The position numbers and the translations under genes are program-made. A stretch of 63,735 nt of DNA, the filler included, from Folioceros fuciformis (taxonomy: Eukaryota), in the NCBI GenBank assembly GCA_049999805.1. It is 11 parts of 11 records of this genome, joined end to end, with 100 filler letters (N's around TTAATTAATTAA, not from the genome) between each part and the next. Parts side by side here need not be neighbours in the genome. Positions count along the whole stretch, not along the records: positions 57,210 to 58,774 come from JBNGIO010000513.1; 10 more parts are not named here. One strand, 5' to 3'. The notes below the pieces were generated by a model. The model saw only the letters and a list, made by a program, of their open reading frames with translations. It was not told the DNA's origin and ran no database searches. Shown piece by piece: positions 1 to 63,735 of this stretch (position 1 is its first letter; the number at the start of each line of letters is the position of its first letter).

Positions 1-104
1 CATTATAAGTAGAAGAATTTCATTTGACCCCACTAAGGAGGCCACAACTCGCTCTCGGCACCAGGCTTGCACCGCAATGTCTTTTGAAACATGAAACATT
101 ATCC

Positions 105-3100
105 TCACCAATTGAGCCCCTCCTGTGCGAGTTCCAGATCTCCAGCATCGTAATTTCCGGATTCTATGCCGAGTTCCACTGGCTCAGGAGGTGTGTCACC
201 CTACAGTCATGAAAGCTTCAATTTGTCAGGTAAATACTCGCAGATGTCAAGATCAGGTAACAAGCATCACAACAACTGCCATGTGTCCGTCCAAGATTCT
301 TCACTGCCATATTCAAATCGAAGCTGACAATGGATTCTGTGAGATTTACACACGCTTACAGTTGTATAGCTGTCATACGCCAGAACACTAGACGCAAGTC
401 GCCATCTGACGCACCCTTCTGAATACACATAGCACCTGCAAAGAAACCCGTCTACTTAACAGCTCAGACTGAAGCGAGTACCACTCTCGGTTTATCTATA
501 AAAAACTGTTCGCAGACAATTTGATACAGCCGGATATAAAAAGGCTCTATCCTTGTCCTTCAAATACGAAAGAAGAAACCTGCATAATCCTGCATCATAC
601 ATACTCTGACACGTCATGATGCACAATCATGAAGCCTTACACAAGTCAGTCCTAAGAAAAGTTTCAGTATGACAGAGTGAATACCTGCGCAATCCTGCAT
701 CATATGCAAGTTGAGCAGCCCACGAGGCACGCCTGCTGGTTCTACCTGCTCTGATCAGGTGTTAGCATATCATATTCCAGTCTAATCGGGCTCCATCTGA
801 GCCAAGTTTGAGAAAAAGAAAAAAAATGCTCGTCTGCAACTCTACAAGGAAACACAAATCTACTGGAAGCACCACCACCAGCACCTCACAAAAAACTGCG
901 AAGGGGAATCGAAGAAGTAACAATACAATGAAGAACAATGATGTCGCTAGGACAAAACTTCTGGAATCGGTACTGCCTTTCCCATTCCAGTGACCCCATG
1001 GCCAATGCTCGGGGCCACTCCTCAACTGCAAATCAGCAGACATAATGAAAACTTACAATTTCTGGACCTGCTGAGAAGACACAATGCAGAATAATCTATT
1101 CCACTCAGGCACTTTGTAACCAATTTTTCGAACACAAAGGAATGACTTGTCATAAACTTATGGAACAAATGGTAAAACAGATATAGACCCCCACATCCTA
1201 GTAAACACCCTACACGCCAAGGCCTTAACTTCAGAACGCATACACAACCAGAACGCATACCCGAAGGGTCACAAAAAGGCATGGATTTGAAGATGGAAAC
1301 TCTACATTTTGGATAAAAAAAACAATGTTCAGTGCTGAAACATTCTAGATGATCAACCTTGGAAGAAGCTGCAACTTCCAGTAGCTTGAGTTCACAGAGA
1401 GCATCTCAGCCCATGACTGGGGCACAACTGAAGTTTAGAGTGGAAGGCGAAGGCTCCATGCTCATCCCTACCCCAGGTGTTCGGTTGGCTGACTTTTTGA
1501 GCAAATTGCTCAGGGGACACACACAAGATCATAGAGTGAATAATGGGCACATGCAAGCATTCTGACAGTGCCTTAGCCATTTGCAAACTAAATGTCTTTA
1601 GACAATCAAGTTGGTTATGAGATTGAACAAAACCTGGAAGGTGAACTGATCCTTCGATAAAGCCATAAAATGCCCTTTCATCGTGCCTACGAACGTCAAC
1701 CAACAGTAGTCTTTGAAAAGGAGTTAGATTGCAGACTTCCTTCCTCATCCTGTTAACAAGTAGTGCAGCAACTGCATCCCTGCATTTCACAAGAAAAAAA
1801 TTACTCCGTTACGGACGTGATGGAGGACGTTGTATCTAACCACTCAAGTGGCACAATGGACACGCCACATCTGAGCTCCTTGCAGGATATCCTGCAGTTT
1901 GTGTAGGCTCTACTTCACAACCCATTCAGCTCGATCAAGAAAGTGTGAACGTAGCACAAAGCTTCAGATTGACATCTTACGCCCTGAGGATTCAGTCATG
2001 CAACAGTCTGAACAGCTTGTGGAGTATGACGTCAACGGCTTATAATGCTGACAGCATTGTAAGAACAATGGACACAAGTGATGGAAACCTCTGCATGTAG
2101 TACCTCGGCCCACATGAATTGAGCCCGACCATGGACATTGCCATTGCCATGGCCATTGGACATGCATACCGTTGAGAGCCATAAGAGACACTTGATTAAT
2201 CTCACTAACAGAGCCTCACAGAGGAACCACGAAATTCTAGCTCTACCCCCATTATTGGGAGGTAAGATCCACAACCAGGGCAAACTATTCAAGTTACACA
2301 CAAGCGTGCTGCCACAGAGGATAGGTACACAGTGCCTTTATATGTACTTGAACAGTTACTTTACCTGCTCTCATAGGTGGCTTACATAGAAATTATATTT
2401 CATAACCACACCTGGACATACAGCCTACTTGCACTTCTCAAGGTTGATAGCAACAACAGACCCCTTCCAGAAGATTGGAAACGAAGAAATCACCTGCTGA
2501 GAAGCTTTGCTGGCGAAGCCTCAGGGTTGTTAAGAGCCGTGAAGTACGCTGCAAGACCCCCCTCCACTACACAGCACCTGCACACACAGGTAATCTACCG
2601 ACCAGTAAGAAAATGCAAGCAACACAGGGGCCCCTGGTGAGTTCACTGAGTTCAATCGCACCACAGATGAAGGAAGCCCCTGACCCATTCCATCTACCCA
2701 AACGGCGGATTAAGAAGAGTCCTTGGTTGGGTATTCTGACCAGTAGCCTATTCTAAGGTCCTGCTTGTCATAAATAAAATGGTTGCCCCTGAACAATGTG
2801 CGGGAAAGTGGTTCGACATTGGAGTCTCTCCATGCCCCTTCAGCTTTTGAACAACAAGATGGGATGCTGGGATCTCGCACATGGATCACACATGGCAGGG
2901 TAACGAATACCCTCTGTAGCCGAGTTCCGCAGCCGCAGTTGCCGCTCGCTGCGCTTTTCGTCCTGTGGCTGACAGGAAGAGCAAGAGGTCGCCTTTGACA
3001 GGATGCTTTGCAGATGGGAACCGGGTCTTCCATTGGCTGATCGAAAACTGTAAGCACAGCTTCAGCTCTAACTCTGCAAAACGCAACAGATGCACGTGAG

Positions 3101-3482
3101 GCAATCCCGAAAACGCGCAAGGCCCTCTAATGCTGAGCAAAATTGATCGTTTACCCGGAATGTTGATCAGTCGTGCGCTGCAGAGGGAATCGGGTAGTCC
3201 AGCCCTGGGGGAGCTTACGTCAATAATCAGGTAGGACATGGAGTCCAAATGCAGCAGCTTTAATAGAGCAGCAGGGGAAATTGTAACGAAAAGGGGATGG
3301 GACACAGGTCTGTGTGGACTGATCAACAGGGCCTTGCGCTGTGACAACATGTCTTTGCGCCGCGCTAGAACACTCCGCAACTGTCTCACGCAGAAAGCCA
3401 TGAGGGCAATCTGCAGCAGGAAAGTGAGCGACCCGCCGACATTGTGTACCCGTAGCGCTCCTCTCTCGTCTGTTCCCTTCAT
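105..3482 (-). CDS. Tandem rhodanese-like domain protein (sulfurtransferase-like), about 350 aa, 8 exons: 3155-3482, 2911-3073, 2494-2577, 1634-1779, 927-1025, 685-745, 360-435, 105-200
   Basis: Manual GT-AG splicing gives 1053 nt in frame. Domain 1: YLIIDVSS...LLFLSATGRKAQRAA...VVEGGL. Domain 2: LLVDVRRHDERAFYGFIEGSVHLP...IIVLHCRTSRRASWAAQLAYDAG...VYSEG. Hydrophobic N-terminal segment. Confidence 0.8.
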
Positions 3483-3796
3483 CTTATGATGAGATGATCC
3501 CAAACTGCCAGTGGCTGACTTGGTCCTACACCCCTCTTACAGCACAGCGAGGGAGCTCACCGTGATTTTTCAACCTCCGAGTGCTCGGACGAAAGGTCCA
3601 CTGGCGTAAACAAACTGACTAGGGTGTAGTTTGAAAGACGTGATCTCGTTCCACAGGTTGAAGTATCATCACAGCTTACCTAGACAATTCTAGACAATTT
3701 AGCGTGTTCATTCTCCAAACGCTGGGTCCCGCGGGCATCAGTCGAAGCAACGTCATTGAGCTGTGGCCATCCCGGCCAAACCCCGCCCCCGTCGAT

Positions 3797-5359
3797 ATGG
3801 GCGTCATACCCACCCGTTGGGAAACCTGGGCCGCTAACTTGTGCCAGCACCTCCATTGCGCCTTCAAACTGGGCCTGCAGCCACGTCGCCTCCCACAGGC
3901 CGTCCGGCCCTCTTCTCTCCTGGCCTCTTTGTCTCTTTTCACAGGGTCTCCAGATCCTCTTCATCGTTTTGACCTGGCCATGAGCGAAGACCAGGTCTCA
4001 AGGCGCTTGGATGGTGTCCCTGTCTACACCGTCAGCAACTCTGCGAACGAGTTCGTCTTGGTGTCTGACCTCAACAGCCAGAAGTCGCTTGGCGTTTTCT
4101 GCTTCCGACATGAGGATGCTGAAGCTCTCCTGTCACAGGTTGTTCGCACTTCACAGATATCTGAACCTTCGTGTGGGGTTGCTGGTCTGTAGGTGGCCTT
4201 ACTTTAGAACGGTTGCGCAGGTGAAAGACCGGGAGCCTATTTTGGGACGTGGTGCCAAGGTCGTGGCGGTGTCTCTTGACAAGGTAGCCTGAGGTGCGAG
4301 ATTTTTGGAAGTCTGCAAGTATAAGCTGAACACGAACGAATTACTGGACCAATGCCCCTCCCGGTTGATGCATAGGTCTACCAGCTAAATACAGAGGGCA
4401 TTGCATTCAGGTTCCTGCCGGATCCACGTCAGGTGAAAAATGCTCTTGAGGTAGGTTGTGGTCAGTAAAGTTGCTCTTGTGTATGCTCTGATTCTTCCCC
4501 TGATACCTTCTGACTATGACCCTCAAGTTCCAGGCACGAGCGAAAATGGGGGACCCTGGAAGGTCGTTCGATGGCGTGCCTGTCTTCCAGGTTGGTGCTA
4601 TACCTTCTCTCCCCAAAGGCTTCCTCTGCACTCTACCCTACTTTGTTGCAGCGCAAATGCACTAGTTGGGGATTGCACCCTGGCAAGAGGAGGGTTTCCT
4701 TCTGGGAAATGTCTCTTTAAATCAAGGCTGTGTGTGATAGCTCGAGTTTCATCTCATTTGTGCAGTCAGGGAACTTGATCCTACGGAGCAACAATCGACG
4801 CTTCTGTCCTATTTTTTTCTGCAGGGTTAGTCTGTATATCCTGCTTTGTCTGCCGCTATTTCTTGGTACTTCATCCTGTGGTGACGAATTTAGTTTCAGG
4901 GTATGGTGGTGTTCAAGTTAGTTTTATAGTTTTTATATTCTGGGATGCAGGAGGACCTTGAAGGAGCACTAACTCGAGCCTTCAAGCAGCAGCAGCGTGT
5001 GAATCCGTCGCTGAGAGTAAATACTGACATTCAGGTACTTAAGTCTAGGTCTGTTGACGGTTGCCATCGGTAGAAGTTGGACCTGCCTACTTCAGTGTAT
5101 CTGTTCATGTTATCAGGTGGGAAGCTTCGAGGATGTTTTGAAGCGAATGGAGGTATGTTTCATCCTCTTTGCAGCATCCTATCAGAACACCTGGTCAAAA
5201 TAACGTGTGGACTGACAGTTGTCTGTCACAATTTTGCAGAGTAGCAACGAAAGTTCCGGGTGGGCAGATCTTGTTTTTGTTCCTCCGGGTATGGATGCCT
5301 TCTCGATCCTCGGCAGAGGTCTATCTCAGTCTAAAACCTCTGAATCAGTTACCACCTGA
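3797..5359 (+). CDS. TIC22: Chloroplast import component Tic22-like, about 278 aa, 8 exons: 3797-4138, 4221-4283, 4376-4450, 4534-4590, 4766-4825, 4951-5034, 5117-5152, 5240-5359
   Basis: RLDGVPVYTVSNSANEFVLVS, AKVVAVSLDKVY, AFRFLPDPRQVKNAL, FDGVPVFQ, PIFFCREDL, WADLVFVPPG; all introns GT-AG and in frame. Confidence 0.92.
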
Positions 5360-5595
5360 GAACCAGTTAGATAACCTTTTGGTTTGATCTTCTGGCCCAT
5401 GATTCTCTGGTCTATGCTGCCCATGCGGTGAAAATCCTTCACGTTTCGTCGCGTGCCCGTGGAAGTTTTGGGTGCACCGCCCGTTGGATTCCTCTTTTCA
5501 CTTCAGGAAATCCTCTATCGGACTCTTGATACCTTCATTAAATTGCGACGACAGACACAGGTTGAAGGGTTTATTTTGTGCTAGCAAATGAAGAT

Positions 5596-6584
5596 AGTAA
5601 CGCCCCTTTCCTTACGCAGTGTGAAAAGAAAGCAACGGCCTTGGATCTGATCCTCCGCAGTGCTTCAGTTACAAATCATTTACCTCTATCTCATACGACT
5701 CATCATTCTATCTCATATGACTCAACACTCTATCTCATACGACTCAACACTCTATCTCATACAACTCAACACTCTATCTCATACGACTCAACACTCTATC
5801 TCATACGACTTAACACTCTCTCATACGACTCAACACTCTATCTCATACGACTCAACACTCTATCTCATACGACTCAACACTCTATCTCATACGACTCAAC
5901 ACTCTATCTCATACGACTCAACACTATCTCATACGACTCAACACTCTATCTCATACGACTCAACACTCTATCTCATACGACTCAACACTCTATCTCATAC
6001 GACTCAACACTCTATCTCATACGACTCAACACTAGGCTCGAAGAAGCAGACTCAACACTCTATCTCATACGTCTCAACACTATACGACTCAACACTAGGC
6101 TCCAAGCAACCCACCGTCCACTAACGACTTGTAGACCACCTCTGACGATTTGTGGACCACCTTCTTTGCGATCTACGCCCCACTAGCTACTGCCCTTGAC
6201 TTAATCTAACAAGCTTGCTCTTCAAGCCTTGCTAAGCTATCTCTCAACACTAGACTTCTCACTGTCTACCTCTCTCTCTTCTCAAGGCCTTAGCACTGGC
6301 ATATTTATACTCCACAACTAAGCCACTACTAAAGCTGGGAATCATACACGCCTCTCATCTCATAATACTAGTGGTCATTACAACTCCATCCTTCTTAGGA
6401 GGTTTTGCCTAGAACACACATCTTGTTTCCAAAGGCAGCAACAAGCATACTTGCTTCTTCATCAAGATAGCTCTAGATTTAGCTTTCATCTTTCTACGTT
6501 TAACTTTCACATTATTTCACTTGTGTCATTACTCTCTCCTCCGCTAGGAAGATGTCACTGTCCTTAATGACTTGCAGTATAACA
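5596..6584 (-). mobile_element. Probable LTR of about 1 kb containing the 22-bp minisatellite
   Basis: Minus strand begins TGTTATAC at 6584, has TATAAAT near 6305, and the other end reads (A)GTAACGCCC. No clear TSD. Confidence 0.45.
5684..6096. repeat. Minisatellite, 22-bp unit CTCAACACTCTATCTCATACGA, about 17 copies
   Basis: Directly visible tandem array; it explains the repetitive ORFs 5578-6186 and 5660-6124. Confidence 0.95.
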
Positions 6585-6632
6585 TGAGATCATCTATGAT
6601 CCTTGTTGCACATCTTGAAGTGAAACCCATTA

Positions 6633-7210
6633 TCATTGTTCTTTGAGCTTCGTGCCCCCTGCACACTCCTTGATTTCTTCAATGGAAGTTCCCTCTGGAG
6701 TTGCCTCTTGCAATTGTACTTCCTTCATTATCCTTGGGAGTTCCTCTGCCAGCACTGTTGGAAGAAACTCTAGGCTACATATATTGTCCATGGGTATTAC
6801 CTCGAAATCTTCGTGAGGAGTTGGATGTGGTTGAATAAAAGGTACATGGGATAGCATCTGTTACTGATATGGCCTCTGCCAAGGTCATTGGACTATACAA
6901 CTCAATTCTATTAGCAGCCCAGTCCTTCAAACCAGCCGTGAAGCGATGTAGTTTGTCAACCTCACTCATTGAAGTACAATGCATAATAGTTTCATTGCAG
7001 GCACTTACATATTCTTGTACAGTACTTTTATGCTTTACATTATCAAGCAGATGCCGGCTCATACGCGAAGCATTCGCAGGTTGGAACTGCTTCTTCAAGG
7101 CCTCTTTAAAAGATGCTCAATATGTGATGGTATGTGCTCAATTACCCTAGGCTACATTGCCACAATAACTTCACCACCACACCAAAGCATACCCTTTCAG
7201 GAAAGTTGCC
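6633..7210 (-). mobile_element. Ty3/Gypsy gag (capsid) remnant
   Basis: QFQPAN...TVQEYVSACNE...DKLHRFTAGLKDW...PMTLAEAI, a retrotransposon gag pattern; frameshifted. Confidence 0.75.
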
Positions 7211-7433
7211 CATAGTTCCTAAGTAGTCCGTAGGCTCAAGGCCACATGAGGCAAGATAGCTTTCAATAGAGTAAATCTAGGAATCAATAGCTTGTAGATT
7301 CCTTACTCCCTCATACTTATTTGGCATGGCCAACTTTAGATTTGCTCACGGCTTCAAAGATATGAAAAGGATCTTAATTGTCTTAACCTTTCTCATTTCG
7401 TAGAGCTATTGGTTGTGGATCCTTCTTTTCCTT

Positions 7434-8635
7434 CACTTGCTTTCTTCCCCTCACAGTCCAGGACCTATGCCAACACCTCAGGATTAGTTTCCGAAGGCCG
7501 AAGAGCCATTTCGGCTGGAAGCCAATTCTGCTGAATAAGCTGCTGATTTCAAGCCCGGTTCCGGCTGCTGATCGCACTTCTTCTCACCTCTTCCCTATCT
7601 TCTCCCACTGCTCATGCTCCTCCCATGGAGGGGAGATCAGCCACCATGGGGGAACAGTTGCAGGGGAAGGCTTTACGGGCAACCATCCAGCAAGGAAGAG
7701 ATGGCATCCGCAAGATCTTTGAGATCAGGCATCCTTCAAGGTCTCAGGATAGCTTAATAGGTGGTGGGTACTTGTGGTGGTAGGGTCAGCAGGTTGTCGC
7801 ACTAGCTCATTAATATTGGCGGCGGGATGTGCTAGGAAAGTCTAAATAAGTGGCTGGTGACAGCCGGCTAGGCTAGTTGTCTTATTAAAATAATAATTGT
7901 CAAGCTAGAGAGAGGTGAGGTAAGAGAGAGAGAGGCTCCTATAAGATAGAGAGAGCCCCTAGGAGGCAGGGCGTCACTTTACGATCTCTCTCGGGCTGCC
8001 CCCTGCCTGGATATAGCAATGTGTGCTAGCTGTGCATTTGTGCAGCGTCTGGTAAAGCTTTGAGAAGTAGTGACCAGGGTTAAGAGCTGGGTCCCTTTAA
8101 TTCTTGATCATGCTCTCCGTGTCGTGCCCCATGTTCTGTCATTCTTGTTTCCTCGCAAGGCTGGAGTGAGTGCCGACCATGCTTGCATGGTGTCTTGTAG
8201 GATCGTGGGTGGCGGCATGCTCTTCTTTGGAGTTAGTCTAGTGACTCTTGCCGAGTGGGGGAGTCAATAGGGAAGTGTAGAAGGTAGTGGTGTTGTTGTT
8301 GATGCTAAGTGCTGGAGTGAGTGAGTGAAGTGAGTGAGGGAAGTCGCAGATTTGAGAGGTTAATGTCGTTGTAGTGACTGGAGTACATTTGTGGGCACCA
8401 AAAGAGGTGCAGTTGACTGCTGGACAGCGAGGACTGTCCCATGCCTCATCAGAGCTGGAGAGGAGCCCTTGAATCCGTCATCGAGTCGATTGAGTTTGAC
8501 CCTCCATCCATAGCAGCGAGGAACCCCATCGCTCCTTGGTGGGAACGAAACCCAATGTCTCAACGACAATGGGATAAGTGTGGCCACTAAAGGTTAAACC
8601 CGTTGGCAATCAACACTCGGTGTTTTGCCGCCACA
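7434..8635 (+). mobile_element. Gypsy LTR family A copy, ending ...GCCGCCACA
   Basis: About 1.2 kb colinear with the inverted copy at 55774-56965; terminal part matches 30114-30643 and 30744-31197. Confidence 0.75.
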
Positions 8636-8645
8636 CACGACAATT

Positions 8646-9885
8646 TTAGCATTGGACAACCCCTGTTGTTTGGTTAGCAACCCTACCCACCTGGTTGCTG
8701 CAACCACCCATGCCCATGGAATTTTGCAGAATGGGAGGGTGAGCTGTCTTGGGGTATTGCTGACCTAGCGGGACCTCCTGGATATGGTAGGAGTCCTCCA
8801 TGGGCCACTCCTCTTCCTCCGCCTCATAGGTCAGTAAGTGCACCTTGGCCACTTGACACTGGGACTTAGTGTGCCCTTGCTCACCACATGTGGAGCAAAA
8901 CAGATTGGCACGGCCACTAGTTGCAACCCTCCTCCTCTCATGTTCCTTGACAGCATGAAGATGAAATTTCTCAAACTTACTCATCATCTCCTTCATCTTG
9001 GACTCCTGCTGCTCCATCTTCTTATCTGTAGCCTCAGCCTCCTTCTTGACCTGCTCCACCTCTTTCTTGGCACTAGCCACCTCTTGCTTGGCCTTGGCTA
9101 GATCCTTGACTCCCTTTATCTCCTTCTTCCTCTTAGCAACATCTGCCCCCTTTTTCTTCCTCCTCTTCTTGGAAGCCTCGTCCTCCGAGGACTCCTCTTC
9201 CATGCTATTCTCCGCTGAAGATGAAGAACTCCCCGATGTTGATCCTTCTGAAAAATCACTTTCCTCGGAGGAGCCTTCATCCAAGGAGGATGACTCCTTC
9301 TTCTTCTTCCCTTTCCTAGACTTCTTCTTCTTCCTGTCCTTCTCTTTCACCCTCTCCCTCTCCTTCTTATATTTCCTCTTGCTCCAAGGGTGGGATTCTT
9401 CATAGTTAAGGGCTGCCTTGATGGCCTTGTCCACGTCCTTCTCCGCAAACAGCTTCACATGGCCCCCTCATCTTGGACCCTAGGCCACTAGCAAACCACT
9501 GGATAGCTTGCAAGTCAAAATGAGGCCCACAGCGGTCTCGTAGGCCATGAAACCTCTCCACATAGGCCTGCAGGGTTTCCTTCCTTCTCCTCCTCAAGGA
9601 CTCCAACTTGGACAGCACATAGCCCTCTACATCTATCCCCCCAAAACCTCTCGCAAAAGGTCCTCTTTAGCACATCAAAGGTTGCTGGAAGAGTGCCGAA
9701 CTTGAGGTACTCCCTCCGGTACCACTTGGTAGGCCCTCCACGAAGCACTCCATAGAACAATTGGGTGCGCTGCGCGTCTGCTGATTCCTAATTAGCAATG
9801 GTCAACTGTTCAAATCGCTCCACAAACTCATCCGGATCCTCATACCTCTTCTTCTCTCCATACAAAGGGTGCGGCTGCTTGGTGA
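8646..9885 (-). mobile_element. Degenerate Gypsy-type gag with CCHC zinc knuckle
   Basis: ETLQAYVERFHGL...QWFASGL, an acidic/basic low-complexity tract, and CSTCGEQGHTKSQC; frameshifts. Confidence 0.75.
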
Positions 9886-10457
9886 AGACGAAGATTGAAG
9901 GAGTGAGTGAAGAGAATGTCTAAGTGAGTTGAGAAGAGAAGGAGAGGAGGGCGGCCAATCACTGAACGGGATGCGAGGTGTGAGGCAAGAGAGGAGAAGT
10001 GTGGCTGATCACTGAATGCGATGAGAGGTGAGAGGTAGGAGATTGAGATTGAGGAGAAGAACTAACTGCAAATAACTTAAGAGGATTGCTGAGAGATCGA
10101 GGAAGATTGTGGAGGATTGCTGGAAATTGAAGAGGATTGATGAGAGATTGAGGAAGATTGTGAAAGATTGCTGGAGACTGGAGATGAATTTTGGAAGATT
10201 TCTAAGGGATTTCTGGGCATTTGTGGAAGATTGTTGGGGATTGAGGGAGAGTGCTAAGGATTGCTGAGGGATTGCTGGAGATTTGTGGACATTGTTGGAA
10301 GATTGAAGACATTTGGAATCAAGCCTGAGAAACAAGATGTGAACCAGAGCTCTTGTGTGTTTTGCATGTGTGGAGAGTCTTGCATGTATATGTGAAGGAG
10401 TGTGACTGCTTCGTGGGGTCTTGTTTCCCAAGGATTGGCATTTGCATGTGTGGAGAG

Positions 10458-10900
10458 TGTGGAATGATCCTTTAGACCCAAGAATTACCAAAAGGTCCAC
10501 ATTAACCTTTATTGTCATTGCAGCCTTGAGATTCGTTCCCAAGGGAGTGATCTCGTGCCAAGGCAGTCAAGTCAACTAAACTACCCTAACGCGCTAATAG
10601 AATTCAACCTATCAGCCCCTACATAAACCTAACAACGACTATAGCAGTTAGACCTAGCTCCACAGCTTTATTCTTAGCACCAACTACCTCAGCAGCTGAA
10701 AAAGAAACTCCTACCCCAATGCCAATCTCCAACCTCAACTCCACTTTCCAGCCTCAACTCCACTCTCTAGCCTCAACTCTAGCCTAACACTAAGCTCCAA
10801 CTCCACACTTCAGCACCCTGAAATGTGCAACACAACTCTCCAACCCATGGAATTTGCAACACAACCGCCTTCCCTACTTGCAGCCTTAAGGCAGAGATGC
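10458..10900. mobile_element. LTR-like family B fragment starting TGTGGA
   Basis: Diverged homolog of 63397-63735 and of 62085-62245; right boundary approximate. Confidence 0.5.
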
Positions 10901-11100
10901 GAAGTCTTCGGCTGGATATTCACTCTCGTGTGGCAGCGGAAGTCGTCTGCCTCTCTAGTGAAGTAAAGAAACAGGACCTCGGGTCAAATCTCTCATCAAT
11001 TACTATGTAATCCTCCTATTGTGCTCAAAGATGCCACTGGTGCTTGATTATATCTTTTCAAATTTGAAGTTGGTTTTCTGAACAAGCTTTACTGTTTCTA

Positions 11101-11800
11101 GTAGCAACATCACTACAGAAAAAGAGAAAAAGGTTAGCAAGTTCAGCAATTGCACGAGATGCATGGCCAAAGATGAAGAGGAAAGGAAGAACTTTGTAGA
11201 TTACTGAGCAAGAGCCTACTTGAGCAGTGGAAATTGACTTCGAAAGGCTGGAGAGGCTAGCCCAAGATGAAGACAATTTGAATGCTATCCGAAAGAAAGC
11301 ACACGCAACAAGGATTCGGTCTACAACTTTCAACCTGCATGTGGATATTTTACATCCTACTTTGGTCATCACTTGTGATGCTCAAATTAGAGAAGTTGAT
11401 GAAGCTTGGATGAAAAGCTTGGTGAGGTAGATGCAACCAGGATTTGTCAAGGAAGGTATCTTACCCCTTCTTTGTATGATTGACCCTAAGCAGGTAGCTA
11501 AGAAGGAGGACGTCTCCTTAGACAATATTACAGCTGAACAATATCACATGGGTGTGTTGAGTGGGAACCATTGTTTTGCTACCACGCAAAAACTACACCA
11601 TATGTTTCCAACCGAAGACAAATGCAAATGGATGGATTTTCATGTTTACATTGGCCTTACAAAATGAGGAGATGAGGGTTATGGGAATGGACCACAATGT
11701 GTATGCGGACAAGAGAAAAAGACGAGGTTTCATCAAGCAGATCAAGTATATTCATGATGAGCTTGAGATCTTTTCCCCGACCCATTATGTCATCACTTAG
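11101..11800 (+). pseudogene. Decayed ORF with ParB/Srx-like domain
   Basis: Read-through: KKRKR...QIREVDEAWMKSLVR*MQ...ILPLLCMIDP...GVLSGNH(C)FATTQKL...VYIGLT/NEEMRVMGMDHN; 3 in-frame stops and 1 frameshift. Confidence 0.6.
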
Positions 11801-12622
11801 AAAGTCTGTTGGAGTTTTGCATCTGTGTGAACTTTCTGTGCAAATTGTGACTACATAAGTTATTCACTCATAGTAGATATGTGCATAGAAAGGGTTAATC
11901 CCTTGCATTTTAACTAAAGAGACAGTTAACAGGTGAAAAGTTCTCACGAAGGAACAATTGGAGAGTACGGTTTTTGGTGGTTAACTTTGTGCAAAGTTGA
12001 TAACGGTTTAGGAATGACCATCCAGGTGGTTGGTGCAAATGAATGCACAGAGCTAAGGTGCAAAAAGCGAGTTAGAGTGTTAAGTTGCATCTGGGCCAAA
12101 TGAGCACAATTGTTACCATGTTCCAAGGAAGGAAAAGTTTTGGTTAGATTAAAAAAGTATTAGTCTGTAGCATCAAAATCCAAGAACGATTGTTAAGAGG
12201 CTTGTTAACTTGAACAAGAATGTAAAGAGGGTGGATGTGAGGGTTTGGGGTGTTGGAGTTGGATGGTGATGAGTTGGGAAAGGACCTCCTTTTGAAACTG
12301 TGTATGTTTCTTGTAAGTTATCGGGTAGCGCGGTCTTACAGAATGAGGGTTCTAATTGAGAAATTTTGAAGTTTCACGACAATTATGGGATGAAATGAAC
12401 GTGTAGAATTGTGCAATGTCCAGTTATGCAATAGACGAATCGGATTGAGAGAAGTGGCTAAGGTCTTAAAGTTGGGGAATCTATGGCAAGGAGAGTGTAC
12501 GGGATTGAATAATGAGGTTTTTAAATTTTTTGGAAACATGTCGTTCTGAAGTTCAATGTCCATGGAGCGTTGTAAGGCGATGGGCTTTAGGGTGGTGTTT
12601 GAGAGAACTTTGGCAAGTGACA

Positions 12623-13963
12623 CATCAGCTGATACTTCCTTATATATCTGTTGCAAGTATGTATTTGCCAATTGCCAACGAGATGGTAATTGAAAGAAGG
12701 CCTCAACAACTTAAAAAACTCCTTACAACTCTCACTTTCCACAATATTAAAAGGCAACGACATCTCATATAAAGCTTTAGCAAAAGAAACTTGTAACTTT
12801 GCATTTTCCTCACAGGACATAATATCTACAAATGCATTTGGTGCTGTTTTCTTCCCACTCGTGCAGGCACCTATGGAAATAGCAGTCAGAGTACCTTGTT
12901 CAAATCTTGGTTGCACACCGGCCTTCATTATAGCATTTTTCACCTCCGCCACCACATTTTGTAACTCCTGTGCCTGGTCACTTGCTAAAAAACTTGGACA
13001 TGCACCAAGTAAATGGAACTTCAAGCATGAAACATTTTTATTTGATAGGACTTGGGAGCAAAAGTTGTATTGTCGTTTAACTTCATTGCCACCCTGGATT
13101 ATCTGAAACAAATCTCTAGCCCAACTTTTCTTGGTATTACATGGCCTTTTTCCAGAAACTTAGTGGAAGGGCACTGGGTCCCCTTTTAGCAGGTCGTCTA
13201 CTATGCTCCATGTTTAGCAACCTGGACCTGGCACATCACAAAACAAAGCATTTAGATACCTTCATATATCTTCAGATAACACATCACAAAACATAGCATC
13301 CAAATAACATGTGTGAGAACAACATGGTTGCTGTTCTTTCAGCAGCATGCAGAACAACATTGTGTGAGAACCGCATGCATGTGAGAAAATCTGCGAGAAA
13401 ACTGCGAACAACATGCATGCAAGAAAACCTGCAAGAAAACTGCAAACAGAATGCATGCGAGAAAACTGCGAACAACATGCCTACGAGAAAACCTGCGAGA
13501 AAACTGCGAACAACATGCCTACGAGAAAACCTGCGAGAAAACTACGAATAGCAGCACGTTAGTCTGTGCACTAAAGGTACTCCAGGCAGGGTTTGTAGAT
13601 GGGCGATGCTTCTTCGAGCTCAAAGCTGCACGATGAAGTACACGAAAACTAACAATTCTCATCAAGAACGATGGCAGAACGCGCTACCGAGATTGGAGAA
13701 AGTGCACCAGAAAATTGAGTGTGTTTGTACGCACGCTTCTCGGATTGTATTTTATGGTAATTACTGAGTTGAAAATTACCATAAACTGTATTTTTATTTT
13801 ACATATATATGTAATTTTACAATATATAATATAATTACATGATATGTAATTATATTTTTCTTTACTATAAAATGTAAGTATAAAATAAAATTTTACTTTA
13901 TAATAGTAATTACGATAGTAATTACCACCCAAAATGGTCTTACCCGTAATACCCACAAGCCTA
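12623..13963 (-). mobile_element. 5' part of a hAT-like DNA transposon (BED finger transposase remnant, subterminal repeats, TAGG terminus)
   Basis: KRQ(Y)NFC...LKFHLLGAC BED finger and LPFNIVESESCKEFFKLLRPSF; putative end TAGGCTTGTGGGTATTACGGG at 13963. Confidence 0.75.
13300..13550. repeat. Tandem repeat of about 38 bp (GAAAACTGCGAACAACATGCCTACGAGAAAACCTGCGA)
   Basis: Several imperfect copies upstream of the hAT transposase remnant. Confidence 0.85.
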
Positions 13964-14514
13964 AGCCAGGCTAGGCGGTCCCCGGAACTGAGATAGTACT
14001 CGGTCAAAATGACACCCTCACGGTGTGGCAATCCATACCTCTGCGTGAACGCTTTTTCGTCATTGCCTGCAATTGATACCTTACGATCGCAGGGGCAGTC
14101 GCACCGTGGACGACACATGGGGACAAAACCCACTGCACTGTGGCAATGGAAACGCTAGCATATCGGATCTTGAGCTTCAGAGGCATTTCTTCAGATAGTA
14201 CACTCATCTCTTCACCTAGTAGAAAAGATCGAAGCTTGCTTTTCTCATCGCCGAATTCAACATGAATAATTTGACCCAGCGAAGTTAACTCAAACCTGGA
14301 CTGGCGGGGAACGGAAAAGGTGTATCAATCAAACGAATGAAATTTGGGAAGAACAACTACGATTCCGTTGATTCATCCTTCTGGGCTAAACACGGCTTAA
14401 CATGCCGTTTCGTCATGAAGGGTGGATGGGTGACACTTGCCACACTTGCAGATTCTGTGTTATGTACCACTTTGAACGTATAAAGGTACGTCAGGATTTA
14501 CCCAATATAACCAA

Positions 14515-17500
14515 TCATCTAGCTTCCCCCAGCAGTTTCTCCAACGAGCTAAGAAACTCCAAAAATTCACCCACGTTATCCTGAACCTGTAACAGAAGGT
14601 AAAAATTTAGAAGACTTTGCTCGGATGTTCGACAAAGGGGGTTATTCCGTTCAATCAGTCCTTGCCCAGAAGCTTTACCTTCATGGTCTTGCTGTACGCT
14701 TGCCACAAACTGGGATCTCCTCGAAAGAGCTCCAAAAGAATCTACACATCACCAGTTTTGAAACGTCAGCGAAATTGTGATCAGATCCCACCATAGAAAA
14801 ACCACCTGCACGTTCTAACCTCTGTCTTCTTGAGAAGAGTAGCTAACACCACTATCCATTCCCGAAACCCAACAGCTCTCATGTGATTAAGCAGAAACTC
14901 CGCATCCAATCGACTTTGCACTGAATCCATATTGAACTGCCATCATTCGAACGTTCGTTTTGTCAAAACATGAGCACACACAACCAATTAAAATCTACTG
15001 ACTGATTTCTTCGGCGAGTTAGCACACCCTTTCTCCAATGACTTGAAGAGCAGATGAGAAATCGTCCAACCGCGCTGATTTCCCCCTCTCGCTCTGCAAA
15101 AATTCCTACATAAGAGGTCTGCATAGTCAGCCCCTCCAAATGTTCATCTTCAAGGTCATTACATCGAAGCAGGGACATCAGGTGGTATTAAGCGTCTCAC
15201 AGTCAAGTCAAACTGAGTGCTCCGAACGAATGACACAAGCGCCGGGAGCTCCTTCCGGACCATCAAGGAGATTGCATGTTCTCCGAGAATGTTCTTCACC
15301 GTCAAGTAGTGCATGTTCAGGTCCAATGGTTGGGACCTGACATTGGTGGAGTGTTAGCCAGAAACAGGCACATGACGGTCTAGATTTTGACACCACAAAC
15401 TCTCGTTTTCTCCTTAACCAGACATTAGGGACCTACACAAGCAGTTCTCCTGACTCAGTAGGATTGTGGACGTACGCTGGGGTTGAGCCTTTGAAACCAA
15501 GGAAAAAGGTTGTCAAAAGGCCGCTGTTGTTCCTGTCTGCTTCCTTCTCAGAAGATTCGTTTTCTTTTCCACACCTGAGTAAGAACCTCACCTGCGAAAA
15601 AAATGATATCCCAGTATTAGAAGGTAATTACTCATTACGCGTTCGATATCACTTACTGCCTTACTTGCTACAAAAGCATCTTACCAACTCTCCTGCCAGT
15701 TCATACATAGAGACTTCAAGAGTTGCCTGCATACACCAAGCAAGAAATTAAGCGACCCGAGCAACCTATAGCACAACCTTCACATAAAAACAAGGCAGGC
15801 TTTACATACTCCTGCTCTAAGGGCCTGCTCAGCACCTGTAGCAACCGGATGGCACTCAGTTGGCTGGTTACAGGGCCCTCCAATTTCTCAATGACCTGCA
15901 GCAACAAATTAGCCATACTGCCTGCACACAGCCTGCTCCACGACGTCCACACTACTAGTCCTTATAGATCAAGGGAGCAAATGATATTCTCCAGATAGAA
16001 CTCACAAGCTTAAACCACGTAAAGCATCTACCCACCAGGATGTAACAGGTAGCTGTGCGATAGCATCTCCTTTCAAAACACTCTTCAAAGAGTCTGAATG
16101 CAACCAAATTGCAAATCACACACAAGCCCACTCCCTTAATCTCAAAAGAGCATGCTGCACAAACTACAGATCGGTTCATATGTTTCTTATTTAAATTATT
16201 CGTAAATTATTCGTCAGCCTGAACATAGACCATAACACATACAGCCAGCCCCAAAAACTGTGATTCAAACATCATTCAGAACCAACAGGTTAAACTTACA
16301 TACTGGGTAGACTTCCCAGCTGCAGCAAAGAGCTCAGACCAATGTCGCGAATCTGTTTTCCTTGCAACACTGACGACTACGTCCAGATAGTCTGGAAAAT
16401 GCCGTATAAGGTCACAGACAAGCTGTAGGAGCTGGGGCACCACCTTTAAAGGATTGGATTTCCCTCGTTTTCTGTTCAGGCTCTGACTGCAGAGCACCAA
16501 TGAAAGTTAGCTCGCCATACAAAGAACCCATAGGCAAACAAGACCTCCATACCTGCAATACATTGCAGCAAGGCTTCTACTTTTACCTTGACATAGCAGC
16601 ATCAAAGACGGTAAAGAGCAACCACTCAAGTGAATGCGAAAAATGAGGCCTTCCAGCAGACAGCTTTGCAAGCTGCACTGCTTCCTCCATTTTGTCTCTC
16701 TGCCAAAGGGAGGGGACAGCAATGCTACACAGCGCCAACACAGAAGGAAAAAAATTGCAACAAGAAGAAGATCCTGATACAGCTGGGGGCACCTACCTGC
16801 AACAGATGCCGTAATAAGCAAGGCAGAATGGGTTGGGCTTGAGGTGTGGGCTCAAAGCAGGGCATTTCAGAACAAGCTGACAAAGCAAGACGCTGAGACA
16901 CGCCAACAATCACCCCAGCACTTGGGCAAAGACCCAATGGATAAACCTCCCTATCAAAATCAAGTTCAGGATCCAGCTGCAGTGCGCCACAAGTCAAATA
17001 AGTTGTCACCGTGGCAGATGGACAGAGACACTCATCAAGTAGAAATCAACATTTTCACGTAAATGCCACCATGCTGATAAGGAAAGTGAGTTAAGCTGCT
17101 TTAGGGCACCAATGGTCGTCCACTGGAAATAAAAGGCTTTGCTTCACCACCTGCAAGAGATCTTGTGCTTGAGAGCAATCCTCCTCTGAGGATGGATACC
17201 AAACCTGACCAGAGGATGGCACCTCATCAAATTATTACAGCGGCCGACCTTCTACTGAGAATAGTAATGGTGTGTATGGGCACAAGTCTAGGGCCCTGAC
17301 CACTTACTTGCATTCCACGATGTCCATATGCCCACCAAGGAACCTCCTTGATCAGATTGGCTTCTTCCTTTGGTCGTCCACAAGTGAGCCAGAACCGCTC
17401 TACACCCGAAACAAGCCTGCGCTCGCTGCCCTGGTCAAGGTCTAGCAGCGATAACTCACCATCTGCACGAAGTACCATACACCTGCATGGCTAACTTCCT

Positions 17501-20500
17501 TGTTAAGCTGCTAAGGCCACACTTGATCACTGATCTTCCTTGCTTGTCTACACATGGAGTCCATACAACACTGTACTCGGAATGCACGTCACTAACCTTG
17601 TAGGCTGTCTTAGCATCGCATCAGCCATAAAATCCCGGGCTCCTTCCTGAAGCCTTGTGCTGCTTGCATCCAACTGAGAAGTGGGAACGAACTGCATGGC
17701 TATCGGAGGCTTCCTTGTACTCATAATAGAGAGATCTCGCACTGTAGTAAGCTGCATAGATATCAAACTGCTGACTTTCAGGCACTCATTTGGCTCACAA
17801 TCTACTCAAAAGATGACCGGAAATAGCCCACATAATTATAAGGCCTTTGATCTCAGAAAATCACAAGAAACCTCCTTTCTGAGAGCATCACCTGATTCAG
17901 AGAGCGGTCTACAGAGACAGAGGATGTACCTGTACGCTAGCAGGCCTGAGCGGTGACAGAGTACCAAGTATGTGAACATGGAAAACACGAATATCAAATG
18001 GTGGGCAGGCAACAAGAATGTACTCTTGCCACGAATCCATTGCAATGGGCTTGTCGAGAAGTTGCTTTCGGCACAGCAAAGACGTTTCATCAAGATGATA
18101 CCGGGGATACAGACTTAATTCATACCTGTGATAGTACAAGAACAATGCAACTCAGCTCACAACTGGTAACGAGCAAAAAGACCAAGAGAACGTGATGCGG
18201 TACCTGTCTGCAAATCACCACGCATAACTTACATCTTACTGGCCTCACGAAAGTTGCAAACCACCACAATTTTCCCAAGCCACAGCAATCCTACACAATT
18301 TATTTGACGCTCCTGTATTACATCTCCAAACACTCGCCACTTTTTTGACCTCAAGTCATACAGAATTAGGCCCTGACGACCAGCAATGGCCAGGTAAGTT
18401 CCATCTTCATTTGCCGCAATGTGAATGATAGGCCAATTCACCCCAATGTACGATTGCTACAGGAGAAACAGCCAACAGGCCCAGATATCAGGTTAGTACT
18501 TGCCAACATTGCCCATTGTCAAAAACCCATAAGAGCTCACACTCACAGGTATCACAAGGTGGTGAATTTTCAGATTGTCATCCTCATCTGACTCCAAGAG
18601 CAGCACGCGGTCTTCTGCTTGCAGAACTTGCCAAACATGAGAGATTCCTGCAACACTTTTGCTCAAACAGCTTTTGGCGAATGAGAATTCTACAAGCCTT
18701 GAAACATGCCCTTGCTCAACAGCAAAGAGCTGGTAGCCATGCTCTCCCCAGGATAAAGCAGCAACACCGGTAACCATCGGCTCACTCTTTGACAGATCAT
18801 TTCCTGGGTAATGTGAGGAATGGGAGGAAAAAGAATTGCTCATACTACCCTGCCGTATGGTACACATCAAGCGGCACCCTGACATGGACCACACAGCAAG
18901 CCCCCTGTGCCGCCATCCAACAGCAACTGCTGCATTGTCGGGAGTCCACCGGATGCAATTAACTGGCCCCGTATCTTCAGCTGAATAACTGCAACAAGAC
19001 CCGTGTTATGAAAAAGGCTCAAGATAACTCAAAGCTACAACACAGAATACATACCAAAGAAAATTCTAGAACACGGGCTTATTTTGAAAAAATAAAACAA
19101 ACCAAGTAGCAGTATCACAAACAGATTATGACAAACAAACCACTTCAACAGATACTTTTTCACATAAGGATCAAAATCGCAGCATGGACACCTTACCCCC
19201 AGTCAAACAGGGAAATGGACCGAACAAGTGATGCATTGTCTGCAAGATTGAACAGTTCTACAGTGCCTCGCCTTGTTCCAACCGCTAGTATTCGCTGCTC
19301 ATGTGCAATTGATGTGCACACCCCATCCAAGACCGCAATCCACCTCTCCGGATTTATATCAATTCCTTGCTTCAATCCCTTCCGCGTCACAGAGCAAAGT
19401 AGCACGCGGCCATCAAGAAGTACAGCAACAAGAAGGCACAATGTCCTAGACAACTCCAAATGCAGAAAGCCATTATTTGAGGTCCGCCCGCTGCTGGACT
19501 TGTTGAAAGACGGCAGATTTGCAAGAGTTGACAACATTGGTGACCGTGGACTACCATTAGCCTCAGCCACATAAGCCGGTCCTACAGCCGCGACTAGCCC
19601 CTGGAAAATATCAGCAGCTCCTAAAATCTGGATGCACATTGCAGATGCAACTGTTAAAGATCAGTGACTAGACATTTTCCTTCCAGGAGAAGATAAGTGG
19701 ACAAGTTGCAAGTCCATGTATATTTACCTCCCCGCTCCATGAAACTAGGTGCAATGAACCATTTGAACACCCCAAAGTTATGCTTGCGTCATCTGCTGCA
19801 AGACAACCCCTGCACCAAATCCTTTCTTCGTGAACCGTACAAGAATTGGCATGATGAATTTCACCTTGACACGTGGCCACCGCCAGAAACCAAAGAATGC
19901 GAGTCCACTCACACAGTAACTGCCCGGTTGAATAGAGGCAAACTTGAACTGGAGATGAACTTAATAATCACGTTAGATAAACCATGCGAATCATCTCCAG
20001 ACACTCGAAGTTGCTTCCCAGAACGGTTTACAGCATAAAAATGCAGGCCATTCCCAGAGGTCTGAAGACACGCAACAACAGAGGATGAGCAACGCAGCAA
20101 TCTTGTGGGTAAAATCTTCCAGTCTGCAGCAATCCACCCGACACATCCCACCGTAACTGGGAAAAACGTCAAGGAGAAGGACAATCACCCCACACCGGCA
20201 ATCTAGAAAAGACGAGAAAGTAACGTCTGGTTGGTTCAGTTCCAGGACAAAAGGCACAGCTCATGACATCGAACACTGCCATGTAAGGTAGGCTACAGGA
20301 AGACTCACCAGGACAGCGACGGTGCTGGTAGTTGTATTCCATACAGCTTGGACATTCACACCTCCTTCTTCGACAGACTTGGAGTCTCGGACGTGTTGCC
20401 CTAGCTTGAGCTTGTGCTGCGATTTAACAAGCAGCGAATAAGATCTCTCAAGAGCTACCGGAATAGCTGAGCTCCAATAATGTCGACACGATAAAGATAG

Positions 20501-20777
20501 AATCCCAAGGTCAAAGATGAAGGGTATCCACTACTAGCCCATCATCCGATGAGAACACGGTTCCCCTATCAATTAAACAGATCTTGCAGGAGCTCCTAAC
20601 CGCAGGAATCGGATACTGCCCAACACTAACCTGATCGGCACTCCAGACTTGTATGTGGGTGGATGATACGAGGAGCAGAAGTCCGCGTGCAAACGCGAGG
20701 TGGACCACGGGCTGCGAGGTGAGCGAGAGACCCACAGTGATGGGGAGGGTCTTGGGCCAGCCATATGCCATATACAT
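14515..20777 (-). CDS. RIC1: RIC1, subunit of the RIC1-RGP1 Rab6 GEF; multi-exon gene
   Basis: N-terminus MYMAYGWPK (exon 1 at 20631-20777); VWSMSGCRLMCTIRQ, NWPIIHIAANEDGTYLAIAG, ELDFDREVYPLG, FSHSLEWLLF, YLDVVVSVARKTD; stop TGA at 14515. Internal exon boundaries not all enumerated. Confidence 0.93.
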
Positions 20778-20920
20778 GGTGGCTGCTTGTCGCAATTCGC
20801 TTCCAGCCGGGCATGCCTCAGCCTAACGAGCTAGAGAAGGAATGCCGCTGCGAGTGATTTACAAGCACTGGAGCCTTGTTCGCATTGAAAAGGCCACCTT
20901 GCGTCGACGGACGGAGGGGT

Positions 20921-21229
20921 CCACCCTTCTTATCTTTCTTAACATCGTGGGGTGTGGCTGATCCGCGAGACCTGGTTGTCCGGGGGTTGGCATTTGTATG
21001 AGTGAAAAGTATTCAGTAAGCCCCATCCACCCTTTTTATCTTTCTTAACATAGTGGGGTGTGTGGCTGATCCGCGAGACCTGGTTGTCCGGTGGTTGGCA
21101 TTTGTATGTGTGAAAAGTATTCAGTAAGCCCCCTCCACCCTTTTTATCTTTCTTAACATGGTGGGGTGTGGCTGATCCGCGAGACCTGGGATTGGCATTT
21201 GTATGTGTTAAAAGTATTCAGTAAGCCCC
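20921..21229. repeat. Three tandem units of about 107 bp just upstream of RIC1
   Basis: Units start at 20921, 21027 and 21135; the third has a short internal deletion. Confidence 0.9.
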
Positions 21230-22395
21230 GACCTGCGAGTCTTGAAGTTCTCAGTAGAAACCCGCGGCGCTTGTGCCAGAGTTAGGGTTTTGGGTGGGCC
21301 CCACCTCGGTCATGATCCCGTCGTGGTTGCAGAGACCACGATCGCGGTCGTAGAGTTGGGTCTGCGGTAGCTAGGCTAAATGAGGGGTAGTGGTAGGGCG
21401 TAGTCGGTAGAAGAACTGGTAGTAGACAAGGCCTGACCTAGGTGAGAGTCCGTATTAGTCACAACATTTTCCTCCACATTGGACTCGGGAGGAAATGCAG
21501 GCCATGAAAGATCAGCAGGAACTACTCTTGACTCAAGTCAAGAAGGTCCACAAAGCCAACTAGGAAATGCAACAGGAGCTGTTGAGGGCACAGGATTAGG
21601 AAGCAGCTGCAGTGGAGAAGGTCTGAAGCTCTCGGACCGTTACAAATGTGAACAGGATGAGGCTCGAAGCCGGGTGAAAGGGAAAGGGAAAGTCAAACGG
21701 AGCAGCAGGTCCATCAGCGAGGTAGCCGAAGCCACTGCCGGTCAAAGGGAGACCATGCCGATAGAGGACAACCCTACCAGAGTAGAGGAAGCAACAATAG
21801 TTGTGGAGCCCACAAGCGAAAGAGCTCGGATGGCGACCCGCACCGGGAGGACGGAGTTGGGAACAACAGTAGCCACAGGAGCAGAGGATTCCCCAATACC
21901 CTCTGTGGAGGAAAATATTGTGTCCGGGGACACCGCGAGGTCCACACAAACTCTCTATGTCGTTGTAGCCGTGGGATTCGATCCCAAGGGAATGATTTGT
22001 GCCAAGTAACAAAGGTTTCTTCTACTACTGGCTCTTACCTAGGTCCGACCTTACCCCCACCACTTCTACTACCTACTAGTTCAACTACCACTACCCCTCA
22101 GTTAGCCTAGCTACCACGGGTCCTACTCTACGACCAGGGTTGGGGTCTCCACGACCACTGCCCCCTCTACGATCAGTTGGGGTTTCCACCACGGTGGCGG
22201 ATTCCGCTACCGTGGTGGGTCCCACCCAGAGTCCTAACTAACACATGTTGACACCGGCAGCATCGCGGGTTTCTTCTCATGAGTTTCTGCCCAGAACCCC
22301 TAAAGCTGTAGGTCGGGGTTATTAAACACCCCTCACAACCACAAATACACATTTAGACAACTCGGTTCCACAGAACGACCACACTCCACGCTTCA
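21135..22395. repeat. Diverged inverted pair of one element-like sequence (arms about 21135-21480 and 21904-22395)
   Basis: Colinear reverse-complement blocks, e.g. CCCCGACCT/AGGTCGGGG, GGTAGCTAGGCTAAATGAGGGGTAGTGGTAG, CACAACATTTTCCTCCACA/TGTGGAGGAAAATATTGTG. Confidence 0.75.
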
Positions 22396-23039
22396 CACCC
22401 ACATCGCGCTTCCAGCACACGCCAAACTCTGATGCACAATTGCTCCTCGCGAACTCGCTCCAACCCTCAACAACATCCACGATTTCCCAAGCGGTTTCTT
22501 AGCACTCCCTTACACCCCACTCTCTTAGCAGTGTTTCCCATCACCCGAAGTCTCTCCATGGATTCTTCGGCAACCTCGTCGCAACTTTAACTCTCTTCTC
22601 AAACACTCAATCTTGCAGCACACCCATCCGCAGCCAACAGTTCGGGAAATAAGGGAAGGAGAGACGCTCCCTCCACTCCGCAGTCGGCGGATTCGTTCCC
22701 TTCTCCGCAAGCATGGCATTACTCACTCTCTCTCTCTCCTCACTCACTCGTTTCTTCACTTCTCACCTTCTTACGCGATCATATCTCAACACTCACTCAT
22801 ACCAACACCAAATCCAAGTTGCAGCCGACAGTCGGGAAATAAGGGAAGGAGGAAATCTCCCTCCACTCTGCGTTCGTCGGATACGTCTCCCTCCCTTGAC
22901 TACAGGGCTGGTGGAAGAATTGAGACTCGAGTTCATGGCAAAACGGTGGAACTACGTGAACCCATGCTTGGTACATGAGTGTGCACAACAACTGCGAGGT
23001 AGGACGAGGGTGGAAGGTATAAGGGGAAGACCCCAGGAC

Positions 23040-23281
23040 TGGGATGTGGAGCTGGTATTCCAGATATGTCAACGTGGACTAGCTGAAGTAGGTTTATTGC
23101 TCTATGTACAGGTGTACTTAGGAAGAGGGACTCCATTTGCTTTGCTAGGATGTAAGAATCACATGTGGGTAGGTGCTTGAAACACTTGGGAAGGAGTTCT
23201 TTGTGACATTCAGTGATAGACATGTCAATAAGCTTGGACTTGTTGACATGGCCTAGCTTGGCATGCCACAATATGGCTGCC
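23040..23281 (-). mobile_element. Copia GAG-pre-integrase fragment
   Basis: WHAKLGHVNKSKL...LQLVHVDISG; homologous to 52080-52310. Confidence 0.75.
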
Positions 23282-23690
23282 TGTGAAGAACCGGGTTTAC
23301 TAGCTCTTGTGGAGTGAGCAGAGTGTTCTTGTGAAAAAGGGTTAATAGTGGTATGGTTTGGTTTTCTTTTTCTACTTATTTTTCCTAATTTTTCTTTATT
23401 TTTTGGTCATTTTTCCTATTTTTTCTAGTACTAATAAGATTAATTGACCAATAAATAATTGGTTTGGTTATTGGAGTGGGTATATGTTTGGTTCCAGACC
23501 CAGAAAAGTTTAGGTCTGGTACCGGACATAGGGTCGGAAAAATTTGAATTTAGGTTTGGTGATTGGTTTAATATTAGTTAAAGATAGATAATATTAAATA
23601 AAATTAATATTATTTAATTATTTGAACCTAGGAGCGAGAATATGGGATATATCAGGGTCATATGTTAAGGTGGTCTAGCTGGTTAACAGG
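23282..23690. repeat. Dispersed AT-rich LTR-like repeat, family C
   Basis: Reverse-complement homolog at about 54370-54793; both copies begin TGTGAA. Confidence 0.65.
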
Positions 23691-24497
23691 GTTGCATGAT
23701 TTGCAAAACGGCCATGAGGACCACGCCCTAGCTAGGGTAGGACTGTGGCCGCTCCCATCCTCATTCCTCTCCCTCCCTTCCTCCCTTCTCCCACATTTTT
23801 CTTCCCCACTTCCTTTCCCCCTTCTTTCTCAATCTTCCAGTCTTATTTCTTCCTTAGATCCAAGTTGCAGGCAGGGATGCCGTCTAGGCTTTCAGGAGGC
23901 CAGCTACGCTGCATCAGTGGGCTATGGACTGGTCATCCACCCTAGGCATTGGAGATCACAACGGACTGATGCAGATCCAGCTAGGCTTCTCGTGAGTGCT
24001 GGGGTCCAGCATGCCAGCGCCACTGTAGGGTCGAAACTACTACATGTTTTGATCTTGAGCCTGGGCAGGCCTCTTTATGGTATTATCTGTTTTTATGGGC
24101 CCCTTCCAAGTTAGAGGTGAAACGCTTTACAACAGGGGCTAACCTCTTTCCTGTGGAAGCGTACTAGACCGCACGCCCACTACTAACCAGGGAGCATGAG
24201 ACTACCCACCATGCTGCAGGAATTGATACAGGCTGCAAGTTCAACCTAGTGCGCCACCAATCTGCTCCGGCGCATTCCGCAACTATGTGTCATCCAACCT
24301 CGCCTCGATCTTGATCTTCTCTTTGGCGCCCGAAGCAACCGTCTCTAGCCCCGTTCTCCACACGCCCTCCTCCTGTCTCTGCCCACCCTCTCCCACCAAA
24401 AGTAAGTTAGCACCCGACCAGGGTCCTTCCCCATCTCACCATCACGATGCTAGGACCCGATTATTATCCGCCGATTTCCTACTCCGCCAGTTTGGTC

Positions 24498-24597
24498 NNN
24501 NNNNNNNNNNNNNNNNNNNNNNNNNNNNNNNNNNNNNNNNNTTAATTAATTAANNNNNNNNNNNNNNNNNNNNNNNNNNNNNNNNNNNNNNNNNNNN
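24498..24597. other. Artificial contig spacer N44-TTAATTAATTAA-N44 (also at 27630, 30644, 37823, 43150, 48460, 54197, 57110, 58775, 61985)
   Basis: Identical 100-nt block occurs ten times; the core gives stop codons in all six frames. Confidence 0.97.
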
Positions 24598-25420
24598 TCA
24601 TAGGAGAGTGGTCTACCTCATGCCCATGAGTGTCCGAGCTTTTGCGAATTGCTCCATAGAGAGACCCTTGGTAAGAATATCTGCAAGATTCTAACTGATG
24701 TGAACTTTGACAATATGACCCTCTTGTCTTCCAACACGTCTAGAATAAAGTGATACTTCACTTCCACATGTTTGGTCTTCGCATGAAACACTGGATTCTT
24801 CGCCAATTGGATAGCACTTTGGCTATCACAATGCAACATTAGCAGCTCAACCTTGATCCCCAAATCTCCCTAGCATTATGCACGATTGCAAACGAGATCC
24901 CCATGAGACTGCCCCTTCACTACACATGAAGACATAACTTGATGTGGACCTCATTTTGTCCATATCCCCTATATAATCAGCATCCGTATATCCAATGACA
25001 GATGTATCTTCACTACCAAAACACATGCACAAAGCTTTTGTACCATTTAAATACCTCATAACTCCTTTTATTGCCTCCCAATGCTTCTTGCTAGAATATG
25101 GCTCTAATACTAGTTGAAGGATCGTTAGGAGAGCCACATGGTAAAGGAGGAGAGGAAGAAATAAGGAGGAGAGGAGAAAGATAGGTCTCACATTCAGACA
25201 GGTCTCACACTCTGTATCTCAATATTGCAAGGGAGCTCAAAAGGGTATTTATACCCTCTAGAAGAGCTCCCAAGAAAGCTTCACAAGAAGCGCACAGGAA
25301 GCTGCGGAAGAAGCTTCCTATATATTAGCTTAAGCTAATCTAAACAAATGATACTTAACTAGACACTAATCTTAGACTAAACACATTAGTCTAAGCACAT
25401 TGGGCTTTAATAACCCTATA
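24598..25420 (-). mobile_element. Internally deleted Copia: 5' LTR 25115-25420 and PBS joined directly to RT end/RNaseH
   Basis: LTR of the same family as 33196-33478; degenerate tRNA-iMet PBS at 25101-25112 adjoins KKHWEAIKGVMRYL...GYTDAD...HAKTKHV. Confidence 0.8.
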
Positions 25421-27847
25421 GGTGTGGCCATGCTAGTGGATGTGCACGCTTAAATTATTGATCTATCTATCTATTAATTTTATTAACAAAGGAATTCTTG
25501 GTTAGACTTGTAATAATTGTTGTTTTAAGTTCACAAGGTATTGATACCATTCTTGGTTTTACATTGTCCTAATCAGTGGAGGCCAAGATCATAACCCTCC
25601 AAACAAACTATTCTATTTACATATACAATTTGCACAAAATATAAATGAATAACAACTTTAGAGGTCTTAGGATTCATTGAAATGTGGCTTTCTAAGGTGG
25701 CATTTGTCTTACTAAGGAAGGAAGATGTACCCTTTTCATGGCTGTTGACATGTGGGCACCCATATTCCTCCTAACCACGACATTATGTAGGTCTACAGCT
25801 CTCTCAAAGATGTTTGCAACCTAAAAGTTTTATAATTTTTGAAGGTACCGTGTTCCATATAATTGATGTGTGATACATCACTTTGAGTGGTTAAGGTCGT
25901 GATTTAAAATGGAAGGACTTGGTTTCTAAGTCTCCAAGTCTTACTTATTATATAAGATGGGTTTCAAAGTCTTCAAGTCTTAATGTTACTTTTGTCTAAG
26001 ACTTTATATTACTTTTGTCTAAGATGAGGTAGTAGAGCACCAATAGTGCTTTAAGGCCCTCAATTGGTAAGGCATTGATGGTGTCAAGCATGTTGGGGAC
26101 CTAAGAAGTAGAGCATTTTTGGCACCCTACTCCCTAGGAAGGGACCTAGAGCATCATGCATGTCGAGGGACCTAGGGAGTAGAATGTGGTGACTTACTCC
26201 TTAGAAGTGACCTAGAGCATCGAGCATACTAGTGTTCTATGGCCCTCATTCACTAGGAACATGAGAAATTTGCAAGGGGGGAATATGCATGAAGGGTGGA
26301 AAATTTACGATATTCTTGTATTGAGATTGATGATGATGTCAAATTTAGCTTTTTTGCACCTTTGTTGGAAAGGAAGACAAGAAAACAAGGTTAGCTTATT
26401 GGCTATGATGCCCAATTTCATCACATGTAGTATTCACGCAAGGTTGGTGATTTGTCAGCAAAGCCTTGGAATGCTTGTTTTAAGCCCATGTGGCAAACCA
26501 TGCATGCAAGTCAGCCTAATTTCAAAGCAAAGGTATAAGTGTTATAGGGGGTGGGAACCGTTCTTTGCTTGACTAGAATCCTGAACAGTGGTGTGCACGG
26601 TATTTTCCTACGTTAAGGTTATATGTGGTAAAGCATAGCATCACCTTCCATGATTAGTTTTCCCAATGAAAAGAAATGTCTCTCGAAATGCCCACAGTTT
26701 TACACACTCTAAGGTCACTTGCATGCTAAACCCATGGTCTATTAGGGCACACGGTGGGGTATGGGTGCCGGCCGATCAGTGCCCACATCCCACCTCGTGC
26801 CCTCATAGACTTGGCCAAATATTGGCTTATGCATGCTATGGGCCGGACGTGAGGAGGGTGGACAAAGATGTATGACGATGAGGACGTGAGAAAAAACTAT
26901 TTTATATAATCCTTGCAAAACACGAGAAAGTCACCAAAGGTTTTGTAGGGGGCACAAAGTGCCGACCAGCCGGCCCTCCCACATTCTCCTCTGTGCCATG
27001 GCACAAAGGCAAATGCAGCATACAACAAGGTTGTGCCACCAAACATAGGGTGGGTAGCCCTTTGTGTGCAAATGCCCTTAAACCGCGAAAGGGCAACAAG
27101 GCTGAGGAGTAGGGTTGGGGGCTGTCTTCTTAACAGCTATAATGAGGCCATTGGTGTGATGTGATCACACGAGCAGTGGTCCCAATCAGATTTTTATCCA
27201 GGTAAAATGAAGGCTCAAAAAGTGTGTTAGACAAAAACGGTCTATGCATTAGCCAAAAGTGAGTGAACACCATGCAACCTATCCAGTGCATGTTTTGATT
27301 GCCACTAGAAGGTGGCACTTGATAAGTTTTAATCAATGTTCGCCACAAAGATAATGTCAATTTTATAAACTTCTATGTGGGTTGCAATCAAAACTCTACA
27401 ATTAAGCACCCTATAGGTGGATTAGTACTTGGACGGGGGTCTAGTGATATAGAGTTTTAAGTGCCTTTTTCATGCATAAGGCAAAAAAGGGGAGGTAAGG
27501 GGAGTGAGGGTGTCGGCCGACCAGCACCCTAACTCCTCTCACCTCCTCTTTTTACTAAGGTGTGAGAGCCCAAGTAGCGAGGGCGACGGCCAGCTAGCAC
27601 CCCCACTCCCCTCACCTCCCCTTTTCACCNNNNNNNNNNNNNNNNNNNNNNNNNNNNNNNNNNNNNNNNNNNNTTAATTAATTAANNNNNNNNNNNNNNN
27701 NNNNNNNNNNNNNNNNNNNNNNNNNNNNNTTATTAAATAACTGCCTACTTGTCACGCGAAACGGTCTACCATCCACACCGTTCCGCCGACCACATCGTTT
27801 CAGCGGGGTTTAATTAACATATTATATTTATGCCTAAATGCATTATA

Positions 27848-29380
27848 TATCATGACAGCTTGACGCATCATCTTTGGAGCAAGGCCTGACCTGATTAGGT
27901 TTCTTGCTCTAATGTCCGTCAGCCTCCAAACAAGTAGGTCTGCAGAACCCTCTCCAGGTTTTGGTGTTGCACCACTCACAATTTCCCATAAATTTTTCTC
28001 TTCCAATGCTCCTTGCATCCTCATGACTCAGATGTCATATTCAGCACCAGTGACCAATCGGTCCTTTTCCTTGAAACCACCGCTGGTCAGAGATTGCAGT
28101 GCATCAATCATTTCATCTCGTGCTTTGTCATCATCATCCATTTTGGATTTCCAGAACCAGGAATAATCTTCATGTGACAAGTTTGTATTTACAGATGCTC
28201 GCCCAGAGTCCACATCCGTACCTTCTTCAGAGTAGTCATCAAAATCAATTAGCCCAACTTCTTGAGCAAGTTTCATGAGCCACTCTGGAGATGTGTAAGT
28301 CCCTCGCTCACTCATGAATTAACAGCTACCCGCATTGTTGGACTCCATCGGCCTGGACTGGCACACAACACACTTTGGTCGTCTTTGGTTTGACACAAGA
28401 GTTTGGGTAATTCTATTACTCTCCTGCAGCTGTCGCTTCATCAAAACAAAACGTTTGATATCTATTTGCTGCAGGTGATCCTCCAACCACTATCTGGTCT
28501 TTAAGACTGTCTAACGTGGTAAGCATGTGCTGGGTTCGGCAGAGTGCAGTGTTGTTGATGTTGTCAAGTCTTTGGGTGAGATGCTGCACGGCAATGGTGA
28601 GGGACTCGTCCCTCTCTCTTGTGACTAACTCAAGATGTAAGGGTGCTAACTACCGTTGACGTTGCTACATAGACCTACGGCGTTGGTGAATACTGGGGTT
28701 AGCGGTGGCTAAATTTGGGATCCTTTCTCTCTGGAGACGCCTATCTAGCTATCTATTCCTCTCAATGGGCAGGTTGGTAATTTCGTAGGGAGGTACGGGC
28801 TAGAAGGCTCTACGCTGATTCCCTCTATGGCTGCGGTGACAGTGCGCCATCCTAAGGAGCAGGTGAGTCTCCCTTCATCAATTCTTGGATCATTCTTGCT
28901 ACGTCCATTCTTGGTCGACAAGCTTGTAGATCAGCGGCTCGAGCTCTGGTCCTACAAATTTTGCTAGGTACAACAACCAGCCACACTTGGTGGCAAGGGA
29001 GTCCATCTCACATCGGCTGTTTGTGCAGGGTATTGAAGATATCCATTTGTTTTCTGTCCAGGCGACAGAAAGCTACAGCTCCTTGGCAGAGAGCAAATGG
29101 ATAGCTTCAACGCTTGGTACCAAGCTCTGATACCATGTCGTTTATGAACAACGATTAGGATTGCATTAAGCGCACGACCGTGCTATGAAAGATACACGAC
29201 GCTAGAGTGGAAACAAGTGAGCTAGCATTCAAGCGACGTTTGCGTGGTGTTCACGAGACATGGCAGTTACTAACGACTAACCGTCGTTCGTAGCCCTAGG
29301 ATAGAATATGTATATATATATATATTTAAATTTAACCTAACTACATAGCCTAATTAGGTAAAGCGAACATCCTTCCAACA
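27848..29380 (-). mobile_element. Copia 5' portion: LTR 29136-29380, PBS, long leader, gag start
   Basis: TGTTGG...ACGACA LTR; PBS TGGTATCAGAGC at 29124-29135; gag MRMQGALEEKNLWEIVSG. Confidence 0.75.
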
Positions 29381-30113
29381 GGTGATCGAGGCCGTTTCTG
29401 GCTGGTGAGCCCGTAGTTCTTCGATCTCGCCATTGTGCTCTTCACCACAATTGCTGCCAGAAGGATTGCGGTGATGAGGGCTATAACTAGGAGGCTCCAT
29501 GGCTCAGCAGACGTGGTCTCCATGTCTGTACAGAAGAATTCGAAGGGCTGCCGCGAGGAACTGGTCGCTCCTACACTTAATGATTTGCACGCTCAAGCTA
29601 GGCTATGCTGCTTTAACCCACACTTGGGTTAAGAGGGAGTGTTAGTAAATAGGTTTAACGCTGCGCTTGGGTTATAATTACTTAGGGTTATTTATGTAAC
29701 TTAGGGTTACACACAGTTTTGTATTTAAAGACCTTTGTGCTTTGTTAATTTAATTCGCTCTTGTGCATTTTGTGTGTGTTTTGTCTAAGAGCACTTCCGC
29801 TATATTTATTTACAGAGTGTGTCCAGATTGGTGACAAATAGAATAGTACATCAGCTTCCTGCTTGGTGAAGGTGATCTCCTTGGTGCTTGGTTGCATATA
29901 GCCTTCACCTACAGCTCAGCTAGCCTCCTCGTCAATGCCTCAACTTGATTGGTTAGTCCTCCACCACTTGAGGACGGTTCACCTTGTAGCAACTCCTCCA
30001 CCCCCTTGGCTGATACTTGACGTAGGAAGTACAGCCCCTACTAAAACCACTAGGGGGGCTGACAATGGAACAATGGTAGGCAAGGGGACTGGCTGACCAC
30101 CAACAAGTGAGTG

Positions 30114-30643
30114 TGTGGAGGCAAAACCCCGGGCACTGATTGCCGACGGGTTCCACCTTTAGTGGCCACACTTATCCCACTGTCGTTGAGACATTGGGTT
30201 TCGTTCCCACGAAGGAGCGATGGGGTTCCTTGCTGCTGTGGATGGAGGGTCGGACTTGATCGACTCAATGACGGATTCGAGGGCTTCCCTCTAGCTCCGA
30301 TCAGGCGTAGGACAGGCCTCGCTGTCCGGCGGTCAGCTGCACCTCTCTCGGTGCCCACAAACTCACTCTAGTCACTACAACGACTCTAACCTCTCAGATC
30401 TACATCTTCCCTCACACACTTCACTCACTCTCTCACTCCAGCACCAACACCAGCAACTACCAGCAACCAGCAACGACACCACTACCTTCTACACTTCCCT
30501 ACGGACTCCTCCTACCCGGCAAGAGTCACTAGACTAACCCCAAACAAAAGGAAGAAGGGAACACACTCCCTTCTTGGGTATCTCCTCCCCACAACCTTAC
30601 CAGACGCCATGAGACATGGCCGGCCTACAGCACTTGACCAAGC
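30114..30643 (-). mobile_element. Gypsy LTR family A partial copy, adjoining a gag-region fragment (29975-30113) of the same family
   Basis: Terminus TGTGGAGGCAAAA; flank homologous to 55215-55345. Confidence 0.7.
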
Positions 30644-30743
30644 NNNNNNNNNNNNNNNNNNNNNNNNNNNNNNNNNNNNNNNNNNNNTTAATTAATTAAN
30701 NNNNNNNNNNNNNNNNNNNNNNNNNNNNNNNNNNNNNNNNNNN

Positions 30744-31197
30744 CCAAGAGGGGAGTGTGTTCCCTTCTTCCTTTTGTTTGGGGTTAGTCTAATGACTCTT
30801 GCCGGGTAGGAGGAGTCAGTAGGGAAGTGTAGAAGGTAGTGGCGTCATTGTTAGTTGCTGGTGTTGGTGCTGGAGTGAGAAAGTGAGTAAAGTGTGTGAG
30901 GGAAGTCGTAGATCTGAGAGGTTGGAGTCGTTGTAGTGACTGGAGTGAGTTTGTCGGCACCGAGAGAGGTGCAGCTGACCGCCGGACAGCGAGGCCTGTC
31001 CTACGCCTGATCGGAGCTGGAGGGGAGCCCTCGAATCCATCATCGAGTCGATCAAGTCCGACCCTCCATCCACAGCAGCAAGGAACCCCATCGCTCCTTC
31101 GTGGGAACGAAACCCAATGTCTCAACGACAGTGGGATAAGTGTGGCCACTAAAGGTGGAACCCGTCGGCAATCAGTGCCCGGGGTTTTGCCTCCACA
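30744..31197 (+). mobile_element. Gypsy LTR family A partial copy, inverted relative to 30114-30643
   Basis: Highly similar reverse complement ending GCCTCCACA. Confidence 0.7.
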
Positions 31198-33195
31198 CTA
31201 TGCTACCCCACAGATTGATGCAACCTGCCCTTACCTCCAATCAGACACCAAATCTCCTTAATCGGCAACACACTAGTAAGACTAGCATGTGGGAATAGTA
31301 AGGACAGCAACCATGGACACTTGCACCATCAGCCAATAATCCCCAACCTCATCCACATCCAACGGCTGAGACTTAGCAACATATGACTAGAAAGGGAGAC
31401 GAGGTCTCAACCACATCAGTCAGCTGAAACAAGAAACATATGGAGCTCATGAAGCAAGAGTTGAAGACCAAAGGGTGGCAAATGAAAAAATGAGTTCAAG
31501 GGACTCTCCTAGACTTATAGGAGCTCCCCTCTCTCTTCACGTCTCTCTCTCTCTCTTTAGGTCAATACTATGAAAAGTCAACTAAATTAATGAACCTCTT
31601 GACTCACTAATCTATGCTTGCCTAGAAAATGACCTAGTGGCAGAAGTCTTAATGGGCCTACCATTTAGGCCCAATCACCACAAGCCAACATAAACTAAGT
31701 TTAAATAGTGGGGCCCGACCCCACTCCTAACACTCCTCTGCCAGTTGTGTCCTTGGGAGGGAACCTTTTGATCTTTTGCTTGCTGTAATTATCCTCCTTG
31801 TCCTCCGGTGCTATACCAGGGTGCAGTTGTTGGGTTGCTCTCCAAAGGCATAGTAGGAGGAGACTCCTCCTGTCCTGTTGGCAACACAAGTGACAAATCC
31901 ACGTTAGCTTCTATCCTAGGGTTAGGTGTCCCCAAGATCTCTTGTCTATCAAATGTGCATTCCGCATCTGTTGGGCTGCCCTCGATGGTTAGATCTTCCT
32001 CTTCTCCCTCCCCCAAAATCTTTTGGTTGAGGTACCAATGTCCCTACAGCAATTTCCTCTTCCTCCTGCAAGCTCTCAACCCTTCGCTCCAGCAACACCT
32101 TCATTTCTTCTAAAATTTTGGCTAACCTCCCATACAAGTGTGCTTGTATTCGCTGGTTTTTGCAAACCAGGTCTTCCATTTCTTCCACCAGCTGATCCTC
32201 TCCCAACTTCTCTCTCAGGGCATCCCTGTCCATGGTAGTCTCTGTGAGTTGGATCCTCAAGCTAGCATTCTCCTTAGCCTCTTGCTCCTATTTCTCTTTG
32301 CGCTTAGTCAAAGCCCATGAAGTTTGAGGCACCAGCTTTGCTCTTTGCCCCCTGCCTGTGAGTGAAGGAGAGAAGGAGAGAAGGAGAGAAGAAAAGAAAG
32401 CAAGCAAAGGAGCAGGATCAGCACCCCTTTCCCCTTTCTCACAACCCCATCAAGGAGCTTCCGTGAGCAGCAATCTAGAGGGAGCATGGCTAGCTCCACA
32501 CATTGCTCTCCACACTAAAATCAACAGATCACCAGGATGCAAAAACCCCCACTGAAGCTAGCTCCTTGTGATCAGCAAATTAGAGAGAAAAGAGATTCCT
32601 TGGGAGACAGCTCCTCACGCCATTCGCTCACAACCCTCCTTCTCACTACTTCAGCCAGCCCCACATGCAACTTGTGCCTCCTCCAACTCATAGATCCCTA
32701 GGATCCCTCCTCAAGATTGCTCCCTAACCACGGATGGAAAACAAACAAGAAGGGGCAGCCACTGCGTTCCTTCTCCCCCTTGGCAGCCTCACTACCCCTC
32801 CACTAGCTAAGCTCACTGCACTCTCCACTATGGCAGCCTCACTGCCCCTCCACTGTGGCAGTACTACCACCTCCTCTCAAGGTCCTTTACTGCCCGTCCA
32901 TTTGCTCACAAATGGCTGCTTTCCCTAAGCTCCCAAGCACCTGAGGACTTAGAGTGGTTGCATGTCACATGGGAACTTAGAGTACTTGCATGGGGCTTGG
33001 TGCCTGCATGCCACTTGGGGACTTAGAGTGCCGGCATGCAATCTGGTGACTTGGAGTGCCTGCATACAGCCTAGTTTAGCAGGTCCCGTGCCCGGACCTC
33101 TCACCAAACCTGATGGTTCGGTACCAGACCACCTCTGTCCCCTCGACAGATCCATCCCACTTCTATCCCTCGAACGGATCCTCGTCACTTTTGTC

Positions 33196-36100
33196 TGTAA
33201 GATCGCTACAAGAGATACATGGTGAAGGAGGAGAGGAGAAAAGAGGAGAAAGAGAAATCACACTCTCTCAATGAGTCTCAATATGCAAGGGAGCTCAAGG
33301 AGGTATTTATACCCTCTAGAAGAGCTCCCTAGGAAGCTTCACAAGAATCGCACAGGAAGCTGCGCAAGAAGCTTCCTAAAGATTAGCTTAAGCTAATCTA
33401 AACTAATGGTACTTAACTAGACATTAATCTTAGACTAAACACATTAGTCTAAGCACATTGGGCTTTAATAACCCTACAACCTCCCACTTCAAGGCCAATT
33501 TACCTTCATAGGAGAGTGGTCTACCTCATGCCCATGAGTGTCTGAGCTTGTGCGAATTGCTCCATAGAGAGCCCCTTGGTAAGAACATCTGTAGGGTTCT
33601 GTCTGGTGTGAACTTTGACAAGTTGTACCCTCTTGTCTTCCAACACCTCTCGAATGAAGTGATACTTCACGTCCACATGTTTGGTCTTCGCATGAAACAT
33701 TGCATTCTTCGCTAATTGAATAGCACTCTGGCTATCATAATGCAACATTGGCAGCTCAACCTTGATCCCCAAATCTCCCACTAAACGAGCAAGCCACAAG
33801 GCTTCCTTGCAAGCCTCAGTCGCTGCAACATACTCGGCCTCTGTGGTAGATAGCGTTATGCACGATTGCAAACGAGATCGCCATGAGACTGCCCCTCCAG
33901 TGCACATGAAGACATAATCTGATGTGGAGCTCCTTTTGTCCATATCCCTGCATAATCAGCATCTGTATATCCCACTACATATGCATCTTCACTACCAAAA
34001 CATAAGCACAAAGCTTTCGTACCATTCAAGTACCTCATAACTCCTTTCACTACCTCCCAATGCTTCTTGCCAAGGTTTGACATAAACCTGCTAACCACTC
34101 CCACTGCAAAGGCAACGTCAGGACGTGTAGCAATCATTGCATACATCAAACTCCCTACAGCTGATGAGTATGGAACCTTCTCCATTTCAGCTTTGTCCTC
34201 CGCAGAGCTTGGGCAATCCTTGCTTGAAAGTTTCACATATGGAGGCAATGGAGTACTGAATACCTTCCCCTTCGCCATGTTGAAACATTGAAGCACCTTG
34301 TTAATGTATTCAGTCTGAGACAAGTAAAGCAAACGCTTTTGTCTGTCTCGACGAATATGCATGCCAAGAATATGGCTTGCCTCTCCCGAGTCTATCATGT
34401 CAAAGCGAGCATTCAACTTTGACTTCAAGGCTGAAATCTCATCACTGCTATTCCCAGCAATTAGCATATCATCCACATATAGGACCAGAATGAGCAAGCT
34501 TCCATCCTTAGCTTGCTTTGTATAGAGGCAATGATCTTCATCGCTACGCTTGTAGCCTTGAGAAAGCATAAATGAGTGAAACTTGTAATACCACTCCCTA
34601 AGTTCCTGCTTCAAACCATAAAGGCTCTTCTTTAACTTGCACACTAGATTCTCTTTGCCCTTCTCAATGAAACCCTCTGGTTGTTGCATGTATACCTCTT
34701 CCTAGAGATCACCATGCAGAAATGCTGACTTCACATCCATCTGGACAAGTTCCATGTCGTGCCTCGCAACCAGACCAAGAACACATCGCAAGGTGGTCAT
34801 TTTGACAACTGGTGAGAAAATCTCATCAAAGTCAATACCATGTTGTTGCTTAAAACCCTTAGCAACCAATCGCGCCTTGTACTTGGGTTTGCCATAATGG
34901 GGTATGTCCTTCATCTTATACACCCATTTGCATGGCAACGCCTTCTTGCCCCTAGGCAATCGAACCAACTCCCAAGTTTGGTTCTTGTGGAGCGAATCCA
35001 TCTGCGACTGCATCGCCTTCTCCCACTTGTCCTTGTCAGTCACTGACATGGCCTCTTGATAACAAGAGAGCTCCCCACAATCCATCAACATGACATAATC
35101 AAGAGATGCAACATACCTGTCAGGAGGACGTGAAATCCTTCCTGACCTACAAAGCACTGGCACCTCGACTGGAGATGGTTGCACTCTCTTTACTTCTACA
35201 AGGGGAGGAACTTGTTCCTGCACATCACGACGTTCAACCTGCGCGGGATGGTAAAGTCCATCTTCTTGGAAGACCACCCGTCGCACCTCCACAGTTGGAG
35301 TAGGCTTCTTGTGCATATTGGTCTCATTGAAGAACACGTCATTGCTGCGAACCATCCTCTTGGCCTCTAGATCCCACAGATGGTATCCCATCTCACCAGA
35401 TTCACCATAGCCAAGAAAATTACATTTTCTTAACTTAGGAGCCAACTTGTCCCGAAACTTCTTCGGAACATGGTAGTATGCCTCGCAGCCAAACACTCGT
35501 AGATGCTTGTATGACGACTTCTTTTCAGACCACATTTCCTCTGGAACCTGTTCATCCACAGCCGTATTAGGAGATCTGTTAATAAGATGCACCGCCGTAC
35601 ACACTGCTTCGGCCCAAAATCTGTTAGGCAATCCAGAGTTTGACAACAAACTACGCATCCTCTCCTGGATGGTCTTGTTCATCCGTTCAGCCACACCATT
35701 CTGGGAGGAGTATACGGCGCAGTCAATTCTCTCTTGATTCCCTTGGAATCACAGAATGACTGGAAAGCCTTCGAAACATACTCTCCCCCATTGTCTGTTC
35801 TTAGACACTTCAGTCGGAGACCAGACTGATTCTCCACAAGGGTGACAAATTTTTGAAACACTGTCTAAACATCATCCTTTTTCCTCAAAGGATAAACCCA
35901 CACCTTGCGTGAGAAATCATCTATGTAAGTGACAAAATAAGATGCACCGCCTAAAGATATAGTGGGCATAGGTCCACAAATGTCACTGTGAACCAACTCA
36001 AGAGGTTTACTTTTGTGTTTACCTCTTGCTCTATGTGGTGACTTCGTCTGTTTCCCATACAAATAGTGCTCACACACGGAGAAATTGGAGAAGTCAAAAG

Positions 36101-37822
36101 CAGGGACGTAACCAAAACAAGATAAGAGCTTCATTCCTTTTTGAGACATATGTCCTAACCGACTATGCCACAAGGAAACACTTGGTTGTTCCGTGACACA
36201 AATCACATGATCCTTGACAATGGTTACCTGAAGTGAGTACAAAGTGCCACACTTCGATCCATGAGCTAACACAAGAGAACCTTTGGAGATCTTCCAAGAA
36301 TGATCTCCAAACCAACAATGGTAGCTAGCGTCATCCAACTGCCCTACGCTAATCATGCTCTTTGTCAACTTCGAAACATGCCTAACATCCTTCAGTACAA
36401 ATGAAGACCCGTTGTCAAACTTCAGCTGCACATCACCAACGCCTACAATCTCGCATGCGTAGTTATTTCCTTTCCTAGTAGCATCATAAGTGCTAAACCA
36501 CTCCCTATGCGGAGTAACATGAAAAGATGCTCTAGAGTCAATTATTCAATTAGAGAATAAGTGACTCTCCACGGCTGTCAGTTGTGCAGAATCAAAGGAA
36601 GAAGAGGTAAGAACATCGCCGTCATCAATAGAGTTCACCTTGTCATGCTTGACACTCGAACATGCCTTGTTGTCGCTTTGCTTCTTCTCCTTGCCTTTGT
36701 CCTTCTTGAACTTCTCGCAATCCCTTCTGATGTGACCCTTCTTGTGACAATGGTAAAACTCAACATTATTACGACTACGAGACTTACTACATGAATGACT
36801 TCGCTCCTTGTACTTCCCATTTGAAGTGGACCTTCCTCTGACCATGAGGGCATTGGAACCTTTTGAAGGTTCTATGTTCTTCTTGTTCAACACCTCTGTT
36901 AACAGGCTGCCTTCTACATTTACAACGGTAAGACCAATGGCAGGAGCGGAATTACTCAGAGCTGTACGAAAGGTGTCCCAACTCTCTAGTAATGTGACCA
37001 ACAGAAACATAGCTCTCACGAAATCTGGGAACGAGATACCTTGAGATGAGAGCTGGCTGAAAATGGTATTGAACTCGTTCAGATGATCGAACATCCTCGT
37101 CCCTTCCTTCATCGTCAAGTCCACCAGCTGTTTCAACTAGTACACCTGAGAAGCCGCACTTTGCTTCTCGTACAGGTCACACAACTTCTGCCATAGCTCG
37201 TAACTTGTGGTCTTGTCTTTCACATTGAAGTAGACCGACTTCGACAATATTAGCATGATGGTAGATTTAGCAAGCTCATCTAGATCCTACCACTCATCCT
37301 GAGTCATGCTAACAGGTTTCACTCCTAGCAACTTGATGGGCTTAATTTGATTCTTCTGTACTAGAACATTATACACTTGTTCTTTCCAGAACGGGAAGTT
37401 AGTACCATCTAACTTCTCGATATTGAACATGACGTTTTATGAGGACGTCATGTTTCAAAATCGATGCAAATCAAGCAAAAGGCTAGTTAGAAAACGGTCG
37501 AATTGTAAAAAGTTACCCTCACAACGAAACAGTTGTCCACAATTTAAGCTTCAGTCGCTAACAACTGGAATATCTCCCGTCGTCCGATCGAGATCCCAAC
37601 TTCCGCGGCTGGGATCGTTTCTGTGCCCACACTTTTGCTCTCGGCGACCGCTATCTCGCGTCCGCTCTTCGGCGCTCATTGCTCCCCAACTTTGGCACTC
37701 GTAGCGCCCGCGGCCTAGTCGTGCTTCAACACCCGCAGCCTCGCTGCGCTTCGGCGCTTGTGGCGACCGCGACAACCCTAAACCCGAGCAAGGCCGGGCT
37801 AGACCCCGCATAAGCCGGGCGC
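33196..37822 (-). mobile_element. Near full-length degenerate Ty1/Copia (gag-PR-INT-RT-RH, about 37451 to 33521), PPT and 3' LTR 33196-33478; 5' LTR not in this contig
   Basis: IDSRASFH, HSDICGP, LRTDNGGEY, YKARLVAKGF, LYVDDMLI, STTEAEY, KTKHVDVKYHF; PPT TGAAGTGGGAGGT next to a TG...CA LTR; several stops and frameshifts. Confidence 0.95.
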
Positions 37823-37922
37823 NNNNNNNNNNNNNNNNNNNNNNNNNNNNNNNNNNNNNNNNNNNNTTAATTAATTAANNNNNNNNNNNNNNNNNNNNNN
37901 NNNNNNNNNNNNNNNNNNNNNN

Positions 37923-39766
37923 CTACGAGGGCGCCTGGCTAGCGGGAGTACCAGGCGGATGCCGCCAGCCCACGGGCATCAGGTCGTAGGCCGACCGGCC
38001 TCCAGGGCGCCAAGCCCCGGCCACCCGCTTGGGGGCGCCAACGGCACCAGCGGCGCCAGGCTGTCAGCCCCCCTTGGACCGCCTGGCCGCGGGCGCCGCG
38101 GCTAACGCGGGTGCCTTACGGGTGCCAAGCCTCCCGGCCGCTGGCCGCTAGGGCGCCACTGGACGCGGACGCTACGACGCCGACACAGGGGTCGTGGATG
38201 CCGGGCGCCAGAGCGCAGGCATCGGAGCGCGGGCGCCAAAGTGGTGCGGGCGCTGTGGGCAAGGGAGCAAGCGCCGAATCAATCCAACCGTAAGGCGCTA
38301 GGATCAATCCAAAGCCGTGGATGGCCAAATCTCGATCGAAGGTCGGGACACTCCAGTTGTGAGCGTTCGAGGCCTGAATTGTGGATAGCCGATTCGGAAC
38401 GAGGTGTGAGGGTAACTATCAAAATCTACATTACATTCTGACCGTTTCTAACTAGCCTTTTGCTTGATTTGCGTCGATTTTGAATTATGACATCCTAAAA
38501 AAACGTCATGTTTAATATCGAGAAGTTAGATGGTATTAACTTCCCGTTCTAGAAAGAACAAGTGTATAATGTTCTAGTGTTAAAGAAACAGATCAAGCCC
38601 ACAAAGTTGTTAGGAGTGAAACCTGTTAGCATGACTTAGGATGAGTGGTAGGATCTAGATGAACTTGCTAGATCTACCATCATGCTAACATTATCGAAGT
38701 CGGTCTACTTCAATGTGAAAGACAAGACCACAAGTTACGAGCTATGGCAGAAGTTGTGTGACCTGTATGAGAAGCAAAGTGCAGCTTCTCAGGTGCATTG
38801 GTTGAAACAACTGGTGGACTTGAAGATGAAGGAAGGGACGAGGATGTGCGATCATTTGAATGAGTTCATTACCATTTTCAGCCAGCTCTCATCTCAAGGT
38901 ATCTTGTTCCCATATTCCGTGAGAGTTATGTTTCTGTTGGTCACATTACCAAAGAGCTAGGACACCTTTCGTACGGCTCTAAGTAATTCCACTCCTGCCA
39001 GTGGTCTCACCATTGTAAATGTAGAAGGTAGCCTATTAATAGAAGAAGTCAACAGGAGGAATATGGAACCTTCGAAAGGTTTCAATGCCCTCATGGTGAG
39101 AGGAAGGTCCACTTCAAAGGGGAAGTATGAGGAGCGAAGTCTTTCCCGTAGTAAATCTCGTAGTCGTAACAATGTTGAGTGTTACCATTGTCACAAAAAG
39201 GGTCACATCAGAAGAGACTGTGAGAAGTTCAAGAAGGACAAAGGAAAGGAGAAGAAGTAGAACGACAACAAGGCAAGTCCAAGTATCAAGCCTGACGAGG
39301 TGAATTCGGTTGATGATGGAGATGTTATTATTTCTCCTTCCTTCGATTCTGTGCAATTGATAGCAGTGGATAGCCACTTATTCTCTAATTGGATAATTGA
39401 CTCTAGAGCATCTTTCCATGTTACTCCGCATAGAGAGTTAGGTTTAGCATCATAGCATCATCCTTTCCTAGTAGCATCATAGGTGGTAAACCTATGATGC
39501 TACTAGGAAAGGATGTGTTTGGCTTGGAAATAAGTACGCATGCGAGATTGCAGGCGTTGGTGATGTGCAGCTGAAGTTCGACAATAGATCTTCATTCATA
39601 CTGAAGGATGTTAGACATGTTCCGAAGTTGACGAAAAACATGATTAATGCAGGGCAGTTGGATGACGCTGGCTACCACTAGTGGTTTGGGGATAATTCTT
39701 GAAAGATCTCTAAAGGTTCTCTTGTGTTAGCTCGTGGATCGAAGTGTGGCACTTTGTACTCACTTT
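37923..39766 (+). mobile_element. Second copy of the same Copia family (GC-rich leader, gag, PR), truncated
   Basis: Close but non-identical reverse complement of about 36230-37540; CYHCHKKGHIRRDC knuckle. Confidence 0.9.
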
Positions 39767-42700
39767 GTAGTCTCAGTTTTAGACCTACAAACCTCATGGT
39801 ACCCCTTTTGGCCTTCGGCCCTACTCAAGTTGTTTCTCCAATCTTTGGAGTGGACAGGACTTTCCATCTTTTTTCTGAATCATAGAAAAATATTTTATTT
39901 TTAACCTCATGGTGATGACACCAACTATCACATGGTCAATTAACCTAACTTATTTGTAAGTAGAATGAAAAAAGTTAAAAAAAAACCTTATTAAGCCGCA
40001 TCTAGCGCTTTCCAAACCAAAATTAACCACTAACCCAAATTTAGTGGCTCACTCGAGACTAAAGCTGAACATAGGGCCCAGGAGAAGACATGGCAATGAG
40101 AAATTTGGGACTCATATACTCTTGTGCGATTAAGATCAAGGTGTACAAAGTAGGAGAGTAGTCGCAAACTTCAGTAAATAAGGGGTCTCTGCTACTTGAG
40201 AGCTTAAATACCACAAGAAGGAAATATGAAGCTGAATCAAAGCCTTCACATGACACACGTAGCCAGCTACACCATCCTCAGGACTCCTCCTATCTATAAC
40301 AAATTCACATATATGTTGACCATTATATATCAAGGTCAAGTCTAATTATTTAGGCATGCTTAAATATGTAGTTAGGCTAAGCTGAAAAGGCACACTGTTG
40401 ACTCCACATGCTGAACATACCCCTGGGAAATAATAGGTTTTCTTTTTTCTTTTTTTGATTTGTGAGTGAGTGCTGTAGAGGAAAGGTTGGGAGATTAGGT
40501 TAGAATAGTAGCTAGATTTATGGTGAGTCAATAGGTAGGTAGGTTGTGTGGTAGATAGGACACGGGCTCTAGTTCCTCAAGGTAAGGTAACAGAGGAATA
40601 GGACACTCTAGGACGTCGTGGAAGGCGAGCCGGGGTCCTCTGGCTGTTGCTGGAAGAAGCGGGAGATGGAGATCAGGTACTTGGGGCCGAGGACCTGGGA
40701 GCAGGCAGCCAGGTTGGCGGCTGTTGGGAAGCTTAGGCCGCAACCTAGCCTGGTCCAGTCAGGCAGGAAGCAGAGGTGGTGTCGGATTGGGGCTAGGCGA
40801 TGCTGGGAGGCGGGTCAGTCCGAGTCTGGAGGGCAGCGAGGCCGAAGATGGCCGTGGGGTTACAGGTCTCTAGGGCTGTTATTGGAGCAGTGGGCGGGTT
40901 AGGTGGCCAGGCAAGGCGTGAGCAGTCCCGTTCGGGTCGAGACATAGCAGCTGAGCAAGGTGCTGGACCCGGAAGCCAACAAGTCTGGTGTGTGGCCTCA
41001 GTACATATGGGTGGCTGGCAAGGCGGGTGCTAGCGGTGCATCCAAGCTGGCCTGGATGGACCTGAGCCAGCCCGAGGGTTGGGCTGGCTAGGGTTATTCA
41101 CAACCGGAGCTAGGTAGTCTGGGAGCTCGAGGGGTAGCCAGTCGGCAGGCAGGCCAGCTGATTGGAGTGGCTAGCTAGGTTAGGTAGATGGCGGCAATGG
41201 CAGCAGCCCGGGGGAGCTCCTTGACGGGGGAGGATCCAAGAGACGAGCAGATCCGGGCCGAAGCTGAGATCAGGCAGTGGCAGCGGTGGCAGAAGGTAGA
41301 CTCGACCACAGCAGGTGCCAGATCGTCAGCTGCTGTAGAGGGGACAACCAGGCCGGGCCATGGCGACTTTGGAGCTGGCCGTCGGTGGCCGATCCAGGCC
41401 GGTGTAGGCCGCGAACGGGCAGCTAGCAGGGGATCGGCAGCAACTGGGGTCCAGGCCGCACCAAGCGGGCCGGGGAGACGATGGATCCAGGTTCCAGCTA
41501 GGTGCCGCCATCGGCTGGTATCGGTTAGATGGTGCTGGGGTAGATCTGGGCAGCCAGCGAGGGTCGGTGGAAGCTGCGGGGCTGCCTGTGGTGCAGTCGG
41601 TTTCGTGGTTCTTGCGAAAAGCTGCAGCATGTTTTTTGTGCTCACCATAGGGGAAAGAGCTGGGCCATGGCGAGAAGCCACTAGGCAGGGCTGGCTGATC
41701 TAAAGCAAGCCAAGTTGCTACAGGTGAACAGAGCAGGCCGGCTTGGAACCGATTGGTGATGGCGAGTGCTAGAGGCAAGCCGAATCGGGGACACACGTAC
41801 CTCGCTGGGGCAGACCATGCAAAGCTAAATAGACCGGTGGCTGGAGGCAGGCCGGGATACGAGGTTGGGGTGGATCAGCCAGGGGGGGTAATAACATCCG
41901 GGCGCGGCCAGGCAGCGGCAGGACGTGGGCTGATCCAGCTCGGTGTGGGTTAGACAGACAGGGAGGCACTAGATCCGCTGGCCTTGCTGGCCGATCTAAA
42001 GCAAGCCAAGCTGTTGCAGGTGAGCAGGGCAGGCCAGCTTGGAACCGACTGGTGATGGCGGGCTGCTGGAGCGCGGGCTGGAGCCGAGTTGGGCAGCTGA
42101 GTTGGTCGGAGTCAAGGGGAAGGCGTTGGCGGCTGGAGCTAGGCGGCGTTCAGGCTGATCGGCTAGCCGGGGCCACTACAGGGGGTGCAGGCGAGCTGCA
42201 GGTGATCCGAGTTTGGTAGACGGGCTAGGCGAGGGGGGGTTGGTGGATTGGTGCCACCAACGGACAGGCAGCCTGGTAGGGGTGGAAATCAGAATGGGTA
42301 GGCAGCCCAACCACCAGCGGCCAGCCCAGCCCGGTCTGGTTGGTAGCAGGCAGGTCGGCTTGCAGGGGCCAGCAGCGGCCCGGCTGCTGGGGCCAGGTAG
42401 GCGCCCCAGCAGCGCGGACATAACCGGAAGGCAACCAGCAGGTGACCCTGCAGGTAGACAGCCAGTAGGGGTTGGCGGGGCCTATGGTTGGAGGGTTCAG
42501 CGGGCTAGCAGGGCTAGATCCCAAAGCCATGCAGCCGCGCCTAGCGGCTGGCTGGGGAGAGTCCAGGCCGGGAGGGAAGGACTGATGGTTGGCAGGGGGC
42601 GCTGATGGATGGTCGACCCGGGCAGGTAGACCGACTGGCGGGCTGGCAAGCTGGAGCCAAGCCGCTGCAGGGGATGCACAACCTGCCAGCTAGCTGGATC

Positions 42701-44289
42701 TTGGCCAGGCCGATTAGGCAGGGAGCAAGGCGCTACCTCGCGACATGAATAGGCTGACAAATCTTGGCAAGCAGGAGGTCGGCCAGTAGGCGGGCTGCAG
42801 GCGGATCCAGGTAGGCAGGTGCCTGGCCGAATCGCTAAGGCAGACTGTGCATCCAAGCAGGAAGGCAGGACAAACTTGCAGGACCCGGTCTCTCTGAGAT
42901 GAATCAAGGTGGGGGCTGGCCGGATCCACGGAAGTAGGCAGTCGTGCATCAGGTGGGAGCAATGGAATTGGACGTGGACAGCAGGCTAGAGACTCATCGG
43001 CCCTTCCTCTTCTGAACGAAACCAGCCACATCCTCGCGTCCAAGCCAAAATTGGAGTCCTGTCTCACTAAGCACTATCAGTGACAGTGTGCAAATAGTTC
43101 TTCAAGTTGGCGAAGTGGGACCTGTGGAGGAAAGGTTGCTTGTCTCGGGNNNNNNNNNNNNNNNNNNNNNNNNNNNNNNNNNNNNNNNNNNNNTTAATTA
43201 ATTAANNNNNNNNNNNNNNNNNNNNNNNNNNNNNNNNNNNNNNNNNNNNCACAAGGCTCCCTACGACACCTTCCTCTACCCACAATCTAGCTACTCGTCT
43301 CCCTACGCCCAGCAACCAACAAGTTTTCCTCCGAGCCTACTCCGCTCCCTCCAACTTTGTTTATCGTTTGCCTATGACCTTCAACCTTTCCTGCGCACCT
43401 TCAACACGTCCAGTTAGTAGGAAGGCACCATTCCTTCACTTGGAAGGGCCCCAGTACCTCCCCTACCGATTTCTACCTCCCTACACCCAACACCCCTTCC
43501 TCACAAATCTCCTCACAACACCTTCCATAACGATCCAGCTGCTCGTCTCCCTACGTCCAACGACCAACAAGTTTTTCCTTGGGCCGGTTGCTGCGTGCTT
43601 GCACTTGTTAGCAAGAACTCCCAAGAAGTCTTTCCTTGGAGTCTACCCTCAAGCCAACAGTCACATAGGTTTTGCCACACACCTACAGCAGCACAACAAC
43701 CATTCACAAGGGAAGCAACTTGCAAGGGTGCCCATGGAAGAATTTGAGCCCTCCGCCAAGCACTTCGACCACTACAACTCTAGCCACAGCCAGGCGCTGT
43801 GATGGCACACAGTCGGCAACGAGATTCCTACGCTCTGCTGAGCATGAGAACTCGCCATGAGAAGAGTGTAGAATGTGGTGGTTCATTTCTTTGTGTAGCC
43901 CCTCCTTATAGGAGAGATTGACACATGAATCCTCTCCTACATGTAGGTGGTGGGCTACCCTTCTCTCACACTAAGCGCCACCAACTTTAACTGCACACAC
44001 CTACCAAGAGGCTAAGTCCTACCAATAATTGCTAGGGCAGTGTGCGCCGATGAAGATTAGGACTGTCGGTGCTGCCATAGAAGATTCGTTGACCCCCTTT
44101 TCAAAAAGGTGTGGCTAGGAGGGCTTCTGAAGGGAGGCAGAGTCTGAAGGCTGAGCCACTAGGCCCCCCTCCATTATTGGGATTCGTCTTCTTTTGGATC
44201 CACAAGCTTCCACCGTACCTTCCTCTGTGTGGATCTCTTAGGCTATCCCTTCACCACCACCTATAGGTTTGGTAGGGGAGGGATCCCCT

Positions 44290-44530
44290 TGTTCCTCAAC
44301 TTGAGGCTCCTTCCCTACGTAGGGTGGGAATGTTCCCTCCGTAGGTAGGGTACCTATTGCTCCCTTCGTAGGTAGGGTCCCTACCATTCCTTCCCCTCCT
44401 CTCATAGGTAGGTTCCCTACCCCTCCTCTCGTAGGTAGGTTCCCTACCATTCTCACCCATTGTCGTAGGTAGACAACCTACCCCATTGCTATAGGTGCGG
44501 TGTCTACTGTATAAGTACCTTCCCTGCCTA
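44290..44530. repeat. Imperfect tandem repeat of about 27-36 bp (CGTAGGTAGGTTCCCTACC core)
   Basis: Repeated core visible several times; probably retroelement-internal. Confidence 0.65.
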
Positions 44531-46299
44531 CGTAGGTATCTTCCATTTTCCCACTTAGGTACTCTCTCTATGTATGTAGGTAGACATCCTATTATGTAGG
44601 TATCTTCTTATTCTAACCTACCAGAATAGAGCTAAAAAAAACTCCATAAAAACCTTCACTAGCCGCTCACTACCTACCATGGGCACTTGCCTAGAAACCT
44701 ACCTTCCACATGCCTCCCTTCGAACTATTCTGAACAAAAAGAAACCAAGTTAGACTTTCCTAGAACGATTACCAAACTTTTTCGTTCCACAGGAGTGCAA
44801 GGTCTGGAGGTGTAGGCAGGTTAGAGGCACTGCCCTGGTGCTCTAGAGATGGTGAACCTCTGGTGTTTTTCTTGAATATGGTGTTGGTAGACTGGTCTTG
44901 TAGCAACAACTCTGGTAGTTTGTAGATGTTTTGTGCAATGTGGTGTAGGTTACCTTCTTGCCTCCGTGGTCCTATTTAATGAACTTGAGGATGTTGTGGA
45001 CCATGTAAGGGCAGCTGTAATTGCTGTTGTAGCTTCTTTTATGTGCAATTCTTAAGTTGTCATTTGCGGAGAACTGTTGGAGCAGCCTAAAGCTGCAGTA
45101 TGATGGGAATGCAGGCTTGAAAATGATTGTTTAGTGGGAATGGTAGAGGCCCGAAATCCTTGGGCATCTTGAAATCCTTGAGGTCTTGTTACAAGCATCA
45201 AGTGGATTTTGCGAAGCACTTGAAATAAATAGTTTGTGTTGCCAATTTCGCAAGAGAAACTAGATGAGGCTGGTTCCTCAGAAAGGCAGAATCCAGTTTT
45301 TCAGATGGCCACACACTTGATTGAAGGGGGTGCAGGGTAGCTGTATAAACGAACCCAATTGATGTTGTAAGTGTCTCAGCGTAAATGTCGTAGACTAGAG
45401 AGAAGGCTCAGAACCGTAAACCACCCCTAACGATTCACACCCTGGCGGTGTGAATCGATAGATCTATGAAATCCTACTAAGCCCTAACCCACGCAATATT
45501 TCCGATGTGTGTAGTGTAACTTTAAACATTGTGTGGCACCGTGATCTTTAATAATGAAGGTGCACGATCTCTAACAAAAACATAGGGATGTGTCCGTATT
45601 GATCCACATGCCCCTTACAGTGATGAGAAAAAAGTCCCTCTACGGTACAGAAGTAGGCCCCATAGTATGGGAATATGTGGTAGATTCTAGAGTATATTCT
45701 CATATCAAATACATATGAGAAAAAAAAACCTTCATTGTGTCCAAATCAGTATTCCATACTAGGCCCCATACTGGCATGTGTCCGAATCAGTATTCTGTAC
45801 TCTGCTCTATATGTTTGTGTGGATGTTAACAAAGCATGGAAACTACAATAGAACAATAAGATGGAAGTAAGACAAATCACCAAACACGATCTAGATGAAA
45901 CCCATGTACTGGTTGTTAATATGATCATTTATCTGCGATTTCTATATATGTACAGTTTTGCTTTCCACGTGGACCCAAAGTATCTCAGACAGTCGACGTC
46001 GACTCCACGCTAGTACGTCAAGCAAGAATGTGAGACGTTACAAGTGACGAACGGCCGTGAGGCAGAGGCCAGTTTACGATAAAACGGAACCTTCCGCTTC
46101 GGGAGCTGCTCCAATCCCGAAATGGAATTGCGCCTTAACGAGCACAACAGAGTAATGGCGATGAGGTGTGTCCTACTGGAGACTGGACCCTCGCATAAAC
46201 TGGCAGGACCAGACTGAAAGCCTGTCGAAATTTTCCACAAAGTGAGCAGTTGCTTTCTGCTCTTCCTTGCTGCTTGCAAACAGTCCTTCGAACATGGAA

Positions 46300-46821
46300 T
46301 TGCTGTCTGCTCTGTTGAGAAGGTCGGGGCCAAGCGTGCTGGGGCCAAGGGAGGCGGCTTGCACATGCCAGCTTGGAGCTGAGCCTGTTGAGCATGATGA
46401 CGCTGCCTTCTATCATGGCCTTCTAGCACGCCGCCGAGTATGGCAGACCTGGAAGCAGACCTCACCTCAAGTGGAGGCGCAGGTGCAGGAACCCTCCTTT
46501 GTCCGCACCCGCGATAATGGAGTCCAGGGTTCCTGCGTTTGCCGGAGGTGTACCATGGAACAGACAAAGGTGGCGAAAAGGCCTCCACACACGGCGAAGC
46601 TGCCTCCGCACCGCCTGCAGGCTCTCTGCCCAGCTAGACACGGAGGGGCGTGCAGGAGACGCTGACGTACCTGCCAGTCGTTTTCCCGTGGGCCAATTCT
46701 TCACCCCCTTGACAAAATGCCAAGCGTATCCCCACACCGCTTCCATGGCGAACGAGCATCCGATATTTCTCAGAATCCTGTCAGGGCATGGATCCCGCGT
46801 GTGCTCCGGCCCCTGGTATGC
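46300..46821 (-). pseudogene. TIM17: TIM17 (mitochondrial inner-membrane translocase) pseudogene
   Basis: Across frameshifts: EHTRDPCPDRILRNIGCSFAMEAVWGYAWHFVKG.../GGSFAVCGGLFATFVCSMVHLRQ/DSIIAGADKGGFL/SASRSAILGGVL/MIEGSVIMLNR; no in-frame start codon. Confidence 0.85.
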
Positions 46822-47099
46822 ACCACCAGCCTGCTACCAGCTTTTGCCTCTTCCAATTGAGATCTCATAACAGTCCCCCAAGTTCTGCCGCCTTTCTCCA
46901 GGGCTCACACAACTCCACCAGATCATAAGCACACTGCAATCTCGAACAGCTCGTGGCATAATCACCAAGCTGTCAATTCTGTACATTAATCCACAGCCTG
47001 GTCCACACCTAGATAAGGAATTTACCTAAACCCTAGCTCAATTGGCTTGAAGTCTATCACGAGACTGAATGCAGGCCTCTGGGACTGTGTTCAAGCAGC

Positions 47100-48449
47100 T
47101 CATGTCTCCCCTTGACAGGAACTGAACATCCTACCGTTCACCAAGCCTTTTGTGTCACTGTCTGAAAAAGAGTGCACCAGATCGGGAGTGGATACAAGAA
47201 ACACCACAAGGTACTCTGGGTGGGTCTCTAGAAAGTGGATGAACTCAGCCCTGCTGATGAATTTTGTGTTCTTAGCGTCGACCTTTTCAATAAATCTTTG
47301 TATCTGCACAGCCCAGCATTGCACTGTCAGCAAAAGAAAACAAACCGGGGCAAACAAGTAATGACGGCACGACAGGGACAGAGAGAAGAAACCTGTTCGT
47401 CGGTGATACTTGGAATGACGGCCCGAAGACTACTTCGAGTGTCGTCTCTGCTCACAAGTCCATCCTCATCAACATCAAATAGCCTGAATGCAGTATCAAG
47501 AGCTGCCTTAAACTTTTTGTGCTTCGTCACAAATGCAACTCCCACGGCATACTGCAACGACAAAAAGAGAGTTAGGACTAGAGGCATCAATCGCGAGCTG
47601 TGAGTTTTATCATGCCTTTGGTAGTGAGCGACATCACAAACCTGACGAAAGTTGATGAAACCCCTCCCTGGTTGATCAAAGACGAGGAATGCCTTCCGCA
47701 GGAGGCTGGAACTCGGGAGATCCAGGGCGGACACAAAACTTTTGTAGGTCACAACACCCCTGACGCAACAGTAAAACTTCTGGTCAGATTTTTGATCGAC
47801 TCGGACCCTTTGAGGCATAAGGGGACAACATGTACCTCCTCTCCACATCGAGCTCTTGGAATTTGAGAAGAAAGTGCTTGGCCTCCTTGATATTGAGCTT
47901 AAACAGCTTTTCAAACTTGCCAAATTCTAAAAGGGCAAATGAACTCCTGAGCTTGTTCTTCACAGCCTCAACACCGAGCGCAGAATCCTCATAGCTGTGC
48001 TCGGTGACCATCACATTCAATGCCTTAGCCATCTCCACTCGGACTCGCTCGGCAAATAAACGAGGATTCTTTTGCTCTTGAAAGGTAGGCTCAACAATGG
48101 GCAAGTACTCCACCTGGCAAGGCAAGTAAACGGCAAGAATTATACCAACTTCCAGACTAGAAGTGACGGACAGATATTCCATGTGGAAACTCCTGAGGTC
48201 TCACCTCCATGAAATTGTGGAACTGTGTCATCAACCGAAGCAGAAGACTGAAAATAGCCGGGCCTTCCGCAGTCCACGAGGGATCCAGGTGCACATGCGG
48301 GTAGCGTATGACAACAGGTTGAACAGCGAACCCAGGCGTGAAAGCTCCCGATTTGAAGGACACCAGCACCTTCCCATTCGTGGTGGTTGCCTCGGGGAAT
48401 ATCATCACTTGGCTCCAGTCGTTGCACATAGCTCTCCTCTTTATTTCAC
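47100..48449 (-). CDS. LPEAT2: Lysophospholipid acyltransferase with EF-hands, 3' five exons (48205-48449, 47836-48113, 47642-47759, 47393-47551, 47100-47303); 5' part beyond gap
   Basis: IFPEATTTNGKVLVSFKSGAF...VQPVVIRYPHVHLDPSW, MTQFHNFMEVEYLP, and EF-hand AFRLFDVDEDGLVS. Confidence 0.88.
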
Positions 48450-48559
48450 CTGCAAACGGNNNNNNNNNNNNNNNNNNNNNNNNNNNNNNNNNNNNNNNNN
48501 NNNTTAATTAATTAANNNNNNNNNNNNNNNNNNNNNNNNNNNNNNNNNNNNNNNNNNNN

Positions 48560-49132
48560 TCCGGGACTTGGGTGCCCCTGGCCGCTGAGAGGCCAACAGC
48601 CTCCGGCCTGGGCACGTCCGGTGCTGATGGAGCCCCGGGGCAGATGCCCCTCGTGGTGTGGCAGCACCCTCTCGGTGCCCCGAACTCCCAACACCTCGAG
48701 CTTTCGGCTCCTTTGCTCTCGAAGCTCTGTGCTCCTCCCAGATGTCCTTTGTCATGGATCTTTGTCCGGGGCACCCGCAGACATGACCATCTCGCTCCAC
48801 AACTTGAGTTCCACAACCTGGGCTCTGATACCACTTATAAGACCGCTCCAAGAGTTACATGGTGAAGGAGAGGAGAGGAGGAGGCAAGGAAGGGAGGAGA
48901 AAGAGAGGTCACACTCTCACAATAGAGTCACTATACAAGGGAGCTCACTCAAGGAGGGATTTATACCCCCTAGAAGAGCTCCCTAGGACGCTTCACAAGA
49001 AGCGCACAGGAAGCTGCGCAAGAAGCTTCCTACAGATTAGCTTAAGCTAATCTAAACTAATGGTACTTAATTAGACACTAATCTTAGACTAAACACATTA
49101 GCATAAGCACATTGGGCTTTAATAACCCTACA
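48560..49132 (-). mobile_element. Copia 5' LTR 48836-49132, PBS and leader
   Basis: PBS TGGTATCAGAGC at 48822-48833; LTR of the same family as 33196-33478. Confidence 0.85.
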
Positions 49133-49829
49133 CCATAGGAGTAGGTCAATCCGGGGAACAGGAGGTTCCCCCTCCTGCTCGGGTATTGTCACTCCAGGCA
49201 ACAGTTCAGGGCACGACCTCATCCTGCCAACCTCCTCCTCGTGCTCCGGCTTCTGCGGTCCCTCCTCTCTCGCTGAGCACTCGCTGCTTGCCTCGGCCCA
49301 TCCTGTTGCCTCAGCGTCTGCTTCCCTTCCAGCAGGCTTCATGCCCCCGGGTTACTGCCCTTCACGTTTCGAATACTAACTTAATTCCCCTCCATACTTC
49401 CCTTTAGGGTTTTTATACTGGCCGTTTTCTTCTCTCACTACTGCTAGTTGGACTACCACCGGTTGCCCTTTTCGCAACGGTTGCCCCGCTGGCCACCGTC
49501 GCCCAGTCACCTCAACCCATCCTTTTTCCTAAATCCACAACTAGCTAGCCCCCTTCCCTACTCATTTCTATTCCTTATTTTCCAAGGGGGGGGGGCATAT
49601 ATAACCACCTAAGTGTCCCCGAACCACCAAGGCCCAAGGACACCCTTGCTCACCCACTTCCAGATCGTGGTCTTCAGTATCCCAAACACCCAAAGACCAA
49701 GGCCACTTTTGGGTATGAATACCCCTATCTTATTCACATACTAAGCCGATTCGCTCATTCCTTCACACAAAAAATCGCAGCATGCTCATTCTGTCACTCA
49801 AAATGGGAGTGTCGACAGTTTTTTTCCTC

Positions 49830-52800
49830 TACACACTATCAGACGCCCAGTCAGCGTCTGTAAAACCAGAAAGTGTAAGTCTCTCCTGCCCAGTCCTTCT
49901 GTAAAATAGGCCATATGTATGGGTACCCTTCAAGTACCTAAATATCCTTTTAACTGCGCTCCAGTGTGCCCTTCCAGGCCTTTCTAGGAACTGAGAAACA
50001 GTGCTCACGGAGTATTGGATATCACGCCTAGTCTAGTTTGCTACAAAGATTAGGCTTCCTACAGCGTGCCTGCAAGGTACATGACACATGTCCTGAACCT
50101 CTTCTGGAGTTTGTGGACACTATAAGTTGGTAAGCTTAGCTCCTGTAGAGTAAGGAGTAGTAGCAGGTCTAGCCTCATCAAGCTTGAATTTCCGCGAAAT
50201 GTCATTGATGTACTTGTATTGGTGCACTATAATTAGTCCTTCCTCTCATACCCTTAGGATCTATACCCCAAGGCAGTACTTGAGCTCACCAATATCTTTC
50301 ATCTCGAATTTGGTGCTCAGCATAAGTTTGACTTCAGCTAACAATAGTTGACTGTTTGTGGCGAGGATTACGTCGTCTACATACAGTGCCAACACCACAA
50401 AGTCATCACCTCTGCTCAGCCTGTATACATTTGAGTCGGCAGTGCTCTGGACGAAGGAAATACAGATAAGGTAAATGTGCATGGTTATATACCAAACCCT
50501 GCCACTCTATTTCAGGCCATAGATGCATTTAAGCAGCTTTAGGACTTTGGTAGGGTTGTCAGGATCCTCATATCCCTCCGGTTGTGCCATGTACAAGTCC
50601 TTGTCAAGAGCACCATAAAGGAATGCAGTGCACACGTCCATTTGTTGCAAGTCCAAATTGACAGGGCAAGGATTATGCGGATGGACTGCGAGCAAACTAC
50701 AGGGGAGAATGTCTCCTGGTAGTCCAAGCCTTCAACTTGGGTAAACCCCCTGGCTACAAGCCTTGCTTTGTAACGTGCAATTTCCCCTTGGGCATTAAGT
50801 TTCTATTTGAACACCCACTTGTAGGAGATGGGTTTTTGTCCAGGGGGGCAGATCGACAAGTTTCCAGGTTTTGTTCTTGAGCAAGGACTGGTATTCGTCC
50901 TCCACTGCGATCTGCCACTTGGAAGCATGAGGCCCGGCCATAGCCTGTTTGTAGGAGCTGGGTTCCTCAGCAGGGAGAATGGACAGAGTAGCACCATATA
51001 CTGCTGAAGAGGACCGAAAGTCCACAGACTGATACCGGGGCTCTAGCCACTAATCAGGAGTAGGCCGGGTACGGGTAGAACGACGAGGGCCAGGTGCATC
51101 AACTGCTACAAAGTCCTCATAGGTAACCTCAGCACCACCGTCGGAAGAGTCCAGGTCCATGTCCGCAATGGAGGCCACTTCATCAATAGTGGCAACATGA
51201 TCCTGAGCAGTAGGATTCTAGACTAACTCATCTATAGTGGGTTGTGTAGGTAAAGCTGGGGGAGCAAGGCCTGTAGAATCGTCGATAGTAGCAGCTGCAG
51301 CAGTGTCTGCAGTATCAGCTGAGGCAGGATTTGCAGCATCCTCAGTCTCATAAAGAGGAAAACTGGCTATGTTGGAATCCTCATCGAAGGAGTCATCAGC
51401 TGAGCCTTCGGACATAACCGAAGCTGTAGCAACTGAAGTATGTGGTTCGACAAAGGTAACACTTCGAGCTAGTGTTACTATCTCTGATACAAGGTCATAG
51501 AGTTTGTAAGCCTTAAAATGCTCACTATAGCCAACAAAAATAAGGCTTTGAGCACGATGGTCTAACTTCTTTCTCTTCTTTGCAGGAATATAGGCAAAAG
51601 CCTTAGACCCGAAGACCCGGAGGTGAAGTAAGCTAGGCTTGCGATGCCAGAAGACCTCAAAGGGTGTCCTCCCCTTGACTGAACTGGTCAGGACCCTGTT
51701 CAAGATGTAAGTGGCTGTGACTACAGCCTCTGCCCAGTACCCTTGTGGAAGGCCAGCCCATAGCAACATACTTCTCGTCATGCCCAGTAGGGTTTGGTTT
51801 TTGCGTTCAACAACGCCATTTTGCTGTTGGGTAAATGGCACAATCAACTACCTCTAGATGCCTTACTCAGATAAGCACTCATCGAATGCATTGTTGACAA
51901 ATTCAGTACCATTGTCACTTCGCAGTACTTTGAGTAGGCAGCCTGACTGACGTTGAACTGTTGGCAGCCAGTCCCTGAAGTAGCCAAGGGTGTCGCTCTT
52001 CAACCGCATGGGAATAGTCCAGAAATACCGGCTATAATCATCAATTAGAGTCAGGTAATACAAAGCCCCCCCTAAAGAAGGTGTATGTATCTTACCTAAA
52101 ATGTCAGCATGCACGAGTCCTAACACTGAGGACACTCTGTGTGCAGCCTTAGGGAAAGGAAGTTCCTTCTGTTTAGCAAGAATGCAAGACTCACAAAAAG
52201 GTAAGTCCTTAAAACAGCTAGGCAACGGTTCCCTATGGCAATCCTGCTTAGACATATCTATCAACTTGTTTTTATTGGCATGCCCTAAACTCGCATGCCA
52301 CAAGGAAGCAAGCTGACTAGAAGTCATGCTGACTGTGAAGGCTGACTGTTGGGGGAGAACATCTCAAATCTAATTTGTACAGGTCATAGTCAAGAAGGCC
52401 TCTAAATACACAAACAGAGGGAGAAGCAGCAGGCCTCATCGGTCATGCGTACCTCATACGCATGCAACTGCATGAGCTTGCTCATCGACAGAAGGTTCTT
52501 TGCCATGTCTGGCACATACAGGACTCCTTCGATAGGTTGTACAAATCCATCATTGAGAATGAAGGTACAAGTGCCATGTCCCTCCACAAAAAGTCCAGTG
52601 TCACTTTGCTCATCTCCTAACAGAAACTTTGTCCTTCATGTGATGCAGAGATAGCTTGGAGAACAAGGTTCTGCCATTGCAGATGTGGGTGGTAGCTCCT
52701 GAGTCAAGATACCAATCCCCAACATCATGAACGGTGCTTGTTAGGCAGATAGTGAGAATCTTCACTATGGCTTTTGAGTTTTCTCCCTTATCCTTCAAGG

Positions 52801-53070
52801 CTACACTAGCAGATTGCTTTGTGGACTTTTGCCGCTGGGGTTCTCCTGCCTTCTTCTTCCAGCAGTCGCGTGCCCAGTGGCCAGGTGCCCCACACCAATT
52901 GCAGTTACCAATTTTCTTGGTGCCTGAAGAGGTAAAGTCAAAACCAGAACTAGAAATGTTCTTGCCTTTTTGTCTGTTAGGCTTGAACTTTGCAGCTAAC
53001 ACTTTGTCAGCCTTTGCTCTTGTGTTTCCTACAGAGAACAAACGGCTCTGTTCTTCCTGATAAAAGGCAG
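49830..53070 (-). mobile_element. Degenerate Copia gag-pol (second family)
   Basis: CNWCGAPGHWARDC, WYLDSGATTH, LRSDNGTEF, QNGVVERKN, LYVDDVIL, DADWAS; many stops. Confidence 0.92.
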
Positions 53071-55002
53071 CCACTATATGGTCGGCAGCTAGGATCGATG
53101 CCGATGGCGATCGCTGCTTAGAGTTATTGCTACTTGGTTGCATGGTGGCTAGTGGCCTCGGGGTGCGGCCCTCTCTCTCCTTGATTATGTTCGCCTTGCA
53201 CGAGTGGAACTTGAGTCTCAACTGCTACACCTGCAACATGGATGCAACTTCCCTGGAGCTCAGGCGGTCGAGTGGCGGGAGGGCACTAGGATGAGGTGCG
53301 CAGTTACAGCACCGTGTAGGATCGACACTCCACCAATGTGGCTTGGCTGATGCATACGACGATGAAGACACACTTAGGACTGAAGACGCAGCTACGACTA
53401 GAGACACACCTAGGGCTGATGATGCACCTACGAATGCAGACACACTGAGGACTGAAGATGCACCTACGACTGAAGGCGCACTAGGTCACTTGGCTGATGC
53501 CTGCAAGGACTGAAGACGCAGAAGCGAGGGCGCTTATGATCCTGACTTGGGCTGGTTATGAGGATCGGTGAGGAGGAGCCTATCTGGGCAAATTTGTGGT
53601 CGACGAGCATGCCATTGCAAGGGAGATGCGTGGCAACTTCACTTCACCAGGATGACGCATGTGTTCAATGTGACACCCAAGTGGGTGTGCTTGTGCTACA
53701 GATAGGGGGAGGGAGTGGATCGAGCGAGAGGGAAGTAGGGGTCATCTTTGTTCCGTTAATGTCCACATGACGGGAAATGTAGATGCTTGTATACAAGAGT
53801 TTGGATGCAACCATGTAGCCACACCAGCGGTCGGCCCCCACCAGCACCGATGTCTACAACAGCGAACAGTCTAGTTTCCCGCCATTTTGGCTCTGTCTTG
53901 TGTCATTTGAGGATTGTGTTTGTGACAAATCCGTGTTTGCACCGTCGGAATGCGGCCATTTATGGAACCCCCTACTCCATGATTCCCTAAACCCGAGAGG
54001 TAAGGCCAAAATTATCACTTGTCGAACCATGGTCACCTGATAAAACGTCACCTGCTGGTCTCGAGTTACGAGCTTGGGCTGGCAGGACGGTCTCGTAAAT
54101 GAGGAACATAACAATGTTCGCGGGTTACAAACACGTCAGCAAAACGCAGCTGATGTTACCCATCTACGCATGTATTCAGTTGGGTAGGATGCACTCNNNN
54201 NNNNNNNNNNNNNNNNNNNNNNNNNNNNNNNNNNNNNNNNTTAATTAATTAANNNNNNNNNNNNNNNNNNNNNNNNNNNNNNNNNNNNNNNNNNNNGGTG
54301 AGGGGGATGGGGGCGGCCGCAACTCCTACCTCTCGCTTAGTTAGGGCACAGCCTCCATAGCCATTCAGGCCAGCCAGCCTGACGTTAGACTCTGACATAC
54401 CATACCCCACATATTCCCGTTCCTAGGTTCCTCTTATTATTTCATTATTTTATATTATTCTATTATTATTCTATTTTTCTTTAATCATTTAATAGTATAT
54501 ATCTTTAATTAATATTAAACTAATCACCAGACCTAGACTTAACCTTTCCCGACCCTATGGTTTGGTACCAGACCTAAACCTTCCCAGGTCTAGGACCAAA
54601 CTATACCCACTCTAATAACCAAACCAACTATTTACTGGTCTATTATCCTAATTAGCACAAAAAAAGGAAAAATGACCAGAAAATAAAGGAAAATTAAGAA
54701 AAATATGTAGGATAAGAAAACCAAACCAAAAAATACCACTGTTAACCTTTTTTCAACCAAAACAAACCACTACCCCAAACTTTGGAGGTTCACAGATACC
54801 ATGAGAACAATGAGATTAGGGAGCATGGCAACTCTCAGAGCGATTCTTTTGTGTATTTGAAATTGAATAAATAAAAAGGTGTCTTTCTACATCAACGTCC
54901 AGACTTAAATATTAATTATCCTATCTACCTAACTTACTCTATAGGGTCGCATCGTTTTGTCTGGGTTTACCTCACATATTAGCCTAAATATAATTAAGGG
55001 TG

Positions 55003-56965
55003 CTATATATGGTTTAACACTCCATACGTCCGGTTGTACCATTGCTGAGCTTGTCCTCTCAGCAAGCTTGGAAAGATCCTTAAATGATTAGCTGTAGTGT
55101 CCTCCAGGTTGGCACGAGACACATGCTCGAACATCCTTAGGAAGGACTCAACATCCTCCCTTCTCTTGTCTCTGAACTTCATGTATTGCTGACGACTATG
55201 AATAGGAGCAACCATCCTTGCAGCAATTCCTCTGCCCACTTGGCTGATACTGGAGGAAGTACAGCCCCTACTGAAACCACGTCAGGGGCTGACAATGGAA
55301 CAATGGCCAGCAAGGGGACTGAATGACCACCAACAAGTGAGTGCAAGCTACCCAGCAGTGACACCACAGCTGAAGTATCACTTGGAGTTGACTTCGAAAC
55401 ACTTGGCTGTAGAACAGACTCCCTCTCAACACGACCGACTTGCTCGCTGTAAGACACCTTCTTACATATAGATGTACTACCAACCTCTTGAAGGTCATGC
55501 TCTCTAGTAATCGACCCTTCAGACTTGTACTCTCCACTTGACCAAGGCAGCTCCTCCTCCACAAGGGTGCTAGCCTTAGGGGTCAAGCTACTCTCCCCTC
55601 TCAGCAAATTCCTCCTTGTTGCAGGCAGATCCCTTGGTGAAGGGGTTACAGCTGCTCTCCCTCTACTAGTTTTGCGATCACCTCTTCCACCATATATCTA
55701 TAGGACCACTTAGACTCTCCATCCAAACAGCAAAAGAAACTCCCAAGTCGCTCCCCGCCAACGATGCAAAAAATGTGGCGGCAAAATCCCGGGCACTGTT
55801 TGCCAACGGGTTCGACCTTTAGTGGCCACACTTATCTCACTGTTGTTGAGACATTGGGTTTTGCTCCCACGAAGGAGCAATGGGGTTCCTCGCTACTATG
55901 GATGGAGGGTCGGAGTCAATCGACTCAATGACCGGATTCGAGGGCTCCCCTCCAGCTCCAATCAGGCGTGGGACAGTCCTTGTTGTCTAGAAGTCAAGTG
56001 CATCTCTCTCAATGCCCACAAATGCACTCCACTCACTACACAGACACTAACCTCTCAAATCTGTGACTTTGCTCACTCACTCCAACATTAGCACTAGCAA
56101 CAACACCACTACCTTATGCACTTCCCTATTGCCTCCCCCACTCGGCAAGAGTCACTAGACTAACCCCAAAGAAGAGCATACCACCACCCACAATCCTGCC
56201 AGACACCATGCAAGCATTGTTAGCACTCACTCCAGCCCTATGAGGAAACGAGAATGACAGATCATGGGGACACGACACGGAGAGCACGATCAAGAATTAA
56301 AGGGACCCTGCCCTTAACCTTGGCCATCACTTCTCAAAGCTTTTCCAGATTATGCACATATGCACAACGGGCACATACTACTGTATCCAAGCAGGGACAG
56401 CCTGAAAGAGATCGCAAAGTGACAACCTGCCTTCTAGGGGCTCACTCTATCTTATAGGATCCTCTCTCTCTCTTATCTCACCTCTCTCTAGCTTGACAAT
56501 TATTATTTTAATAAGACCACTAGCGTAGCCGGCTGTCACCAGCCACTTATTTAGACTTTCCTAGCACATCTTGCCGCCAATATTGATGAGCTGGCCCTAC
56601 AACTTGTTGACCCTACCACCACAAGTATCCACCACCTATTAAACTATTCTAAGACCTTGAAGGATGCCTAATCTTCAAAGATCTTGTGGATGCCGCCTCT
56701 TCCTTGCTGGATGGCTACCTGCAAAGCCTTCCCCTGCAGCTATTCCTCCTTGGTGGTTGAGCCTCCTTCCATGGGAGGAGTATGAGCAATGGGAGAAGAT
56801 AGGAAAGAGGTGGGAAGAAGGATGATTAGTAGCCGAAACCGGGCCTGAAATCGGCAGCTTATTCAACAGAATTAGCTTCCAGCCAAAATGGTTCCTCGGC
56901 CATGGAAAACTAACCCCGGGGTGATGGGACAGGCCCCGGACTATGAGGAGGAGAAAGCAAGTGAG
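55003..56965 (-). mobile_element. Gypsy element 5' end: LTR family A (55774 to about 56965), Asp-tRNA-like PBS, gag start
   Basis: CCACA followed by TTTTTTGCATCGTTGGCGGGGA, which resembles the Athila-type PBS; gag EDVESFLRMFE...FPSLLRGQAQQWY. Confidence 0.75.
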
Positions 56966-57209
56966 AGAGTTGAGTTGGAATTTATGGAATTAAATCCAAA
57001 AAATTGGGGTAAAAATAGAAAAATAGAAAGAAAACAAATACGAGAATATGGATACTATATAGGTATCAATACATATTAATATGTATCAAAATCGTATAAA
57101 ATATAAGAGNNNNNNNNNNNNNNNNNNNNNNNNNNNNNNNNNNNNNNNNNNNNTTAATTAATTAANNNNNNNNNNNNNNNNNNNNNNNNNNNNNNNNNNN
57201 NNNNNNNNN

Positions 57210-58774
57210 GATGAACAACATCTGCAGCACAAGTGTGGGAGAAATGGGGGACCTGGTGAGGACCTGTACGAGACATAAGTTGAAAGGCCAGGCAGACCAA
57301 CCATGTCATGTCACTACATGAAGATCCATAGCACGGCCCAAGGCTGAGCACCGCTGCTGAATTGTGACTTGCGGTGCTGCTGTAGAATGGGTGTGAAAAC
57401 CCATCACTCGCTCCCGTTCCTCCACATTGGGTTCCTCCCACTGTTGTTTGTCAGTGTTCAACAACATGCCAGCTCCCTACCCTCTATATGCATGAGAGCA
57501 GGGATAGCTCACCAGCGTAGGAAGGGTACTGCGTGGCTGTCCTGGGACGTTGGTGCTGTACCAAGGCTTCCTCTCTGCAGCACGGACAGGCCGAGGCTAG
57601 TGATTGCTGTCTAGGACTGTGACCAGGCTCAAGGATGGGTCTCGAGTGGTACCAGCCAACACCAATTCTAGCAAGGGTTGGGGTGCAAGGTTGGTCCAAA
57701 AATTACGCAACCGATGTGCGTAACTACCCACTTGTACAGCATCAAGTAACAAAGGAACTCCCACATGCTATTGGATCACAACAATGTCCTGTTGAACCTG
57801 TAGTCGAGAATCTAGCTGGGCTGGAGTGTTCTCCAAAATGTAAGCACAGGTAGGGTTGTGGGCTTGAATCCACACCAAGATGCATCGTAGATCCCAGAAA
57901 AGAGCAAAGCGCGTATCTTGCAAACCTGCTCCAGCGCCAGCTGAGGAAAACCCTTGGCATTCCTACCCAGCCACTACGATGTCTATGGGTGGTAGGCACT
58001 GAATGTGCCTAACCTGGATGTAGGACCACTAGAGGAGCATGGTGGAGGAGAGGAGAAGAGGAGGCAGAGAGGAGAGGAGAAAAAGAGGTCACATTGAGAG
58101 TAGTTGGCAAGGGAGCTCAAGGGGGTATTTATACCCTCTAGAAAAGCTCCCTAGGAAGCTTCACAAGAAGCTCACAGGAAGCTGCGCAAGAAGCTTCCTA
58201 CAGATTAGCTTAAGCTAATCTAAACTAATGATACTTAACTAAACACTAATCTTAGACTAAACACATTAGTCTAAGCACATTAACTAGACACTAATCTTAG
58301 ACTAAACACATTAGCCTAAGCACATTGGGCTTTAATAACCCTACACTGGATGTACTGGACATCATGTGGAAGGGCTGTAAACATGGCAGCCGTGGCAATG
58401 AGTGGCAGCTGTGCTGGAAATCGGGGTTGAAGTCCCTAAATTCGAAAAGCAGCTAGCTTCCTAGTTGTGGGACACTTGTCACAATAAATGTATTGGGCCA
58501 CAACCAGCCCATTCTACAGCATGGCTTCCAATCTAGTGCATAAGCCCCCAAATAGTTCCAGAACTGTTAAGCCAGGTGTAGAGGGTGTCCATGCTATGAT
58601 GGACTAATTGACATCGCCGAGCGTTGGTTGCTCATCTAGTGCAGGAGGTGGCTGCATCCTTTGAAGGGCCAATTGCACATGTGGGGTGGCCACGAGCAAG
58701 ACGTCTACAGATAGGTCACCCGTGTCATTTTCAACAACACATCCCTCAAGCACGAGGTTGCTACTAATGACTGT
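57210..58774 (-). pseudogene. C5-cytosine DNA methyltransferase domain, intronless, probably retrotransposon-borne; split by a solo LTR
   Basis: One frame after removing the LTR and one TSD copy: motif I GLTVLELFGGLC (from 58573), IV IDIVVAG*ECQGFS (Cys 57957-57959), VI YILENT, VIII AHRLRNFWTN, TRD LPTLV, IX EERERVMGF, X LGRAMD. Confidence 0.9.
58019..58345 (-). mobile_element. Copia solo LTR with 5-bp TSD
   Basis: TG...CA ends flanked by CTGGA at 58014-58018 and 58346-58350; internal duplication of about 41 bp. Confidence 0.93.
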
Positions 58775-58876
58775 NNNNNNNNNNNNNNNNNNNNNNNNNN
58801 NNNNNNNNNNNNNNNNNNTTAATTAATTAANNNNNNNNNNNNNNNNNNNNNNNNNNNNNNNNNNNNNNNNNNNNAT

Positions 58877-61800
58877 CGAGTTCTCTTTTCGAATAGAGGC
58901 TCAAAAAGGCAGCCACCACGACAGGGATCACAGAACCAGAATGCTGGTGGCAGTGGGAGTTTCAAGCGCCGCCCAACATCATCTGCTAACAAGAAAAAGG
59001 GCTCTTGCAACTGGTGCCTGATCCCAGGCCATTGGGAGGCGGAGTGCAGGAAAAAGAAGGCGGGTGAGCCTCGCCGTACAGTTCCACCTGAAGCCAACAT
59101 GGCATCTAGAAAGCCTAGCACAGTTCTAGCAGTATATATGGTGTCCACACCACAATACAGACATGCATGGTACCTCGATTCAGGTGCATCGTCACATATT
59201 TGCCATACTAGATCAGCATTCTCTGAGTACAGAAAGGTCCCAAATGGTCAGGTTGTGCTCCTTGGTGACGACCGAGGTTTGCCAATTAAAGGAATAGGCA
59301 AAGTTCCTGGCCAAACCACAACTGGTAGAGTTGAAATCTTGCTAGAGGTTCTGCATGTACCAACCTTGGTCAAGAATTTGGTGTCAGTTTACCTGTTAGA
59401 CGTACAGCATAAATTGAGCACCATGTGTGAAAATGGTCAGTGCCATATTGTTGACCAGGCAAACAAGTCAGAAGTTTTTGCAATTGGGACACCAGAACAC
59501 AATCTTTACAAGCTGGATATTCAGTATGGGCATGGGAGACTATTGGCGAACCTGACACAGGCACAGAAGGATGAGCAGGATGCCAGGCTGTGGCATGCGC
59601 GATTGGGACATACTTACTTTGACAAATTGAATATGATGGTCAACAGTGAAACACTTTACCGGGAAAGGTTCTTGATGAAGCCTGCGGAGAAGCCTTTCTG
59701 CGAGGCGTGCGTGTTTGGCAAACACCACCGAGCTCCATACAAAGACAGTAATCCAACACGTGCTACCAAGCTCTTGGAGCTAGTACACTCAGATATATGT
59801 GGACCTATGTCCACAATGTCACTTGGTGGAGCCAGATATTTTCTGTCATTCATAGATGACTGGAGCCGATACACGGTAGTGTATCCCATCAAACAGAAGG
59901 GTCAAACTCTGGATTGTTTCATGGAGTTTGTTATGTTTGCACAGAGACAAACAGGTCAGCTGCTGAAAGTCTTGAGAAGTGATAACGGAGGCGAGTACAT
60001 CTCAGATGCCTTCACCAGCTTTTGCAAGAGACAAGGCAAAGCCAGACAGCTGACGACTCCATACACGTCAACACAAAATCCCATAGCTGAAATTTCCAAT
60101 CGGCATACACAGGAATCAGCAAAAGCAATGCTCCAGCAAGCACGACTTCCGAGAGGATACTGGGCTGAAGCAGTATGTACGACAGTGTACATTAGGAACA
60201 GGGTTCCTACCAGTGTGTTCACAGGAGCAACTCCATATGAGCGCTGGACAAACCATAAGCCGAGAATCAATCATCTCAGAATATTTGGTGCAACAGCATA
60301 TGCTCATCTGTCTGAGGATCAGCGAGTCAAGCTCGACTACAAGGCACACAAGTACGTGTTTGTAGGCTACACGGAAGGAATCAAGGGGTACAAATTGATG
60401 GACCCGCTCACCAGAGGCATAACTCATTGCCGGAGTGTGGTATTCGACGAGTTGTCTCTGCTCGTACCTCAACCTGAGCTTCCAGAGCGGATCCCTGCAC
60501 AGATTGCATCCACAAGTGAGGCATCAGAAAGAGAAAGTAGTGAGGAGACCTTCCAGCACACAAGTACTACAACTCAGTACGCACACGTACCTGCAGTTGC
60601 AATCAACCAGCCTGCAAGTATTTTTCCGGATGACGATGATGGAGAAGCTTCTAATGACACCCAAGCTGAGATAGTTGCTGGTAATCCAAATGAGGAGGAT
60701 ACAGGTGACAGCCATACTGGCAGCCATGAGGAGGCTGTCGATACACAAACTGAACAGGGTTTTTCATCTGAAGTAGAGGTGGAAACAGCTCCAGAAGCTG
60801 TGGGTCCAAGACGAAGCAGCAGGAAGCACACTGCCTCACCCTACGAATGGGTAACACCACCTCTCTCATACAGTTCGTTTCTGGTGCAGGATTATAGTGC
60901 ACCAGATAATCTGTATGAGCCACAGTCATACAAAGAAGCAGTCAGCGGTCCAGAAGCTGCAAAGTGGGCTGCTGCAATTGAATCAGAGTACCAGTCTCTG
61001 ATTGATAATAGGACGTGGGAACTGGTGGACTTACCTGCTGGCAGGAAACCTGTAACCTGCAAGTGGGTATTTAAAAAGAAGCTTGCTGCTGATGGCAGTA
61101 TAGCGCGGTTTAAGGCTCGACTTGTGGCAAGAGGGTATAGCCAGGTGGAGGGCCTGGATTATACAGAAACCTTTTCACCTGTAGTCAGGGCAACCTCTGT
61201 TCGCACATTATTAGCAATTGCAGCACAAAGAGATTACGCCATGGAACACATGGACGTGAAGACTGCTTTCTTGAATGGAACCCTGGAAGAAACGATTTTC
61301 ATGAATCAGCCAGAAGGTTTTGTAGACACCAAGCAGCCAGGAAAGGTATGCAGGCTCATTAAGACAATCTACGGACTAAAACAGTCCCCACGAGCCTGGT
61401 ACAAACGCATCGACACGTACCTTAAGCAGTCAGGGTTTCTGCAATCTGAATCTGACTCAAATGTGTACAAGTTGGAGGAGAAAGACGGAGTAGTCTTTCT
61501 GGCTCTATACGTGGACGATGCTGTCCTCATTGCCAGCAGCCCAAAGATTATGGCCAAGGTCAAATCTATACTCACCTCTGAGTTTTCCATGACTGACTTG
61601 GGGAAGCTCACATGGTTCCTCGGCATAGAAATCTTGCAAGACATGGAACAGCACACAGTCTTCATACATCAGGCTCCGTACATCAACCAGGTGTTAGCTC
61701 GATACAGGATGTCTGACTGCAAACCTGCTGCAACGCCGATGGCCATTGGTGATAAGCTGAGTGTTGAGCAGGCACCTAAAACAGAGACAGAGAGGCAGCA

Positions 61801-61984
61801 AATGGAAAATATTCCATACAGGTCAGCTGTATGCTCACTAATTTACTGTAGAAATTGGACGAGACCTGACTTGTCCTACGCAGTGGGAGTAACCTCTCAG
61901 TTCTTAACATGTTATGGACCAGCACATTGGGCAGTTGTACAGAGGGTGATGAGATACCTGAAGGGCACGCCGAGACTTGGCCTG
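58877..61984 (+). CDS. Uninterrupted Copia gag-pol ORF (zinc knuckle, PR, INT, RT), truncated by gaps at both ends
   Basis: More than 1030 open codons: [56 protein letters not shown]. Confidence 0.95.
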
Positions 61985-62084
61985 NNNNNNNNNNNNNNNN
62001 NNNNNNNNNNNNNNNNNNNNNNNNNNNNTTAATTAATTAANNNNNNNNNNNNNNNNNNNNNNNNNNNNNNNNNNNNNNNNNNNN

Positions 62085-63554
62085 TGTAGCACTTGGTATA
62101 TGCTGATAGATAGGGTGAGATTAGGGAGATGTAGGTAACCTTGACATTAGTTCACTCCCTTGGGAGCGAATCATAAGACTGCAACGATAATAAGGGGAAG
62201 TGTGGCCCCTTGGTGGTTCTTGGGTGTGCAAGAAATCACTCCACATATACCTTTCCTGGAGATCATCATGCAGAAATGCCGACTTCACATCCATCTAGAC
62301 AAGTTCCATGTCGTGCCTCGCAACCAGACCAAGAACACATCTCAAGGTGGTCATTTTGACAACTGGCGAGAAAATCTCATCAAAGTCAATACCTTGCTGT
62401 TGCTTAAAACCCCTAGCAACCAATTGTGCCTTGTACTTGGGTTTGCCATAATGGGGTATGTCCTTCATCTTATACACCCATTTGCATGTCAATGCCTTCT
62501 TGCCCCTAGGCAACCGAACTAATTCCCAAGTTTGGTTCTTATGGAGCGAATCCATCTGCGACTGCATCGCCTTCTCCCACTTGTCCTTATCGGCCACTGA
62601 CATGGCCTCTTGATAACAAGAGGGCTCCCCCTAATCCGTCAGCATGACATAATCAAGAGATGCAACATACCTGTTAGGAGGATGTGAGATCCTTCCTGAC
62701 CTACGAAGTACTGGCGCCTCGACTGGAGCTGGTTGCACTCTCTCCTCTTCTACAAGTGGAGGAACTTGTTCCTGCACATCACGACGGTTAACTTGCGCAG
62801 GACAGTCAAATCCATCTTCTTGAAAGACCACCTGTCGCACCTTCACAGTTGGAGTAGGCTTCTTCTGCATCTTGGTCTCATTGAAGAACACGTCATTGCT
62901 GCGAACCATCCTCTTGGCTTCTGAATCCCACAGACGGTATCCCATCTCACCATATTCACCATAGCCAAGAAAAATACATTTCTTGGACTTAAGTGCCAAC
63001 TTGTCCCGAAACTCCTTCGGAACATGGTAGTAGGCCTTGTAGCCAAAACACTCGTAGATGCTTGTATGACGGCTTCTTTCCAGACCACATCTCTTGTGGA
63101 ACCTGTTCATCCACAGCCCTATTAAGAGATCTGTTAATAAGATGCACCGCAGTAACCACTGCTTCTGCCCAAAATCCGTTAGGTAATCTAGAGTTTGACA
63201 ACAAACTACGCATCCTCTCCTGGATGGTCCTATTCATTTGTTCAGCCACACCATTCTGGGGAGGAGTATACGGTGTAGTCAATTCTCTCTTGATTCCCTT
63301 GGAATCACAGAATGACTGGAAAGCCTTGGAAACATACTCTCCCCCATTGTCTGTCCTCAGACACTTCAGTTGCAGGCCAGATTGATTCTCCACAAGTGTG
63401 GACTGAAACTTGCACCCAAGAACCACCAAGGGGCCACACTTCCCCTTATTATCGTTGCAGTCTTATGATTCGCTCCCAAGGGAGTGAACTAATGTCAAGG
63501 TTACCTACATCTCCCTAATCTCACCCTATCTATCAGCATATACCAAGTGCTACA
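62085..63554. repeat. Inverted repeat arms 62085-62245 and 63397-63554 (family B ends) enclosing the Copia fragment
   Basis: Outer 140 bp or so are identical in reverse complement; both arms end TGTGGA at the inner junction. Confidence 0.9.
62246..63396 (-). mobile_element. Copia INT-RT fragment, same family as 33196-37822
   Basis: Colinear with about 34690-35840. Confidence 0.9.
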
Positions 63555-63735
63555 GCAATAGGTCAGAAGTCTCGGTCCTGTCTTCGGCTCCTACCACAAC
63601 ACCAACCCCAGCCTCAACAAAATAAGAACTCCAGCATTGTCTTCAGCCTTCATTTCCAGCTCCAAGTATCAATCACTTCAGTGCTAAGAGGAGGCTCCAG
63701 CCCCAAGTCTGGCCTCCAACTCTCAGCACCTAGTG

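What the first reader, a model, noticed from the sequence alone, without database searches (positions are those of the whole stretch)
57210..58774. Hidden complete C5-DNA methyltransferase domain, probably cargo of a retrotransposon
Seen: the ORF track misses it. Removing the solo LTR (58019-58345) and one CTGGA restores a single intronless frame with C5-MTase motifs in canonical order: I (VLELFGGLC), II (YIYCD), III (PHDV), IV (VAG*ECQGFS), VI (ENT), VIII (AHRLR), TL dipeptide, IX (EERERVMGF), X (LGRAMD). The frame runs in from the contig edge, as expected for a domain inside a polyprotein. Known: host MET1 and CMT have BAH or chromo domains and introns, and DRM has permuted motifs; none fits. 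DNMT-carrying retrotransposons have been reported in dinoflagellates and the charophyte Klebsormidium. Inference: this is a relic of a retroelement lineage that encodes its own methyltransferase, in a genome with land-plant-like genes, where I know of no good description of such elements. RT and integrase are not visible because gaps bound the contig.
Basis: partly seen in the sequence, partly recalled or inferred. Interest (0 to 1): 0.88.

Follow-up and report, generated by a model that had tools for sequence, protein, structure and literature searches.

The report
Dead retrotransposon-borne DNMT3-type methyltransferase fragment
This short contig holds a broken copy of a DNA cytosine methyltransferase that once travelled inside a jumping gene (a Ty3/gypsy-type retrotransposon) in a plant-lineage genome, a kind of element so far described only in one green alga related to land plants and in dinoflagellates.

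Summary
On the minus strand of the 1,565-bp contig 57210-58774 lies a complete-in-motifs C5 cytosine methyltransferase domain. It is split by a 327-bp solo LTR (58019-58345; TG..CA ends; 5-bp duplication CTGGA). The two halves align without gaps to residues 720-805 and 805-1040 of an intact relative, so removing the LTR and one duplication restores the frame exactly. The frame is not open: it has 8 in-frame stops (7 TAG, 1 TGA).

Sequence profile and predicted fold put the domain with DNMT3A/B, not DNMT1, CMT or permuted DRM. Of 183 relatives, 126 carry the domain fused to protease, RT, RNase H, integrase or a PHD finger. The window copy sits in a supported clade with the order protease-DNMT-RT. 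Full relatives in metagenome contigs have the A...B-A-B repeats that the 2018 paper describes for KnitGypsy-Dnmt3 of Klebsormidium.

DNA runs of the same organism hold several diverged copies, one of them without the LTR. The copy decayed mainly by C-to-T changes at CWG sites, which explains the TAG excess.

The host is a streptophyte; whether it is a land plant is not settled.

Verdict: a real relic, and a new member of a known kind.

The parts
58604..58774 (-). In-frame stretch upstream of the methyltransferase domain, running in from the contig edge. It is the presumed linker from the protease. It has no detectable homology and ends at the first TAG.
   Evidence: BLASTP to P0001/P0039 starts only at residue 58-59 of piece A.
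58346..58603 (-). N-terminal part of the DNMT3-type domain (motifs I-III). It contains two in-frame TAG codons. A third TAG, at 58604-58606, lies immediately upstream in the linker part.
   Evidence: 50% identity, no gaps, to P0039 residues 720-805. Aligns with the family motif I FGG and the PQD motif.
58346..58350 (.). Target-site duplication CTGGA, right-hand copy.
   Evidence: Read directly. Both halves end or start on the same residue of P0039.
58019..58345 (-). Solo LTR of a very abundant, probably Copia-type, family. It has TGTAGG...CCTACA termini and is inserted in the methyltransferase frame.
   Evidence: There are 86-95% identical copies at 48858-49132, 33285-33478 and 25227-25418. 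Two of them lie 525-775 bp downstream of Copia pol on the same strand. Summed contig depth is 8,000-87,000, against about 50-300 for the flanks. A paralogous contig bridges the site with 225 letters where 224 are expected without the LTR.
58014..58018 (.). Target-site duplication CTGGA, left-hand copy.
57309..58016 (-). C-terminal part of the DNMT3-type domain (motifs IV, VI, VIII, TRD with PTL, IX, X), with four in-frame TAG codons.
   Evidence: PF00145 29.2 bits. 49% identity over 236 residues, no gaps, to P0039 805-1040. 1,307 representative clusters at E<=1e-3.
57210..57308 (-). Continuation of the frame past motif X to the contig edge. It starts with the single TGA. This is the presumed linker toward the reverse transcriptase.
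   Evidence: Relatives have Trp at the TGA position. tblastn alignments to L065, L038 and L008 run to residue 263 of piece B. Other copies differ here by small indels (table 4).

Best explanation
The contig is a dead fragment of the pol gene of a Ty3/gypsy-type LTR retrotransposon. Its polyprotein carried a non-permuted, DNMT3-type cytosine-5 DNA methyltransferase between the protease and the reverse transcriptase.

In intact relatives the element reads gag (CCHC knuckles) - protease - DNMT - RT - RNase H - integrase - PHD finger, framed by split direct repeats A...B-A-B. By inference from the published work on such elements, the enzyme would methylate the element's own cDNA or new insertion. 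That step is not shown here and was inconclusive for the Klebsormidium enzyme.

The window copy can do none of this. It has 8 nonsense codons and a later insertion of an abundant Copia-type element that has collapsed to a solo LTR. Its decay is dominated by C-to-T changes at CWG sites, the pattern expected from host CHG methylation followed by deamination. That also explains why 7 of the 8 stops are TAG.
For: Shown:
- The domain is a C5-MTase (PF00145).
- The family profile hits DNMT3A at 2.5e-25 and DNMT3B at about 1e-22. DRM scores 6e-15 to 8e-12, M.HhaI 5e-9, and there is no DNMT1 or CMT hit.
- A family member folds with pLDDT 95.2, and all 50 best PDB fold matches shown are DNMT3A/B/C (TM 0.76-0.80 by target).
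- 126 of 183 relatives fuse the domain to retroelement domains.
- The window copy sits in a 98-supported clade with protease-DNMT-RT proteins. All 16 such rows lie in one 39-row clade with support 97.
- The halves meet exactly on P0039 residue 805.
- Element L008 7798-17122 has protease-DNMT-RT-RNase H, then integrase-PHD, with repeats A...B-A-B. The same repeats occur in L003 and L073, so in 3 of 5 loci examined.
- In DNA runs of the organism, 2-12 contigs overlap each listed site, and one paralog lacks the LTR.
- 29 of the 40 listed variant sites have T/A in the window where other copies have C/G. 20 of those 29 are CWG, against 20% expected (p 2.4e-8).
- At 6 of the 8 stops, most other copies read a sense codon. 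Relatives have Trp or Gln at the aligned positions.
Against: - No retroelement domain, repeat or LTR of the element itself lies on this contig, so the link rests on homologues that are only 41-54% identical.
- No sequence of Klebsormidium was available, so identity with the published family is inferred from a figure legend.
- The tree was made with FastTree only and has no reference DNMT3, DRM or DNMT1 rows.
- Copy number comes from summed contig depths, which the tool says is not a copy number. The best DNA runs may also be the assembly's own sample.
- The 40 variant sites are the best-supported of 215, which is a selected set.
- Enzyme activity and self-methylation are inferred, not shown.
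Confidence: 0.88

Rival explanations
1. It is a pseudogene of the host's own DNMT3 gene, not of a mobile element.
For: The domain is DNMT3-type. By the text of PMC5890265 and PMC12344493, non-seed plants and charophytes keep a host DNMT3. No retroelement domain lies on the contig.
Against: The best 150 relatives are dominated by polyproteins, and the copy nests among protease-DNMT-RT proteins. The frame is intronless over 412 codons and stays open into both contig edges. Several diverged copies exist in the organism's DNA.
Confidence: 0.04
2. The methyltransferase module belongs in this genome to another class of element (DIRS-like, Copia or a giant-virus insert) rather than Ty3/gypsy.
For: The contig shows no context. 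PMC12344493 speaks of DNMT3 in 'LTR Copia and DIRS' elements. The relatives' repeats are DIRS-like. The window is full of Copia elements.
Against: Every relative with context has the gypsy order PR-RT-RH-IN with a DDE integrase, and none has a tyrosine recombinase. The nearby Copia sequences are on other contigs, and the only Copia-related piece here is the LTR that interrupts the gene.
Confidence: 0.05
3. The gene is alive and the TAG codons are read as an amino acid (recoding or an unusual genetic code).
For: 7 of 8 stops are TAG and there is no frameshift.
Against: A 1,036-codon Copia frame on the next contig is open under the standard code. A 327-bp LTR interrupts the gene. At 6 of 8 stops the other copies in the same organism carry a sense codon. 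The TAG excess follows from the CWG-biased C-to-T decay. No RNA holder of the methyltransferase part was listed (see Tried and rejected).
Confidence: 0.01
4. The contig is foreign DNA (bacterial, phage or other contaminant methyltransferase) in the assembly.
For: C5-MTases are common in bacteria and phages. Two of the three Atlas look-alike clusters are viral.
Against: Bacterial M.HhaI and M.HaeIII score 16 or more orders of magnitude worse than DNMT3A. The gene is interrupted by an LTR whose relatives lie on three other contigs of the window and which is hugely abundant in the same runs.
Confidence: 0.02

Closest known systems
KnitGypsy-Dnmt3 of Klebsormidium nitens (de Mendoza et al. 2018, PMC5890265; sections and legends read, figures and supplements not seen)
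   Same: A non-permuted DNMT3-type domain, intronless, inside the Pol polyprotein of a gypsy-type LTR element. The repeats are arranged as in DIRS (A-internal-B-A-B), seen here in relatives L008, L003 and L073. The host is a streptophyte, and copies are silenced with CHG/CHH methylation.
   Different: No Klebsormidium sequence could be compared. The position of the domain in that element is not stated in the text. Here two positions exist (protease-DNMT-RT and RNase H-DNMT-integrase-PHD). The window's host has a much more repeat-rich genome, and the copy is dead.
SymbioDIRS-Dnmt3 and SymbioLINE-Dnmt of Symbiodinium (same paper)
   Same: Retrotransposon-borne C5 methyltransferase, DNMT3-type in the DIRS case. 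These are the only ones with shown de novo CG methylation.
   Different: They have a tyrosine recombinase or a LINE backbone and a dinoflagellate host. Relatives here have a DDE integrase and the gypsy order.
EpiLTRs of Cymbomonas and Euglena (bioRxiv 10.64898/2026.05.21.726589; passages read)
   Same: LTR elements that carry a cytosine methyltransferase plus a chromatin reader.
   Different: Their DNMT is sister to DNMT4, sits at the 3' end of pol, and comes with a DAM adenine methylase and a chromodomain. Here the domain is DNMT3-type, internal, and accompanied by a PHD finger.
Host DNMT3 / DRM of plants
   Same: Same catalytic fold and DNMT3-type signatures (AHR.R..W.NL, LGR at motif X).
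   Different: Host genes are multi-exonic single-copy genes. DRM has permuted motifs. The family here often has Glu instead of Pro before the catalytic Cys, and a longer region between motifs VIII and IX.
PHD-finger gypsy elements of green algae (e.g. Gypsy-7a_cRei, bioRxiv 10.1101/2022.06.16.496473; passage read)
   Same: A gypsy Pol with a PHD finger as accessory chromatin module, as in relatives of the window copy.
   Different: No methyltransferase is reported in that element, and in the legend read its PHD finger lies before the integrase.

Membership tests
C5 cytosine DNA methyltransferase (PF00145) | HMM score above the curated cut-off | tested here: met
   Piece B scores 29.2 bits against 22, E 7.9e-7. 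Piece A alone gives no hit.
C5 cytosine DNA methyltransferase (PF00145) | Catalytic motifs in canonical order: I FxGxG, IV Cys, VI ENV, VIII RxR, IX, X | tested here: met
   All are present in order in the window copy. In the family, Cys, EN and R.R are nearly invariant. Motif names are recalled from general knowledge of the family.
DNMT3 clade | Closest to DNMT3 by sequence profile and by fold, with motifs not permuted | tested here: met
   DNMT3A 2.5e-25, against DRM 6e-15 or weaker and no DNMT1/CMT hit. All top 50 fold matches are DNMT3A/B/C.
DNMT3 clade | Placement inside DNMT3 in a phylogeny with DNMT1, CMT, DRM, DNMT4-6 and bacterial references | not testable with these tools
   No reference sequences could be fetched as stored proteins. 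The tree holds family members only.
Retrotransposon-borne DNMT3 of gypsy type (KnitGypsy-Dnmt3 kind) | Domain lies in the Pol polyprotein with PR/RT/RNase H/DDE integrase | tested here: inconclusive
   Met for relatives: 126 of 183 proteins, and L008. It cannot be seen for the window copy itself because the contig ends 171 bp upstream and 99 bp downstream of the domain.
Retrotransposon-borne DNMT3 of gypsy type (KnitGypsy-Dnmt3 kind) | DIRS-like repeat arrangement A-internal-B-A-B | tested here: inconclusive
   Present in L008, L003 and L073, not found in L040 and L018. It cannot be examined in the window.
Retrotransposon-borne DNMT3 of gypsy type (KnitGypsy-Dnmt3 kind) | Sequence kinship with the Klebsormidium copies | not testable with these tools
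   No Klebsormidium protein appeared by name, and supplements are closed.
Solo LTR of an LTR retrotransposon | TG..CA termini with short inverted repeat, 4-6 bp target duplication, related copies next to pol genes | tested here: met
   TGTAGG...CCTACA and CTGGA/CTGGA. Copies lie downstream of Copia pol on two contigs. An empty-site paralog exists.

The most novel reading that the evidence does not exclude
DNMT3-carrying gypsy elements are not a Klebsormidium oddity. They are an old and once prolific lineage of streptophytes that reached land plants. The module was placed at two different points of Pol, and a catalytic loop that usually reads Glu-Cys instead of Pro-Cys has been conserved. The window copy and the hundreds of decayed copies beside a PPR-DYW gene in metagenome contigs would be the first traces of this lineage in embryophyte genomes. 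If so, retroelement-borne de novo methyltransferases were part of early land-plant epigenome history.
Probability: 0.35. Interest if true: 0.65.

Novelty: new member of a known kind. Interest (0 to 1): 0.5.

Why it matters
Retrotransposons that carry their own cytosine methyltransferase invert the usual picture of methylation as a host weapon against transposons. In the papers I could search, they are documented in dinoflagellates, one charophyte, Cymbomonas and Euglena.

This copy shows the DNMT3-gypsy kind in a second, repeat-rich streptophyte genome. The searches around it show that the family is far larger than reported: 1,307 clusters at 50% identity, and 301 loci in a handful of metagenomes. 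It has two domain orders and a PHD finger.

If the hosts include land plants, the question of what such an enzyme does for the element (self-methylation of cDNA, camouflage or targeting) becomes testable in organisms with good genetics.

The copy is also a clean natural record of CHG-context deamination decay.

Tried and rejected
- No whole genome is held for the window, so other copies could not be sought by tblastn. Earlier notes on this genome: none.
- Sequence look-up in earlier findings: nothing.
- Rfam on the whole window: no match.
- Pfam on piece A alone: no hit.
- No RNA holder was listed for the stretch. The one run guessed to be RNA covers only LTR parts. This says nothing about expression.
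- The Copia polyprotein search meant to name the organism gave no organism names; the best hit was 60% identity.
- Pfam on 20 further window ORFs gave only Tic22, Copia pieces and weak hits.
- The PPR-DYW protein of L008 has no match in the window.
- Three further flank ORFs of the loci have no Pfam family.
- DNA-level BLAST of the contig against the 80 loci gave only 41-80-nt patches.
- The Atlas search gave one streptophyte and two viral DNA-methylase clusters at 0.90-0.91, which is a lead only.
- TAG recoding was considered and rejected (see rivals).
- RIP-like CpA bias was considered. 16 of 29 sites are CA but 10 are CT, so CWG describes the sites better.
- Literature: searches found no paper in the held library describing a DNMT-carrying LTR element in a land plant. 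Subscription journals and supplements were not searchable.

Full report
**What is there**

The window is a chain of 12 contigs separated by N runs and TTAATTAATTAA spacers. The finding occupies one whole contig, 57210-58774, of 1,565 bp.

On its minus strand one reading frame enters at the contig edge (58774) and runs to 58346. After a 327-bp insert it continues, two bases out of phase, from 58016 to the other contig edge.

The insert 58019-58345 begins TGTAGG and ends CCTACA. It is flanked by CTGGA on both sides, at 58014-58018 and 58346-58350.

The frame is not open. It contains 8 stop codons, 7 TAG and 1 TGA, and no frameshift over about 412 codons.

**Is it a methyltransferase, and is the reconstruction right?**

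The downstream piece (B, 57210-58016) reaches Pfam PF00145 at 29.2 bits against a cut-off of 22. The upstream piece (A, 58346-58774) gives no Pfam hit on its own.

Against the intact relative P0039 (1,315 aa), A aligns to residues 720-805 at 50% identity, and B to 805-1040 at 49% identity over 236 residues. Both alignments are gapless and meet on the same residue, which is the one encoded by the duplicated CTGGA. P0001 gives the same junction.

**Which methyltransferase?**

A profile of 26 relatives plus the two window pieces was searched against all PDB sequences. The results were:
- DNMT3A at E 2.5e-25, and DNMT3B/3C at about 1e-22.
- Tobacco and Arabidopsis DRM at 6e-15 to 8e-12.
- M.HhaI at 5e-9, and DNMT2 at 8e-6.
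- No DNMT1 or chromomethylase at E up to 1.

A family member (P0052) folds with mean pLDDT 95.2 and pTM 0.92. All 50 best Foldseek matches shown are DNMT3A, 3B or 3C catalytic domains, with TM 0.76-0.80 normalised by target for chains that hold only the domain.

The domain is therefore DNMT3-type with unpermuted motifs. I could not build a tree with named reference families, because none could be fetched as stored sequences.

**Is it retroelement cargo?**

The contig itself shows no RT, integrase or element repeat, so the case rests on relatives.
- The exhaustive search found 1,307 representative clusters at E<=1e-3, 478 at E<=1e-10 and 130 at E<=1e-30. Many are 1,000-3,400 residues long.
- The word-index search for longer proteins listed 36 hits. 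Most carry precomputed RT, RNase H, integrase, PHD and DNA_methylase families, and Pfam on seven of them gave the domain order.
- I mapped probes for protease, RT, RNase H, integrase and PHD on all 183 proteins held at that point. 126 carry the methyltransferase together with at least one retroelement domain, 55 are methyltransferase-only (many are short fragments), and 2 have RT only.

Two orders occur. RT-RNase H-DNMT-integrase-PHD is the majority; protease-DNMT-RT(-RNase H-integrase) is the minority.

In a FastTree tree of 171 domain rows, the window copy sits in a 6-row clade (SH-like support 98) with P0002, P0001, P0039, P0040 and the fragment P0038. Four of these are of the protease-DNMT-RT kind. 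All 16 such rows lie in one 39-row clade with support 97.

Relatives have Trp where the window has its TGA. Alignments to three loci continue to residue 263 of piece B. The frame therefore did not end after motif X but ran on toward the RT.

**Whole elements**

A scan of JGI metagenome contigs with P0039 found 301 loci, of which 80 were kept.

In L008 the element spans 7798-17122:
- Repeat A lies at 7798-8089 and again at 16646-16937. Repeat B lies at 16469-16653 and 16938-17122, giving the order A-internal-B-A-B.
- One frame holds protease-DNMT-RT-RNase H and the next holds integrase-PHD.
- L003 and L073 show the same repeats. L040 and L018 showed none at the settings used, so the pattern is seen in 3 of 5 loci examined.

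The legend of Fig. 4 in de Mendoza et al. 2018 says of KnitGypsy-Dnmt3 that the repeats are arranged as in a DIRS element while the domains are those of Gypsy. The legend of Fig. 1 defines the DIRS arrangement as A-coding-B-A-B (PMC5890265, sections 6 and 9 read; figures and supplements not seen). The relatives of the window copy thus match the published kind in domain class, host ORF and repeat layout.

The window copy is only 41-50% identical to these loci at protein level.

**Copies in the organism**

Six coded runs hold parts of the stretch, and I laid four of them.

In the two DNA runs of one sample, which may be the assembly's own sample:
- The methyltransferase parts are covered by 2-12 different contigs at each listed variant site. 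Each contig is at roughly 7-15x, with summed depths of about 45-300.
- The LTR part reaches 8,000-87,000.
- A 1,654-nt contig (present in both runs) matches both sides of the insertion and has 225 letters between 57790 and 58347, where 224 are expected without the LTR and one duplication. It is a paralog with an empty site.

The domain therefore belongs to a family of diverged copies, and the LTR came later into this one. Depth is not a copy number, so 'several to a dozen' is rough.

The LTR has 86-95% identical relatives on three other contigs of the window. Two of them lie 525-775 bp downstream of Copia pol on the same strand. It is therefore most likely a Copia LTR.

**How it died**

Of the 40 best-supported variant sites listed (of 215):
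- 29 have T or A in the window where most other copies have C or G.
- 6 go the other way.
- 5 are transversions.

Of the 29, 20 lie in CWG context (13 CAG, 7 CTG), 3 in CG and 6 in CHH. CWG makes up about 20% of cytosines, giving a binomial p of 2.4e-8.

Six of the 8 stop codons lie on such sites, and most other copies read a sense codon there (five Gln, one Trp). The remaining two are not among the rows shown. CpG observed/expected is 0.38 in the methyltransferase part, against 0.51 for the window as a whole.

This is what deamination of methylated cytosine in CHG context would give. CHG methylation of silent transposons is the plant pattern, and is reported for KnitGypsy-Dnmt3 copies (PMC5890265, section 9). 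The mechanism is inferred; no methylome was available.

It explains the TAG excess without any recoding. The same style of decay is seen in the metagenome relatives: 49 of 49 full-domain copies have stops (median 4) with a median of 0 gap columns, and 159 of 234 stops fall at Gln or Trp positions.

**Host**

The only clear host gene in the window is a Tic22 exon on the first contig. Its identities are 79% to the hornwort Nothoceros, 77% to Coleochaete and Selaginella, 80% to Spirogloea, and 72% to a cluster that includes Marchantia.

That makes the organism a streptophyte. It does not settle land plant versus charophyte.

The very abundant LTR family and the 323 Mb of contigs in one run argue for a genome larger and more repeat-rich than I recall for Klebsormidium. 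No relative above 54% identity exists in the protein collections.

Next to the L008 element lies a PPR-E-DYW gene, a land-plant-typical gene class (recall). It hints that the closest known relatives sit in embryophyte DNA. Three other flank ORFs gave nothing.

**Function**

In living relatives the enzyme is made as part of gag-pol. The catalytic Cys, the EN of motif VI and the R.R of motif VIII are kept in the family, in 157 and 152 of 171 rows for the latter two.

The published hypothesis is methylation of the element's own cDNA. De novo CG methylation was shown in yeast only for the Symbiodinium DIRS enzymes, and the Klebsormidium one gave no signal, which the authors call inconclusive (PMC5890265, section 10). 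For the window copy no function remains.

**Comparison and novelty**

The kind is known:
- DNMT3 in gypsy-type elements of a streptophyte (PMC5890265).
- It is cited as 'streptophytes (Gypsy-DNMT3)' in bioRxiv 10.64898/2026.05.21.726589.
- It is cited as DNMT3 'embedded within retrotransposon structures' in PMC12344493 (passages read).

Six searches of the held library found no description in a land plant, or of the two domain orders, the PHD companion, or the Glu-Cys loop. Figures, supplements and subscription journals were not visible, so these may be in print.

I file the finding as a new member of a known kind. It is a correct and careful observation of a dead copy, of moderate interest, whose main value is the large and mostly unlabelled family it points to.

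Noticed in passing
family alignment A1 and 171 domain rows (relatives, not the window): The residue before the catalytic Cys is Glu in 96, Pro in 49 and other in 15 of the 160 rows with a recognisable motif IV (WECQ 66, WPCQ 42). Cys, EN and R.R stay conserved. The window copy has the Glu form. A Glu-Cys catalytic loop is unusual for C5 methyltransferases (the latter from recall).
   Followed up: partly
relatives P0001-P0183: The same DNMT3-type module sits at two places in gypsy Pol. RNase H-DNMT-integrase-PHD occurs in 105 of 171 rows and protease-DNMT-RT in 16. All 16 of the latter lie in one 39-row clade of the domain tree (support 97).
   Followed up: partly
L001-L080 (metagenome contigs): All 49 copies with a full-length domain match have in-frame stops (1-12, median 4) but a median of 0 gap columns. 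159 of the 234 stops lie where P0039 has Gln or Trp. This is the same decay by transitions without indels as in the window copy.
   Followed up: yes
L008:19388-20776 (+): An intronless PPR protein with E motif and DYW deaminase domain lies 2.3 kb from a DNMT-gypsy element. DYW-type PPR genes are typical of land plants (recall), which hints that the host of these contigs is an embryophyte.
   Followed up: partly
window 58019-58345; also 48858-49132, 33285-33478, 25227-25418: The LTR family that split the gene is extremely abundant in the organism's DNA runs: summed contig depth 8,000-87,000, against roughly 50-300 for the flanks. It has CpG observed/expected of 0.07.
   Followed up: partly
window 57296-57308: Around the single TGA, most other copies differ by small insertions and a one-base deletion. 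The window copy may therefore carry a short, compensated frame disturbance here.
   Followed up: no
window 58877-61984 (+): A Copia gag-pol frame of 1,036 codons is open from one contig edge to the other. Its best match in 5.8 billion proteins is only 60% identical, the next 49% or less. The host lineage's Copia elements are therefore poorly sampled.
   Followed up: no
window 3662-4192 (+): An exon of a Tic22 chloroplast import protein (Pfam 1.1e-21). It is 79% identical to the hornwort Nothoceros, 77% to Coleochaete and Selaginella, and 80% to Spirogloea. It is the only clear host gene found in the window.
   Followed up: yes
window 1-63735: The window is 12 separate contigs (1.6-24.5 kb) joined by runs of N and TTAATTAATTAA. 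Neighbouring features on different contigs are therefore not physically linked.
   Followed up: yes
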